Assembly: GCF_003704095.1 (NCBI RefSeq)
Contig: NW_020846644.1
Coordinates: 1-64,000, forward strand
Origin: Pocillopora damicornis
Taxonomy: Eukaryota
Reading direction: 5' to 3'
Length of the DNA: 64,000 nucleotides
Shown: piece after piece, positions 1-64,000 of the stretch
Layout: every line of letters begins with the position of its first letter
How positions within the stretch are numbered: the first letter of the stretch is position 1
Notes under the pieces: generated by a model
What the model saw: the letters and a program-made list of their open reading frames with translations, nothing else
The model's database searches: none
Told to the model about the DNA's origin: nothing
Translations under genes and position numbers: made by a program

Positions 1-1037
1 CGTTAACACATCCAAAAACCCAGATTTTCTTTATGAAAGTTATGGGAAATTTGACCTTAATGACATGGATGACTGTGAGTGTTTATCCGAGTTTTGCTTT
101 CGTAAGAGTGACCTTCCCGTCCTTTCTGAGGCTCTACATCTTCCTAACTACTTTACAGGTCAACAAGGAGCAATATGCGATGGCATTGAAAGGTTGTGTA
201 TCACATTTTGAAGGTTTGCGTACCCGTGTAGACTCAGTGATTTAATGCCCAGTTCCAGAGCTAAGTATGATTTCCAGCCTTGCGGTGGATACAATTTATT
301 GGGAACATAATCGCAGAATGATACACTCCCAAACCCAGCACTTCTAGCAACGTACACTCATGGAATTGAGCAAAACGGTAGTCCATTGCACAACTGTTTC
401 GGTTTTATAGACGGAACATTACAGGCCAATTTGTCGACCCGGCCTATACCAGAAGATTGTGTACAATGGGCATAAGATAGTGCATGGTCTAAAATATCAA
501 TATGTGGCACCACCCAATGGTATGATGGCCAACATGTATGGCCTAGTAGGTAATTTTATAATTGAAGTAATAAATCTGTTTGGTTGAATTGTAAAATTTC
601 ATCCCAACCATAAACTACAATATCACTTATTTTGTCCTCATTTTAGAGGGCAGAAGGCATGATTCAGCCATGTTGGCCGATACTGGTCTTCTTGATGAAC
701 TCGAGCAACATGCGTTCTTAACAACAAGAGAAAACCAATGGCTCTATATGGCGACCCGGCCTATCCTCTGCGTGTTCACCTCCAGGTACCTTACAGAGGT
801 GCTGGAATTACACCACAGATGGAGCTATACAACAAAGCCATGAGTTCTGTTCGCATGTGTGTCGAGTGGCTTTTCGGGGACATTGTAAATTATTTTAAAT
901 TTTAAAACTTTAGAAAAATTTGAAGATCTCACTTAGTGCAGTTGGCAAAATGTACATTGTGGCTGCCATTCTGGGAAATACTTTAACCTGTATGTACATC
1001 AACTCAACTTCAGAGTATTTTGCTCTAAACCCTCTCA
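1..1037 (+). mobile_element. PIF/Harbinger-group (HARBI1-like DDE) transposase pseudogene, partial
   Basis: Frameshifted translation gives GSPLHNCFGFIDGT, VYNGHK..HGLKYQ, PNGMMANMYG, then an intron (about 549-647), then EGRRHDSAMLADTGLL, YGDPAYPL and AMSSVRMCVEWLFGDI. Multiple stops and frameshifts. Closely similar to the inverted copy at about 7810-7975. Confidence 0.85.
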
Positions 1038-1205
1038 CTATTCACGGTTATGTTGCTTGATTAGGAACACAAAACGCCCAGTATCTGTAACATTAAGTCT
1101 TAAATCAAGTTTATGTGAATCAAAAAGTCTGAACATGAAGCTGATATAACATGGGGAACCTAACAATAAAATAAAAGCAAGTGTACAAAACAAAATCAAG
1201 AAACA

Positions 1206-1305
1206 NNNNNNNNNNNNNNNNNNNNNNNNNNNNNNNNNNNNNNNNNNNNNNNNNNNNNNNNNNNNNNNNNNNNNNNNNNNNNNNNNNNNNNNNNNNNNNN
1301 NNNNN
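1206..1305. other. Assembly gap (100 N)
   Basis: Run of N. Confidence 1.
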
Positions 1306-1468
1306 TCGTCACCATATTCCCACCAATGGCGTAGCTCCACTTTCTACATATAAATCCACTCACAACCCACAATTCCTCTAATCGCTCCGACGAAGGGCTA
1401 ACGCTCGAAACTTCAGCTTTTTTACCATTTACGTTTTCAACCTAGTTGTTAACACTAAATTACCTGCT
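1306..1468 (+). mobile_element. Penelope-like element terminal fragment with a degenerate minimal hammerhead motif
   Basis: Matches the 3' end of the Penelope copy at about 8950-9120 (cacaattcctc..cgct..gacgaagggctaacgctcgaaac..cagct...actaaattacc). Confidence 0.7.
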
Positions 1469-1469
1469 A

Positions 1470-1560
1470 CAGCTCTGTGTAGCTGTGTATAGCTGTATAT
1501 AGCTGTTTATAGCCCAGTATCGCTGTTTATAGCTCTGTATTGCGCTGTATAGCTGTATGT
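1470..1560. repeat. Degenerate ~10-bp tandem repeat (agctgtgtat-like)
   Basis: Repeated agct(g/c)t(g/t)tat units. Confidence 0.75.
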
Positions 1561-1594
1561 GTGTGGGATATTATATGTAAAGTATAGGACATTA

Positions 1595-2082
1595 AGAATT
1601 TAGATATATGAAAATTCACATATTTGCACTGCGGTGGAGAGATGAAATTAGAAGATCCTCGCAGCTAAGAACACTACTGAAACGAGTAGTTGTAAATAGG
1701 ACCTGAAAAAAATTCAGGCCCGTACGGGATTTTAACCCATGACCTCTGCGATACCGGTGCAGCGCTCTACCAATTGAGCTAACAAGCCAACTAGGAGCTG
1801 GTCAATGAATTGGGTACAAATAAACATCCAAGTGAATGAAGAATTAAGATATATGAAAATTCACATATTTGCACTGCGGTGAAGAGATGAAATTAGAAGA
1901 TCCTCGCAGCTAAGAACACTACTGAAACGAGTAGTGTAAATAGGACCTGAAAAAAATTCAGGCCCGTACGGGATTTGAACCCATGACCTCTGCGATACCG
2001 GTGCAGCGCTCTACCAATTGAGCCAACAAGCCAACTGGGAGCTGGTCAATGAATTGGGTACAAATAAACATCCAAGTGAGGA
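1595..2082 (-). mobile_element. Head-to-tail dimer of a 245-bp tRNA-containing (SINE-like) repeat with a 12-bp TSD
   Basis: Units start at 1594 and 1839 and are near-identical. The minus strand carries A-box TAGCTCAATTGG and B-box GGTTCAAATCC-like sequence. Flanked by tataggacatta at 1583-1594 and 2083-2094. Confidence 0.8.
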
Positions 2083-2222
2083 TATAGGACATTATATTTA
2101 TGTAAAGTACTGAACATAATATGTATTGTGGACATAGTAATTACCCATACATGACGTACCTGCCTAACTAATGTCGATTGATATTCCCACAATTCATCAA
2201 GGTAGTTGTCGTAGAACTGAAA

Positions 2223-4229
<2,007 letters not shown>

Positions 4230-6124
4230 CACGAGCAAGGTACTCAGCCAAGCCCAGCACTCAGATGTAAATGGATTTCACTGTCTACTGAAACTGACTG
4301 CTTTTCCTGTGAATTGTCTGTTGTTTTGTTCATTGTTGTGTCTGAAGCAACTTAAAGTAAACCACTTTTTTAATAATAATTTCTATATTACAGTATTCTA
4401 CCAAATGGAGAGGAGATCGGATGATTATGTGCTTTGTGAAATTACATTGAAGGCTTCCCACCTCTATTGCTTCTCATTTGTTTTAATTTGAGTTGTTTGG
4501 TGTTTTATAGGCTCTCAGTTTGATTGGTAAATCAAGTTTTATGTATGCTGCTCAGTAAATAAACTTGAGTCATTTCTTGTCATTTCATTGTCTATTAAAT
4601 AGTGGTGGAGGGGTAAATGAAAATTATGAGGAGGGGAGGGTTCAATTTAAGTGGCTCTTTTTTTTGTTTTATTTTGACAAAGGCTCTGCTGATGTAATGA
4701 AGTATTTAAGCTATCATGTCAATATACATGGGAAGTTATTTCTAATGGATTTAAAAAAAAAAAATTCTGCAAGACAAGTCAAATGTGCTAATTACTGGGG
4801 GTAAACTGATCAACAGTTTTGTATGAATGTAACGCCATGAATGTATAATTGAGCAGGTACGGTTTTCCCTTAAAAATCTGCTGTGTTGTTCTAAGGGTTG
4901 ATTTCAGTTGAGATTCCTGGTGTTTGAAACTAATGGAAGAATGTTCAGTAAATGAAGACTAACATACACCTAAAAGTGTACATCTATTTTGCCTTACCAT
5001 GTTCTATGATTGGTCTATAAACTGAGTACCACACACAACTGAATTCTCTGTTTGAGAATTGTCTTGCACCACAATCATGACTGAACGAAAAGCCAAAACA
5101 AACTTCTTTTCACCATTGATATCACTTCTCTTTATACTGTCATTCTCAATGATGAAGGTCTCCGGACCCTCAAACATTTTTTCGATAAACGCACTGTTAA
5201 GGAACCTAGCTCTGAAACACTACTCTGTCAAGCCGAGCCAGTACTATCTCTCAGTCGCTTTTCATTCGGTGTCACCTACTACAAACAAATTAATGACGTA
5301 GCCATGGGTACTAAAATGAGACCCAGCTACGCCAATCTTTTTGTTGGGTTTATCGAACACCAATTCTCCATTCTTTACAACAGCCGCAAACCTGAACTCT
5401 GCGGTTGCTGCATTGACGACTGCATCGCTACTATCTCCTCTACCAGAGAAGAGCTCACTTAAATTATAACCGCCGTCAGTTCCTTTCACCCGGCTCTAAA
5501 ATATACCTGGGAATTTCCGACATTTCTTTAGCTTTTCTAGACGTCAAGATTTCGCTTGAAGACAACGGTCTATGCTCTAATGTTTACTACAAACCTACAG
5601 ATTCACACAGCTATTTGTTGTATTCATCTTCGCACCCATCACACGTTAAGAATTCCGTACCTTTCTCACAGTTTCTCAGACTTCGTCGTTAACGTAGTGA
5701 CGACTCTGATTTTTCGGAAAAGTCCGCCAGAGGCAATGAGCCAGTTTTTCGATGAGCGTGGCTTCCCTATTTCTGTCGTTCAAGCGGGCCACTACCAACA
5801 AACTGATCGACAGTCAGCACCACAAACGCCCGAGAAGGAAAATACTGATTGCATTCCATTCACTCCCACATTTGACCCTCACAACCCCGCAGTTAAATCT
5901 ATCATTCTTAAAAACTTTAAATTACTTCTAAACAATTCAATACTATCACTTCGCAACCTCCTCTAATTTCATTCAAAAGTAACAAAATATTGGTAACCTT
6001 TTGGTCAGAAGTTATTTCAAACCAATGACCAACCTAGAAATTTCAAATGCACTCGCTCCCAATGCAAAACTTGCCCTTTCATTCATAACGTAGAGAAAAT
6101 GTCGGGACCCAAGAGATCCATTAA

Positions 6125-6327
6125 CCCTGTAACTCCCATGAGTGACCAAGACAGAATTTCTCCTTACGATATTAATACAATATCGACCAGTCAAGTGATG
6201 AGAATAAAGAAAACTATCGATTTGGGGATAATTAGTTGATCCAATACAAAATTCTAGTAACTAGCATCATAAGAATTGTATGGTTCACAGTAAGGAGAAG
6301 TACAAATTTGGTCTGGGAGTTAAAGGA
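6125..6327. mobile_element. piggyBac-like MITE (TTAA target)
   Basis: TTAA|ccctgtaactccc...gggagttaaagga|TCAA. Removing it restores the Penelope peptide PKRSIKITDHF. Confidence 0.8.
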
Positions 6328-6365
6328 TCAAGATCACTGATCACTTCACTTGCACCTCCGCCATT

Positions 6366-8176
6366 AGGGAACTACTTAAGATACCAGGACGGAAGCTAGA
6401 ATGGCGACGGCAATAGAAGAGTAAGACTGGGATGAGTCCCGTCGTGCCCGCCAAAAACAAAATACCTAGGCGGGTAGTAGTAGGGACCTTAAGATCCGAG
6501 GACGGCGGATGTCTACGACGGCGGGCGGAAGTTTGAATGCGTGTTTACCTACTTTCGGTAGCTGTTCCCCGTAAATTCCAGCCGTAGCTGTGTTGTCTGC
6601 GACGTCAAAACAACTATTTTGCCGTTTCGTACAAAACGTGAGTTGATTACAGAGTTTTTATAAAATATCTTTTAAAATTTTCGAATATTTTGCGCATTAT
6701 GGAGTCAAAAATATTTTTAATTCGTTTGCCTACTCTTCTGTGACCTAATTTTCGAGAAAAAACATGTTTTTTTCCTTTTCCACTAAACAGGTCATGGTTG
6801 CAGCCGACACGAGTGCCAAGAAGATTGCTCAGTAAGTTCTCTTATTCTCTTTTCTTCACGTTATTAGCAATGAATGTGGTGAAACTCAACACAAATTACG
6901 CTTCCCCGCTTATAATTGATAACCTCTCTGAAAGTGAAAGTGCCTTGCATATTTGGTGAACAGAAAAGGGTTTTTTCTGCAGTAAAAAAAAAAAAAAGAC
7001 AAACAACATGCAACACAAACAAAAAGAAAATAAGCGTTAACATTTGACTTTTATCTTTAGAACCAACATGGAGTGGACTGAACAACATGACAATATTCTT
7101 TGTCAGGAGATTCTCGTTCTTGAACCATTCAAGGCAAAGAAAGGAAGCATTGCAAGGGGCCAAATTTGGGATAAAATAGCGAACAATCTGAACAGCCTTC
7201 AACATCCCCAACTCAGAGTGACGAAGCGATCTGTTAGAGAACGATGAACTCCTTTGAGCGACAAATTTAGAACAAAGATGCGAGATGAAGAAAAGGCAAG
7301 TGGAATAGATACAGATTTGAGTGACGTTGAAAAAGCACTTGAGGAGATAGTAGAAAAAGAAGCTGTGGTTGAAGAAACAGCGCAAAATGACAAAAAGAAA
7401 GTCGATAGTGCCAAAGCAGCGGAAATGAGATACAGAGCTCTAGAGAACCTTGGCGGGACACAGAAAAGACAAAGAAAAGATGAGTTAGAGAATGAAACAG
7501 CAGCAAGAGCAAAACGTCGAAGAAGTGGCAGTGACATGGTGGCATATTTGCGAGAAAAGAACGATCTCATGTAGAAATGGAAAATGGAAGAAATGCAGCT
7601 ATAGAAGCAGCGATTAGAGGCTGAAAGTAAGAAGGAGGAGCAGTCCAAAGAGCAACAGGATTTGATGCAGGTCATGCAGCAGCAAACTAAACAGCAACAA
7701 GAACAAATGCAAAAATTTCAGAAGATGTTCACGCTAATGCAGCAGCAGCAGTCTCAAATTATCATAAAACCTCTAGTAATCTAATAATTTACAATTAGTA
7801 AATTACAAGTGTAATTTCTGCACCTCTGTAAGGTACCTGGAGGTAAACACGCAGAGGATAGGCCGGGTCGCCATGGAGAGCCATTGGTTCTCTTGTTGTT
7901 GAGAAAGCATGTTGCTCGAGTTCATCAAGAAGACCAGAATCGGCCAACATGGCTGAATTATGCCTTCTGCCCTCAAAACTTTGCAGAAGAATGCTACGCA
8001 TCTCTCTAAAGGAAGCCATGACTGAAGTAATTTATGATAAAAATCGAAAATATATAAACAATGCCGCCCCCGCCTTCAACTTGGTCTCTTAAGGATTTTT
8101 CACGCCTTGCGACGGCAACCTCTTCCCAGTCCCCCCTCGTCGTAGACATCCGCCGTCCTCGGATCTTAAGTTCCCT
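6366..8176. mobile_element. Non-autonomous PIF/Harbinger-group element (ATT TSD) carrying a Myb/SANT-like pseudogene (+) and a deleted transposase (-)
   Basis: ATT TSD at 6363-6365 and 8177-8179. 39-bp TIR pair 6482-6520 / 8138-8176 with one mismatch, plus a second degenerate left TIR at 6366. SANT-like MEWTEQHD..WDKIANNLN with stops (7068-7790). Transposase remnant at 7795-8019. Confidence 0.88.
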
Positions 8177-8480
8177 ATTGTCATCTACTGCATAACTTGT
8201 ACTTATTGCAGAAACTCATACATTGGTGAAACACGAAGACGACTTGGTGACCGATTCCGAGAACACCCTCGCGACGTAGAAAGATGGACGCATCCAAACC
8301 AGTCGCTAGACCCCTTTATCTCCCTAATCATTCTAAGCAGCATATGGCTTTTTGCTGCCTTTCTCTGCATCAGACAGTTCGGGAAAGCCGCAAAGCTCTA
8401 GAAGAAAAACTTATCTTTCAAATCGGTACTCTTAGTCCCCACGTTATCAACGAGAGCTTTTCATTCAACTAGTTTATTTT

Positions 8481-8919
8481 GTAACGGCTAAGAATATATG
8501 AAAGTCATATATTTGAACTGCGGATAAAGACGTGAATGAAAGTGATCCTCGCAGTAATGTGCACTACTTGAGCAGTAGTGAAAATAAGAAAATGTACGGG
8601 ACTTGAATATTCACGTCTTTTCACTACTGTTCAAGTAGTGCATATTACTGCGAGGATCACTTTCATTCACGTCTTTATCCGCAGTTCAAATATATGACTT
8701 TCATATATTCTTAGCCGTTTATTCGTCACTTCACGGGTTTATTTGGAACCAATATAATGACGAGCTTCAAGGTGGCTTGTTAGCTCAGTTGGTAGAGCGC
8801 TGTACCGGTATCGCAGAGGTCATGGGTTCAAGTCCTACACGGGCCTCAATTTTTTTCAGGCCTTATTTTCACTACTGCTCAAGTAGTGCAAATTACTGCG
8901 AGGATCACTTTCATTCACG
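8481..8919. mobile_element. tRNA-containing repeat insertion with an inverted duplication and an 11-bp TSD
   Basis: TSD tagtttatttt at 8470-8480 and 8920-8930. ~102-bp inverted arms 8483-8584 / 8618-8719. tRNA-like A/B boxes at about 8774-8846. Confidence 0.8.
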
Positions 8920-9124
8920 TAGTTTATTTTTGTTTTATTTTTGGAATGTCACCACATTCCATGAACAGCATAGCTCGATTTTCTGCATATAGACCCACTC
9001 ACAACTCACAATTCCTCCAATCGCTCTAACGAAGGACTAACGCTCGAAACGTCAGCTTTTAAGCTCTTCACGATGGCCGATTATGCTATCAACTCAGTTG
9101 ATAATACTAAATTACCCTGTTTTA

Positions 9125-9157
<33 letters not shown>

Positions 9158-9698
9158 CAAACTTACCCTATTTAATCAAATGAGAGTTCAGTTGCATTGT
9201 TTAAACAGTCCAAGAGCTGAACATTCTCCACTTCTAAACTACTGCTTGAGCAATTCAAAGTCACTTAATTCATGCTTGTCCTTCTGATAACGAAAATCCC
9301 TTAAGACTTTAGGACGACGTCGCAAAACTTACTACAAAGCCAATAAACACGTCAGAAATTTGCGAATGGTAATCTGAGTTGTGCACTTAGATTTAGGTAG
9401 CCACTGGGGTGTATTCCTGAACCTTCCAAGTCTGTAACCTCCTAATATAACACAAAAGGGCCACGAAATCATAGTTTTCACCTCCATTTAACAGAGTGCG
9501 GTATGGAATAGAATTTTTAACCTTACTTCTATATAGCATCATTACAATGTCATTGCGACATAACATAATTTAGATTTAAAAAATGCCGGAAATCAAAATA
9601 ACTTTGTTCGTTGACAGTTTTCCTTCAAAAAAATCACTGCACTTGAAACAAATTTCAAAGAGAAGTATGGTTCACTCGAGAGTAAACGACATCCAACA

Positions 9699-12600
9699 TC
9701 ATCGCATTTGGGAAGCCACTTTGTCCATTGCTTCAAACAGAATATCTGCGTGACGTTGTGAAAAAGTCAATGTTGGTCTGAAGCGGATGCTTACTTCCCC
9801 ACTCCCACCTCCCATCTCCACACCTGACGGAAAGGAAAAACGAAACAATAGTTAAATTCTGATTGCAGTTTCTCTGTGAATAAAGACAATCAAATACAAA
9901 GAAATCTGAAACTTTCCTACTTAACAAAAATTTTAACAGTCTTAACTATCAGGACAACAGCCTCAGAAACTCAATAATTTTAAAGTGCCCAAGCTCCAGG
10001 ACAGGTTGGATCTGGTGCAGCACACTTCTAACGAATTTCGTTCAAATGTAAATTAAATTGATCATTTCCAAGTTCAAACCAAATATGCTAATCTACCCGC
10101 TGTCCAAATGTAAAGCTATCTCGAGGAAGCGTCCGCGTCTATGTGGATAACGTAAGTTTATCTTTACTTGCGAGAAATTCCCTTTGATTGAAGATGATAA
10201 TGGGACATAATATCACTAGAAACTCCATCAACAAAGGTACACAGCTGTAGGTCATGAGAAATTTCAACAATCCACGTCCAATTTCAACAATCCACGTCCA
10301 ATTTCAACAATCCACGTCCAATTTTACCCTTGTATCGAACTTTCAATTAATTTTTTTATTTTTGAGAGTATTTCGTCACGAATGTGTCAGCAGGATTTCT
10401 TAGTAGAGGGGTCCTAATATAACGTTTTTGTCAAATTTAGTGGGTTACCAGGTAGCTTTCTTCGAAAAAGTGGGAGTGAGGGAGGGCGGGAAAGTCAAAC
10501 GCACCCATAGAACCCTTTTCAAGCCGCCCCCTTCCGTGACTTGGATACAAACCATTGGCTTTCATCTTTGAAAGAAATTCTGCTCTAGTATCTGCATCGG
10601 CGCAATCGATTGCACAGAATGTTCCTACACCACGGGCACGAGAAAACAATCCCGGATATTTTTCCTAGAGTATAAAAAAATATTGTGTGAACAACCTCAT
10701 TACTACTCATTAAAATTCACCTGTAAGTAGTTACAAAAGGATATTAAATAAACATGTTAAGAAAATCTTAGAAAAACATCAGACTAGAGTTCTCCCCTAA
10801 GTGATAAAAAAAAGTTTGCTACCGCACATCGCCTCTCACTCCTCACTTTAATCACTATCAATCACGGAATAGATGGCGAGTAGCGAAACCAATGAGATTA
10901 CAGCATTTGTGATAGAATGCTAGTAGATTTATAGTATTGACTGTTTTATGATAAGCTGGATTATACACGCATTTTCATTGGTTTTTTACTCATGATCTAC
11001 TGAAGAACAGACAAATAGTTGACGTCGTCATTAACAACATTTCGCCTTTTTATCAAATAAAACAAGTAGATTCCATGTTGCCTTAGGTCTGTACATTCAC
11101 ATAAGACGTCAAAATCAGGTAAGAACAGCAATATCACCTTTTTGTTCTACCACCTTTTGACGTCATCTGTGATCTACGGTAGAACCCCGCAAACTCGAAC
11201 AAGATCCGGTTTCCTTGGATTTGATCCCAATTCCTCAGTCATTTACGATCAGCTGACACGAACTCGGTTAACTTTACCCTGAGAATTCGGCGGTCGATAA
11301 ACGTCAAAGATAGCTAATTGACACGTCTCAATCTTTAATCACACGAACGTGAGAACATGTGTGGGAAACGTAACACATTTGGCTAACCTTCCCAAACTAA
11401 ACGTTCTTATCAAAAAGCTGTTATAAACAAATTAAATGTACGAAAAGGACTAACAATTGCGCAGGAATGGTAAAACTTGAACATGATTCCTTATTAATTA
11501 TCAAAGGGATAATTGAAATTCAACCGGCAATCTCAGTCGAAAACTCAAATACCGCACTAACTCAAATCAATTTTTCGTTTCCCCGGTGAGAGTTCGAGTT
11601 AGCGGAGTTCTACTGAATTTTTGAACATACGCACGCCAATATGGACTCTATTAGTAAGTTAGCATGAATCCACTGGCTGTTCTATCACAGGAGCAAAAAT
11701 CTGATTGGCTACGCTACTCGCTATCCATTGGGCGACAGATAATAAAAGGAAATAGGCGGAAGTGGGCTCTGCCCTTATTTACTATCACGTGATAAAAATC
11801 GACCTCACAATCTTATCCTTGTGTATCACAAAAATTTGGAAAAACTATTTCCTCAAAGTAAATGATTTATAACAGCTTGTTTTATAACCCGCGCTCATAT
11901 TCACCTCCGAGCAACGCTTGCGGGACTTGCGCCCGATAATATTTTAACAGTTGCAGGAATCAATGAGTTAAAATCGTCTTTTTTCGCAGAATTATCTCAC
12001 TGTTTTAGTGTATACTAAAAACTATTCACCGGTGTCGGTGCAAGAAAATTAACGAAACTCTGAAGGGAGAATTACTACTTAGAATTTCGGAGTTAAAGGG
12101 TTAAAAATTTAAAACCAAGGGACGAAGTGCAATTGAACAATGAACTAAACCTTGAATACTTTTTTGTGTAAGATTCAAAACAATAGCATATTTACTCCTC
12201 TCTTACTTTGTCCAAAACGAACACTAGTCTATATAGTACTGACACTGTACGAACCACAGCACATCACCTAACACACAATGACTACATCACAACACACCAC
12301 ATCACATTAAAGATGTGATCACCTGCATGTGTTCCAAGCCATTCAACAAAACCCTGCCACTTTCTTGTACTCTTTGAAGTAAGCTTTCCTCTCGCACCAC
12401 TTTAACAACTTCTTTTAAAAGAACAAGTTTGCTTTGATCCCCCATCCACGTGTTAAAGATACGTAGTGGCTACGAAACAAATAATAGAAACTGTCGGATT
12501 ATGAAACAATTACCAAAAAACAAATGAAGTAGTTTTGAAGTTGCTAATTTTTTGGTGAGCTCAGCGCAAGCGCCGACTAGTATCTGACCACTTTCCACAC

Positions 12601-15600
12601 TGAACGGTAACTACCACCACAGACACAGCACATGGGAGTGTTGCTTATATATTGCTTCCTGCTGATTTAATGTCTAATAGTCTTGGTGGATACCAGACAT
12701 GGCGCTTTGCATGTTGTGAGTAGCGGTCGTCTCGTTCCCAGTCCCAGTCCTAACAGAGCACTCTTAGAGAATAAGCGGACCGATATTTCTAAAAAACGAA
12801 CCGAGAGTTTCCTTTAAATTTCATCAGGACAACGTCCACCACAAAAGCGGGATACAGGTAGGAAGCGACTGATATAATCGGACTGATATGTTTACAACGG
12901 AATGATATGACTTGCGAGCTCTGATTTATGGAAGGGTAACCACCAATCCTGCTTTGGCATTGGGTACAACTTACTTCACCAACATCAGTGCACAGACTGC
13001 GACTGAGACAAATGAGCAAAAATGTACGTATGGTTACAGCTGGAGTAAATCATTCTAAATGAGAGAACAAATTTCGCACAGAATACAACATTGCAGCTCA
13101 TACTAATCATATTCAATATTTGTGATAAAAATATTTGCAAAATAAAACTGCAACACGTTTCTTTATTGGAAAGAAACTAACCTGCTGAACTCGTATTTCT
13201 GGCCTATGGTAGAACCCACCGATTAGCATCTTTTTTGAGAAGGTCACTATGTCAGGAGGTTCAATAAGACCCCAGTGTTCGTGTGCCCTGCCGGGTCAAT
13301 AAAAAGATATCGTATATAAATTTTTGGCTTTCATTATGTTCTTAGCATGTGCAAAAATCGTAAAAAAGGCGGCTCCTGCGTGTCAGATGTCATTTTCCTT
13401 AATTCTTTCTTAAAGAAGACTTCAAGTCAAACTGAGAAAAAATATTGAGCAGTTACTAAAATTTCAGTAAGGAAAATGTATTATGTATACCTGTAAACAA
13501 AATGATTAAGAGAATTTCGTGTAAAGGCAACAAAATTTACGAACTAAAAGACCTATACAGATAAGAATCAAGGGGCATAACTGAGACATCTGACTCGCTA
13601 AAACGTAGACAACAACACGTATACAACACGGGACGCTGCACGCTCTGCAGTGATTTAACATTTAATGATCGAGGTCACCACAGTTTTTCACATGCAGGGT
13701 TAACGAGGCTGATATGGCAACTCCAAAAACATGGATCCTCTTGATCAAGAAAGAAAGCCGCGACTCAACGGCACGGCAGTGGACCGATGAGGGAATTCAT
13801 CATCGAAATGCGCCAATGACAGCTTTTGAAAACCAACCAATCACAGCAAAGCATAATGCAACATAGGGCAACCACTAGCCCTCACCGTCTGAAGAAAACT
13901 AGCACTCTGCAGTTCACACGTTGCAATTCTCATCGCGACAAAAACTGGTTTGAAATTTTTGGGCGAGTTTCGTTTCCATGATAAAAAAAAATTGCAGAGT
14001 ATAACAATCAGAACCCGTCATTTGCGCATATATTTTGAGGAAGAAGGAAACATTAGGAATGCGTCATTATTACGTCTAAGTGGAACTACTCACTACCTCC
14101 GCTACATTATGTGATTGCTGACTGTGTGGGAAGGAAAATGTTTCACTCGAGGTCATGTCGTACGCACCAAGCGCAGCAAGGTCCTTACGACAAACCGAGA
14201 GCCAAATATAACAACAGGGAATTTAGCCCTTGGTCATAATGGTACCCAGCGTGGCGATCTCAAACTAATAATTTTCAAAGACGCGTTCGAGCTCGGTAAA
14301 TAGAGGTTAATATTCATACTTACCAGAATTTACCGGTACTTCCACATCCTGTCTGTACTTCATCAACGATAAACAGAGCATCAAACTGCCAGAAAAGAGT
14401 TAAGATCATAATAATAACAATAATAGTAATAACAATCTTTCTATGTTAGTTTGCTTTCGCGTGAACTGGTGTGCTGTTAACGACATAAAAACAAATCAAA
14501 AAAATAAAAGAACGTTACACTCAATAAATTTAACTGAACGTTAACGTGAGGAAACAACCAGCATACTTAGTCACTTTTGTTGTGTATGTGAAAAAGTTTG
14601 CGTGCATATGTAAGTATAGATGTACAGCCACTCATGACGACCCAATTTCATGGATAGATGGGATTCTCTAGTAACCAGGATCACTGGATTCTCACCTCTT
14701 TAGCGATCCTCTGAAGAGATTTAAAGAAGTCAGCACTTGCATGGTTATCTCCTGAAAGAAAATCTAATATTTCAAGAAATATAATAATATAAATAGGAGC
14801 AAAAAATATTCGGTGTGTAGCCAGGCATATTAAAAATTTTGGTAAAAAGAATTAAATCAAAGTGCTCTGTGAGCAAACTCGTGAATTGACACACGATTCT
14901 TTGGATTATGTTTAATGTTATCTGGTTTAGGGAATATTATGGTTGATTGTCATATCTAGAGTACGAGCAGTAGTTCAGTGTTCGCTAATGTAGCAAAGAA
15001 ACAAAGTAACCTTGGGATAAGAAGGCATTACAATTGAAATGATCATGCTATTGCATTTGACAAGGGTGGATGATGTCATGTGTTTCAAACGTATATCATT
15101 TCTGTTTCTGGTTCAAAAGAAAAGGTTGGAAGTAAATGTGGGTGAAAAGTGAAATTTACTGTCTATCATTGTAAATATTAGAAAAGCAAGGCAATACTGT
15201 CTTAATGAAAACATTAACGATTCCCTCTTTATCAAATGAGACAAACGGGAACGAGTTTTGAGTGATATAACTAAGCCAAGATTGCCACCGTCATTTTGGA
15301 TCTCCGCCTGGGTAGATTTTAGTCACGTGCTGGGTAACGTATAATCAATAACAAGATAGAATTTCATTTCAGGCCTATTTATCAATTTTGTGGTGTGTAA
15401 CTTTCGCATTTTAGTACGTAATGTGTATTTTGAATCTTCAAATTGTCTTGAAACGTAAAAGAAAATTGTTCTTTAAAAATTCACTGAAAATCGGTAGCTA
15501 AAATTGTTTGTTTAGGTGTTATTTGATTTTCGTGTTAACTTGTAATTTCGTTAGTCGCCGGCATGTTCTGTTGCTTCACACGGAAAAAACACACGATACG

Positions 15601-18600
15601 AAACGTAATGATCGATTTTGTCCTCGATCTCACGCCGTAACAGAAAAAGCTTTTGAACATCTGTAAACTCCGAGCGCTTCGCAGTAAGTGAAATTTTCAA
15701 TGAATCTTGGGATTGTTCTCAAGTTTAAGGATTGTAAATTACAATTTTATGAAAAACGAAGGTTGTTCCGTTATTTCAGTGTGAATCCTTGCATGCCTGC
15801 CAGTCACTGGCGCCGCTTGTTGAAACTAAAACGAAAAAAAAAACTCTTTTAAGATTATCATTGGCTTCTTTGTCACCCCACCACTATTCTTAGCAACAAA
15901 GGTCGCCATTTCGTTTGTTTATTGCTCGCCACTATCAAATGCACTCAGAAGCCTAAAATCGAAAAAAAGTTTACAGGAATCGAACAATTGAGCGAGCGAG
16001 CAAGTGTCATTCCCCACATCGTATCTAGAACTCGCTGTTGCGCATGCGCGCAATTCACGAGTTAAAAAAGGTGACACTGGCCGAAAAATATATTGTTCTA
16101 GACGTTTCGTTTAGCCAGTGTCAACTTTTTTTTTTCTTTTTACCAAAAATTTTAAATAGAAGCAAATTTGATTCCCTGTTGTTTACACTCTTACCGCCTT
16201 CAGCTTGAATGGGTTCGACGATTATTCCTGCAACTGGTTTGCCTGCATTATTACTATCAAAGATAGCTTGACGAGCCTATTGTAGAGAAACAAGAATAAT
16301 AAATAAGCAGTTTAAGACTGCATGCAGCTACTGATATTCCTTTAAGTTTCACGATGCGCCTATCACATCAGTTAAGACATTTCAGCAAGGAAAAGTACTG
16401 TTTTTTATCATAGGCAATCCTTAAATGATCGTGAGGTGTTTATCGTCTTCTGCTGTCTTCTATAGTGTCAGCAATAAGCCTGATATCACAAAAGGGGAGA
16501 ACTCAAATGTGTATCGAGTTAGAATGTCAAACTAATAAGATAATCCAAATAAGATACTCCAATTGGGTCGAGATCGGAGGTCTATTGTTATATACCGTCA
16601 CCTACTCGTTCTCTCATTCCTATAACCTAATGGCTACTGTCTCCCATTATAGACTGAGGCAGTAGCCACAACAAGGATGATAACATAATATGTTATTGGA
16701 CATAACCCACAAATCACAAAAGGTGAGAACTCAAATGTGTCTCGAGTGCGCATATCGAACTACTAAGATGGTCCGAAACAAACAGTAAGTAGCACTGGGA
16801 AACATCGGGTCAACATAAAGTCAAAATCGGAATTCTAAAGTTACCATCGCTCACTCTCTCACTCACTCACTCATCTCGAAGATTTACGAGTCTCTTATAG
16901 GTGGGAGAAACCACAAAAACAGAACCACAAGACGTTGTAAGAATTGCAATAGCACCATCATCAGACTTCAAACTATGCCAAATTACATTACCATTTCCAA
17001 ACATTTTTCCTCTTCTGCTTTGTTTTCTCTTTCATAGTTTGCAAGTGGATATTTCAGGACAGGAAATGGCGCCTTCGGCCAATCAAATGTAGGAATGTCT
17101 ACTCTTGCCATTGCTTTTGATCGAGTGGTAGAAAGAGCACCTGAGCAACAAAGAACAAATTCATTGCATTGTGACACTTTCACTGTGCGCACTGATTAAT
17201 GTCTGTTTTTCTACCCCGGAGTTAGACTATTGTTCTCATTGGTTCGTTGGTTCTGTCTAGCCTATGAAGGAGAGATGAAGGGGGGGGGGGGAAGGGTGAG
17301 GAATGTTACCTTTCATTAAATTCAATATCCTATTTTTCCAAATACAGAACTCATTTGAGGTGCAGTCTTAACTATCCCAGCTATATAACGGTGTCACCAA
17401 TCGGCTGTCTCGCGCGAGGGAAGCCCTCTAGAGGGAACCAACGAGTTGCTACTGAGAGAACGCTGGACATAATTTCCACTGTTATTAATCAATCAGATTA
17501 ATTTATCCTAAAATTAAAACCGCGATGTCCAAAGCACCAATCTGTTCACCATTCAAACGCTCCTGGCCAGCCATCATTCCAATGACACGAAGTACTCAGT
17601 TGATACTCACAATTTGGTATAATGACCTTCCGCAACAAGGTTGAGGTCAAAAAGTTAAAAGTCTACATCAACATAGAAAAGAAACTTGCAATAAACGAAG
17701 CAGACGTTTAGAGACGTCTTTCTTAACATTTGAGAATTTGATTGCATTGCTACAATAATAAGTAAAATGTTCTCATTTAAATGTCTGGTAAAGAACGTCT
17801 TTTTGGTGTTTTTGCAGATCAATGCGTATTCCACAACAGTCTTGAATGTGTCCTAGTATTTAAAACAATTTAACTTACCCAGAGTTCGACCATGGAATCC
17901 TCTCTCAAAACCAAGAATTGTTAACGGTGGTGTGCCAGGAGCCTAACAGAGTACAGGAAATTCCCTTTTGTTAAACTATGTAAAAACGAACAAATGTTCT
18001 AGGCATCAAAAATCACTTGTTCCAACTACAAGAGTTTCTGACCTGATGTTTCGAGCGTTCGCCCTTCGTTTTTCGCTCAGACGAAGGACTAATGCTCGAA
18101 ACGTCAGCTTAGAAACCCTTTACGGTGGCCAATTTATATTATCAAGTCAGTTGATTAAACCAAAGAAACGTCTACAGCTGATGATATTTTCCTTGGACAC
18201 CTTTGCAACTAAAGATCTAGCAGGAAATCCTTATAGCTCAACCCTCGAGACAGAATAAATTTGTCTATTGTGCCAAACCCGCAGGTACTTAAACACCCTT
18301 CGACACTGTCTATCAGCGATTTGACCCAAGTCGCTGGTCCACAACTATTTTTCTTTGCATGCCACTTTCGTTTTTATATTTGGTCTCCACTAGTAAATGT
18401 CGTCGCGCAGTAATCGGCCTGTGGATAGCGTTGTGGAGCTATTTCAGCTCGAGATGGTTTCAGAAATACCCTTTAAGTACAGTAGTCTTACGAGATAAGC
18501 GTTCGACGGAGTTCACACTCATTTCAGTTGTTTTAGTAGTTTACTGTTTGGTCTGATGAGGTCATCGTTACTTTTTTTCTTGGGGAAGACATAGCCGGCC

Positions 18601-21600
18601 AAGGTATTCCTCTAAGGGATAAACTGTCTGGTTTGTTGCAAACTAGTCTTGGCTTTGAGTAATGTCAAGTTGTAGACGATTCGTTTAGTTATCTGTCAAT
18701 ATGCGACCGTTTCCTAGAAACTATTTTTCGTGGTGAGCTTTCGTCACAGCTTATCGAGCAGTCCAAAAGACAGAGACTTCTTTCCTCTTCAACTTCGTTG
18801 GTCAACTGTGTGTCGGCATTCTATTTGTTGAGGTGGTCATAGAAAGCGTTTATTTCGTCTTTATGCGCGGCAGTAAAAGCATCATCAGAGTTAAGTAACC
18901 AGAGTGATATTGTTTGTGGGCAAGTCGTAATTTTTGCAAAATCACAATTGCCATAAAGGAAACCAATTCATGACTTTTCTAACTCCATTGATCAGTCTTC
19001 GCGATGAACTTTTGCTCTTTGAATTAAATCATTTTCCTTGTAAAGTAAAACTTTGTCAAACCAAGAATGAACTGACAAAAGATGGAAGAAATTCCCGTAG
19101 CAGTTCTGAACAAGCGAGTGAGTCAATCCTTTCGCTCGAACCGAAGATCGCGAGGGCCATGAAATTTTTGTCCATTCATTATCAAGTAGCATAAATTTAT
19201 GGACCGATCTATTCAATGGAAGTGTATTTCAGGAAGGCGATGTTTTGATCAACATAAAAACAGCAATAACAGATGCATTGCCACTATATTGTCGAGACAG
19301 AAAAGAGACCAAGGGACTGAGACCTTTGAAAGACAGTGATGATGAGTAAGTATGGTTTTAATAACATTGCAATGCTGAAATTTTTAAAACAAAATGTTAA
19401 TTGAACTTAAAACACATTTCACTGCCTAGAGTTACTCTATACATAGTCACAAGATCCTGGCGTTGTGGCAGAAACATGAAAATATCCCATGATCACGGGC
19501 CTAAAAAATCGAACTACGAAGTCAGAAAAATAAGTGTTGTTGTAGCGTTGCCAGCGAAGAATTTGTTCCTCGGGCTCGGCATCATCAAGTTAATCCAAGT
19601 TTTTCAAATTTGAAAACGATATCGTTAGTAACGCATTTGAAACTAGCTTTATATGTAGAATAATGCTGGACTGCCGGTGTTTAAATCTTCAAAGTTTTAA
19701 ATAATTAAAATAACTCAAAGAGTTACACCACCTGAGATCTCATGCAGCTTGTTAGGTCCTCCAAGGAGGGTTCAGGATTACCACGCTGTTTAGCCTAAAA
19801 TGAGCGAATAAAAATCTTGGGATCATGAGCGTTTCCTCGAATGTATCTTCTACAAAAAGATGATAAAAAACACACAGACACACGCACTCACTGTACAAAT
19901 AAGAGGCTGATAACTTGCCGAGTTTGATTCAAGGTAACCTCAAATTATGAATTCGCAGATGTGAAAGAAAGCAGACTGGAGTGCTGAATCAGATTATAAT
20001 GACAAATGACTCAAAACTGATAATCTAAGCTCAAGAAACCATGTCATTTTCATCTCTGATTGTGATTCCAAAACGTTACATAATCTTCGGAAAACTGTCT
20101 TAAATGTACTTAAAACTAAACTACAGACAGCTCGGAACGTAAACTGAGGGACACTTTTGTAAAGGGAAGCACACCGCGAAGTTAAAAAATAACCGCTGCT
20201 TGAGTTATAACAAAAACGAATTACTTGAGTCAGTATCGTCTCTGGGTAATTCCCAACAGTTCAAAGTGACCGCTAAGAGAAGCAAAAAAAATGTAGTGAG
20301 ACTCTATTACATCCCAGATAAGCAACCAGGTTTCTAGTAAGATTGAAAAAAGGTATCATTGTCGAATTCTTAGCACATTCGAAGACAGTTGCGACAGGTT
20401 AGGTTCTCTCTGGAGTCTCGAACCACGGTGAGCAGCACACTGATTTTTACGCTTACCTTTTAAAGATAGATATACGAACAATTTGATCTTAGAATAGATG
20501 AACAAGGTGAAAGTGGAAATTCAAAGTTACAATTTAAATTAAAAAGATTGAAAGGGTTGATAGAGGATTGTTACTAACCTTATAATGCATAAAAGCCAAT
20601 TTAAAGGCATTCTCTACTGAGCACGTTCCACAAGCCATTGTAGTTACCTCAGGAAGTCCAGGTGGGGCTACCTGTAAAATAAATTACGAATGGATCAAAT
20701 CCAAATAATCATGTCATAAAAGTTAAAGAAATCAGTGAAATTTGTTTAAAAATCATTTTAATTCTGCTTTTCTTCTAAATATGAACGCGAGTGCATTTCG
20801 TGATTTATGGGCACGAGTGATGTTTTGAAAGTTCTCAAAATTGCACGAGCCGTAGGCGAGTGCAATTTGAGAACTTTCAAAACATCACGAGTGACCATAA
20901 ATCACGAAATGCACGAGCAGGTTCATACGATTTTTTATTTATTAAATTCTCGACAAAATTACTCCAACATTTTATCGAGTTGTTCGTGCTCGTATTCCTC
21001 CATTTTTGGGTTTACTTTTCGTTGAGTCGCCCATGTTTGCCAGACATTTAACCAGGTCTGTGTAGCTTTCAACGTGTTTTTGTTTTTCGCATTTTCTTTA
21101 AGTTGCTCAACGATGTTTTGGTTTGACAAAGCAAACCGGCTGTCAGCCATTTTTTTATAATTTGGTGTTCAAATTTGGCGCTTCCCCGGTGTTTCCATGG
21201 CAACTTCTCCGTATTGCACTCTATAACCTCTATTGCACTCTATAACCTACTTATGCATTCATCATTGACCAATCAGAAACGCAATATTTTGTTGAGTATA
21301 TAATAAATTCGTGTATTCAAACTAATTTGCACGAGCTTGCTTCATATTCCAATTGTGCTCGCTTATGACATCAGCAAAGAAATGCTTAGTGAAAAAAAAG
21401 AAAAAAAACACTGGCACAGCACGTCGTAATACAGCCGCGAATTTTTGTCAAATGGTTTTCCGTTCCATTCTGATTGAGATTGTATTGAGACAGACTTTGA
21501 GGAGCTCGAAATTAAAAGTACACATGCTAAAGGACACTGGATTTGGAGAAAGATAGATGGAATGAGCTTTCAAGTAAACAATACTTCGATTCCATTCTTT

Positions 21601-24600
21601 TGACTGTTAAAAATTACTTTTAAGTGTCCATATATCCTAGACGCATTGTTCAACAGAAATCTTGTTTTAAATCTGACAACTTCAATAATTGAATTGTCAT
21701 AACATCAGTATTTGTCAGGCGACGAGGTTGAATAGTTACTCAAAACTAGCTGTTTCTTTCTCAAACTTACACTTAGCAGTGCATCTTTTAAATCTTGAAG
21801 AAAGGAGACAGGTGGATAGAGACCCAAGGCTGCTCGGTTGACAAAGGATGACTGTTATAAAGAAAAGATGAGTTTAACAGTAGGTTCTTGTATAACAGAC
21901 AAACGTAAAGCCAAAAACAACACTTAATGGCATAACCACTGAGAATGGCACCTCTATCTACACCAGAACGAGGACCGACACCTACAGATCACCTACAGTG
22001 TGTACTAAGGACTGTTGAAATTAATTTGATACAATTTTGTTTTGATGTCTGCCTCTGTAGTCCATTCAAAAGCAATCAGGTCCCTAATTGCCATCTACCA
22101 CCTTGACACCAACCTATTGCACTAACCACATAGATTTAGCCACCCTAACTGTGTGGATACCTCCTGTCCCTCTGTGGCATTATGGAACAATCTACATCTG
22201 TTCAAATATCTATACTGATATTAAAAGTAATAACTACTCACTAAAGTGGAGGTGGCTATGGTGGTGGATTATTTACTAAGCTATAACTTTGTCTGAATTG
22301 TAAACTCTAGTGACTACACAGCCTACAATGCATGTATTTAAAAGCAAAAACTAGCCACCTGCCATTCCAAATGTGATCTATTTCATTGTTTGATGTTTTA
22401 TTTACTAAGAAACTGGAGCAGGATAGGAGAACACATGTGAAGGTCATCAAAACCCCTCCTCTGCATCATACACTCTCCAACATGTTCAGTTTTGTGATTA
22501 TTAGCTGATGGCATTGAGCTCATCTTTCTCAGAAAAAAAAAACAGTCTTCCCATTTTGCAAGACACAGCAAAGGTAACTTCTGCCTAATTTTCAGCCAAC
22601 AGATGACTATAATCCCCTACAGCCCTGTTCCCCAGGACTATTATGACACCCTTCCATTCCTTCTGACCCAGTGAGCACCTCTGACCTTCGTGCTTGTTAT
22701 CCTATTACACAGTGCTTTGATATATATGTGGCATATCTTTGGTTTTGTTTGTATTGTTTATATGGGAACACTATCCTGACAAAAAGGGGCAAATCAATAT
22801 TTAATTTAGTTAACAGGGATGAAGGAATTGTGTTACAACTGACCTCATCTTGTTGTGTATCTCTTTCTCAACTGGATCATGTGTCTCAAGACATAATCAT
22901 TAGTTATCCCCACCCATTATAATATTGGCATTATATACATGCCAATAGTGATAACAAAATCTCATCTTCACAAATTACATCACTGCTGTTAGAAAACACA
23001 TTATAGCATATATCTAATAAACTTGACACAAATTTTCTGCAAAATCACAGATCTAAATCAATGCTGACTATCAAGTCTTGCTGACTGTAGATTATTGCAT
23101 TGCACCACCACCTATGATAAAACATTATTTATCACAATTGTCACTTAAGAGTTTACTTTGAATATATTTCAATTAGTCATTCATCTTACCACATTCTTTG
23201 GATCTTGTAAAGCTTTAACCAAAGCAGGGTGATTATAACCTATGTTAAAGGAAGATGATTAAGATTAAGAGTAAGGCACAAAGATTGAGCAAGCACATCA
23301 AGCAAGTCATTTATGTTTTTCCTGACTAGCCCAGACAGACACTCCAGATGGAATTACAGTCAAGTCGCCGACAATTCAACTCGCTTATGTATAAAATTGA
23401 TTAGAGACATTGGTGAGTTGGTCTTCAATCCAGTACAACTTATCAGAAGTTTAACACATAGAAAAGTAAAAGGTCTTTAGGAAAAAAGCAATTTTTTTCT
23501 TCCAACAAAGTTTATAAGGATCTCATGATGAATAAAGCCAGGTAAACATCACCAGTGACTTAGAAAGCTTCAGACATGAACGAGATATTATTGAGCGTGA
23601 CAACAACACTGTAAAACTCAAATCACTGTAAATCTCTCATTATGTCAATCGGTCAGATTTTTTTTTAAAGAAACTTGGCTTTCTGGACAAGATATTCATT
23701 TAAAAAAAACCAATTATTTTTATTTCCAACAAAGTTTATAGGGATCTCAAGGCAAATAAAGCAAGGTGAACATTGCCAATGACCAAAAAAGTTTTGGACG
23801 CGAACGAGTTATAACTCGTTGGCGTCTGAAGCTTTCTTAGTCATTGGCGATATTTACCTCGCTTTATTTGCCATGAGATCCTTATAAACTTTGCTAGAAT
23901 AAAAAAATTGATTTCTCCTAAAGATCTTTTACTTTTCTATATGTTTAACCTCTGATAAGTTCAATACTTGATTGAAGACCAACTCGCCGACCATCAAGAT
24001 TGATAGCTGAGCATGCTTAAACTTAAATCTGTCACCATTTTGCAATCTTTCCACATTGTATTCTCTTCTGCTGTCCTCTTATTAAGCAGTACAAGGCCAA
24101 TGGATGTTATGGGTATAGTTGCCAGAAACCCTAGATTCCATTCCATACAAACTGCATTGTTTTATACTGTTCAATACACCTTTTTATATAACACTTGTGC
24201 TAATGTATCAAGCCATAATGTTTGTTCACATCCAGATCTTGCAGTTCAGAAACCCTATGGAACCTCCTTAAACCAAAATTACACATTTTAAAGTATTTCA
24301 AAGATTGAGTAGGATTGATGTGATTTCACAGGCATAGAAACTCACAATTGCCCACCTCACAATGCAGGAAACAGTCAACAATATTAAAAAAATGTAGGCT
24401 GTGAAGCCTTGGGTCACTGAGCTGCAGGCCATGAGGGGCTTGCTTTTAGCAATACCTTTTCCATTATTCAGTAACAATAAGGGGTAAAATTATTCAAGAA
24501 CTTATATGCCAACTTAGAAAACAATGCACTCCTTAACTCAACAAACCTAATGGAACAGAAGCAATTTGTTGAAAAACATCTAACAAAACATTGCCATCAG

Positions 24601-26861
24601 CATCAACAATGAAGTTTCCTAAACTCTTCTCAAAATCAACAAAATATGACATTCCCTTTGTCAGCTGAAAAAAGGAAAAGAAAAAAGAACTGTCTAAAAA
24701 AAATTAATTTAACAATTTTCCAAGTGGGAATGAGGCCTATTGCAGTAAAAAGCTATTGAAACCCTTGCCATTGGGCCCTGACTCCATTATAATTCATTTT
24801 TACATTAAACCTGCTGGTAATTCATACTTATTCTACAGTTTGAAAGATCAGTTACATGTACACAGAGTAATATGACTGAACACATTATACTGTTAATGCA
24901 AATCAAACAGTCAGCAGCAAGGACTGTCCATACAGTGAGCTCAACATTCCATAAATCTAACAGCGATGTTAAAATTTGACTCAAACTCAGATCCTCAAAG
25001 CCTGCCAATGCATAGCATTGTGGCCAGCAAGCATGAGCTAAGTTCCCACAACTGCAGCTACAAAAATATCACCATACAAATCATATAACAAAGCAAACCT
25101 GTACGTGAGACAGCTCTGCCATCAACTCCTGCCATAGAACCAGCAGAATCAAATTATTTTACAAACATTGTTAAGGTAATAGCTAATTATTCACAAACCA
25201 TCCACAAAAAAATGGCTGAGGATAATCAAATATATGAATGTTACAGCCTAATAAAGAAAGACTCCAACTTGGAGGATTCATTGAGGGTTGCAACAACCAC
25301 ACTAGTCAATGTATCACTGGCTAGAATTCCAATGAACTTGATTTAAACTTTTACTATAAATTAATCATAATGTTCCTTCAGTTGGATTATTGGAATAAAA
25401 ACTATTCACATAGTCTGTTATACTAAATACAATCCCAAACTAACTAAATAAGTTTACTTGTGAGCGTGGTCCTGGAATTGCAGTCTTAATTGCTGGCTTG
25501 TCATACTCTTGAGAAGGTGAAGAGAACCTGGCAACCAATTTCTGAGCACCCAAACACTCTAAAACAAAACAATCAACTTGTAGCTTAAATAGTGGATAGA
25601 CAGTGAACTGTAATTAAAGTTTTAAGCACAGATCCTTTCATGCACTGCTGCAAAGTTTTTGTGCAGTCATTAAATGGAACATGATAAATGTGACAGAAGC
25701 ATAAATCATCATGGTGAATGAGAATTTGAAATTTCTGTGAGGATGTCACATCCAGACTAAAGATGAGATCAGAGCAAGTGGACTCAATCTATATGTAGTA
25801 GCTCTAGAGGTAACACCAGCAAGCAATTATTGTGAAGTAATTGGCCTCACAGACCCAGACAACATAAGTGCTGCAGCAAAAGAAGAGGAAAAGTTTGACA
25901 AATTTCAGGACCTAGTGAGAGAGATGGAAAAAAATATAAAGGTCCCCAAGCAAGTTAACATTCCACATGGTTTTGGGGAAATTATAGTCTCAAAGTATTG
26001 TCAGGTCCAGCAGGCCACTGGCGACCCTTCTCAGGCCAGTTGTAATTACCTGGCAATCTAACCTTCCAGTGAGAAGGTCCATGGCAGGTTTGGGATCCAA
26101 CTCAAAAAAAAGTTTGCAGTGTCTCACCATGGCTTTCTCTTAGCAATGGGGCACCAAATAGAGTTAACTAACCATGGCACGTGCTGAACACTAATGATGA
26201 CAAATTCCCAAGCTCTCGACATACTTAACTTTAAACCGAGGAAAGTGACTGTACTAAAAAAATGCTTCTGTAACACATGGGATCCGTCAAACACGTGATA
26301 CACCTTTTGGTAATGGAAGATCAGGGTAAATGAGATGTCTATATTGAGTGTCCCACCTCAACCCACCCGTCCCAAAAAAAAATTGCCTTCATATTCTGCG
26401 GTTTTTCTGAGATGTTCTGGTTTTCCAAATTTGTGAATGTGTCACCCGCCAAAACCGCTACCACACGACCTGGAACGTTGGGAAACAACAAAGTCTCAGA
26501 GAGCCTACTACAGGGTGAAATGGTGAGTCAATTTCGTAATTGACGTCTTTTTAACTCAACAGTACTCGCGAGCAACAGTTACATTCACGTTGATTTCGTG
26601 GCATGAACTTTAAGGCCACGGGAACCTATTCGAATGCATAATTTCGACTATGCCTTTTCCCAAGCGCTCCAGCCATTTTAAATCACTGGTCTGATCATTT
26701 CCTCAGTAAAGTCGAGACCAATTAAAATTTTTAAAATTATATTTCTACACTAATTGACACAGCGAATAATAAGAGAGGGTTTTCTTACCTGCAACTCCTG
26801 TTCGTTTGAACAAACAGTTTAATGTTCCCTGTATATTTGCTCGTGATCCGAAGACAGCCAT
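9699..26861 (-). CDS. ABAT: 4-aminobutyrate aminotransferase, mitochondrial (GABA-T), 503 aa
   Basis: 17 exons: 26789-26861, 25458-25558, 25099-25128, 24547-24664, 23190-23239, 21771-21851, 20579-20671, 19732-19794, 17879-17942, 16992-17140, 16195-16276, 14696-14751, 14324-14385, 13182-13287, 12323-12469, 10553-10664, 9699-9823 (1512 nt, all GT-AG, phases consistent). Motifs [45 protein letters not shown] (PLP lysine), [14 protein letters not shown]. Confidence 0.97.
10261..10320. repeat. Perfect 20-bp x3 tandem repeat
   Basis: atttcaacaatccacgtcca three times, in the last ABAT intron. Confidence 0.95.
11177..11615. mobile_element. Tc1/pogo-like MITE nested in an older repeat
   Basis: TIR pair cggtagaaccccgcaaactcgaac / gttcgagttagcggagttctactg, with TA on the left flank. 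Confidence 0.65.
18043..18162. mobile_element. Penelope-derived short fragment with an inverted pair of hammerhead-like motifs
   Basis: ctgatgtttcgagcgttcgcccttcgt (inverted copy) directly followed by gctcagacgaaggactaatgctcgaaacgtcagc and the PLE tail ctttacggtggccaattt. Confidence 0.7.
20770..21305 (-). mobile_element. Crypton-like non-autonomous element with an internal ~145-bp palindrome and a truncated ORF
   Basis: Hairpin 20781-20926. ORF 20959-21150 (MADSRF...[20 protein letters not shown]) resembles the N-terminus of DUF3504/Crypton proteins. Confidence 0.55.
23412..23988. repeat. Foldback / long inverted-repeat element
   Basis: ~165-bp diverged inverted arms (about 23412-23576 and 23823-23988), a third internal copy (about 23720-23805) and the palindrome aacgagttataactcgtt at 23803-23820. 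Confidence 0.75.
25630..25990 (+). mobile_element. Fragment of an RLE-type non-LTR retrotransposon endonuclease region
   Basis: Degenerate NENLKFL*..HIQT and P.....[15 protein letters not shown], resembling the restriction-like endonuclease end of R4/NeSL-type ORFs. Confidence 0.6.
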
Positions 26862-27161
26862 TTTTAGAGTCTGAAGGGATCTCTTCTCTGGAAATATCCG
26901 TTGCGCAACGACGATTAGGAGTGACCTAAGGCTCTCTTTTCAGCTACACAATCATCACTACAGGTCACGCTTTCCTAATATTCCGGCGGTAGCGAGATGA
27001 TTCCTCGACTGTTGCGTGACATCCCAAAGAACAGCTGGGAAGGGCTACAAATGAGAAACACAATCCCAATGTTTCTACATCCGTCGTCACACATGCGCCG
27101 ACGGTGAGAAATGCCAGCAGGAATTTACAAGGCTCTCTTTTTTGTCTTTGAGTGACTCAGG
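26862..27161. promoter_or_regulatory. Putative bidirectional promoter and candidate non-coding first exon of the ALPK1-like gene
   Basis: CpG-richer segment right upstream of the ABAT ATG. Strong + strand donor AGG|GTAAGT after 27161 with no ATG-initiated frame running into it. Palindrome cgttgcgcaacg at 26899-26910. Confidence 0.4.
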
Positions 27162-27509
27162 GTAAGTATTGTCCTTTATTTTGTGGTTCAATGTAGTGAA
27201 TTGGAACGTCAACAACAACCATCGATATCTGCTCTGAAGTTGAGAGTCAGCAAGTTTTATCGGAGAGTAGAGCACAGATATATTTTTCAGTTATGATGAA
27301 TATCTAAAGATGGTCTTTTTGCATGGTTTCTTGAACTCTTTCATTTTCATTTTTTGTCATTATTATCTTCCAATACTCCCTGAAAAACTTTTCTTGCGAC
27401 AATTTTGTGAAAGACAAAATCCAGGACATTTTATGACAGGCTTTATTGGTTCGAGCTGACTGTACGGGCGAGCTTTGTGACAAGTGAGCGACGCGGAAAT
27501 ACCAGTCGA

Positions 27510-27845
27510 TCTTAATCAGTGATAATAATTAGTCACTGTGATGAGTAATGCTTGTGTAGGTGGATAGAACGCGTCATGTGCACGCGCTGTTGTCTCACAT
27601 TTCGCTGAGTTAACTGTTGTTTTTCTTTTCATGAAAATGTATAACTGATGAATTGATTCTTTCTCAAACTTTATCATAGTTTCGATTAATTGGTAATAGG
27701 ACTTCGTGTTGTCCAATTCTGTTTGTAATCATACTCGTGATTAATAAATCTGACTCCCACTTTGCAGTCGTCTGATTTTGTCAATCACCCCTATGATTAC
27801 AGACCGAATTGGACTCCACTTGGTCTCATTACCATTATTAATTTA
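27510..27845. repeat. Interspersed repeat (Crypton-like non-autonomous)
   Basis: Internal inverted motifs (gtaatcatac / tatgattaca) and the terminus attaccattattaa. The classification is tentative. Confidence 0.4.
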
Positions 27846-28569
27846 TAAGTCTTGTCACATTATGGCATGAAAACTTTGTATCATGTTGTGCATGCATTAG
27901 CATAGTCATTTACATTATAAGGTTGTGTTTAAAAGAGAAGCAGAACCAATGAGGATGTTCATCATAAAAATTCTAGTAACTGGGGCTACTTACAGTCAAA
28001 ATTCCTCAAAGTTGTTTAGCATCTGATAATTACTGACTGCAATAAAATCCTATTGTGCTCCCTTTGCATTATATTAGCAATTTCAGTCTAAGAAGGTAAT
28101 TAGGTCTTCAGTACAGTCCAAGTTTCTAAGGGAAATTGGGGATGGTCTGTTTCGTTGGCTGGGAAATTATCAGGGGTAATTCTAAACGAGCTAAAAAACT
28201 CGATATTGCGGTAAGCTAACTGCACTGCTATATTAATAATACTGCACCCTACATGCAGCAATATTTTTAATATTGCAGCTGCAAATGTTTTCGATATTGT
28301 TGTTTTATTGCTTCATTTATTACAATTAGACATCATACAGCAGCAGACTTTCTTACTTATGTTAAATGACAATTTTAGTACTATTGGTTCTAATCTCAAC
28401 TGACAAATAATAGTCCTCTTCATCATTCTTTTCCTCAAGAACTTTTTTGTTTAATCCCATTTCTTTTTCTTCATTGTGTTTAACATGATTCTCAAACAAC
28501 TCTTCCTCTTTTCCCTCCACATCCTTTTCAACTTTCTTAGGAAATGCTCCTTGCAAGATTTCACTTGCT

Positions 28570-29400
28570 TTTCATTTAAGTGTTGATGATTTATATTTAT
28601 ATTCTCTTACCCCGTCAAATGACTGGTGACCAGTGGTTTCTACATTAACTTGTTCTGATACACTGCTTTGGTACAACCCCCAGGTGGAACTTTGCATGAG
28701 ATAGTGGTTTGTGAAATACCCCTCAAATCCTGCCTTTGTCATGATTTTCTCTACTACATTTCCTAACTAATTTTACTACAGTTCTCCTCTCAGTTTGGGT
28801 AAAGCACACAAATAAAATGTGTTATCACTAATTTCTTTAGGCATGTGAGACAAATACTACTTATACAGCTTGACTGAGGAACGTTCTGTATTAGTTAAAT
28901 TTTTACATGCATGAAAAACTTTCCTTTTGACACACAAATGGCACAAACCCCCATTGTTTGTTTTATTAATATCCTCCATGTACTGCAAGAATTCACACTC
29001 CAATTCATCATGTTCTAAAGATAACTGAGAGTTTTTGAACCTCACATTTCGGTGTTCCTGCCCAGCCTTCAAAGCAAACTGAATGCCAAAAACCCAAACC
29101 AAAGTATAGCAAAGAATCTCCCTGTTCTTACTACCTAAAAAACCATTTTCCCACAAAAAGTTTTCTTGGTCTTCAGTTATAAATTTTGCCTGATTGATAA
29201 CCACACCTACTCCTTGTGCAGCTTTCTCTTTAATTTGAAAATTCATGCAGAATTTAAACTTCAAAATGTACAACCTTTCTTGTTAATTTATATCGTTAAG
29301 TTATATTTTGGTTATATTGCACTTGTAAAAACATTTGAATGCAAATTTGCACTCAAAGGAGGATATCAGTCTTCTAAACCTCTGCTCTCCTAAAGAAAGA
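28570..29400 (-). pseudogene. DUF3504 / Crypton-type tyrosine-recombinase-like transposase pseudogene
   Basis: ITEDQENFLWENGFLG..LCYTLVWVFGIQFALKAGQEHRNV, FEGYFTNH, TGHQS, with stops and frameshifts. Confidence 0.75.
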
Positions 29401-30141
29401 AAAACAAAGAAGCCTCTAGTAATTGGGTAAAGTATGGCCTTATAAAAAACAAAATTTCATTACTTTAAGACAGAAGCATTCATAAGTACTTGCATAGTAC
29501 TCGCATTCATAATTTGTGCAGATAATTTTGCTTCTGCAGCGGATGACATGTTAATTAATGGATCTATGAGGTCAGCCAGAAAATTTCATATATTTTTGTG
29601 GCTCAGTTTAAATAGCAATGTCTATTTTTAGTTTTCTTGTCGAATAATACATGTGAATATTAGTATACCGGTAGTTTTCAATAAATTAAGGTTCCAGTTT
29701 TAGTCTCTGGTGATACATGATTTCTCCTGATGATGTTGGAGTCTATATGTTCCACAAGTATTGTGGTCTTAAGTTGCATTTTCTTCTCTTTTGAGGTAAC
29801 TAATTTTGCAGTGGTTGAAGTTTTTAGACATCCAAGATTTTTTCAGATACCAGTAACCCATTTTTTCTTGTCACCTCTTCCCCCCACCTCCACAGACATG
29901 CACACCCACCATAATTTTAGCAAATGCTCCCTAGATAGGTGGTGTATATTGTATTGAAAGAAAAAATGTGTTCAAATTTTTAGTAAACATTCCACTCTCA
30001 AACCTCTTGTTTTAATCATGATGGTAATTGATGGGATGTTGTGATCAAATTTTTTTTTATTTCTTTAAAATTTGAATTATTAGTTGTGACAGCTTAATTA
30101 ATGTCTTCTCATTTTCCTTTTTCTCTTCAGGCAGATATGAT

Positions 30142-31222
30142 ATGAAAATGCTCTACACATCTTTGACACAGCTTCATTTCCAAGACAACCAGAGAATAAA
30201 GCATGATATTTGTAACCTGGAGTTCTCCATCCCTTTTCAATCAATTTTAAAACATCTAGACAAAAAAGCCACAACCTCAGACAAACTAGCTTGTGTCTAT
30301 ATATATGGTGAGCCAGGTTGTGGACGTTCATCAGTCTTGCTGGATATCTGTGAAAAATCTATTCAACGCAAATTGTTAGCATCAAAGGTGTGTGGTTTAA
30401 GAGTCAGAAAAGGATGTACTCTAGAGTCCCTCTGGAATTTGCTGAGTGAAATCGCAAAGGAAAGAAAGGACCGAGAGACAGCATCTACACTAACAAACTC
30501 AAAAGTCAAGTTGAGCAAAAAATACAAAGTTGCCCAAGCTTTCATTTCAGCAAACTTCCAGTTGATTTGTGTGGATGATGCAAGTGCTGATGGTGGGATT
30601 GTTTGGTCTCATCTTTCAAAGCTGTTGAACAAAACTAATATTGGTGTTGCTCTTGTTTCCAGTGAGCAAGAATGCAACTTTCCTTTCAAAGAAGAAATAA
30701 AGGATTGGCAATTACTCTCTGTGAAGGTCAAAGGTCTTAATGTGCAGTCATTTACACTGAATGTCAGAGAGTTGTATTCTTCTCTGAAGTTAAATGAAGA
30801 AATGATCTCTAAGATACATTGCATATTGAATGGCAATCCTAGAGCAGTCGATATTTTGATTAATGTTTTCAGGGAATATAACCTTCCAGATAAAAGTTTG
30901 CATTGTGTTTTTTTGTCCTTGGAAAATGACGGCATGGTGCACGAAATTGGAAAAGATGATCTCAATCCCATTTTATTGGTCCTTCAGTTTGTATTTGAAC
31001 ACCTAACTGCTTTTGAAAAAAGAGTTTACAGCCAGCTCTGCCACCTGCGAGAACCTCTTCCAGTTATTCATCTTTCAAAGGAAGCAGAGAAGCTTATAAG
31101 GCTTGGGTTGGTAACTAATCAAGCCAGTAGCCTATGTAGCAGCAAACAAGCGATTAATTTAGCATCCATATCAGTGGCTCAATGCTTTCAGCTGAGTGCA
31201 GCACAACTTCTTGATTTCTCAG
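30142..31222 (+). CDS. STAND/NB-ARC-like NTPase-encoding segment (360 codons) of the ALPK1-like gene
   Basis: VYIYGEPGCGRSS (Walker A-like), LICVDD (Walker B), ALVSS (sensor-1 position), LNGNPRAV (GxP), and a winged-helix-like FEHLTAFEKRVYSQLC..LIRLGLV. Confidence 0.75.
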
Positions 31223-34200
31223 GTAATTTAGTGTTAACAACCGAGTTGAAAACGTAAATTAGCCACCGTAAAGNNNNNNNNNNNNNNNNNNNNNNNNNNN
31301 NNNNNNNNNNNNNNNNNNNNNNNNNNNNNNNNNNNNNNNNNNNNNNNNNNNNNNNNNNNNNNNNNNNNNNNNNTGAAATGTAAGAGTAAATGGAATGCGG
31401 TCAGTGTTATCCTTCTCAGCCGTTTGTTTCATCATTTGAAACTTGAACTTGATTTTTGAAACTTGGAACTTGATTTCTCAGCTGAAGATGAAGCACCAAG
31501 CACCTTTGAATTGTGGTATGCTCTCTTGTCAAGTAAACTTCAGACACTCATTGCTGATGCAGAGAGGAATGCATGGCCTTTTGTCCCTGAGAAATGGTAA
31601 GTTGATTGATAAAAATTCTAATCTTTGTTGTTTTCGAAAATTCTGGTCGTGTCCACCATTTCTTGTCCAAATGGGGTTTAGTCTCTCAAGGAGCTGTTTT
31701 AGGTGTTGCTTCAAAATTTAAGGGAAACGACTACTATATAAGGCAATGATTGTGTCCCTGCACAACCTTAAGATTAATATTGATCTTCCCTGGTTGTTTT
31801 GGACTTGAAAAACATTAAACACTGGCAGATAATCCACACTTTTTCCCCAAAATTGTTCGTAAAAAAATAAGGGTTGTGGCTTATCTGCAATGCATCCAGA
31901 AAAAGTGCAGAAAATATTCATAAGTTAACACCATTCATCAAAAATTTCTACTTGTAAGTCTGTCTAGCAAATTTTAAAACCAGAATTTCATAAAGGTATA
32001 CCAGGGTACACACTGATCATTGCTTATGCAAGGTTGGAGGCTCCTCGAAGAGCCATTTGTGTTCATGAGCATTAATGTGGTGGCCAACACAAGCGAAGCA
32101 AATTTTCAACGACAACTATGACTTTTACAAATGAAGAAACACTATGAAGCGAAGATATATTTTACGGACAAGCCTTGAATCGTTTTATTTAACGTAGTCA
32201 AAGTATTCAAGGACTTATCGTAAACTGAAATATGAAATTATATGGAAGAAGCTAAGCTAAATTCTAATATACGAACCAACATTCCAATTATTCCGATATA
32301 AAGGCTAGATCCAAAAACTAGCTAAAACTCAAAAAGAAACTCACGAAAAGACTATCTTGAAAGAATAAAGGAGAACCGCTTGAAAACGAACTCTAACAAA
32401 AACTAATAACTAAATGGGAAAAACGTGTAGTGCTCTAACGAAACGTGAACAACGTAAGCCACGTGTTACGAGGTTGCGAAAACGAGCGATAAAGAAACTA
32501 GTGTAAAAACTAGGAAAAACTACCAAAAGACTAGATATATAGGCAAGCACAAGGAAAGGAACATAGGCACTTACATAATAGTCCCGCTTGTAAGAGTTTA
32601 ACCAAAACGAACTTCAGGTTAAGGTGGGCAAAAGGCGCTCTTCCGATAAACACGTCTTATCGTTAGCCCAAAGCAAGACAACTAACTAAAATGCGGTTCT
32701 GGGTGGAACTTAAAGATCACGTCCCTAATGGACAAACAGTAATGTCATTATTGCGGTTTAACACATTTAACACGAAACAAGCTTACTGTGAATCAATGCC
32801 CGGTGGCAAAGGCGTGGTAGCCGTTATAATTAGTTTATATTTATTGCTGACTGTTGAGTAGTGTTAAACTTTCTTCACCGACTTAAGAGACCTTTTAACC
32901 AGTTTAATGTCGTCTTCCTTGAGCAGCTAATTATTACTCGGCAAGAAATCTCCAATACTTCACAAAGCAGTAAGTTTAAACTATCACTTCAAAAGTTTTA
33001 TTAATCCATTAGGTACCCCTTTCCTAACTAAATGCAAGACTACTATGCTACAGAAAAATTAAAGATTTCCTGTTTACTTAATGCTGATTGGCTGTGATAG
33101 AAGGCATTTTTCATTATTGGAAATTAGGTCTTCTGCTGACAGTCCTTTTCATACATTGCCCGCAGGGGTTCGATCCTGTATCTACACACTCCCACTGCTT
33201 TAGCTGTGAACCCTCATGAATAGCCTGATCCTTTTAACATTGAAAGCTTAGTATTGGCAATTTACCTTAACACGAATGTGCTATCTGTCCAAAAGTAAGA
33301 ATTGCCAGATAATACGTATAATCCATGATGGATTATTTGATTCAGTCTTGTGGCTACTCATACCCCAGACAACTCCAATTGGGGAATGCTGACAGATTTC
33401 TGCGGCATTTGTTAGAAATTATTGATTAGAAATGAACAGCCAATGTCTCTACTACCGCTCGTCCTTTCTGAGACAAGTTGAATGAGGTGTGTGACCTGTT
33501 TGATGCAGCATGACCAAACTTCTTTGGTTCCAAACAAAGATTAATGCCAAATTTTCATACATTAGGTAGCTTCCCCAACCAGGCTTCCAAGCGCTTTAGA
33601 TCTTCCCTTGGAATTTGATGTACGCGCTGTATAAGTTTATATAAATCTAACATAGTGAAAAGTAACAAAAAATACACTCTTGAATGAGATAAATATACTA
33701 AAAATTCTCATTGTTCACGCACTTAAGAGGCTCAGTATATAAAGCTAAAATCTATTCTGTCAACTATTATATCACTGTATTTATTGGTTACACGAAAATC
33801 TCTTTACAGTTTCACAGTTCTGTGAAATAACCCATTTCTAGGAATGTTCAAGTGTTAACCTTGTTACTTTCGGCCCAAATTACATGTTCAGTTATTTATC
33901 TTGGTCTAAGTATGCACAAGACTGTGGCGCTATAATCAAAATTACAGTCTATGCTTAGTTCTTCTACTTACTTCTTGGCATCTTTAAATATGGATCTTAA
34001 TTGACTTTGTTCTTTTTTCAGCTGGTATGACTTTACGAGTTTGATGTGTTGGTCTTTAGAATTGTTGATGTAGGGGGCTATTTTCAACTTGGTGTTCTTG
34101 TATAACTTTTCTAATTCGACTCATCATTTCCCTCCTTTTTTCTGGCTGTAAGTAAAGTAATGGTGTTAATTTATACTTGTGTTTTTTGCTACAGTCACTG

Positions 34201-37200
34201 ATAACTTTCCTTGTTAGTCAGTCGAGTTCTTTGAGGAGATTGAGGCGCCAGTTGGTGGTCCACATACAGTACTGTTAGACAGGTACAGTATAAACATTAG
34301 TGGCACGGACTTTACGTGGTATTGACAATGGAGAAGTCCAAACTGCCCAAAGTCGATTCTTTCACTCCTTGGAAGCTTCTTCAATAACTTTATTCTCTAG
34401 ATGCCGAGTGTTCTAGTACTTTCCTAGGAATTTATAATGATCTTCATTGCCTATAAGGGGATAAAGCAGTTGTTACTTACAGGCATTTCAGTGGAGTTGT
34501 CGTTGATTGCTAGTGTTCCTTGCTTCATATGCGTTGCAGCACACTTGTTGATTCCCCATTCTAAACCAAAGTCTGCAAACATCTTCTTCAGCTTGCTTAT
34601 CACAGTTACTGCCTTTTGTTCAGATTGATGGCAAGTTTTCAAGTAATCAACAAAAAGGGCATAGGTGATTTTTCTGTGTGGGGCATGTGATAGTTGTTAT
34701 CCTTTGGTACTCCCAAGTTACCATGCAATTGGTTAAGTGATGGAGTAAAAAGTCGCACACAGAAAGACTTTGAAGGGGCCAATGGTTTCTTTGCCTTGAT
34801 GGATGAGGTCTGCATTTATGCCGTGCATTTCAAGAGTTTTGGCGATCCACTGGTGCGGGACAGAGTCGAATGCATTTTTCACGTCTACCCAGGAACAGGG
34901 TAGGTTCTTCTTGTGAAAGTGGGCGTCTCCTTATATCATCTTATCAATTAGCAGGTTGTCTACGGTGCCCATTGATTTTATTTTGCCTCCTCTTTGATCA
35001 ATTTGCATTAGATTGTACTTGTCCTCGTGCACTGGTAGTTGGTGGTCAATCACTGACGTGATGAGCCTATATAGGGTGTTTAAACAGTTTATTGGTCAAT
35101 GGTCAGAAGCGGATGGGTCGTCTCTCTTCCGAATCATAACACTTCTTCCTATCATAAGCCAAGCTGGTATCTCTAGTCTCTCAGTAAGTATGGTGTTCAG
35201 AGCTGTTGTGATGTCTCCATCAATGGTATCCATTTCCTTTATCCAATAGTTAGTGATTTTGTCTTTACCTGGCAAAGACCAGTTTATCTTGTTTTTAATG
35301 CTGTTGGTGATCATTTCTTTCGTCATCTTCATTAGATCACTTAGGTGTTTAATGTGTTTTTTAAGGGCTGTTTCAGTATCCTTTATCCAATCTGCTTCAA
35401 TAGGTACTTCGCTTGCACTCTCCCATATTGGTCTCCAGAATACTTTAAATTCTTCTGTTATTGTTGTTGCTGCAGTGGGGGTGGTTTCTTGAGTAGCAGA
35501 AGATGGCTTTTCTTTACCTATATATTGTGGCTGTTAGTTTGTTTCCAATGATTTGACGATGTTATTTAAATGGCTGTAGAACGAACTTTCATCTACATCA
35601 AACCACTGGTTGGTCTTGAATCTCTCATAGGCTGTCTTCTATCTTTTCTTCTGTCTTTTCAGGGCTCTGATGGTGTTAATCTTTCTTTTCTTTAAATCTG
35701 TCAAATTTGCGATGGTTATTCTTCCTTAAATGTCTTAAATTATTTAGGATCTGTTTTTCTTCATTCTCGACGTTAGTTGATGATTATTGCGTATTCTCTT
35801 TAATTCTTTGCATATCTGAGAAATTTGTTTTTGAAGATTGTTAATTTTTCTCTCTATGTTAATCATCCATCGCGGTTTCCCGCTAGTTTTGGTGTGTTTA
35901 CATCCTGCTTATTCAGTCTCAGTATCTTTCACAATGCCATCGTAGATACACATGGCTGCTTGCGTTATTTGTGAAATTCAATTAAGATCTTCAACTGTCC
36001 AGTCACTGCTTTGTTGTTGTTCACTTGTTTGATCTTCGATTTCTGTCTCTTTATTGTTTGGTCTTTGTTTCCTGGTTTCTCTTTGTTCTTGTAGCTCATT
36101 TGTTATGCGTAGTGCACATACCTTTCAAGTTTTATTTAGATGTGTTAATTTTTCCCTTAAAAATTTGTGCTGTTTTTCCAAGATTTGTATCCCTTCTCGT
36201 TCCAAAACTTTAACGTTGACAGCATGATTCCATTCTTTCTTCCTTTTTCATTAGTAGGTCATTCTTTCGATGTGTGTTGTTGTCTAGCTTTATCTTTACA
36301 TGTTAATAAATCAATGCACATTTGCTCCGTCCATCTTGTCCAACCATGTTGGATTCTTTCCGCACTCACTTTGCAAAGAATTGTATTTCTTGAGTCACTT
36401 TGAGCGGGCGATAGGTTGTAGTTGATGTTAACTGTCATTAAGATGGAATAAATTTCCAAAAAACACATTTCAAGAGTGTTTTAGAACAAATTTTTACGGA
36501 GCGCGAAGACTGTGGTGTTTATTTTTGTTATCATTATTACTATTATTATTGTTTAGTTTTAAGCCCTTTTTTGATGCTCTTTCCAGAAATTACTGCAATC
36601 GTTCATCATGTGTTGCTTCATCTTCCGTGCCGATTACGTCATCCATTATGACCTCAACACCATCCAGGTCTTCAATCATCTGGGCCATGGTTCTTTGGAA
36701 GATTTCCGGGGCACACTTTACGCCGAAGGGCAGCCTTGTGAACCTGTAACGACCAATTGGAGTGTTAAAGGTGCATAGAGGCGAGGACTCTACATCTAAC
36801 TTTAACTGCCAGAAGCCACTTTTGGCATCTAGGATGCTGAAAGTATGAGCACATTGAAGACGGCTAGCAACTTCATCAACAGTTTTCATAAGGTAGTGAG
36901 ACCTCTTCATGGCAGCATTTAAATCTCTAGGATCAATGCACAATCTCACTGAACCATTGGACTTCTAAACTACTACTAGTGAGTTCACCCACTCTGTCGG
37001 TTCCTCTTGGCGCACAATAACTCCGAGCTTTTTCATCCTTTTCAGTTCTTCAACAACTTTCTCTCACTGAGGTACTGGTATCTTCTTTGGGGAATGTACA
37101 ACAGGGGCAGCACTATCAGCCAGTTCAATGCGATATGTCCCAGGCAAGCATCCTAATCCTTTGAACAACTCTGGATAGTCATCTAACTCCACCGTTCTTG

Positions 37201-40200
37201 CAGGTGGTGTGTCGCTGGTCAGCTGGTGAACTCTCTTTAGTAGGCCAAGTTTGACACAGATGTTTCCACTAAGCACTAATTCCACTTCGGGTTCTACAAC
37301 AAAGAACTTGACCTCTTCGACATTATCTTTGTATTTTTCGCTTCAACACCACTTCTGCGCAAGGTGTTAGTCTGTGCTTTGAGAGGGAAATCAACATAGT
37401 GTTCGTCTTTGTCAGCGGTGGTCTTCGCCTGTGATTGTCTTAGATCTTCGGTGACATAGCAATAGCCTTTGCACCAGTATCTAGCTGGAAGCGAACTTCA
37501 GTATCTTCCACTAAAATAACTTCATAAAACTGCTCGTCTTCTGGAACACGGCTTGACTTAACTGAGTAAACAAACAGCTAGTCATCTTCGCTCTCTTCTT
37601 GGTCGGAGTCCCCTTCTGTTTCCTGGTCGGAGTCGGCTACTACTGAATGGACCTCCTTGGATAAACAGAGTTTTGAGAAATGATTCATCTTTTTGCAGTG
37701 TCTATACTGTTACCCCATTGCGGGACATTTCTTGTGGGCTTTGTCATAACCACACCGTCCGCATTTGTATTTCGATTCGACCTCCTCCGCTTCGGCGGTC
37801 TTCTCGGTTTTCCTTTTGCTTTTATTTGAACGCTTCTGACGATTCCAGGGCGGACGGTTGGGTCTTCGTCACTGGCGAGCTTTTTTAGAATGCTGAGATT
37901 TGTTTCGTAATTTCGACTGATTTCGATGGCCTTTTCACATGTCTGCTTGATCCATGCATTTCTCACGCACTTTGGAATGTTTACAACGAAAAACGATCGC
38001 GTCTCGAACCATACGTTCTTCCTCTTGATAGCCACAATCCTTAACTAGAATTTTCAGATCTGTAACAAACGAGTCGAAGCCTTCATTGTCTCCCTGGCGT
38101 CTTTCGTTAAATTTCAAAGCAGCCATTATGTGGTTTTTGCGTGGCGCACAATATTCTTCGAATCTCTTCAGTACGACCTTCAATTTCGCGGCATCTTCGG
38201 GTTTTGCGAATGTGAATCCTTCGAATACATCCAACCCTTTATCGCCTACCCACAACTTCAGGTAGCTCACGTGCTCGTTCTCTTCTTTCTTGTGCAACGG
38301 GCCGTCAAGAATGCGTTGTGCTTGTCGGCTGAAACGGCGCCATTCTTGATGCTATTCTTGAGCGGTCCACGATATCTCCGGAGGTTTGAATTTCGCCATT
38401 GTGGCTGTTTTCACAATCTCCGGGAATTCTGTGTTCTATTTCCAGTCAGCTGTTAGCTTGATAGCTTGTTTTTCGGCGTGGAAAAGAATCTCTTCCTGAC
38501 ACCATGTATTAACACTCATTAAAAGATGGCTGACAACTCTAAGTCATTGTTCCATGTGCTCAGTCACGTGAGATACATTGTGACTGACTAGGGGGGGGGG
38601 GAAAGTAAACCTGTTACATTTTATATCACACAAGCCTGCTGCTTTGGACACTCAACTACCTTCTCACTACAGGGTACCCACCCTCATGCTGAGCAGTGGC
38701 AGGGCATGAACATAACTGCATTTCAGTAATCCTTATGTGGGCCAAGACCCAAGCAAGAGAGAAGAAATACTCAGAGAGAACCATCATAAAGCTGAATAAC
38801 TGAAAACTTGGCTAGTGAAAATATCCAACTTCCCCTATTTTTGCCAATTTTATAATCTCATTTACTGGGAAAGCAAAATCTTATTGAGCTATCCCATTCT
38901 TACAGGTACCAGCTATCCTAAAACAATAACATCTATCTTTAACCCTTTCACTCCCAAGATTTGATTGTGAATTCTCCCCTCTTGCTGCTACACAATTCAT
39001 GTAAATTAGTTACAAGAATGTGGTGTGATGGTCACGTGATTAAAGTACTCAGGGGGCTGGGGTGGGTTAGCTGTCTACCCCTTACACAAGCCATGAAGCA
39101 ATTCATAGAAAGAACCACTCAAATAAAACTAAGAATAATCTTTCAAATTAAATTAAGTCCATGTTTATCTCCCTCAATCAATATTATTAGTTATTAGCAG
39201 AGCTTTGTACCTAATATTTTTACACAAACACCAGACAAAGTTCCCCAATGTGTACCCAACAAAGGCTCATGCTTGAAGAATAAGCTTGTGCACATTCAAC
39301 ATGGTTAAAACTCCCTCGTTTATTGAGGTACAGTTTCTTTTAAATGCTCCAATGTAAGCATTTCTAGTGAACCACTATTTGAAATGTTATTCAATGTAAA
39401 TTTTTCTTACAGGCAATACTCTTCCAGTGTTGGACCAGAAGAGAGGTACAATATTAAGGATCTACTTACAGCTAAGAATTCTACTGCTCCGCTCTTAAAT
39501 GAACTTGACATTATGGAGGTGGGTATTTTGTAAATTTTTTAACCCTGTTATAGAACCATAAAACTTTACACAAGTCTACCTTCACCCTGAAAGAGACTCA
39601 ATTTTGTTGCAGTGTCAAATACATTGAACTGTTTATATTCCAGCCGTATGTTTTATGATCAAATGCAGTCAGTTAAAATGGTTCATATATAACAACAACT
39701 TGTAGAAAGTTGTTCAGAGTTATTTTGCATTATTTTATTTTTAATAGTCTTTTAACAAAACCCTGGATTACTATATTAATGAGGATTTCAATGCTTTCTG
39801 TCAATTGTTTCAAGGATGATGTCAAGTATTTAAAATCTATTTACAAGGATGTACTTACCAGGAAAATAGTAGTCACCCAAATCACATTTACTACATTGTA
39901 GTAGAGGTCACACTCATGACTACAATCTCAAGATGACCAGTAATACTCTGGCGTGTAGCAACTGGAACATGTGCTGTATGAAGTGTTGTGGCTCATTTAT
40001 TGCCTTAAATTAAGAATGCAGTGTGTAAATGCTAAAAGTAGTAGTATATACATATAACATTGTTAAATAGGGTAAATATTCGAAGGTTGTATTTTATTTC
40101 TGTAAGTCAGGTTTTTCAATTGCAATAGAGAATAACAAACAATTTATTATTATTATTATTATTTTTATTATAATTACTCAAGATTTTGTAGAGTACTTTG

Positions 40201-43200
40201 TGCTGGACTTTGGCAAGGTTTTATTTTGGTGGTGGCAGAAGATGGTGGATCAGGCAAACTATTGTATCATTTGGTGTGCTTGTCAACAGCGGAAAGACAT
40301 TGGTTACTCCAGATTTTGGTGGATTTGTAACATTTTACATGAAGAGAGAAGCACATAATTCAAGTTAAGAGTAAAAAGAGAAAGAGCATTTAATTTGCAC
40401 TTGAAAGGAGAAGAGGTTTGAAACAATACATTGAAGCAAGCTCTACAATTACAGGTTGCCAGAATTGACATTCCAAAAGTTGATCTCATATTTGCATATT
40501 GATGAAGTCAAGCTATAACTATGATGTTAAAGGATTATTTTGTCCCCAAAGTGAATTTCCCTTTGTGAGAAAATTGTGTATTGAACAATTCCACTAGATG
40601 ACTCTCCTCTGTCAAACTATGAATAACACTATATTAAATACAAAATAAATCACTTAGATGTACAAAAAGCTGTTATAGACAAGCTTACACATCACATCTT
40701 AGTGTACATCTATTGAATAACATACAAAATATTTTATCCTTCACTTGTATGGCGCGGCACCGGCTATTCATAAACCATAAGGAACAAAGAATGGTGGAGG
40801 AAAAATTAGCAGTGGTAGCAGTAGTGCTGGTGGACCCAGTCGAGACGTCTTCGTAGCTCCAATTATGCAATTTCAACGGCAAATTTGATTTGTGAACACA
40901 AGAAGCAAAGTAGTGGTCTGGTAACGGTGGTCATGGTGGGCTAGAATTGCTTGATGTTCTAACTAATTAAGGGGTTACTTGCAATGTTATGGGGTACCAG
41001 ACTCTGAGCTGTTAAAGTGAGTCTTACAAGTCTGTGAGACAACGGTTTGCATTTTTTGTTTACAGTTAATGTCAAGGGGCTGGTGAGGGTCAGCCAGTGG
41101 TTCTACACTTAACCAACATCTGATGCATGTGCTCGTCGTACTCCCCTCCTGACATCCCCTAACTAACAATACCATCAGCAGTCCCATTAGCAGCCAGATG
41201 GGGAACTGAGGGTGGATGGGTGGCTTGGTTCTTTATCGAGTGCAAATATCTATTAGCGACATTTGGCATCCACAAGGGAGAGAAAATAGGCACCAGCTAT
41301 TTGAGAGAAGCTCTAAGGGGGTTGGGATCATGGATGCTCTCAGGAAAAATCTTTGTATAGATCTGTAGCGTTGAGGCATTTTCACAGTTTACCATTTGGA
41401 TTTCCGTGGTACACCAAACTGCTGACTTAGGCGGTTGGTTTACTTTCTGTTATACCTTAAGATTCCATATCAGCCACCCCGTTTCATTATGTCGTCATGC
41501 TGACCCAGTGGTATGTATGGTTGAGCATGTACGACCGGGCGCACTTCTGAGTCACGTGCGTTTCAAATCGATCCTAAGTTTTCGTTGGTTTCGTGCGACC
41601 CTCTGCATTTTCCAAGGCCCAGCTGTTTCAGGTTTCTAATCCTTGAATGTCAATCTATAAAAATAAAATTATTTTTCTCCGACTTCTTTTAGTATGGCCC
41701 ACTGATAAGCAGGTGGCATTATTGTTTGAATTTGACCAATTCATTTCGCACATTTGGTGCATTCCAATTATTATTTGCGGTTTCGAATCCCACAGCTGTG
41801 TTCTCTTATGAAATGTGTTAGACGGCTTGAAGATCAGAAATGTCGACTTGTAACCAAAATCACCTTGTCTCCAAATTAAATGAACTGGACAAATACATAA
41901 ATCAAAGAACAAAAGAAAAACCCTAAGGGTAGCTTCCCAGTGCTCACTCCGCTTGTTATGTGACCGGAAGTGCTTTTAGATCACTTGGCTGGAAGTGAAC
42001 ATTACATGCAGCGTATTTTACTGCAAGCACGACAAAGCAATCACTTGGTTGCGATTTCGCCGTTTCCACGGAGATGGTCATAAGTCATGGGGATGGTCAT
42101 AAGCCATAGGATTGTTGTATTTAAGGAGGCCGTGAAAGCTTATCTGGAGCTGAGTTTGTGTTTATTTATCAACCCTTGCTTATATTATTTTTCTTTCTTC
42201 TCGCAGGAGTGCTTGTTTCATGCAATGAAAGAGAAGAGGTACCGAACTGTGGGAGCATTAGTGTTTGTTATGGACAGATTCACTTATTGGCAAGGAATGT
42301 CTAATAGGACTCTACAACTTGTTGAATATTTGAAGACCAATAGTCCTGACATACCCATTGCACCTCAGTTACTGATAAGAAATGTGAGAATTATGAAAAA
42401 CGCAGGAAACCTACAAGGTATCTGTAAGTTTATTTTTGGAAAGTTATTGTTGTGAAAATAGGCTACTTGTTGGTAAATTGAAATTCCCTATTTTAAGTTA
42501 CGGCCAGAAACACCTTACCTGATTTCGAATTAGCTTCCAAAAGGATTTGAGAAGATGTTTGGTAGTAGATCCTGTCTTTGGTAAAGAAAAAAAAGTTAGT
42601 AAACAGATAATAACCAAGCACCATTCCAATAAATTAATTGGGTATCAAGTGCAATGAGTAAAGGAAATCTTCGCATTTTCACTTTTCAAGCATCAGCCTC
42701 GTATTCGGTCAGTGATTTTCTGTTGCACCAACATTTTGATTTTAAGCGGCGTTTGTCTTGTCAAATAATACCACGCAGTGTTACCATAGGAGTAGCCCAA
42801 ATATTCCTTGATTCATACGGTAAGGCATTGCGTCCATCTGGCCGGAGTAAATATGGAGTAATACACCCCGAGTAATCAACAGTTTGTCCTTGTCCCTTTA
42901 GGTGCAGAGAAAGCTCTTGACGATCTCCTAGATCAGAAGGCACAAATCGGTAAATGGATTTACCAGACGGAACATGATCGTCAACTTGTGAGTGCAGTGT
43001 GCTTTCAAATCAAAGGTGATATTCAGTACAACCTGGGGCAATGGACGAGAGGGGCAAAGCATTTGATGGATTCCGTGGTTTTGTTCAGGTATGCCTGGAT
43101 TCACCCGTCAGAAAAGACTGATTTTAATCGCCATATGGATATCTAGAATCATGTCACGGGGAGCAGAGCGGAAAAAGAATCCTATTGTACCTTGAATATT

Positions 43201-46200
43201 CCTATCTTTATTTGTATGTAAGCACAGTTCACAGTGATTGCAAATTATCCTTTTGTGTTGAGTAAAAATCCCAAAATTGTCCAAAGTGAAAAAAAAAACT
43301 GAAATACCTTCTCGTTACCCAGTCAAATATAATTGGTTTTTGGTCTGTTTGAATGTGTTTTCATCAATAGACTTTAAATTTCTCTGTTTTCTTATTCCTT
43401 TCAATTAGCTCACTTCCAATTCCAGATACAAAAGGAATCTCCTCCAGCCTTGCTATTCTCGGTAACTGCCTTCAGCGAATGAGTGTAACTGAGTATCTTC
43501 CTGTTTGTCACATGTATGGTCTCACAGCCTCCCATCCATTGCTTCAAGCCTATTACTGCTCTTGCGAAGCTGCTAGAAGATCACAATACACGCCACTGTT
43601 TTATGCCAGACATAAGGTAAGTGTATTAAGTACCTTACAGTGCATCCGTTGAGTCAAGCGTTTGGTAGGAGTAATGAAAAGGTTCTTGTATATTCCATAG
43701 AAGAGATTATTTTGTGAACTGTTGTGATAGCTTTGAAGTATATTACAGCATTTTCTGATGAATCGAGTTAAATATTAGTCCAAACTTTCAGTGCCCAGGT
43801 GCGTCTTTCTACCCTTCGCCTCTTCCTTTTCTTTCTACTCAATGTCCGTGAAAACATTGAAGAGAAAAGTTGTAATCAAATATAATCAAGACCCGTTATT
43901 CCCAAATACCGAAGTTATAGCTAAGTTGAGGAAGAAATGAGCCTTGAGGAGGAAAGGGTTGGGACCCTTGGAAACTAGCGCGTGCCCATCATTGCTAAGA
44001 GTTGGGAGGCTGGTGGTGTCCGGTGCAAATCTATTTTCAGCTCACTCTTTAATCCGACATCGTTTTCCGTTTGCTCATAAAGAATTCGATTTATTTTTAT
44101 TCGTGGAAATGTTTACTTTGTTAAAAGTGCATAAGTATCATTACAAATGTATCGTATAAGCTCTAATATTTGTTTAAGTGTTACTATTTCTGTTTGTGTT
44201 AATTTCGGCGACGATACACATCCATTTTGGGTGAGTATCGCGTCAAGCCCCTGCTACCACGTGAATTGTTTTCTCTTTGCACATTTAATTCCTTTCAGGA
44301 AGAGGTTTGCACAAACAGGTGACTATGGTGAGAGTTATTTTGATAGATACTCTATTTTGTGTCCCATTTAGTGTCAGGCCGGGGAACGTTTGTTGCATTA
44401 CTCAAAAGTGATTCCATGTGGAGCTACAAGGAAAAACTGTCTGATTGTTTCCATTCAAGATTTCAAAGACAGCATTCAAGCTCACAAAGACCTGCAGTCG
44501 TTGAAAAGCCGAGAGGAGTTCTTTGTCTTTGTTTGTGCAGTTTATAAGCTTGGCCTTGCATACGAAGAGTTGTCATCAGAAACTGGTTGCACTGAACAAG
44601 GGAAAGAAATATTACGAATGTCGATGTCAATGTATGAACACTACTGCCACTTCAGCGGTATGATCATTTTGGATGACGGTATCGCCACGCTAATTGCTCA
44701 CTGTCTGGATTTTTTAGGGTTGCCTCAGTGGTGTGTAGATCCTCAAGATGACAGCAAAAAAGCCCTCTCCCTAACTGTTGACGAAAACCAGTGTGGAGAC
44801 TCGGGTAAGTCAGTTTTTGTGCATTCAAGGGTACTGAATGACTGCTCGATAGGTTCCGTGGAAAGAAGTATCCGAACCGATGATCTCGAAACTCTTTTGG
44901 AGGTGCGCCGCGGAGGACTTGTGGTCACGGATAGCTTGACGGCGAAAAATTCCAACAGCGCTCTTGCTAACCCAGGAGCAAGGCCACCAGTGACAAACTG
45001 CATTGATTCAACAGTTGATAGGAGTTGTAAAACAAGGGAAAGCAGTTCAACTAGAGATTCCCCAGAACCAGCCACTGATTTATCAGGTTACAGCTTTGAA
45101 GTGACTTTCGACACTGTAGATCCCTGTGTTATAATTCAACACCTGGAACAGGAGACGGTGGCAATCAGCAATGATAAGTTTCTAACTCAAACCATAAACA
45201 ATCCAAGGCATAAAGTTCAAGGTAACTAATCTACAGTTCACTAACCTATCTATGTTACATCTACCATGATACTAGTGTGTTTACCCGACTTAACCACGGG
45301 TTGAGATTTTAGCGTATTAAGAAATGGCTTATTGTTCCGGATCAACTTTTCCAAACAAAACTCTCGAGTAATTGGTAGTCCTGAGGGACTTTGGCCGAAG
45401 GGAGGCGGAAAAGCTCATAACTGATCGAGAAAATTATCGGAGTGACAATTTTTCTGCACTGGGGGAGTGGGTAGTGTAAATATGCACTAGTAAAATCAAT
45501 CTCCATCGGTGTACCCAGGGGTAGACTTGACCCTTGTTTAGCGCATCGAGCCAAAGGTTCGCAAATTCAAAAATAATTAAATTTATCCGTATTACAGTGA
45601 CTCATTTAAACCACCTCTCTCTATATGTAATTCAAGTCGCCTGGTTTTTACCAGTCAGTTTTGTCAACGTACAAATGTATTTTTTGGTCTTACTACTGGT
45701 GCTAAATACAATCGAAAGTGACGATTTTCTTTGGAGAGCCTCGAGGCGATTAAAGACCATGTTTCTGGCGCACAGCTGTTTTCAAACGAGGCGCTCATCA
45801 TTTTTAGAACCAACATGTTTACCTAACACAAGGATCCTTCTTTGTAAAAGCGCCGAATTCGTGTAACTATGTTGATGATACAAGATATACTGATCAAAGC
45901 AATGATTTCTAGTTTTTGCGAGAGCATGTATTTGAGTTATTTTCGTTTTCAATCAAACGCGTGGCAAGGTGAGGGTGTGATATTTTTTCTCTCACAAGTC
46001 TCACAATGAATAAGGTGCGAGTTTTTTTTATTTATCTTTTGCAAAAAAAAAAGCGGGTCCTGCTTAAAAGTAAGTCTCTCTCATTAAAAACTATCAGAGC
46101 TTTACAGCGAATTTTAACAATCTTTGTTAAAAGTAAGGAGCTGTCAACAGCTTCTCCAAATTTTCGTAGAGAGCAGGCGCTGGCGCACAGCTGTTTTCTA

Positions 46201-49200
46201 ATGAGGCTTACTTTCTGAAACCAACAAGTCTACCTTAGAAGAGTATTCTGTTTTACAAAAGCACAGAATTCTTGCAACGATGTTGATGACACAAGATGTA
46301 CTAATCGAGGAAATTATCTCTAGTTTTTGAGAGAACATCTATTTTGAGTTATTCACGTTTTCAATCAAACGCGCGGCAAGACGAGGGTGTGATATTTTAC
46401 TCACAAGTCTCACAATGGAGAAGAAGAAGAAGACCATATGCAGGCACTATGCGTATGCCACATAAAGTAAAGGATTATGAAATAGAAATATTACTCGCGT
46501 TACTACTCGTTAATTAGTAGTTGCCTTTTTGAGTGAGCTGGAGAGAGTTGTGAGAGATTTCCCTCGAAAGAAAAAGACTGTTTTTTCGAGGTTTTGAGAG
46601 TATATTCAATAATGGCCTCTGCGGGGTTGTGCCTCTTCGAGAGGGTCCTCTTTTCAGAATAGTGGTATGATGAATAACGTTGCGGTATAGTAACGTCCAA
46701 GGAAAACTGCCGTTTGGATGATGTGAAAGGTCTTTCTAGGTATCTAGGTATCAATATAGAACGATAAGATTTTTGAGATGATAGTAATGTAAGGGTATTT
46801 CCTGGAAAAGATAATTTATCGATGGGTACCTTACGGATGTGCGTTAGTGGGTTGAATCCTTCAGCGCAGCGTCCCCTTTATGTTTAAAAGAATGATGATT
46901 AAGGATTATAGTAATTTTTCTCTGGTCAAAAGTACTTGTTAACTGAGGGTTTTCTTTTTTTTTTTTTTCTTTTTTTTTTTTTTGTAGCTGCTATTGTTTG
47001 GAGATATGACTACCATCGGAGTGAATGGAAAGGGGAAAAGACGTTGGCATATGTTGGAGATTTACTCGAGTTGGAGGAAGGCAAAGAGGGAGCACAGAGA
47101 AATGCGTATATGGTTGAATTTGTTGATCAAGAAGATCCTTTGGCAGGGTAAGGTACTTCTTTCAGCATGTCTCGGTGAACTTGCAGTCGAATTTCAAACT
47201 GAAAGACACTTTTATTGTTTTTATTGTTGTTATTATCATAATTGTTATTATCAATACCATTTTCTTTAAGTTTATCACGATCTTTTTTATCCCAGTTGGA
47301 GGATGGAAATATTTTTCTAGTAACTTTTTTCCTCGAAGTTTGCAGCGACTATTTTTCTCAAGTTGCATCTTGTTACAGAGTCTGTTTGAGCTCAGACAGA
47401 GGCTTTGATTTTTTATTAATGAAAAACTGGACCATTGCCAGAAGTTTTGTTGGAAGTTACACACCTATTATTAAGTTAATACTGTGGATAAACTGGCTTC
47501 ACGAGGGCATCTTAAAGAACGATCACTACTAAAGTTCATTCAAGCAGTGTGAGCTAATCATGAATTTCAAGTTATGATTTTTTCTGCCATTAACTAAACA
47601 TATTGTCTGAGATTTGGTCGAAGATTTGTATGAGGCTGGATTGATTGGAATGTTATGGTATTGGCAACAACAAGAAAACTACCGGTTAGGGGTGCTTTAT
47701 TGATTGACCAAATTTATAAGATGCTATTTGACGGAGTAATATTGGTGAGTTGTTTCAACAATATACTGGTAATCTTATTTCAGGTATGTGGCGAAGTGTT
47801 ATAAGAAGCCCAGAGATATCAAACAGTATCAACAGGATATTATTTGTCAGATGACAGCTCGTCATTACGTCACACTGTTCAACCAACAGCTATATCTTGC
47901 AGGTGTGATACAGATACTCAATAATACTCTTGTGCGCAAATTTGAGTTTAATCAAATCTATAATGTATTCTCTTTTATGCGTTTTATACTTTCAACCCTG
48001 CGACACATTGCGCGATTTGCACTGCTGTTTAAGGAGGATGTCGCCATTTATGGGCTTACCAGACAAAAATGTTTTTGGTCCCCTATTGGAAATATGTCTA
48101 TCATTATAACAGTCACATGGTCATAAAATTACTTTTGGGTTCCGATTCGTTGACTTTTTTGGCGATTCATAAGGTTAGCGTAGAGAATAATGGGAATTGG
48201 TGTTGTATGCAGTTTCGGCGAAATTAACCGCGGAAATCTATTATTTGTATTACAAGAGACAAAAGCTTTTATTTGGCGTGAAGATATGGTCGATGCTTGA
48301 AAATGATGTACCCATCACGTTTAAAGCAAAACCCATTGTGCCCAATGGCTAATTTCAGGTCCATTGTCGAACAGGACATGGCGGATCATGGATCTAATTA
48401 TCCGCTGTCAAATCACTCAGGCCAGTGGAAGGACCTTAAGATTCTCGGGAAATAGAATTAACTGTTTTTTTCGAGACATGCTGATAGCTTTTGTTATTAT
48501 AGAGTTTAGATGTTGTTAATAGCTGTTAATAATAACCCGTCAAATGTTTTGACCCTTGTGCGATTGGTTGTAACGTGTCACATGACTGAATATGCCTTGG
48601 AAAATTTGGGGAATATCCGGGACAACTACTATATTCCCCAATTTTAATACCTCACTTCCTTTCAGAAGAATGTAACTTCGAAGGACTTAGGTGTTTCGTT
48701 CAGCTGGGGTTCATTGCGGCGCAAGACTAAGAAATGGAAGTAATGTACAACGCAGTTTGTCTTTCACAGAATAATTTCTTAGTAAACATAAACGCTGTAT
48801 GAACATTTGCCGTGGGTATAACTTTTAACTGAGTCGACCGTACATTTACAAAGTAAGCTTATCCTCGTGTTTAGAAACCAAAACCATTAATTAACGTTTA
48901 TATTCCTATCATTCCTAGCTTTGAATGTGGGCGATATTCAGTTCCTTCCTGTAGTGTTACTTCAACTTGTTGACGTGTATGGCTCCGTCAGTGGTGCCGT
49001 ATATAACGTGGAACCCTACATGGCAGGGGAATTCGTCAAACTCACCAACAACTTTGGCTTTGTAAGAAGAGAAGACGACATGTCCGACGTAGTGTTGGCA
49101 TTCAGTCACTTCACATACGAAGAATCAAACCAGCAAATGGTGATCGTCGACATTCAAGGTTGGACTCCAGATACTACTGACAAAGCAAAGTGCACATTTC

Positions 49201-49358
49201 TCACCGACCCTCAGATTCACTCGGTGCGATACCAGTGTTTTGGAACAGGGAATTTAAGTCAGCGTGGCATTGACAGTTTTTGGAAGGAGATGCATCCGCA
49301 TTGTAACGACATTTGTATCAAGTTAGGACTATCCAGGCCGAATATCACATCAAAATGA
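30142..49358 (+). CDS. ALPK1: ALPK1-like alpha-kinase with an N-terminal STAND/NB-ARC-like domain, about 1158 aa
   Basis: Segments 30142-31222, 31482-31596, 39413-39518, 42207-42417, 42902-43088, 43409-43616, 44372-45221, 46988-47147, 47784-47902, 48919-49358 (3477 nt, GT-AG, phases consistent, no stops). ALPK1 N-terminal signatures WPFVPEKWQY, VMDRF, PIAPQLLIRNVR, PDTKGISSSL, YTPLF. Kinase motifs GAQRNAY, YVAK, QMTARHYV, VEPYMAGEFVKLTNN, VDIQGW, LTDPQIHS, HPHCNDIC. The start codon is uncertain (acceptor at 30130). Confidence 0.9.
31223..31468 (-). mobile_element. Antisense Penelope-like insertion (spans the 100-N gap 31274-31373) with a 13-bp TSD
   Basis: 31223-31273 is the reverse complement of the PLE tail seen at about 1425-1465 and 18118-18160. 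TSD cttgatttctcag at 31210-31222 and 31469-31481. Confidence 0.8.
32076..32575 (-). mobile_element. Possible LTR (~500 bp)
   Basis: TGT...ACA termini, a minus-strand TATA-like motif and AATAAA, and a weak purine tract next to it. No partner LTR seen. Confidence 0.35.
33200..36500 (-). mobile_element. Decayed RLE-type (R4/NeSL-like) non-LTR retrotransposon
   Basis: NWSLPGKDKITNYWIK, IPAWLMIGRSVMI, PINCLNTLY, LFVDYLK (FxDD position), FGLEWGINKCA, YKFLG. Many stops. Ends are approximate. Confidence 0.8.
36555..38577 (-). mobile_element. Ty3/Gypsy LTR retrotransposon 5' half (gag-protease-RT pseudogene, PBS, short LTR)
   Basis: gag LKLWVGDKGLDV..FEEYCAPRKN, protease FQLDTGA, RT RLCIDPRDLN..LDAKSGFWQ..RLPFG..IMDD. 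PBS TGGTGTCAGGAAG at 38492-38504. Candidate LTR 38505-38577 with tgtat/ataca ends. Confidence 0.9.
45765..46416. repeat. Two diverged ~240-bp direct repeats
   Basis: ctggcgcacagctgtttt...gagggtgtgatatttt..ctcacaagtctcacaatg at about 45765-46008 and 46180-46417. Confidence 0.8.
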
Positions 49359-49864
49359 AAAATGATAGAAGTGATGTGAACTGTGAGCTGTTTAAAAGTC
49401 TGTATTTGTCATCATCATCTTCAAAAAAGTAACCTTCCCGTCAATCCACTATTACGCCATTTTACTATGGCGATGAAACGCGAAAAAAAATGCATTATTT
49501 ATAAGCTGTAGAAGAGGCAAAAGTACGGAAAAAAGGCCCATTGCTCGCAATGCTTAACCATCGAAGATGTGTGTGATTAAGTTCTCGTTATGGACTTATT
49601 TCTTTAATTACTCGTGAAAGGTTTTGCTTTTTCTCCTTGTCTTAACATTTTACGCTAAACCCTTCACTTGATCGTAATGGAGACAGCTTCATTCTAATGC
49701 TTTTTGGTTTATTCAACTTAATAGAAGTAGTATAGAAATGCTTATCCAAAACAAGTAAGACCTATTCGCGCCAATTTCCTGAGCAAATGGCCGTTGACCG
49801 CACTCGAATAGGGAAGAATTAGGTTACTCAGTGATATTACAATAGATCGTAATTTCACACGTTA

Positions 49865-50284
49865 TCACGTCAAGATTCGATTTAGCGCCCGGGCCGCTTA
49901 TTTACTTTGGTACCTCAAGGTAGGGCGCTTATTCGAAACAGGGCGCTTATTCGAAACAGGGCGCTTATTCGAAACAGGGCGCCACACTCTTATTTCTTTT
50001 TTAGAAATGGCAGAATGTGCGAAAAGAAGCTTTGATCTTTACTTACTAAAGGAACAATACCAGAAACTTTAAAATTCACAAATGTACAGCGATTATTGGC
50101 AAAAATAATGGTAGGGAATGTACTCTTGAAACAGAATAGGGGCGCTCACTGAAGTGAGGGTCCTTATGCAACAGGGGCGCATTTTAAAACAGGGGCGCTT
50201 ATTGACAAAATCAAATTCGAGGAGGGCGCTTACTAGAGAGGAGGCGCCTAATGAAACGAGGGCACTAAATCGAATCCTCATGGT
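49865..50284. mobile_element. MITE with TIRs and internal 18-bp (agggcgcttattcgaaac) repeats
   Basis: TIR gattcgatttagcgccc / gggcactaaatcgaatc. Three perfect 18-mers at 49922-49975 and degenerate copies at 50139-50250. Confidence 0.75.
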
Positions 50285-51979
50285 GGTCCAGTTAAAAATA
50301 CTGAAAACGAGTGATTGTTTAGTTGTAAGACTTAGTCAAAGTACTGTTATTCAGTTACTGTAAAGTGGGATCGTATGATCTCAAGTAAAATTGCGGAAAA
50401 CTAATAACTCCTAAAGTTATCTTAAACTGTAGACGTGGCGGGAAATCTTATTTGCATTTCTAAACCGAACTTCGAGTATTTTCTTCAGTTGTACCTTGCA
50501 ATAAGACAATTAAGACACGTGATCACATACTTTACAAGTTATTTTTAGTTATTCGAACGCTTGGGTAACATTTAGTATTCGCTTAGCTTATGAAATGATC
50601 TCAGAACTGTTTGTATAAAAATAGTGCCTTGAAACTGTTATTTCGATTTACATGGGATTTACGTTGAAGACGCAATAAACGCAAGTGAAAGTGGAGTTCT
50701 AAGTCTCTTTTGGGTTGGAAATCCGCCAAGCGGATGTTCAGAGATAGTCTCCCCCAATTTGGTCAGTTTAGGCGAGAAGTATGATATATTCCGTTTCCCT
50801 TCCATCCCTGTACACCCCAAACCTTTCTTCTCAATAGCAGATTGAAGGCAAAATTGCAGCGAACGCATCGCATTCGTTTCTTAACCTCCCTTTACTAGGT
50901 ACTAGCTATAAGCTATCTGGCAGGCTAATCCTTTTCCTAATTCCTTTTGCTTTGAAATCGAATTTTGCCTCCAAATACTTGACCACATGTTCGTCTAGAA
51001 TGGTTATTCAACGTTTCGGTTGAGTTGTCAATTCTCACGCGCCTTTTTGCTCAGATACAACACATGCCACTTTAACAGGTAGGTTCAGATGGTGGCTGAT
51101 CGCTAATTCGAGTGCAAAACCTCCTTGGAATCGGCTCATTTATTGAAAATAGAGGAAATTCAATGCCACACTTTTGTTGACAAATGACATGCAAAACCGG
51201 AGGACACCTACGCGAAATGCCGTGAATGTTTAGTGTAAATAGCCCTTATGAAAAACGCACTTTTAATTAATGAAAGGCGATCAATTATGGAAAGGCCGAA
51301 GGAGTGTGAAGTAAGTAGATCCTCTACAAATGAAGCAATGATTAAGGAAATGCCTATCATGTAGAGTGTAGAAATCTGCAACCCTTTTCTCGTCTGAAAA
51401 AAGGATGAGTTTACCAAAAAACAAAAGAATTAATCTCTCTCATCCTACCAAGTAAAGTCGAACTTCCCAATGCAAAAAAAATCTCGAAAGCGAACATACC
51501 GAAATATTTCAACCTTAACGTGAGTGTCTCCCTCCATAAACGGCAATCTGGGTAGAGAGCATGAGAGGGGTTTTACGTCCAGTGCCTTGAACACAACAAG
51601 GTGGGCGAAGTCTAGTATCCACCTTGCCAAACGCATGATAATGCAAGGTTGTTTAAAAATGATGCATGCGAAAGTTATAGCCAGCAGCTGTTCAATACTG
51701 GTAAAACTGGGTAATCTCACTTTAAATTAGTTAATACTCTGTACGTGTAAATAAACTTTCGCTTTCGAAATAACTTAAATTTTCTACAAAATTATCCGAG
51801 ATTTAGGGTCCACGTTAAATTCGCGGTTCTACTCTTTGAGTATTAGCTAAACTGAGATAATACGGAGAAAAACAGCTACTCCTACAGCTACACAGCTAAA
51901 CAGCTACACAAGCCTGCGCATATGTGGCCTGTCCAATCCTTCGATTTTAACGCCTCTCTCAGTGTAAAGCATGATCAGA

Positions 51980-54900
51980 TTATTCGTCATCTTCAGCCCA
52001 CGCCTCCTCAGCCAGTGCAAAGTACTTATTCGCTAGTTTTCCCTTCATGGCAGCAAGTGCTAAATCTCCAGCTGCCGAATAGAGTTCGCCGGCCATCTGA
52101 GGGTGCTTTTCAAGCCCGTGACCTCCGTGTTGGTACAAGTACGCTTGCTTGGCATACAGCACGTAGTTAGGGTCTGTGAATAGCGTGTTCTGTGGATCAT
52201 CGTTTTCGTACACCACGTCAATGGCATTTTGATACCACTTGGCTGCCTCCACCCACGTGCATTCCCTAAACATAGAGTGATTCAATTTAAACACCTTGTT
52301 TATGACCTTTAATATTGAAGAAGGGTGTCAACATGGCTAGCAATATGTTTCTGATTCCAACAGCTCGCTTCTTATTATATATAGGTCCTGACAAAACAGT
52401 GTCAAAAATATTTTCCTCAAGGCCAAAGATTGTATCTTGGATTGCTGAATATTTATTCAAATACTAAATTTTGATTAAAAATTTATCCACCGATAAACAG
52501 TACACCTATGATGAGACTTGAGAGGCAAAAATGTACCTGAACGAGCCTAGGCCTGAGCCAGTTTCATAAGCCTTAGCCATGTACACCATGGCTTGCCTGT
52601 CTCCCAAATGAGCTGCCTCCAACATGTAATACACCCCCCGGTTCATGGCATCTTCAGATTCCTGTAAGAGAACAAAGAATACAAAGAAGTAAAACAGTAT
52701 TTTAAACAGTAGCACAGGGTGTTTGCTATGAATTTCAAGTTACTGTAATGATACTTCCGACTGATAAACTACAGCTTTTCCAATAAATATCCAATTCAAC
52801 ACATCGAAGCTACCTGGACAGTCACTGAAGGCAATATGTCGTGTGGCAGCTGTAAATTGATTTCAGCCATTGCAATTAAAGCCGGTAAAACAGCACAAGC
52901 TGCAGCTTGCTCTAGATGAAACATGGCACATTCCATTTGGGGCTCATTGTTAGTGAAACGACCGATCTCGTTACATTTAGCCAATTCGAGATGAACCTAT
53001 AGAAAAAAAAAAGAAAACATAATGAAAGACTTGCCACTGAAACACACAGTTTGGGAATTCACTTGTTGGATACCGTATTGTACACTAACCACTCAGCCAA
53101 GCTGCTACGTTCAGTTTCGTCTTAGCAACAAGTCATTTGACCAGGAGAATGGAATGAAGGATGCAGGGGCTCAGCCACATCGTAGACTGCTATCTGGATT
53201 TTTGTCACTCATGTTTTAATCCTTTATTAACACTTTTCACCTTTATCAAAACTGGTCACCTCCAATTCATCTATAGATCACAGATGAAGTCAAACTGTGG
53301 TAAGAACAGTCGGCTGCAACTCGCAGCCACTTTTTGCCCTTATCACATTTTGATGTCGTATGTGACCTATGTCAACAATAGCCTCCATTTAGTGCGAAAA
53401 TATGCACGGACATTATCTGTTCCGAGAAATGAACAGTTTTCCGAGAGGAAAGCTCAAGGAAAACTGTAAGCTACGAGGAAAATGATGTAAAAGGACCAAT
53501 ACAAGAAACATATTCTCGCGCCAAATGGAGACTACTGTGGTTACTTTCCTTCAAATATTTTTGCAACACGCGGGAAAATGTCAACGAACAGCTTATAGTT
53601 TGCTGCGTGGAATATTTACTTTTCATTGTTCCCTTGTACGATTTTGTGAACGAACAAATATCTTCCTTCTTCTGAAACAATAGCTCTACGCTGTCTCCTC
53701 TTAAATAAAACTTTAAACAAAGACTTTAGTCGTAGTGGACGCACGGTTTGAAAATTGGCCAATATCCCTCTGGGAATATTACTTGGAGCATATCCTCGGA
53801 TATTTCCAAGTTTTAGCTGGGGAATATTCGATTAGATATTCTGCCAGTTCAGTTCCTGATTAAATATGTGAGGTGAAAGTTTGGTTATTTACTTGTAATA
53901 GTAATTTGTCAAGTTTTGTTCACTTTGGATGTACGTTCCTAACAAATATACTTTGACGAAATTTAATCGATGACAGATACAGAAATCAACCAAAATTATT
54001 TATCTCAAACTTTGATCTTGTCTGACGGACCGCATTAGATTTGTCTTTCTCTCCCGAAACCCCACGTATGGGATTCAGGCGCACAAACAGAGTTAAAAAG
54101 AATGATCAAAGCCCAGACTAGGATGTATAGGCATTGAAACGATGGTAGGTGGGCTGTCACTGTGGCTGATAACAAACTGATAAAGTACAGCAAAAAAACA
54201 TAAGTACGACGTCAATACTGACCTGTCCGAGAACAGAGTCACCCTTGTGTGACCTTCTCTGATGCTTCAGACGAACATCATCAAGCAGTTTAACCTCGGC
54301 AAATACACTTGATGCCTTATGTTCCAGACTATCAGCAAATGATTTGCGGAAATTCTCATCCTGCAAGCAAGTTTGAAATGTTGTACAAAAAAAGAACAAA
54401 GAACTGAGAGTTACTTCCTAATTCCACCCAATAAATACTGCCATAATTTTTATTGACTGATAATTTGAAACCAGAGAATGGACACCGGAATAATACAAAC
54501 TCTCCTTCGCAAATGAAGAGCAAGGAGCAAAAAGAGAAATGTTGAAAAATTTCGCCAGATTTTGTTAACAGTAAGAAAGGTAAAAACATACGAGTATATG
54601 TATATGTAGTTACCTCGTTCTCAGTGAACACATCACTTTGATCACTTTCAGTCTCAGATGATGACGATTCTGGGTCAGATATCTGTCGAGAATATCTTGA
54701 TAATTCATTACATGATGACAGTGAACACCTGGGGGAATCTGGCTCCGAACCAGCAGGAGACAGAGGAGGAGACTGGGCTAGATATTCCGTCATGTCAAAT
54801 ATGGCTGAGGAAATTTTGCGGTGACCAGGAGATGTGCAATCGTCAATACTTTTAACAATTGTGCTGGAGTCTTGGATGTTTTCCAGGGTTTTGTCAATCC

Positions 54901-57900
54901 GAACCAATTCTTTTTTACTGAGGTCAAACTGGGAAAGTCCAAGGCTATGACAAATTCTATGAAAATGTGAACAGAAATTAAGTTACTGCCATATAGAATG
55001 CCTGGAGTGTCTACACAGTTGTGCAGAGCTTGGGGTGTAATAAGAAATAAGAAATTGAAAATGTGCAGCAGCTACCTAGAGCACGCACACAACACTGGCA
55101 CAACAACGCCCGCTTTAATCGTCACTACGACACACAGTGGGTCCAATAGGTGTCTCCACCCCAACAACATGAACGTTAAAACAGAGATAGCGGGAGAGTA
55201 GCCTCCGAATCTTGAATGCTTCATAAGATGACGTATGACCAGTTTACCTAATCACCTTTCACCTTTCAGCATGCAATACAAGTGACTAAAGCACAGTAGC
55301 AGTTAAGTACAGACTTGAGCTTACTTGTTACATCTATGAGAACTGAAGAACAGTGCCATCCCCCTTGGGCCCAAGTTGGCTTCGCCGTAATCCTCTCCAT
55401 CTGATGTATGAATCTGAGGGTCCGTGTACAGATCGCCAACTCCTAAAGTGATAGCGGTAGGCAAAAAATTTAAAAATGATAGAACGAACAACCACGTTTT
55501 TAAAGATACACTGTATGATTACTACAACGTGATAAGTAAAACGTCATAAAGGACGCGAAAGCTTGCACAGGATAAAAAAAAACCCTTGCTGTTTAAACTT
55601 AAAATTAACACAAGCGGAAATTGAGACAGAAAAAAAAAACCTTCGCTGTTTTCCACTATCACCTCTCCTTCTCCGCTGGTTACACTTGCTAGCCAGTAAC
55701 CATCACATGAATTTTTTATACATGTTAAGTTTTTTTTTCTTTTTTTTTTCGCTATGTGAGAGAAGAATGAAAGAGAAGAAAGAGAAAGAGAAGAATGAAA
55801 GGGAAGAAAGAGAAAGAGAAGAGAAAGAGAAGAATGAAAGAGATGAAAGACAAAGAGAAGAAAAAGAGAAGAAAGAGAAGAAAGAGAAAGACAAGAGTCG
55901 AGATTACTGTGTGTAGGATGAAAAGAGATCGAAACAGGACTTCGATGATGACAGTCAATGTTTTTTGGTCAATCGATGAGAATCGATTATCGAACGGATG
56001 TAATTGACAATCGATGACAATTGATACTCGTTAAAACTGCGTGATTGATTGCCTATCAATCACCAATATCAATCAATTAGCTGACATCTACTACCATCGG
56101 TCGCTTCAATTGTTCAGATCCTGGCTACAAACATGAATCTCACCTTGAATGTCAACTACAATCAGTTGATGGCCAGACCTCTCAAATGTAAAATGGCTAA
56201 ATGCCTGTGAATTGAAAACTTTATGTCAGTTGTATCGCTTAGGAACCTTAGAACCTAAGTTAGGAACCTTCTGTATGACAACATTCCTCAGAAGAAAAAC
56301 TTGAATGAATTTTTGTCTACTAAACACAGTTCGATCGTCCATGCTGGAAAGTGCAATTGTAAAAGTATATTACATCCATTTTGAAATCACTGATGATTTA
56401 TGAATCGCAACTTTTTTTGCTCTCAAAGTCGCATCTTTTTCCCCAGCAAATGAGAGGCTAGACCAAAACACAACAACCAATCAAATTTCAAGGCTTATTT
56501 AACGTAGCAAATCAAATTAAAGGAATATGAAACACAAATCACTACCACTACAATTACAAACCACTACAGCACTTGATCAATAAAATATCTGCACAGACTA
56601 AAAAATCATGTATTTGAGCGACTGAGTTTTGCAATTTCCGAATGGACGTATTACTGTGGTAATTAAAATTTCATGTCGTGCAATTTTGGTCTGAAATCAT
56701 AATATTGATTTCAAATGAAACTTGCGCAAACAAACGTATAATTTCACACCACATTGCACTCCACTAAGTTCAATTACCATTATAGATAAAATTATCATAT
56801 ATATCTATATATATTGTATGGAAGAATATCAATATTGGCATATAAAAGTACCATTTGGTTTGGCTGAGATGAAATGGCAGACCAGAAAAAGGTTCCATTA
56901 GCCTTAATTACTCGGATCGAAACATTTTGAACAGCCCAAACATGACACCACGATAGTCATGTCTCATAAACATCATGTGAGTTTGAGGGGAAGACAAATT
57001 GCACATCTATGCAGAATTCTTGACTAGTTTTATGACTGTTTACTCTCCAAGTGCAAACTATCCATCCATCCATCATCCATTATTCCTTCCTTCACACCTT
57101 CCTTTCCTGAACCTACCCGTCTCTCCCTTCCCTTTCTTTTAAGTTCTTCCCATCATTTCTTCCTTCCTTCCTTCATTCCCTCCCAAGTTTTGGTTCTTGT
57201 TCATCAACAGAAGTTTATTGATATTTACTGAATGGGCAACTGGGACATCTTAGGCCTGTGCTCACCTGGGGAGTGCAACGGAGAGTTTCATCTTGCAGCA
57301 CGTAACCTGAGTTTGAGTTGTACTTTATATACTTTCCTTCAATAAAGTGCTCTAAGTGAAACAAAGGTGATCCTTCTCTGTTTTTCAGTTCAATTACACA
57401 AACCTGGAAAATATCTACCTGTTTGTAAAACAATAAAATTAGTGTTCTAGATTGATAAAAGAAGCAACAGTTTAAGGTAACTATTATTGGGCAAAGAAGG
57501 AAAAAGGACAGTGCATTAACTGGCTGGTCCTTCAGTTGTAATTGTTGGGGTAAAATGGATTGAAACAGGGTGTTGATGATATAGAATACGTAAGATTGCA
57601 AATTTTAAGCTTAGTTGTAGAATAATGAAATATGTTATTTGTTTTGCCATGGGCATGACACAAAAACAGAACTGAGTCCTCCTGAGTAATCAAACCTTGG
57701 ACCTAAATAGGCACTATTGAAGTGTTAATTCGAGCTTCCTTGGGGATTTGTTGTGTAATGAGTAGGCAATTTTACATGCGAGGTCTAAATAACTAGTGTG
57801 CCTAGCTGGCAGTTTTGTTGGGGGGTGCCTGCTGCAAGGGGAATGAAAAACAAACAAACAAACAACATCTGCAACACAGGTTATACATATGCAACACCAT

Positions 57901-60900
57901 GTGCAGTTCAGACCAATATTTACAACCGCTTGTACAAATATAGGCACCCACTGTGGTACATGAGTCTACGGTGCTCTGAGTTTACACTGGGTCTCAAATG
58001 TCCTCTTACAAGGTTCATTTCTCGATAAGTGGACTTTCTTAAGTGCCGCTCTTAGTTAAAAAGGTCCCCTTAAATACAAAGTTAACTAATGGAGCGTTCA
58101 TTTAGCAGAGCTAAAGGCAATGTAGCTGGAAGCAATAAGGGTGATGTGACTTATGAAAGCATTGGTGCAGCCATGACTTGTTACCAATTCGTCAAAAAAC
58201 TGCTACCCTAACAAGGCACAGCACCAAGTAAATAGGTCATTGAATGCTGTGATAAAGGATAAAGGTAACAATTGTGCAATTAAAATCAAAATTACCACTT
58301 CCTTGATGAAATTGAGGTTGAATCCTAAAAAATTGCCCGCATACAAACAAAGCGAAGAAACATGAAAGTTAAAGTGGCTGTGAGCCACTGAACTCGGAAA
58401 ATGAATTATGAAGGGGTTTTGAAACTATTGATCCACTCAGGGAAAGGACATCATCTCTCTCAAATTACATTTGCTTACATGGCGCAATGATTTGTGCTTC
58501 TTCCTGCAAGCGGAAGGTCAAGAGATCTACCCCAGGCAAGAGCAAGTTCTAGTTTTCCTTTCCTTTCATTTCCCTATTTTTTAACTTATTCTTCAAAAGC
58601 ATATGTTTCTTATCTTTTTATCCAGAACGTCACCTATCTCTGAGCAGAAATACACATTCGAGAAGCCAGTTATCAAAGCATAGAGTCTGTCTTTCATTTT
58701 GTGTATTTGAAAAAAGGGGAGGTTTCAATCATTCCAGAATACAGTTCATTGATATAGCGTTTTTTTTGCAATTGAATGTTCAAATTGCAGATCAACAAGG
58801 TTTAAAAACAAGGCTTAAAACACTGAAATATAGGACTGTTTGTTGCCCTTGAAAGTAGATTTATCTGAGTGCCTCATAAGCTTTATTACTGAGCTACAGA
58901 GAAGTTGAATAGTGAGCTGAGCCATTACAAGGTTTATATACTGTGTTACAAGCATACTACTCATTGGAAGTACAAGGAGACTATAACATAATCTGTAAAC
59001 ACCTCACTAACCAACAACGTTTTGAGTCCCAAGAAATTAAAGCTTTCCCATGTCATTTCAAGGTTAATCATCCACCCATCCCATATCCAGAAATGACTTA
59101 ACATTCCATGTTGGGTGATAGTTATAGGGGATGATTTTAAATGAATGCCAAGAAAATTCATTATGCAAACGAGAAGCTTTAGCTCACAGTAAATTCAGTT
59201 TCCACATGACAGTGTCCCATTCACTGATACAGTATTCGACAGTGAGTTTGTGGTCCAAACAATAAACAAAAGGTAAAAAATCAAAATTGAAAGTGTAATT
59301 CTAACTATTCATCAAACCTTTTTTGGTGGGTTGTGTCTGTTAAACTCTTCACCCCAAAGCTTGGCATCCATTTGCAGTCTAACATCATCAAAATACACTT
59401 TTCTGCTCACTTCATCAATATACCTTTTACAAACATAATTAGCTGCATGCTTCCAATTCATGTGCTTTGAGAAATTGGAGAGCTTCTTCCTGTTAGAGGA
59501 GGAAATAGTTAAAACATAATAGGATTTCAAAATATTTCAGTTAATTGACTGATTACATACTCTTTATAGAAGTGGACAGAAATGAAACTAATCTTAATTT
59601 TTAAAACACATAAAAATACTGCAAGGCAGTAAAATAGACAAAATTATGTATTAGGGTTATACTTTGTAAAATGGGAAGAAGTGTAAAATATTAAACATCC
59701 AAAAACATTTTTGTACTCCATCACATAATACAATGTACTTCTATGCAGGAAAACAGTTGTAGATTAGGCATGAACTGTTCCCCTTTCAAACCAATTTAAA
59801 GCTGCCCTAATTTAGCCAATTTGAAACAGATTTATTCAGTTTTAAGTCTTTGGCCCTTCTTTTTTTCTACCAATAAAGCCACTGCAAAGCTATTTGCGGT
59901 TTTCGTGGTCCTAACAAAATTGTTCTGGTAAATAGTAAAGAAAAAGAAGACATTTGTGGTCAATTCTATATGTGGCATTTTGCTGGTGTGTTTTTAGAAA
60001 AATTGTTCTCTTGCAGTTATGCATGTATATTTAGTATCTAGCATTTTATCACAAATGCCGCAATCTACTATTTGTCATCTGTTCTATGATAGTGAGTTAA
60101 GGGAGTAACCAAACATTGCGTGGTGGTAAAAAAAATAGAATAAAACACGAGCCTGTCTCTTCGTTAAATTTTGAACTTCTTTTTCTTATATTTATGTCAT
60201 TCAGCAATTTTGGTGACATCCTATTGGGAAAAATACCAGATATCATTTGATTTTTTTGCAGGAGTTCTAACTGCAGCCAAATTTCCAATGAACAGATATC
60301 TTAAAAATCATGCTTATCTTCTATTAGAAGAGTATGTCTGTGATACCTTTTAAACATAAAGATTAGAAATCAGTCTGCAATGCAAAGTTTTATTGACAAT
60401 TATCAAACTGACAATTATCAAACAGTACTTACAATCTAAAGCACTCCCTCATGGCTCCTTGATCAAATGGCTACAGGAAGAGAGTAAATACATCACTTCA
60501 AAAAGAACATGTCAGCTTAAAAATCAAGAGGTTATTCCGTGTCAAATATTCTGGGGGTTCAAAGGTCTCAGTGTTCAATATGTCTGTTGCCTGGTAATTC
60601 AGGTATGATTCACTTCTCTTACTTAATGTAATTAGTTGAAACAATCAGCAGAATATTTAATTGCAACTTCCAAAGTGATATATTTTTTGCATCATAGTTC
60701 AATTACTCTTGAGCAGTTGAGTTGTTGTTTGAGTCTACAAGTGCTTTGAGTCATAGTTTTGTTGGGTTTCAATGGACTACTCAGTGTTAGAGTTACAACT
60801 AAATGTACAATGCAAGCTACCCATTTCTTGCCCATTAGCTGTAAATATAACAATTTTGAGATAACTGAGAACAACATACCATAAACAATAATTCATTTAA

Positions 60901-61309
60901 ATTCAACAAGACTCACCAATAATTCCATTTTGACTCTCACTTCATCCTGTAGCCAGTTTTTTTTCAGTGCATTGTATCGATGTCTCATGGCAACTTCTGT
61001 AGGGCACGAGTCATCAATATGAAATTTTTCCCAAGGATCGGGTAAACTTTTAACCTTTTTAAGAGCAATCTTCCAGCTTAAATGGTGCTGCTGTTTGTGA
61101 TGAGAAGCAGTTTGACCTTGAAGATCATCAGCACTGGCCTCTTTACTGTTTAGACGAATTTCTCTGTTAGGGAGCATTTCATCATCCTTCAGTAATCCAA
61201 CTTCACCATTCCAATCATCTGTTGTTTCTTGTTCTACATTTCCACATCTTCCAGACTCAGGGTCAGTTGTTCTTCCATTATCATTGGTTACACTTTCCAG
61301 GCTCTCCAT
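51980..61309 (-). CDS. EEF2K: Eukaryotic elongation factor 2 kinase, 669 aa
   Basis: 11 exons: 60917-61309, 60433-60470, 59318-59489, 57266-57418, 56144-56204, 55325-55442, 54614-54956, 54223-54360, 52814-52996, 52537-52661, 51980-52265 (2010 nt). CaM-binding WKIALKKVKSLPDPW, GAMRECFR, VRLQMDAKLWG, YIKYNSNSG, QAFSHFTFERSGHQLIVVDIQGVGDLYTDPQIH, SEL1-like repeats, C-terminal LAEEAW. Confidence 0.97.
55757..55897. repeat. Purine-rich (GA/GAA) low-complexity tract
   Basis: Almost entirely A/G, in an eEF2K intron. Confidence 0.9.
57060..57185. repeat. Pyrimidine-rich low-complexity tract
   Basis: (tcca)n and (ttcc)n runs in an eEF2K intron. Confidence 0.8.
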
Positions 61310-61466
61310 AGCAGACTACCCTCCTTCACTTTACTTAACCATCTTTGAAGAAATCACCATGCTTGACTTCTGGCACTATCAGCATTATATTTTCTGAGAA
61401 ATTTGCAAAACAGAAAGTGCTTGGATTGATCTTGTTCTTAAATTTCATGAAGTCAGTAATTCATTG

Positions 61467-64000
61467 TGTTAGATACTGAGAAACCTTCAGATGGTTTCAA
61501 ATGGGTTCGATTTGGCTGGATAAACTTACACACACAACAACTGCAATTCAACATGGCAAACCCCAACAAGAACTCCAGCACCTCACTTTAATGCACACAC
61601 ATTAAAACACTGATAATACATGACATTTCCTCCCCCTTTAAAATATGTGTCACAAATGCTTCAAGCTACACCAAAAATACATGGTAACAACAAACTTAAC
61701 CTTTCTACTATCAACAAAACATCTACTGAGAGTAGAAAGTGTTCTTAGCCTTAAAATGTTCTTAAAGTCCCAAGTTAAGCCTCGGGGGCTTCTCTCTCTC
61801 TGGCTGGGTATCTGCGCTCAGCTCTTATGGGCATGTTCCTTGGACTGGTCTCACTTGGGTGCTGCACCAGAGATGGTAGTTCAAGCTCTGGAACTGCAAC
61901 AGGAATCTGCTCTGGAGACATAGAAACTGGCTATTGAGCTGCTAGAGAGTCTCGAGTTGAGGACTGAAGAATTGGTTCAGTTGTAGGTTTCTGAGTCTCA
62001 GTGGGTTGGTCTTGAGTTGTCATTGAAACACCAACACTTGGTGGTGGTGGTGTACTTGAGCCTGACACTGTTGGTGGTGTACTCAATCCTGACAATGGAA
62101 CTGATGACTCCTCAGGAACCACTTCCTCAAAAGCCTCTCCACAATTTACACGCTCTGTCTGTAGGAGGTGATTAATGTGGACATAACATAGTTGGTGACC
62201 AACTCTCACCAGGTAGGTCAATGGTCCCAACCTTCTTATCACTGTGCCTGGAACCCACATCTCCATTCCTCCCTGGGTATTTTGCACATTCACCAAGTCA
62301 CATGGTGACAGTTTACGCAATTTATCATGACTCTTATCATGCTGCCACTGCTGTATGCCTTGTTGGTTCTGGATGTGCTCTTCCATGTTTGGAAGGAGAA
62401 TACTGAACTTGGTGAAAGGTTTTCATTTCAAGAACAGTTCTGATAGTGTTACTCCTGTCACTGAATGAGGAGTGTTTCGATACTGGTTGGCTAGTTGGTG
62501 TTTCAGTGAACATTTCTTGCTGCCTCCTCTCACACTTTCAGCATGTTTGCGTAATGCTCTCTTCAAGATCTGGACTGTGTGCTCTGCTGCCCCATTGGAC
62601 AATGGATGGTATGGAGGTACCAGTGTTTGTTTAACTCCATTCTGTTTAAGGAAATCTGTGAATTCCTGGGAAATGAATTGGGGCCCGTTGTCTGAGATCA
62701 CTTCTTCTGGCAATTAATATGCAGCAAACCATAGTTTCATTTGATCAATAGTGCTTTGAGCAGTTGTGGATCTCATGTGTGCCACCTCTATCCACTTGGA
62801 ATGGCTGTCAATCAACCCAAGGAAGTAATTGCTATATTTCTCTGCAAAATCAACATGCACTCCTTGCCACACCTGAGTAGGACATCTTCATGGGTACAAT
62901 GGTGCACTAGGGAGTGCATTCCACACTGCTTGACAAACTTCACAGATTCTCCCACTCAACTCAATTTCAGCATTCAAATTTGGCAACAAAATGTAACTTC
63001 GCGCTATTGCTTTCATTGCAACAATACCTGGATGTTCTTTGTGTAATTCTTGCAACAGTCTGTTTCTAAGCGATGGCAGAATGATAACATGCATTCCCCA
63101 TAAGACACATCCTTGGTCAACTAATAGCTCATGTCTTCGTGTGAAGTATTGTTTCATTTCTTCACTGGTTACATAATTTGGCCACCCAGTTAGCATATAA
63201 TTTAATACTCTTGCTAGTTCAGGATCTCTTCTGGTCTCCTTTATTAATGTCCTTTGCATCAATGGGCAATTCTTCAAGACCAGAGAAGAAAAAGATTTCA
63301 GCCTCTTCCTTCAATCGCAAGTCATTGCAAGGGAGGCATGATAATGCATCAGCATTACCATGTTCTTTAGATGGTCAATACTCCACTTGGTAGTTGTAGG
63401 CCTGTAAAATTACTGCCCAACATTACATTCTGGCTGCTGCTAGGGTTGGTCTTCTGTTTTTGGACCCAGAATGGTCACTAAAGGCTTGTGGTCTGTATAC
63501 AGATGAAACAGACATCCATACAGGTACTTGTAGAATTTTCATACTCCAAAAATAATAGGTAGAGCTTCCTTCTCTATTTGTGAATAGTCACTTTCCCTAT
63601 TTGTAAGTGTTCTTGATGCAAATACAATGGGATGTTCTTCTCCATCATCCATTGCGTGTGAAATCACCACTCCTACACCATACGGAGAAACATCACATGC
63701 TAGAATCAGCTTCCTTTTCTCATCATATGGAACCATAAGCTCAGATTTACTTTGCTGGAAAGCTTCTTCACACTCTTTGGACCACTCCCATTTCAAGCCT
63801 TTCTGAAGCAATTCATGTAACTGCTGAAGGAGGGTGGAAAGATTAGGAATGAAGTGTCCATAGTAGTTCAGCAGCCCTAAGTAAGAGTGAAATTCTGCTA
63901 CGTTCTTTGGACTTGGCGCTTTGCTAATAGCTGCAATCTTCTCATCTGTGGGATGTCGGCCTTCCCTGTCTACATGGTAACCTAGGAACTCTATACTTGG
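61467..64000 (-). mobile_element. Ty3/Gypsy retrotransposon 3' half (RT end, RNase H, integrase pseudogene, PPT, 3' LTR)
   Basis: LILACDVSPYGVG..FASRTL..YSQIEKEAL, HPGIVAMKAIARSY, ISDNGPQF..PPYHPLSNGAAE, WVPGTV..GPLTY. PPT aaagggggaggaaa at 61626-61639. LTR 61467-61625 (minus strand tgtca...taaca). Confidence 0.9.

Follow-up and report, generated by a model that had tools for sequence, protein, structure and literature searches.

An NB-ARC-type STAND module fused in front of the ALPK1 orthologue of the coral Pocillopora

Does a coral encode an ALPK1-type kinase that carries an NLR-like nucleotide-binding module in the same polypeptide? The question arises from a window of 64,000 nucleotides (Pocillopora damicornis contig NW_020846644.1, positions 1 to 64,000), in which a first-pass annotation, made from the letters alone, had read a phase-consistent, stop-free frame of ~1158 residues at 30142-49358, with a STAND NTPase at one end and an alpha-kinase at the other. 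These coordinates and their content proved correct, as did the anthozoan host, which belongs to the genus Pocillopora. The locus, on the plus strand, is a single-copy gene of the Pocillopora genome with 10 coding exons (Table 1); the coding lengths of E1-E10 total 3477 nt, that is, 1158 codons and the stop, as had been claimed. The exons are 97-100% identical to P0052, the Pocillopora verrucosa protein XP_058972304.1 (RefSeq 'alpha-protein kinase 1-like isoform X3', in which ~210 nt within E7 are skipped), and the P. meandrina gene model has 1159 aa. From the ATG at 30142, 360 open codons run to a GT donor, with the exon ending at 31222. Because the 5' untranslated exon E0 contains an in-frame TGA, translation starts at this ATG, and no CARD, death or TIR domain precedes the module. 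Residues ~1-345 form the STAND module and residues ~345-730 the helical ligand-binding domain of ALPK1; a variable linker then leads to an ALPK1-type alpha-kinase. Intron 2 spans 7.8 kb and contains a reverse-transcriptase fragment, and the 3'UTR past E10 overlaps the 3' end of a convergent eEF2K gene.

Table 1. Features of the gene in the window.
Feature	Position	Strand	Basis or remark
E0, 5' untranslated exon	27033-27161	+	RNA-contig loose ends before 30130 placed in window; GT donor after 27161
Alternative leader	near 26491-26521		
E1, coding from 30142; NB-ARC-type STAND module (NBD, helical domain, winged helix), residues 1-360	30131-31222	+	Pfam, AlphaFold2, Foldseek, VIA-align, RNA contigs
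Walker A (P-loop), residues 56-64, Arg62 at canonical Lys position	30307-30333	+	
Walker B, residues 141-146, hhhhDD	30562-30579	+	
GxP motif, G-N-P, residues 231-233	30832-30840	+	Pro invariant in all relatives
Intron 1	31223-31481	+	RNA-contig joint 31209>31469, GT..AG
E2, junction into ALPK1 N-terminal domain, WPFVPEKW at its end	31482-31596	+	~ human ALPK1 residues 39-66; profile E 8.7e-6 to 5z2c
E3, ALPK1 N-terminal domain	39413-39518	+	RNA-contig continuation after 31597; tblastn of P0052
Intron 3, 3' end; six transcript contigs begin here	41864-42206	+	L002-L007 colinear from 41864-42114 into E4
E4, ALPK1 N-terminal domain; equivalents of human Arg116, Arg150, Arg153	42207-42417	+	
E4 alternative donor, +2 aa	42423	+	
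E5, ALPK1 N-terminal domain	42902-43088	+	alone matches 5z2c residues 162-224, E 1.3e-8
E6, ALPK1 N-terminal domain; equivalents of human Asp231, Lys233, Ser236, Phe295	43409-43616	+	Thr237 -> Ser
E7, N-terminal domain end and poorly conserved linker	44372-45221	+	
E8, alpha-kinase domain start	46988-47147	+	
E9, alpha-kinase domain	47784-47902	+	
E10, alpha-kinase C-terminal part and stop TGA 49356-49358	48919-49358	+	Pfam Alpha_kinase 4.8e-34

The fusion could be an artefact in which gene prediction, or a chimeric assembly over a gap, has run two neighbouring genes together: an assembly gap starts 52 bases past E1, and the long second intron with its reverse-transcriptase fragment would also suit such a merger. 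Three separate studies nevertheless provide RNA contigs (X1#3, X6#23 and X10#9) that join the 5'UTR, E1, E2 and E3. Each of these contigs covers 30130-31209, skips 259 letters (GT..AG) and restarts at 31469-31597, with 13 letters at the joint fitting either side; beyond 31597 the contig sequence encodes QYSSSVGPEE, which is E3, and X10#9 extends 554 nt past E2. The run of N (31274-31373) falls past the E1 donor, within intron 1, and since this intron is exactly spliced out in the RNA contigs, the gap has no effect on frame or continuity. Intron 1 itself consists of one copy of a dispersed repeat (the segment 31374-31427 occurs at least 41 times in the genome) and a single copy of a 13-bp target duplication. 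This intron is absent from relatives, in which single ORFs run across the site; of the 14 relatives aligned in A1, 12 have one uninterrupted ORF that leads from the P-loop to WPFVPEKW, and in all more than a dozen relatives have the STAND module and the beginning of the ALPK1 domain within a single ORF. A relative's transcript contig of 4441 nt (L008) carries a 1210-aa ORF (P0021) that extends from NB-ARC through alpha-kinase (Pfam NB-ARC 24.9 bits, cut-off 23.5; Alpha_kinase 4.8e-44), a distant relative's contig (L011) has identical gene order, and full-length models are present in at least seven species. On the junction-spanning RNA contigs, the intronless junction in relatives and the relative's full-length transcript ORF, we reject the two-gene merger, which is vanishingly improbable. 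The STAND module, the ALPK1 N-terminal domain, the linker and the alpha-kinase are encoded by one spliced mRNA in one reading frame, as the first-pass annotation had proposed.

Residues 1-360 had been read as a STAND NTPase, and the predicted structure agrees with this fold. The AlphaFold2 model (pLDDT 83.6, pTM 0.82) has the tripartite arrangement of a P-loop NBD, a helical domain with the GxP motif and a winged helix, and its Foldseek and VIA-align matches are NRC2, Apaf-1 and CED-4. In VIA-align, the model aligns with resting NRC2 at Z 21.6 (312 aa, 4.0 A) and with both the NRC1 NB-ARC domain and Apaf-1 at Z 20.3 (308-312 residues); the scores are 18.1 for the STAND-TPR protein 6mfv, 17.2 for MalT, 14-16 for animal NACHT-LRR NLRs and only ~12 for Cdc6/ORC and other AAA+ initiators and for clamp loaders. 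Sequence-profile matches include the STAND-TPR chain 9m0n_A (4e-8, best in the PDB) and CED-4 (7e-4). Exon 1 of the window scores 19.9 bits with Pfam NB-ARC, below the curated cut-off of 23.5, and 3e-5 with AAA_22; besides P0021, the relatives P0028 (26.7 bits), P0011 (25.3), P0014 (23.9) and the distant P0008 (41.8) exceed that cut-off, and Pfam NACHT reaches 13-19 bits, which is sub-threshold and lower than NB-ARC. In embedding space, the Nematostella module has mostly NB-ARC clusters as its neighbours. The exon 1 product is confidently predicted to fold as an NB-ARC-type STAND core.

Downstream of the module, the ALPK1 helical N-terminal domain and the ALPK1-type kinase of the first reading were both recovered. 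P0052 aligns with residues 9-390 of the human ALPK1 domain that binds ADP-heptose (5z2c_A; E 7e-55), and the kinase domain matches the ALPK1 structures 8zd3_B and 9j4p_A at E 1e-49, whereas eEF2K reaches 6e-20 and MHCK-A 1e-18. The linker had been called short, which holds relative to human ALPK1 but not in absolute length (~120-190 aa). We are highly confident that the gene is the single Pocillopora orthologue of ALPK1, with an NB-ARC-type STAND fused in front, architecture and orthology being taken jointly.

Among annotated proteins, the NB-ARC-ALPK1 architecture is found in Pocillopora, Stylophora, Montipora, Nematostella and Actinia; the NB-ARC module is absent from vertebrate ALPK1. The STAND tree matches the species tree, and dN/dS of the module is 0.37 between two relatives. 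Identities are 43, 26 and 27% for the module versus 69, 51 and 48% for the N-terminal domain and 75, 59 and 57% for the kinase; across Hexacorallia, the N-terminal domain ranks second in conservation among the parts of the protein. These sequence comparisons show that, in the stony corals and the sea anemones, ALPK1 and the module have descended vertically together; the module is under purifying selection, yet its rate of evolution is about double that of the remaining protein.

The nucleotide site of the module departs from the canonical one. In the window, Walker A reads GxxGxG-R-S-S, with Arg replacing Lys, in place of GxxxxGK[ST]; the position is Arg in all stony corals seen, Cys in sea anemones and Gln in one relative, and Lys persists solely in six sequences that form a clade of their own. 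Walker B (L-I-C-V-D-D) fits hhhhD[DE], its first Asp being nearly invariant and its second variable among relatives. In none of 16 aligned members was His or Asp found at the MHD/LHD position of the winged helix, nor was the sensor-1 Arg. Of the motifs first claimed, Walker B, GxP and the winged-helix fold stand, and Walker A is non-canonical. Substitutions of the equivalent Walker A Lys abolish function in Apaf-1 and NLRs. With this Lys replaced and no MHD His, a canonical NTP switch is doubtful: judged by its motifs, the module probably does not cycle nucleotide as Apaf-1 does, and it more probably serves as a scaffold, either with nucleotide bound or independently of nucleotide, by analogy with those plant sensor NLRs whose P-loops are degenerate. 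The same features, namely the replaced Lys (R, C or Q) in all hexacorallian members, the variable second Walker B acidic residue, the missing sensor-1 Arg and MHD His and the twofold faster evolution, would also suit a pseudo-NTPase that has lost nucleotide switching and acts only as a constitutive structural, dimerising or autoinhibitory appendage, on a protein that senses its ligand and signals as vertebrate ALPK1 does, without regulated oligomerisation. We consider this rather unlikely: little or no variation is seen in the glycines of the P-loop, the first Asp of Walker B, the Pro of GxP or the winged-helix motif LRxPLP; the Arg at the Lys position is common to both major stony-coral clades seen and so represents a stable state rather than decay; dN/dS is low; and the best superposition of the model is on resting NB-ARC structures with bound ADP.

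Two other alternatives concern the ligand and the isoform. The protein could be an ALPK1 orthologue by descent and yet not a sensor of ADP-heptose, responding to another metabolite or serving symbiont recognition or vesicle transport instead of antibacterial immunity; its N-terminal domain is just 33-34% identical to those of vertebrates. A list of ADP-heptose contacts with Arg116, Arg150, Asp231, Ser236 and Phe295 reportedly goes back to Zhou et al. in 2018, and on our reading of the alignment the equivalents of all five, and of Tyr254, are conserved. The contacts also include Arg153 and Lys233 (PMC10723048), whose equivalents are conserved in the alignment of P0052 with 5z2c. The specificity-determining human Thr237, mutation of which widens the ligand range of ALPK1 (PMC10723048), is Ser in the coral protein, and TIFA, the vertebrate substrate, is reported missing from invertebrates (PMC12457700). 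The conserved contacts, together with the conservation of the whole domain across Hexacorallia, weigh against a different ligand or role, which we regard as unlikely. As to the isoform, six contigs from six runs (L002-L007) start within intron 3, are fully spliced downstream and encode a STAND-less product only, which makes the 3' end of intron 3 a probable internal transcription start. Similar ORFs recur in Stylophora-like and Montipora-like transcripts; the cluster to which the 713-aa ORF belongs has 140 members, and the Stylophora and Montipora clusters contain many 717-aa ORFs and 723-738-aa ORFs, respectively. Given these transcripts and ORFs, the long form may be minor, and the working coral ALPK1 could be the short product of an intron 3 promoter, with the long form minor or regulatory, for instance a decoy or inhibitor. 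Such a product would, however, begin only ~60 residues into the ALPK1 domain and so lose the WPFVPEKW helix, which is invariant and kept in vertebrates; moreover, the long form was assembled in at least three studies of the species itself, a relative has it as a full ORF, and the STAND exon is open and under purifying selection across Hexacorallia. Contig depth gives no basis for ranking the isoforms, and we hold it improbable that the short one is the main form.

The fused protein can be compared with four kinds of known system. Like vertebrate ALPK1 (5Z2C, 8ZD3, 9J4P), it has the homologous N-terminal domain (human 9-390), a kinase closer to ALPK1 than to eEF2K or MHCK, the order sensor-linker-kinase, an identical WPFVPEKW and the conserved Arg153 and Lys233; unlike it, the coral protein has ~345 extra N-terminal residues, the NB-ARC module, with WPFVPEKW at residue 390-392 rather than 55-59, besides the much shorter linker, the Ser for Thr237 and the reported lack of TIFA in invertebrates. 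With Apaf-1, CED-4 and plant NRC-type NB-ARC proteins (PF00931) it shares the NBD, GxP helical domain and winged helix (Z 20-22, ~310 residues), a sensor domain C-terminal of NB-ARC and the best fit to resting ADP-bound states, but it has no N-terminal CARD, CC or TIR effector, its nucleotide site lacks the Walker A Lys, the MHD/LHD His and the sensor-1 Arg, the helical domain of ALPK1 takes the place of WD40 or LRR as sensor arm, and the effector, an alpha-kinase, lies at the C-terminus. Prokaryotic STAND proteins (MalT 8bob, archaeal PH0952 6mfv, TPR protein 9m0n) likewise place the NOD before an all-helical ligand-sensing arm (Z 17-18), but they end in a DNA-binding or other effector or none, have no alpha-kinase and keep the canonical GK[ST]. 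Animal NLRs of the NACHT-LRR type (NOD2, NLRC4, NLRP3) and cnidarian NLRs resemble it in a STAND-class NOD of significantly similar fold (Z 14-16) and a presumed role as cytosolic microbial sensors, whereas the coral NOD is nearer NB-ARC than NACHT, the protein has neither LRR nor death-fold domain and so falls outside the NACHT-LRR class, and its kinase is built in, where NOD2 recruits RIPK2.

Our preferred explanation, an ALPK1 orthologue that acts as a sensor kinase and to which the NB-ARC module adds self-association or autoinhibition, is moderately probable, and we give innate-immune sensing of nucleotide sugars by the coral protein comparable credence. In the cytosol, this kinase would sense a nucleotide sugar of bacterial origin, either ADP-heptose itself or a close analogue; by analogy with human ALPK1, ligand binding to the helical domain would release the kinase, and the module would contribute self-association, in a regulated form, or autoinhibition. 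The NOD of STAND proteins such as MalT and the archaeal STAND-TPR protein has the corresponding place with respect to their helical sensor arm, and the coral module may provide in cis the oligomerisation that vertebrates get via TIFA polymerisation. That STAND-driven oligomerisation is the signalling step itself is a tentative proposal, possible but on the doubtful side.

The architecture had been put forward as undescribed, and in the full-text literature on ALPK1 or alpha-kinases with NB-ARC, NACHT, cnidarian, coral or invertebrate we found no paper that describes it. Database entries for the proteins already exist, as unnamed or 'ALPK1-like' predictions, and the sequences themselves are therefore not new. 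A 2025 paper gives ALPK1 as 'not found' within invertebrate lineages; the ALPK1 fusion of corals and anemones stands against this published statement of its absence from invertebrates.

Beginning with an ATG at 30142, 360 open codons lead to a GT donor, exon 1 ending at 31222, and open stretches 3' of this exon encode ALPK1-like and alpha-kinase sequence, with Pfam Alpha_kinase matching at 4.8e-34 over 48921-49355. Exon boundaries were set by the model of P0052 (XP_058972304.1, 'alpha-protein kinase 1-like isoform X3 [Pocillopora verrucosa]'), six transcript contigs and splice signals; the exons of the window were searched one at a time, their total was obtained by arithmetic, and the public models of P0052 and P0078, another protein of a relative, served as the spliced reference. 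The window exons are 97-100% identical to P0052; for exon 1 the identity is 99% with P. verrucosa and 97% with P. meandrina, which marks the window as Pocillopora DNA. Their coding lengths total 3477 nt, or 1158 aa, the same length of frame that the first-pass annotation had read from the sequence. The gene encodes a single polypeptide composed, from N to C terminus, of an NB-ARC module, the ALPK1 sensor domain, a linker and an alpha-kinase. The 5' leader on exon-1 RNA contigs maps to 27033-27161 and carries an in-frame TGA, which identifies the ATG at 30142 as the start codon and leaves no death-fold or TIR domain before the module. A second leader, at 26491-26521, is joined to the same acceptor (30130/30131) in different RNA runs, and in-frame stops occur in both. 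Further variation is seen at the end of exon 4, where donors 42417 and 42423, 6 nt apart, add or drop two residues, and in the exon 7 linker, from which RefSeq isoform X3 removes ~210 nt (about 44803-45012).

Exon 1 is present in RNA runs of four separate studies; polyA-selected runs and runs labelled coral metagenome are both among them, and one run per study was mapped. That the STAND segment and the ALPK1 exons share one message, as the first-pass annotation had supposed, is borne out by RNA across 30142-31596: single contigs in runs X1, X6 and X10 cover 30130-31209, skip 259 letters bounded by GT..AG and resume at 31469-31597. In the fourth mapped run, X5, the joint between exons 1 and 2 was not seen. 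The X1 and X10 contigs extend past exon 2 into letters encoding QYSSSVGPEE, which is exon 3 at 39413, and the X10 contig reaches 554 nt beyond exon 2. The run of N at 31274-31373 lies within intron 1 (31223-31481), 3' of the exon 1 donor; the assembly gap is irrelevant to frame and continuity. A second gap of 100 N, at 1206-1305, is away from this gene.

A chimeric gene model, in which two adjacent genes were merged, is ruled out by the RNA contigs that join the exons and by the junction in relatives, which falls in a single ORF. When exon 1 was searched against 1.84 billion representative proteins, only 18 relatives were returned, each of at most 448 aa; these are single genomic ORFs in which the P-loop module runs directly into WPFVPEKW and which end at the next intron, and their profile matches human ALPK1 residues 39-66 (E 8.7e-6). 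Of the 14 relatives aligned, 12 have the STAND/ALPK1 junction inside one unbroken exon, which makes a gene-model artefact impossible. In addition, a 4441-nt transcript contig of a relative contains a 1210-aa ORF, P0021, in which Pfam finds both NB-ARC (24.9 bits; cut-off 23.5) and Alpha_kinase (4.8e-44). Further paralogues in the genome of the window are excluded, as the module and the ALPK1 domain are each present there in single copy.

Intron 1 itself has unusual borders. The 13-bp CTTGATTTCTCAG at the end of exon 1 is repeated directly before exon 2; the insert starts with GT, the second 13-bp copy ends with AG, and splicing recreates the unbroken exon of relatives. These borders suggest that intron 1 arose recently, when a repeat was inserted. 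The segment 31374-31427 has at least 41 genomic copies at 91-98% identity, and RNA depth is 100- to 200-fold higher at 31184-31274 than over the exon. An Rfam scan of intron 1 for Penelope-like or retrozyme ribozymes found none and returned only chance-level snoRNA matches (E 0.19 and 0.9).

The first-pass annotation had read exon 1 as a STAND-like NTPase, and an AlphaFold2 model built from 15 sequences (pLDDT 83.6, pTM 0.82) agrees with that assignment. Its closest counterparts by VIA-align are resting NRC2 (Z 21.6; 312 residues, 4.0 A), the NRC1 NB-ARC domain and ADP-bound Apaf-1 (both 20.3), followed by an archaeal STAND-TPR protein (6mfv, 18.1), MalT (17.2), NLRC4 (15.7) and NLRP9, NOD2 and NLRP3 (13-15). 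Foldseek likewise places NRC2, Apaf-1, the NRC1 NB-ARC domain and CED-4 at the top (E 2e-9 to 1e-7). A Cdc6/ORC-type AAA+ reading fails, as Cdc6, ORC and clamp loaders score Z about 12 versus 20-22. As modelled, the fold of exon 1 is that of an NB-ARC-type STAND, comprising an NBD, a helical domain with GxP and a winged helix. Among sequence profiles, Pfam gives sub-threshold matches of exon 1 to AAA_22 (3e-5) and to NB-ARC (4.7e-4, covering profile positions 8-247 of 248); the relatives' profile matches the STAND-TPR chain (4e-8) and CED-4 (7e-4), the distant relative P0008 matches NB-ARC with 41.8 bits, and most of the clusters nearest to the Nematostella module in embedding space are NB-ARC.

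In the module, little or no variation is seen at the P-loop glycines, the first Walker B Asp, the GxP Pro and the LRxPLP winged-helix motif. The Walker A Lys position, compared between P0052, P0078, P0092 and P0103-105 on one side and P0057, P0060, P0006 and P0009 on the other, is occupied by Arg in all stony corals seen, by Cys in the sea-anemone clade and by Gln in one relative. A sensor-1 Arg was not found in the module alignment, and no member of that alignment has an MHD-type His. The canonical GK[ST] is confined to six sequences that form a well-supported clade of their own; P0008 and P0051, both in this Lys-type clade, derive from a single sample, and that organism must therefore have at least two copies. 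With its P-loop altered and the MHD lacking, the module is unlikely to cycle nucleotide in the manner of Apaf-1.

Downstream of the module, P0052 matches the N-terminal domain structure of human ALPK1 (5z2c, residues 9-390) at E 7e-55, and ALPK1 kinase-domain structures at E 1e-49 versus 6e-20 for eEF2K. Arg153 and Lys233 of human ALPK1 contact ADP-heptose, and their mutation blocks activation (PMC10723048); both are conserved in the alignment of P0052 with human ALPK1, as are, on our reading of it, Arg116, Arg150, Asp231, Ser236, Phe295 and Tyr254, while the position of human Thr237 is Ser here. Stony corals and sea anemones possess and express a full ALPK1 orthologue that comprises the sensor domain, the kinase and the ligand-contact residues.

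The hybrid architecture recurs elsewhere in the Anthozoa, to which the first-pass annotation had assigned it. A STAND-only HMM, run against annotated proteins, places the N-terminal module in P. meandrina, Stylophora pistillata, Montipora foliosa, M. capricornis, Nematostella vectensis (LOC5511752) and Actinia tenebrosa with E values of 1e-63 to 1e-116, and finds no module in the listed ALPK1s of fish, shark, frog, reptile and bird. The WPFVPEKW motif stands at residues 367-392 in anthozoans, whereas in vertebrate ALPK1s that carry it the position is mostly 55-59. The maximum-likelihood tree of the module agrees with the species tree: Pocillopora groups with Stylophora and Montipora with P0021, these two groups join, and the sea anemones form their own clade. 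A dN/dS of 0.37 between two relatives indicates that the module is under purifying selection, and its rate of evolution is roughly double that of the ALPK1 portions.

A shorter product is also transcribed. Six transcript contigs from six runs begin within intron 3 at 41864-42114, are colinear into exon 4 and are fully spliced downstream through exon 10; they encode only a ~713-aa product that has neither the module nor the first part of the ALPK1 domain, and matching ORFs of 717-738 aa are common in Stylophora and Montipora clusters. The simplest reading is a probable internal promoter in intron 3; the contig data do not rank the long and the STAND-less form.

Other features lie around and within the gene (see table). 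The eEF2 kinase and ALPK1 genes are two alpha-kinase genes arranged tail to tail, and RNA assemblers merge them because the 3' end of the former overlaps the 3'UTR of the latter. The intron 2 fragment is a decayed retroelement, which explains part of the 7.8-kb length of that intron. The DUF3504 ORF is probably transposon-derived, and two small RNA contigs of run X1 cover 29154-29438 on the minus strand.

Features neighbouring or interrupting the ALPK1 gene
Feature	Coordinates	Strand	Remarks
eEF2 kinase orthologue	~50000-61395	minus	PDB 7shq, E 4e-173; convergent neighbour of ALPK1 gene
eEF2 kinase exons	61395-60917, 60471-60432, 59489-59316, 57424-57265, 56207-56143, 55444-55325	minus	
eEF2 kinase exons, continued	54956-54613, 54362-54221, 52998-52813, 52664-52536, 52271 downward	minus	
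Reverse-transcriptase fragment, intron 2	36590-36949	minus	Pfam RVT_1 5.5e-14; broken flanking ORFs
DUF3504 ORF, 5' intron	28857-29273	minus	DUF3504 7.4e-12

By analogy with vertebrate ALPK1, the protein is predicted to be a cytosolic nucleotide-sugar sensor kinase, to which the NB-ARC module would add regulated self-association or autoinhibition. Its sensor arm follows the NOD in the chain, the order also found in MalT and STAND-TPR proteins. Because TIFA is reported absent from invertebrates, the module may supply in cis the oligomerisation that TIFA gives in vertebrates, a role to which we assign a distinctly less than even chance. We regard it as less likely than not that the family started out in the NB-ARC-ALPK1 form. 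In that case the ADP-heptose-binding helical domain would originally have been the sensing arm in a STAND protein that resembled Apaf-1 and had a kinase as its effector, the NOD would later have been lost in vertebrates, with TIFA polymerisation recruited as a substitute oligomerisation step, and the coral or anemone receptor would still form a multimeric kinase platform upon ligand binding. Two observations hint in this direction. The clade that keeps GK[ST] shows the same gene order: on contig L011, ALPK1-domain exons come after an NB-ARC exon whose P-loop is of the Lys type, all on the same strand, and the ALPK1 domain there is about equally distant from hexacorals (36-45% identity) and vertebrates (34-40%). 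This hints that the fusion may be old and possibly ancestral, with loss in vertebrates. Moreover, a weak alignment links human ALPK1 residues 9-25 to the final helix of the winged helix in the coral module.

Public sequences of this kind bear no more specific label than 'alpha-protein kinase 1-like' or 'uncharacterized', and Alpha_kinase is the one domain precomputed for them. Full-text literature pairing ALPK1 or alpha-kinase with NB-ARC, NACHT, cnidarian, coral or invertebrate yielded no description of the architecture; the name is used without analysis in an Acropora genome-duplication paper and a TRPM paper. According to a 2025 paper from an ALPK1 laboratory, invertebrate lineages contain neither TIFA nor ALPK1 (PMC12457700). 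ALPK1 is treated as a vertebrate invention, with which the coral and anemone orthologue contrasts, and the origin of the sensor family would have to be placed in the common ancestor of cnidarians and vertebrates or earlier. The fusion joins in one polypeptide two families so far separate, the STAND/NLR-type receptors and the alpha-kinase metabolite sensors; direct driving of a kinase by an NLR-like core and signalling free of TIFA become testable, and Nematostella offers a genetically tractable system for such tests. For coral biology, the protein is a candidate for sensing Gram-negative bacteria in the cytosol, a role that would bear on disease and on how the microbiome is controlled.

Follow-up and report, generated by a model that had tools for sequence, protein, structure and literature searches.

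A Penelope-like retroelement inserted antisense into a coding exon of a coral STAND-ALPK1-like gene provides the splice donor of an exactly removable intron

A Penelope-like retroelement (PLE) has integrated into a coding exon of an immune-receptor gene of the coral Pocillopora damicornis. Since the end of the element supplies a splice donor and the duplicated target site supplies the acceptor, the insertion can be removed exactly from the RNA and now behaves as a newly gained intron. Available data support a lineage-specific intron gain, with exact splicing in some transcripts, inferred from public open reading frames (ORFs), and retention in others. We analysed a window of 64,000 nt (contig NW_020846644.1, assembly GCF_003704095.1, positions 1 to 64,000), to which all coordinates refer. 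The starting point was a sequence-only reading of this window, which had described a 13-bp direct repeat around an insert beginning with 51 nt of antisense Penelope tail, and a donor and acceptor whose use would restore the frame. This observation was confirmed, with the corrections given below.

Anatomy of the insertion

The 13-nt repeat CTTGATTTCTCAG occurs exactly twice in the window, at 31210-31222 and 31469-31481, even if one mismatch is allowed. In shuffled sequences the mean was 0.28 matches, and 4 of 100 shuffles reached two. The upstream part of the ancestral exon (30131-31222, plus strand) follows an acceptor AG at 30129-30130 and contains the ATG at 30142. It encodes a STAND/NB-ARC-like NTPase module, for which Pfam gave AAA_22 (E 3.3e-5) and NB-ARC (E 4.7e-4), both under their cut-offs, and the first residues homologous to the ALPK1 N-terminal domain. 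The ORF 30142-31257 comprises 371 aa and ends within the insert at a TAA (31255-31257). Position 31210 starts a codon (CTT GAT TTC TCA G|GT), while the second repeat copy reads CTT GAT TTC TCA GCT GAA, and joining 31222 to 31482 therefore gives LLDFS|AEDEAP in frame.

The new GT-AG intron (31223-31481, plus strand) comprises antisense element, filler and repeat copy 2. The last three bases of repeat copy 1, CAG, form the exonic side of the donor. The terminal AATTAC of the element tail reads GTAATT on the gene strand, resulting in CAG|GTAATT, while repeat copy 2 provides the pyrimidine-rich stretch and the acceptor AG. Donor and acceptor are offset by exactly the insert plus one repeat copy. 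The downstream part of the ancestral exon (31482-31597, plus strand; AEDEAP to WPFVPEKW) is followed by a conserved 7.8-kb intron with GTAAGT at 31597/31598, and we place the end of this exon, in correction of the sequence-only reading, at 31596/31597 (TG|GTAAGT). The next exon lies at 39413-39518 (plus strand; QYSSSVGPEE to DIME).

Two further points of the initial description need correction. Homology to other element tails extends 3 nt (CAG) into repeat copy 1, so the duplication proper may be 10-13 nt long. In addition, the 41 nt at 31428-31468 are not element sequence but filler at the 5' junction. This filler contains a 20-21-nt tandem duplication that resembles the target and runs into repeat copy 2, and it has no significant match elsewhere in the window. 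By inference, it probably supplies the branch-point region.

The assembly gap (31274-31373, 100 N) is flanked on both sides by the same element in the same orientation and collinear order. It therefore lies inside the intron and has no bearing on the spliced frame. In two fuller copies of the element the two assembled ends are 757 and 835 nt apart. By this length estimate the real gap is probably about 0.65-0.73 kb, and the intron, assembled as 259 nt including the 100 N, probably about 0.85-0.95 kb.

Identity of the element

The 51 nt at 31223-31273 are the 3' tail of the element on the minus strand. Within the window they match, as reverse complement, the tails at 1427-1463 (92% over 37 nt), 9066-9115 and 18118-18164 (about 78%), and elsewhere in the genome they are 96% identical over 51 nt to the tails of the element copies L007 and L008. 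The right side (31374-31427, minus strand, reading ...KQTAEKDNTDRIPFTLTF) is a fragment of the element's ORF from the linker between the RT and GIY-YIG domains, with 96% identity to copies L004 and L008. This marks the 5'-truncation point of the copy, and reads of other copies diverge after 31427. The family has at least 150 matches in the genome, and 128 RNA reads of other copies continue beyond the 3' end of the insertion.

A fuller copy (L010) contains a 430-aa ORF with RVT_1 at residues 16-149 (28.8 bits, cut-off 29.6, E 1.2e-6) and GIY-YIG at residues 378-417 (18.5 bits, cut-off 22.6, E 0.0025), with the IPFT.TFHP motif of the insert between them. Order and co-occurrence of both domains fit a canonical, endonuclease-positive PLE, although the scores fall just short of the curated cut-offs. 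GIY-YIG was also weak in two other copies, and the nearest Atlas clusters carry RVT_1 + HTH_animal + GIY-YIG (score 0.95). Pfam searches with fragments of the degenerate element copy of the window and with the L004 ORFs returned no RT hit, PDB searches with element ORFs gave nothing useful, and copy L009 was uninformative since it consists mostly of N. No hammerhead ribozyme was detected by Rfam at the gathering threshold in the window, or at E<=1 in 17950-18200 or 8900-9250, a search that did not extend to a full pseudo-LTR of this family. Only a long hairpin is present at 18042-18107, and two miRNA-model hits at 18029-18121, far below the gathering score, merely reflect it.

Homologues are uninterrupted at the insertion site

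The sequence-only reading had named an old, element-free intron in orthologues as an outcome that would contradict it. All 19 aligned, more distant homologues (29-68% identity) read straight through the site in one ORF and end at PEKW, and seven of them are located on genomic contigs of 262 kb to 1.69 Mb. The closest (P0021, 66% identity by BLASTP and 68% in the alignment) reads ...QLTDFSAEVKAP... The ancestral state is therefore one exon without an intron, as seen at the protein/ORF level. The count leaves out P0003, which ends before the site, and P0007-P0017, which were weaker hits of the search. No paralogues were found in this genome, in which each exon matches only once. A search of all protein libraries found no long protein containing this STAND module, all 18 hits being 448 aa or shorter, so public gene models could not test the junction.

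Homology to ALPK1 continues across the insertion site. Residues 343-419 of the spliced ORF P0055 align to residues 9-86 of the solved ALPK1 N-terminal domain (5z2c_A, E 4.7e-13), the window ORF 42087-42452 aligns to residues 106-162 (E 1.6e-7), and the alpha-kinase profile PF02816 matches 48936-49316 on the same (plus) strand (E 1.3e-31). That these parts belong to one transcript is an inference.

Spliced and retained forms

Among 30 listed near-identical (about 99%) public ORFs, of a cluster of 148 members, 27 carry the insertion and end in the element-derived peptide, whereas none is an unspliced intact ORF. The other three, P0053 and P0061 (436 aa) and P0055 (438 aa), occur in Logan assemblies on 6, 1 and 3 contigs, respectively, and read LLDFSAEDEAP...PEKWQYSSS. 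They map to 30142-31224, 31469-31597 and 39414-39530, thus joining 31222 to 31482 and 31597 to 39414, and also lack the conserved 7.8-kb intron. Their RNA origin is inferred from this exon structure and from their Logan-only source. All three stop 2-4 codons after exon 3 by reading into the next intron, so they do not represent a fully processed mRNA reaching the kinase domain. Over the upstream exon P0055 is identical to the disrupted ORFs P0034 (92 contigs), P0044 (on a 2.2-Mb contig of another assembly) and P0050, while P0053 and P0061 are identical to the disrupted P0048 (30 contigs).

Alignment of reads and contigs from four sequencing runs revealed no 31222-31482 joint. The DNA runs X2 and X11 each gave single contigs from the exon into the insert at ordinary depth (8.5 and 8.7), and contigs from the right part of the insert into the downstream exon, with no sign of an empty allele. 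The raw RNA run X21 had only 0-4 reads on the exon and none near the junction and is therefore uninformative. In RNA run X17, a contig of 1177 nt (depth 13) joins 57 nt of another exon to the acceptor at 30130 but reads through the donor to 31249, 27 nt into the insert, and X17 shows no depth on 31475-31750. In that sample the retained form dominates, which would give the 371-aa STAND-only product.

Discussion

We propose that a 5'-truncated copy of an abundant Penelope-like retroelement integrated antisense into a long coding exon of a STAND-ALPK1-like gene, in the lineage of this coral and probably in Pocillopora. Integration most likely occurred by target-primed reverse transcription, leaving a 10-13-nt target-site duplication and 41 nt of filler, but this step is inferred. 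The splice signals and the exactness of removal are directly evident from the sequence, whereas splicing in vivo is demonstrated only indirectly, by the spliced public ORFs. Splicing is not complete, since some transcripts retain the element. We assign this reading a probability of roughly 0.78.

The sequence-only reading had considered either a recent retroelement-mediated intron gain or a disrupted allele with a STAND-only protein, and its interpretation is supported, as both outcomes turn out to be real. Its argument that the STAND and ALPK1 sequences were one exon is supported as well. However, 'recent' needs softening, since the insertion is shared by all 27 genomic-type variants listed, which differ among themselves, including inside the element-derived codons. 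It therefore predates the diversification of the sampled lineages.

It is unlikely that the insertion is merely disruptive and that P0053, P0055 and P0061 derive from empty-site alleles segregating in the population. The retention seen in X17, the missing downstream depth in this run and the absence of a joint in the runs examined would agree with this view, and an empty-site allele could hide among the other 118 cluster members. However, none of the 27 genomic-type variants is intact, the two DNA runs show no branch or joint at the site, and both spliced haplotypes are identical over 359 residues to abundant disrupted haplotypes. The same two haplotypes would have to exist both with and without a retroelement that cannot excise. 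It is even less likely that the three ORFs are encoded by DNA, as a partly processed retrocopy or an allele that lost both introns by recombination with cDNA. The longest contig holding P0053 is 10,372 nt, long for an RNA contig, and all three ORFs run into the next intron. On the other hand, this assembly has only one copy of either exon, a contig of DNA run X2 continues from the downstream exon into the 7.8-kb intron, and two independent events would be needed, since the form exists on two haplotypes. Even then an exactly spliced RNA would be required as template.

We rejected two further readings as very improbable. An old intron invaded by the element was considered because elements of this family are common in introns of this genome, but no evidence for it was found. 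None of the 19 homologues has an intron here, and the intron consists of the element, filler and one repeat copy, with nothing else assembled. A scaffolding artefact with a coincidental repeat might be suspected from the gap, since this element family breaks assemblies: another gap at 1206-1305 abuts a tail at 1306-1463 (see also PMC8557442). In contrast to this, the ORFs of the homologues are continuous, the spliced ORFs join both sides, the ALPK1 N-terminal domain aligns across the junction, the element pieces on the two sides are collinear, and the same disrupted ORF is found on at least 233 contigs of other assemblies, one of them 2.2 Mb long.

Cleanly documented intron gains in animals are rare, and the mechanism is usually erased by time. 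Here, the uninterrupted exon in relatives, the element with its truncation point and target-site duplication, the origin of donor and acceptor, and both RNA outcomes are still legible, within the limits given above. A retroelement landing in a coding exon need not kill the gene, and Penelope-like elements, which dominate many invertebrate genomes, can seed introns. In practice, the assembly gap and the in-frame stop will make gene predictors split or truncate this STAND-ALPK1-like immune gene, and its annotations in Pocillopora should therefore be checked. A more far-reaching possibility, for which we see little support at present, is that the antisense 3' end of this very abundant family is a ready-made donor, as the family's own sequence reads CAG|GTAATT on the opposite strand. 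Antisense insertions next to a pyrimidine-rich target would then be pre-adapted to exact removal, and the family would act as a retroelement 'introner' in Pocillopora, with further exonic insertions now serving as introns. At this locus, retention versus splicing would switch between a STAND-only protein and the full receptor.

Relation to known systems

Canonical endonuclease-positive PLEs have RT followed by a C-terminal GIY-YIG domain in one ORF, an arrangement to which the order of the sub-threshold matches in L010 corresponds. High copy number, frequent 5' truncation and trouble in short-read assemblies (PMC8557442) are shared, and many copies and transcripts continue past the point where this insertion ends, as expected from internal initiation of reverse transcription (PMC11167929). 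The present family differs in that no hammerhead ribozyme was detected in the copies of the window.

The mechanism, with one splice site carried by the insertion and the other co-opted from the target-site duplication, so that the element plus one repeat copy is removed and the mRNA is restored, is already known from introners, the intron-generating transposons of Micromonas, Aureococcus, dinoflagellates, fungi and others (PMC11282704), and retrotransposon-derived introners are reported (PMC12130899). Introners are defined as families that have generated many introns in a genome and are mostly short non-autonomous DNA transposons, while we describe a single case from a 5'-truncated autonomous-type PLE in a cnidarian. 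'Penelope' does not occur in the main text of either paper, although their supplements might list Penelope-derived families. Literature searches found no previous description of intron gain by PLEs, as judged by title or abstract, and no listed paper on ALPK1 together with coral.

Singular transposon- or retrotransposon-derived introns are reported from Oikopleura and Drosophila, likewise as isolated gains attributable to a mobile-element insertion. Here, both the ancestral empty site and the two RNA outcomes are visible, and the element class is Penelope-like. In maize, Ds/dSpm elements and retrotransposons inserted in exons of waxy and adh1 alleles are removed from pre-mRNA by splice sites in or near the element, which attenuates the mutation. 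In those laboratory or landrace mutants removal is usually inexact, whereas in the coral gene it is exact to the nucleotide and the insertion appears fixed.

Structure of the insertion and of the element

The 13-mer CTTGATTTCTCAG occurs at 31210-31222 and 31469-31481 and nowhere else in the window, even if one mismatch is allowed, and the direct repeat and restorable frame described in the sequence-only reading were found as stated. The upstream copy closes a long open reading frame with its ATG at 30142 and its stop at 31255-31257, encoding 371 aa, and this frame starts at an acceptor at 30129-30130. The codon phase at the upstream copy is CTT GAT TTC TCA G|GT, while the downstream copy reads CTT GAT TTC TCA GCT GAA GAT, so that cutting out 31223-31481 gives LLDFS-AEDEAP in frame. 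The downstream part of the exon ends at 31596/31597 before GTAAGT.

The sequence between the repeats includes, on both sides of the assembly gap, pieces of one repeat family. Positions 31223-31273 are the reverse complement of tails of this family, which were seen in the window at 1427-1463 (92%) and at 9066-9115 and 18118-18164 (about 78%), and are 96% identical over all 51 nt to two copies elsewhere in the genome (L007 and L008). Positions 31374-31427 are the reverse complement of the ORF of the family, the minus strand reading ...KQTAEKDNTDRIPFTLTF, and are 96% identical to copies L004 and L008. The family has at least 150 genomic matches. In a fuller copy, L010, one 430-aa ORF gave matches just under the curated cut-offs to RVT_1 (E 1.2e-6, 28.8 bits against a cut-off of 29.6) and GIY-YIG (E 0.0025), with the IPFT.TFHP motif between them, and its nearest Atlas clusters carry RVT_1 + HTH_animal + GIY-YIG. 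An RT followed by a C-terminal GIY-YIG endonuclease is the architecture of canonical Penelope-like elements (PMC8557442). Rfam searches of the window detected no hammerhead ribozyme; for a long, nearly perfect hairpin at 18042-18107, just upstream of a tail of a related element subfamily, they returned only chance-level miRNA-model hits (31 bits against a gathering score of 99). A degenerate copy of the same family at 5085-9115 (+) contains nested insertions, one of which (about 6240-8160) encodes a lysine/glutamate-rich ORF, while another (about 8480-8920) is a tRNA-like sequence (Rfam tRNA 8774-8846, 45 bits) flanked by inverted repeats and is probably a SINE. In addition, two tRNA genes lie 170 nt apart at 1716-1788 and 1960-2032 (-) (Rfam 55-56 bits).

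The copy in the exon is antisense to the gene and 5'-truncated inside its ORF. The 41 nt at 31428-31468 are not element sequence but filler, containing a 20-21-nt tandem duplication that runs into the second repeat copy. Homology to other tails extends 3 nt (CAG on the gene strand) into the first repeat copy, so the duplication proper is 10-13 nt and the junction shows 3 nt of microhomology. When reads and contigs of public runs were placed on the locus, 128 RNA reads from other copies continued beyond the point where this copy ends, which fits the internal initiation of reverse transcription described for a Penelope-like element (PMC11167929).

The 100 N of the assembly gap at 31274-31373 have the same element on both sides, in the same orientation and in collinear order, with the 3' tail on the left and more 5' ORF on the right. 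In two fuller copies these two pieces lie 757 and 835 nt apart, and the gap thus probably stands for about 0.65-0.73 kb of element. Because the gap is wholly inside the segment that is spliced out, its length does not affect the frame of the spliced product. The other gap in the window (1206-1305) also abuts a tail of this family (1306-1463), followed by a short tandem repeat of about 8-9-nt units (about 1470-1560), in agreement with the remark that such insertions trouble short-read assemblies (PMC8557442).

The ancestral exon

Searches with the 360-aa upstream part found homologues of 29-68% identity, which run on in the same ORF through a stretch homologous to AEDEAP...WPFVPEKW and end there or just after, where the window has its conserved GTAAGT intron. 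In our alignment (A1), 19 of 19 such homologues are continuous across the site, leaving out ORF P0003, which ends before the site, and P0007-P0017, which were not retrieved. Seven of the 19 sit on contigs of 262 kb to 1.69 Mb, so they are unspliced genomic ORFs. The closest homologue, P0021 (66% by BLASTP, 68% in A1), reads ...QLTDFSAEVKAPSSF...

The solved human ALPK1 N-terminal domain aligns across the junction (residues 343-419 of public ORF P0055 to 9-86 of 5z2c_A, E 4.7e-13), and the homology continues in a later ORF at 42087-42452 (to residues 106-162, E 1.6e-7). An alpha-kinase domain lies at 48936-49316 on the same strand. Thus, the insertion is inside ALPK1-homologous coding sequence of a gene whose first large exon also encodes a STAND-type NTPase (weak AAA_22 and NB-ARC hits), and the two sides of the gap belong together. 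A second alpha-kinase gene is found on the opposite strand at 55324-59461 (-), tail-to-tail with the STAND-ALPK1-like gene, with four PF02816 exon matches (E 1.2e-11 to 1.7e-4), one of them containing 2 TGA.

Splicing and retention of the element

Two clusters of near-identical (about 99%) public ORFs exist, with 71 and 77 members, of which 30 were listed. Of these 30, 27 are disrupted and end ...LLDFSGNLVLTT(E/G)(L/V)KT, the read-through into the element; they lie on at least 233 contigs, one of 2.2 Mb. The remaining three, P0053, P0055 and P0061, have Logan as their only source, lie on 6, 3 and 1 contigs, respectively, and read ...LLDFSAEDEAPSTFELW...WPFVPEKWQYSSSVGPEE... Mapped on the window, they cover 30142-31224, 31469-31597 and 39414-39530, and therefore lack both the element and the conserved 7.8-kb intron, inside which ORFs at 36590-37285 (-) look, from the ORF list alone, like the reverse-transcriptase part of another retroelement (...FGVKCAPEIFQRTMAQMIEDLDGVEVIMDDV...). 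This makes an RNA origin of the three ORFs by far the simplest reading, although it is inferred from their structure and not from the contigs themselves.

Over the upstream exon P0055 is identical to the disrupted ORFs P0034, P0044 and P0050, and P0053 and P0061 are identical to the disrupted P0048. On this inference, the same two haplotypes thus occur as insertion-bearing DNA and as exactly spliced RNA. Public runs that contain the stretch are labelled coral or marine metagenome. DNA runs X2 and X11 each show one contig running from the exon into the insert at ordinary depth, and contigs from the right part of the insert into the downstream exon, while neither has an empty-site joint. The gene is single-copy in this assembly (234,350,878 bases in 4,393 contigs; 234 Mb are reported for Pocillopora damicornis, PMC6208414). 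At 30287 the window has T (Leu49), whereas the contig of RNA run X17 and 26 of the 30 listed public variants have C (Pro49); the four others (P0040, P0042, P0047, P0051) share Leu, so it is a polymorphism.

Other results speak against complete splicing. No 31222-31482 joint was found in any of the four runs placed on the locus, although raw RNA run X21 had only 0-4 reads on the exon and none at the junction. RNA run X17 gave a 1177-nt contig (depth 13), which begins with 57 nt of an upstream exon joined at 30130, has no depth on the upstream intron, and reads through the donor to 31249, where all contigs stop at the repeat; X17 shows nothing on 31475-31750. Consequently, a transcript spliced upstream but retaining the element exists and dominates in that sample, and it would encode the 371-aa STAND-only product. 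The spliced ORFs also stop shortly after exon 3 by reading into the next intron, and the evidence for processing does not extend to the kinase domain. At 39519-39533 P0055 ends VGIL*, exactly as the intron of the window reads, while P0053 and P0061 end IL*, as if six bases at the very start of that intron, including the donor GT, were missing in that haplotype. This suggests retention of intron 3, or loss of the donor in one lineage.

Mechanism and age of the probable intron gain

The splice signals can be read directly from the sequence. The donor is CAG|GTAATT, whose GT is the complement of the terminal AC of the element, and the acceptor is the AG ending the second repeat copy, preceded by TTGATTTCTC, while the distance between them is exactly the insert plus one repeat copy. 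In contrast, we only infer that integration was by target-primed reverse transcription with 3-nt microhomology, 5' truncation and filler synthesis, that branch-point use lies in the duplicated TTGAT/CTTGAAC motifs of the filler, and that survival of this exonic insertion is owed to its being removable.

The insertion is absent from the 66% homologue, but present in all listed genomic variants, which differ from each other at up to five residues, including within the element-derived codons. It therefore predates the diversification of the sampled Pocillopora lineages and is lineage-specific rather than very recent. The sequence-only reading, which had proposed either a recent retroelement-mediated intron gain or a disrupted allele, is supported in its interpretation, except that "recent" has to be softened.

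Comparison with known transposon-derived introns

The use of one splice site from the element and of the other from the target-site duplication is the mechanism described for introners (PMC11282704). The original work on these elements in Micromonas and Aureococcus is reportedly that of Huff and colleagues. A survey of 8,716 genomes reports introners derived from DNA transposons, LTR and non-LTR retrotransposons, Cryptons and Helitrons (PMC12130899), and "Penelope" does not occur in the main text of either paper, supplements not considered. Single transposon-derived introns in animals, from Oikopleura and Drosophila, are cited by the review (PMC11282704). We therefore assign the present case to this mechanism, and what it adds is a singular, exactly spliced, Penelope-derived intron in a cnidarian immune-type gene.

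What the first reader, a model, noticed from the sequence alone, without database searches (positions are those of the whole stretch)
31482..43616. ADP-heptose-binding pocket residues conserved in a non-vertebrate ALPK1
Aligned by eye to recalled human ALPK1: F61 and Q67 (WPFVPEKWQY), R116 (DRF), R150 and R153 (IRNVR), D231, K233 and S236 (PDTKGISS) and F295 (YTPLF) are all present. T237, the ROSAH T237M site, is Ser; Y254 is kept; S277 appears as Gln. Inference: cytosolic sensing of bacterial ADP-heptose or a related nucleotide-sugar may predate the cnidarian-bilaterian split. The T237S and S277Q differences could shift ligand range, since human disease variants map to those sites. No TIFA-like gene is in this window.
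Basis: partly seen in the sequence, partly recalled or inferred. Interest (0 to 1): 0.78.

Follow-up and report, generated by a model that had tools for sequence, protein, structure and literature searches.

The report
Coral ALPK1 keeps ADP-heptose pocket
A reef coral carries an expressed relative of the human bacterial-sugar sensor ALPK1 whose ligand pocket is almost unchanged, and which is fused to an Apaf-1-like switch module; so this kind of sensor is much older than vertebrates, although whether it binds the bacterial sugar is untested.

Summary
Confirmed. Window 31482-43616 holds exons 2-6 of a 10-exon, single-copy, expressed coral gene (30142-49358, + strand, 1158 codons). Taken exon by exon, HMMER aligns them collinearly to the ligand-binding domain of human ALPK1 (PDB 5Z2C), with no gaps around the pocket. 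F61, Q67, R116, R150, R153, D231, K233, S236, Y254 and F295 are identical. RNA contigs from four coral or marine studies confirm the splice joints, including EKW|QY. The pocket is invariant in four other coral genomes, except Ala at 237 in one (dN/dS 0.07-0.17). The best solved match of the last exon is the ALPK1 kinase domain.

New context:
- The protein begins with an Apaf-1-like NB-ARC NTPase module that bilaterian ALPK1 lacks.
- ALPK1-like proteins with the same pocket are already in databases for amphioxus, molluscs, an annelid, a nemertean and Nematostella, although a 2025 paper says invertebrates lack ALPK1.
- Ser at 237 and Glu/Gln at 277 are the usual invertebrate states.

No TIFA orthologue was recognisable. 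Ligand binding is untested.

The parts
30142..31222 (+). Exon 1: NB-ARC-type STAND NTPase module (360 codons + 1 nt). Walker A reads GEPGCGRS and Walker B reads LICVDD.
   Evidence: Pfam AAA_22 at 3.3e-5 and NB-ARC at 4.7e-4, below the cut-off in the window; NB-ARC is found in 12 of 16 orthologues, best 4.1e-9. The AF2 model (pLDDT 76.6) is closest to Apaf-1, CED-4 and NRC2 (Foldseek E 3e-9). The start Met is shared with the orthologous ORFs.
31223..31481 (+). Intron 1: an insertion that contains the 100-N gap and is flanked by an exact 13-nt duplication (31210-31222 and 31469-31481). Its ends are GT..AG.
   Evidence: Sequence read directly. In other coral genomes this stretch is absent and exons 1 and 2 form one open frame. 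The splice itself was not covered by the RNA lay.
31482..31596 (+). Exon 2: start of the ALPK1-type ligand-binding domain. It holds the F61 equivalent (31580-31582).
   Evidence: Aligns to 5Z2C_A residues 29-66, E 2.9e-5. The loose end of RNA contigs at 39412 reads the end of this exon.
39413..39518 (+). Exon 3: holds the Q67 equivalent (39414-39416).
   Evidence: RNA contigs of X1 and X6 cover 39412-39518, and the joint 39516>42205 (cut +2) is seen in X9. MAFFT column. 54% identical to the Nematostella fragment P0043.
42207..42417 (+). Exon 4: holds the R116, R150 and R153 equivalents.
   Evidence: Aligns to 5Z2C_A residues 106-162 without a gap, E 1.7e-7. Joint 42415>42900 in three runs. Invariant in 5 corals.
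42902..43088 (+). Exon 5: helices between the two halves of the pocket.
   Evidence: Aligns to 5Z2C_A residues 165-222 without a gap, E 2.9e-8. Joint 43086>43407 in four runs.
43409..43616 (+). Exon 6: holds the equivalents of D231, K233, S236, T237 (Ser), Y254, S277 (Gln) and F295.
   Evidence: Aligns to 5Z2C_A residues 225-297, E 1.3e-3. Joint 43614>44370 in three runs. Alignment of 5 corals.
44372..45221 (+). Exon 7: diverged C-terminal half of the ligand-binding domain, plus the linker.
   Evidence: No PDB hit, but 24-31% identical to the amphioxus, nemertean and mollusc ALPK1-like proteins. Covered by RNA contigs in four runs.
46988..47147 (+). Exon 8: start of the alpha-kinase domain.
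   Evidence: The RNA loose end behind 45221 reads the start of this exon with one synonymous difference. 42% identical to amphioxus ALPK1.
47784..47902 (+). Exon 9: alpha-kinase, with the VAK lysine.
   Evidence: Pfam Alpha_kinase 1.4e-4. 59-62% identical to annelid and amphioxus. The boundaries rest on GT..AG and frame closure, not on RNA.
48919..49358 (+). Exon 10: alpha-kinase catalytic core and stop codon. It carries the DIQGW, TDPQIH, GTGNL and H..C..C motifs.
   Evidence: Pfam Alpha_kinase 5e-34. The best solved match is the human ALPK1 kinase domain 8ZD3_B at 103.8 bits, against 66.7 for MHCK A.

Best explanation
The stretch is the ligand-binding part (exons 2-6) of a single-copy, expressed coral gene for a protein of about 1158 residues with three modules.
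- An N-terminal NB-ARC (Apaf-1/CED-4-like) NTPase.
- An ALPK1-type helical domain whose nucleotide-sugar pocket is intact.
- A C-terminal alpha-kinase that is closest to the ALPK1 kinase.

Shown here:
- Orthology of both ALPK1 domains.
- Identity of the pocket residues.
- Purifying selection.
- Expression and splicing.
- The NB-ARC fusion.

Inferred: the pocket binds an ADP-sugar, most likely bacterial ADP-heptose. Binding relieves inhibition of the kinase as in human ALPK1. The NB-ARC module adds nucleotide-dependent self-assembly, which may stand in for the TIFA polymer used by vertebrates.
For: - Collinear, in-register alignments of exons 2, 4, 5 and 6 to 5Z2C_A.
- Splice joints seen in RNA contigs of four studies.
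- All introns are GT..AG and the frame closes.
- Exon 6 occurs once in the 234-Mb genome.
- The pocket residues are invariant in 5 coral genomes, except Ser/Ala at 237, with dN/dS of 0.07-0.17 at dS of about 1.
- F61, R116, R150, R153, D231 and K233 are conserved in nearly all of 38 ALPK1 family proteins from molluscs to mammals.
- R153 and K233 make polar contacts with ADP-heptose and are needed for activation. T237 hydrogen-bonds a sugar hydroxyl, which Ser could still do (PMC10723048).
- The kinase exon is closest to human ALPK1, with the alpha-kinase motifs kept.
- NB-ARC fusion: in 14 of 16 homologous ORFs from other genomes the NTPase module runs on in one frame to ...WPFVPEKW. The fold matches Apaf-1 and CED-4.
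- The tree places corals outside vertebrates, in rough agreement with the species tree.
Against: - No binding or activity data exist for any invertebrate ALPK1.
- The C-terminal half of the ligand-binding domain (exon 7) has no detectable similarity to the human protein.
- No TIFA orthologue was recognised. There are 18 FHA matches in the genome, none on this contig. The only small FHA-only ORF family resembles generic FHA domains, not TIFA.
- The sites that tune sugar specificity in human disease (237, 277) differ, so the sugar could differ.
- The Walker A lysine of the NB-ARC module is Arg, so its NTPase cycle may be atypical.
- That F61, Q67, R116, R150, D231, S236 and F295 contact the ligand rests on recall of the 2018 structure paper. 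It was not checked against a text read here.
- The exon 1-exon 2 splice was not seen in RNA.
Confidence: 0.6

Rival explanations
1. Same protein, different ligand. The pocket keeps the ADP-binding residues but reads another nucleotide-sugar, or an ADP-ribose-type signal made by the host or its symbionts, rather than bacterial ADP-heptose.
For: - The invariant residues are the three arginines, the lysine, Asp231 and Phe61. Of these, the text read here describes only Arg153 and Lys233, as making polar contacts with ADP-heptose.
- Positions tied to sugar selectivity in human disease (237, 254, 277) vary across the family.
- Human T237M, Y254C and V1092A mutants respond to mammalian nucleotide sugars and ADP-ribose (PMC10723048), so small changes alter the ligand range.
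- One coral orthologue has Ala at 237.
Against: - Ser at 237 keeps the hydroxyl that bonds the sugar.
- D231 and S236 are kept.
- Vertebrate ALPK1s that have Ala or Ser at 237 are still annotated as ALPK1. There is no evidence of another ligand.
Confidence: 0.27
2. The conserved residues serve folding or the contact between the N-terminal domain and the kinase. The coral protein is an NB-ARC-regulated kinase that senses no small molecule.
For: Twenty-three other columns are equally conserved without being known ligand contacts. The NB-ARC module could be the real switch.
Against: A cluster of three Arg, one Lys and one Asp kept from corals to mammals is what a phosphate- and sugar-binding site looks like. 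In human ALPK1 those exact residues are needed for activation by ligand.
Confidence: 0.08
3. Artefact: vertebrate contamination, a pseudogene or a mis-assembly that joins two genes.
For: An assembly gap (31274-31373) lies between the NB-ARC exon and the first ALPK1 exon.
Against: - The gene is expressed and spliced in coral RNA from four studies.
- The frame is intact.
- Selection is purifying.
- Other coral genomes have the same gene order, with NB-ARC and exon 2 in one ORF and no gap.
- It is only 39% identical to mammalian ALPK1, and corals form their own clade.
Confidence: 0.02

Closest known systems
Human ALPK1 (alpha-protein kinase 1), the cytosolic receptor for bacterial ADP-heptose; structures 5Z2C, 8ZD3, 9J4P
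   Same: - The N-terminal helical ligand-binding domain is collinear over human residues 29-297.
- 10 of the 12 listed pocket and disease sites are identical.
- The C-terminal alpha-kinase is the closest solved relative (103.8 bits).
- The order is the same: ligand-binding domain, linker, kinase.
   Different: - The coral protein has about 360 extra N-terminal residues forming an NB-ARC NTPase.
- Its linker is much shorter (1158 against 1244 residues in all, despite the extra module).
- Residues 300-446 of the human domain have no detectable counterpart by sequence.
- Position 237 is Ser and 277 is Gln.
- No TIFA partner was found.
Automatically annotated 'alpha-protein kinase 1-like' proteins of invertebrates (Branchiostoma, Owenia, Octopus, Haliotis, Patella, Littorina, Lineus, Liolophura; partial Nematostella EDO40069)
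   Same: - Same two domains and same core pocket.
- Ser at 237 in most of them.
- Kinase exons 41-62% identical.
   Different: - The bilaterian ones begin directly with the ligand-binding domain (exon-4 homology at residues 74-160) and have no NB-ARC module.
- They have Glu, not Gln, at 277.
- None has been studied.
Apaf-1 / CED-4 / plant NRC NB-ARC STAND NTPases (NLR-type switches)
   Same: - The predicted fold of exon 1 matches NBD-HD1-WHD (Foldseek E 3e-9 to 1e-7).
- Pfam NB-ARC and NACHT hits occur in the orthologues.
- A helical sensor domain follows the NTPase, as in STAND proteins with TPR sensors.
   Different: - There is no N-terminal death-fold or TIR effector.
- The output is a C-terminal alpha-kinase.
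- Walker A has Arg in place of Lys.
- Sequence identity is only 13-15%.
TIFA, the FHA adaptor phosphorylated by vertebrate ALPK1
   Same: The coral genome has FHA domains, including a multi-copy small FHA-only ORF of about 173 residues.
   Different: - That ORF best matches bacterial GarA-type FHA domains, not TIFA.
- It has no N-terminal Thr before the FHA domain and no P-x-E TRAF6 motif.
- No orthologue was identified.

Membership tests
ALPK1 | N-terminal helical domain homologous to the ADP-heptose-binding domain (human residues 1-473) | tested here: met
   Exons 2, 4, 5 and 6 hit only ALPK1 chains in the PDB at E 2.9e-5, 1.7e-7, 2.9e-8 and 1.3e-3, collinear over residues 29-297. The C-terminal half (exon 7) matches only invertebrate ALPK1-like proteins.
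ALPK1 | Ligand-pocket residues, with R153 and K233 essential and T237 bonding the sugar | tested here: met
   F61, Q67, R116, R150, R153, D231, K233, S236 and F295 are identical, and T237 is replaced by Ser. The roles of R153, K233 and T237 come from PMC10723048. The roles of the others come from recall of the 2018 structure paper.
ALPK1 | C-terminal alpha-kinase domain of the ALPK1 type, with catalytic motifs | tested here: met
   Pfam Alpha_kinase 5e-34. The best PDB match is ALPK1 8ZD3_B at 103.8 bits, against 66.7 bits or less for other alpha-kinases. The D.QG, TDPQIH and H..C..C motifs are aligned.
ALPK1 | Binds ADP-heptose and is activated by it | not testable with these tools
This needs protein and ligand.
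ALPK1 | Signals by phosphorylating TIFA (FHA adaptor, Thr9, TRAF6 motif) | tested here: inconclusive
   The Pfam FHA search of the whole genome gave 18 matches. None is on this contig and none is recognisable as TIFA. No TIFA sequence was available for a direct search.
ALPK1 | Two-domain architecture with no other module | tested here: not met
   An NB-ARC module precedes the ligand-binding domain in corals. It is absent from the mammalian and amphioxus proteins.
STAND / NB-ARC NTPases (NLR-like) | NB-ARC domain: P-loop NTPase followed by helical and winged-helix subdomains | tested here: met
   In the window the Pfam NB-ARC score is 19.9 bits, below the 23.5 cut-off. However, 12 of 16 orthologues match, best 4.1e-9. 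The AF2 model has pTM 0.76, and its top Foldseek hits are Apaf-1, CED-4 and NRC2.
STAND / NB-ARC NTPases (NLR-like) | Canonical Walker A GxxxxGK[ST] | tested here: not met
   Walker A reads GEPGCGR[ST], with Arg for Lys, in the window and in 11 of the 14 orthologous ORFs from other genomes. The pattern search found no such motif in the other three.

The most novel reading that the evidence does not exclude
Corals (and probably other anthozoans) use a self-contained 'NOD-ALPK1'. ADP-heptose, or a related ADP-sugar, binds the conserved pocket. That licenses NB-ARC-driven oligomerisation, which brings the alpha-kinase domains together. Receptor, polymerising scaffold and kinase are thus one polypeptide, and no TIFA is needed. 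Either this is the ancestral layout, later split into ALPK1 plus TIFA in the vertebrate line, or it is an anthozoan invention that plugs a bacterial-metabolite sensor into NLR-type signalling.
Probability: 0.3. Interest if true: 0.85.

Novelty: new variant of a known kind. Interest (0 to 1): 0.68.

Why it matters
ALPK1 is the only known animal receptor for the bacterial metabolite ADP-heptose, and its mutations cause ROSAH syndrome and spiradenoma. A 2025 paper states that neither ALPK1 nor TIFA occurs in invertebrates (PMC12457700).

The sequence evidence here says otherwise for ALPK1. An intact pocket is present in corals, a sea anemone, molluscs, an annelid, a nemertean and amphioxus. That moves the origin of this sensor to before the cnidarian-bilaterian split.

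It also makes two questions directly testable:
- Do corals, whose cells house Gram-negative symbionts, sense ADP-heptose?
- What did the sensor signal through before TIFA existed?

The NB-ARC fusion offers a concrete answer to the second question. It would be a domain combination not found in the papers searched here, joining the NLR and alpha-kinase worlds.

The natural variation at 237, 254 and 277 across the family is a ready-made guide to which disease-site changes alter ligand range.

Tried and rejected
1. Exon 3 and exon 7 searched alone against the PDB gave no hit. Exon 3 is too short and exon 7 has diverged.
2. A word search with exon 7 returned only exon-sized unnamed ORFs. A word search with the Owenia protein found only four proteins and no full-length cnidarian model. 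No annotated full-length coral protein could therefore be used for folding.
3. The NB module searched against the PDB by sequence gave only a marginal RFC P-loop match. The fold search was needed.
4. TIFA. The small multi-copy FHA ORF was considered and rejected as a TIFA-like candidate.
5. Three long hits of the big search with many repeated matches (P0040, P0133, P0150) were considered as possible repeat relatives of the ALPK1 domain. Their Pfam hits are scattered fragments typical of low-complexity sequence, so they were dropped.
6. Homology of the vertebrate N-terminus (residues 1-28) to the end of the coral NB module was tested. BLAST finds similarity only from human residue 41 onward.
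7. Literature searches for functional work on ALPK1 in cnidarians, molluscs or amphioxus, or for NB-ARC plus alpha-kinase in Acropora, found nothing.
8. The N gap was not filled.


Full report
**What is there**

The window is eukaryotic DNA of about 38% G+C. Between 30142 and 49358 the + strand carries a 10-exon gene:
- exon 1: 30142-31222
- exon 2: 31482-31596
- exon 3: 39413-39518
- exon 4: 42207-42417
- exon 5: 42902-43088
- exon 6: 43409-43616
- exon 7: 44372-45221
- exon 8: 46988-47147
- exon 9: 47784-47902
- exon 10: 48919-49358

All nine introns are GT..AG. The exon lengths sum to 3477 nt including the stop, which is 1158 codons with the frame closed.

**Expression and host**

Thirteen of the 23 listed public runs that hold the stretch are on record as RNA, and most of those are labelled coral, marine or plain metagenome. 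I laid contigs of four runs from four studies on 39300-45299. They show these joints:
- 39516>42205
- 42415>42900
- 43086>43407
- 43614>44370

All are GT..AG with the cut two places to the right. A loose end before 39412 reads the last letters of exon 2, so the mRNA reads ...PEKW-QY.... A loose end behind 45221 reads the start of exon 8.

The exons are closer to a Nematostella fragment (53-71% identical) than to any bilaterian protein. A tree of the last exon puts the window with four other coral loci (support 99/98), outside a vertebrate clade (100/99). The host is a scleractinian coral. I could not name the species. The genome holds one copy of exon 6.

**Check of the observation**

The joined protein was never searched, folded or docked.

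phmmer against all PDB chains finds only human ALPK1 at significant E-values for exons 2, 4, 5 and 6. The matches are to residues 29-66, 106-162, 165-222 and 225-297. They are collinear, and the first three are ungapped across the sites in question.

Counting along the printed alignments gives:
- identical: F61, R116, R150, R153, D231, K233, S236, Y254, F295
- T237 replaced by Ser
- S277 replaced by Gln

Q67 is the first full codon of exon 3. MAFFT places it in the Q67 column of a 38-protein family alignment, numbered on marmot ALPK1, whose numbering equals the human one here.

Identity to the mammalian protein over these exons is 39%. Only 29 of 300 columns are at least 92% conserved in the family, and six of the listed residues are among them.

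**Conservation**

Four loci from other coral genome assemblies (L001-L004) have the same exons, 64-83% identical in protein. Every pocket residue is invariant, except that position 237 is Ser in four and Ala in one. dN/dS for exons 4-6 is 0.07-0.17 at dS near or above 1.

**The kinase**

Exon 10 matches Pfam Alpha_kinase at 5e-34. Its best solved relative is the human ALPK1 kinase domain at 103.8 bits, against 66.7 for myosin heavy chain kinase A. The D.QG, TDPQIH and zinc-site motifs are aligned.

Directly upstream, in the same orientation, a 360-codon open frame has a P-loop and weak Pfam NB-ARC and AAA_22 matches. In the window it is separated from exon 2 by 259 nt that contain the assembly gap. 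These 259 nt are flanked by an exact 13-nt duplication, begin with GT and end with AG. The insertion plus one copy of the duplication can therefore be spliced out exactly, leaving the frame intact.

In other coral genomes there is no insertion. In 14 of 16 homologous ORFs the NTPase module runs on in one frame to ...NAWPFVPEKW, the end of exon 2.

Evidence for the fold of this module:
- Twelve of 16 members match Pfam NB-ARC (best 4.1e-9) and nine match NACHT.
- An AlphaFold model built on 16 sequences (pLDDT 76.6, pTM 0.76) is closest to Apaf-1, CED-4 and the plant NRC2 NB-ARC (Foldseek E 3e-9 to 1e-7).

Walker A reads GEPGCGR[ST], with Arg where Lys is expected. Mammalian and amphioxus ALPK1 share nothing with this module. 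Similarity starts about 26 residues before the end of exon 2.

One RNA contig of 1234 nt ends in exon 3 and extends 1127 nt upstream of it. That is far more than the 115 nt of exon 2 and fits exon 1, but its letters were not available. The exon 1-exon 2 splice is therefore inferred, not seen.

**Distribution and novelty**

A profile of exon 4 from five corals was searched against 1.84 billion representative proteins and found 122 relatives.

Named invertebrate relatives:
- amphioxus ('ALPK1')
- the annelid Owenia
- Octopus
- a chiton
- Haliotis, Patella, Littorina, Batillaria, Nucella, Babylonia, Pomacea
- the nemertean Lineus
- a partial Nematostella protein

Named vertebrate relatives run from hagfish and lamprey to mammals.

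The core pocket is kept in nearly all. Hagfish has lost D231 and K233, and a low-quality parrot model has lost R116 and R150. Position 237 is Ser in most invertebrates and in lamprey, and Ala or Val in some fishes. Position 277 is Glu in the other invertebrates and Gln in corals. Position 254 is Tyr or Phe.

In the literature, one 2025 paper states that neither TIFA nor ALPK1 is found in invertebrates (PMC12457700). An Acropora genome paper uses an 'alpha-protein kinase 1-like' orthogroup only as an example of gene duplication (PMC6389592). I found no functional or structural treatment of any invertebrate ALPK1, and nothing on NB-ARC plus alpha-kinase. The existence of invertebrate ALPK1-like genes is therefore recorded in databases but has not been taken up. 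The pocket analysis and the NB-ARC fusion appear to be new.

**TIFA**

A Pfam FHA search of the whole genome gave 18 matches, none on the window's contig. One family of at least five near-identical small ORFs (about 173 residues from the Met) contains only an FHA domain. Several things count against it being TIFA:
- Its best solved relatives are bacterial GarA-type FHA domains.
- TIFA does not appear among its matches at E up to 1.
- It has no Thr ahead of the FHA domain.
- It has no P-x-E TRAF6 motif.

I had no TIFA sequence by reference, so absence is not shown.

**Mechanism**

Established for human ALPK1:
- ADP-heptose binds the N-terminal domain.
- R153 and K233 make polar contacts and are required for activation.
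- T237 bonds a sugar hydroxyl.
- The N-terminal and kinase domains form a ligand-dependent complex (PMC10723048).

By homology, the coral pocket most likely binds an ADP-sugar and gates the kinase. Ser at 237 keeps the hydroxyl. The layout is NB-ARC NTPase, then helical sensor, then output domain, which is that of a STAND switch. I infer that ligand binding also licenses oligomerisation and brings the kinase domains together, which could replace the TIFA polymer. The ligand identity, the substrate and the role of the Arg in Walker A are open.

**Earlier notes of this scan**

Two sibling first-reader notes on this same window describe the NB-ARC fusion (s1-760909) and the insertion that became intron 1 (s1-760927). 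I confirmed the fusion independently. I also confirmed the duplication and the GT..AG ends of the insertion. I did not test whether the insertion is a Penelope element. Nothing was found on other DNA.

**Limits**

- There is no biochemical test.
- The contact roles of seven of the residues rest on recall of the 2018 structure paper.
- The boundaries of exons 8-10 are only partly covered by RNA.
- The spliced protein was not handled as one sequence.
- The N gap was left alone.

Noticed in passing
window 31210-31481: Intron 1 is an insertion flanked by an exact 13-nt target-site duplication (CTTGATTTCTCAG at 31210-22 and 31469-81). It starts with GT, ends with AG and contains the 100-N gap. Other corals lack it and have one continuous exon. 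Every same-species record found also carries the insertion (P0203, P0204).
   Followed up: partly
window 30300-30330 (Walker A) and orthologues P0205-P0215: The NB-ARC P-loop reads GEPGCGR[ST], with Arg in place of the canonical Lys. This holds in the window and in 11 of 14 orthologous ORFs from other genomes. It suggests an altered nucleotide cycle.
   Followed up: partly
window 39489-42415: RNA contigs of runs X1 and X6 cover the whole of intron 3. One 8.5-kb contig runs from 40181 through the intron into the spliced exons 4-7. This indicates either intron retention or an internal transcript start that would give a protein lacking the NB-ARC module, F61 and Q67. The spliced joint 39518>42207 was seen only in X9.
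   Followed up: no
window 44944 and 44631-44718: An in-frame 9-nt insertion (AAAAAGCCC) follows 44944 in three of four RNA runs; it is a linker polymorphism. A minor 86-nt GT..AG joint inside exon 7, seen in one run, would shift the frame.
   Followed up: no
window 34000-38500 (- strand), 60900-64000 (- strand), 28860-29282 (- strand): Retroelement remains. There is an RVT_1 fragment at 36590-36946 inside intron 2. RT-RNaseH and integrase zinc-binding domains lie at 62891-64000. A DUF3504 ORF lies just upstream of the gene.
   Followed up: partly
G000 contigs C3386, C4104, C4233, C2988 (loci L009-L012, L014): At least five near-identical copies of a small FHA-only ORF (about 173 residues from the Met, with a basic C-terminal patch). 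NHL-repeat-like sequence lies downstream in L009. It is not TIFA-like by sequence. It may be an expanded gene family or may ride on a repeat.
   Followed up: partly
P0132 (hagfish), P0145 (parrot, low-quality model): Among 38 ALPK1 family proteins, the hagfish one has Pro/His/Gln at 231/233/236, so it has probably lost ligand binding. The parrot model has Trp and Cys at 116 and 150.
   Followed up: no
locus of P0007 (ENA ERZ26168041, no DNA served): In one other assembly a second set of Alpha_kinase ORFs lies on the opposite strand about 7-8 kb downstream of the ALPK1-like gene. This may be a tail-to-tail paralogue.
   Followed up: no
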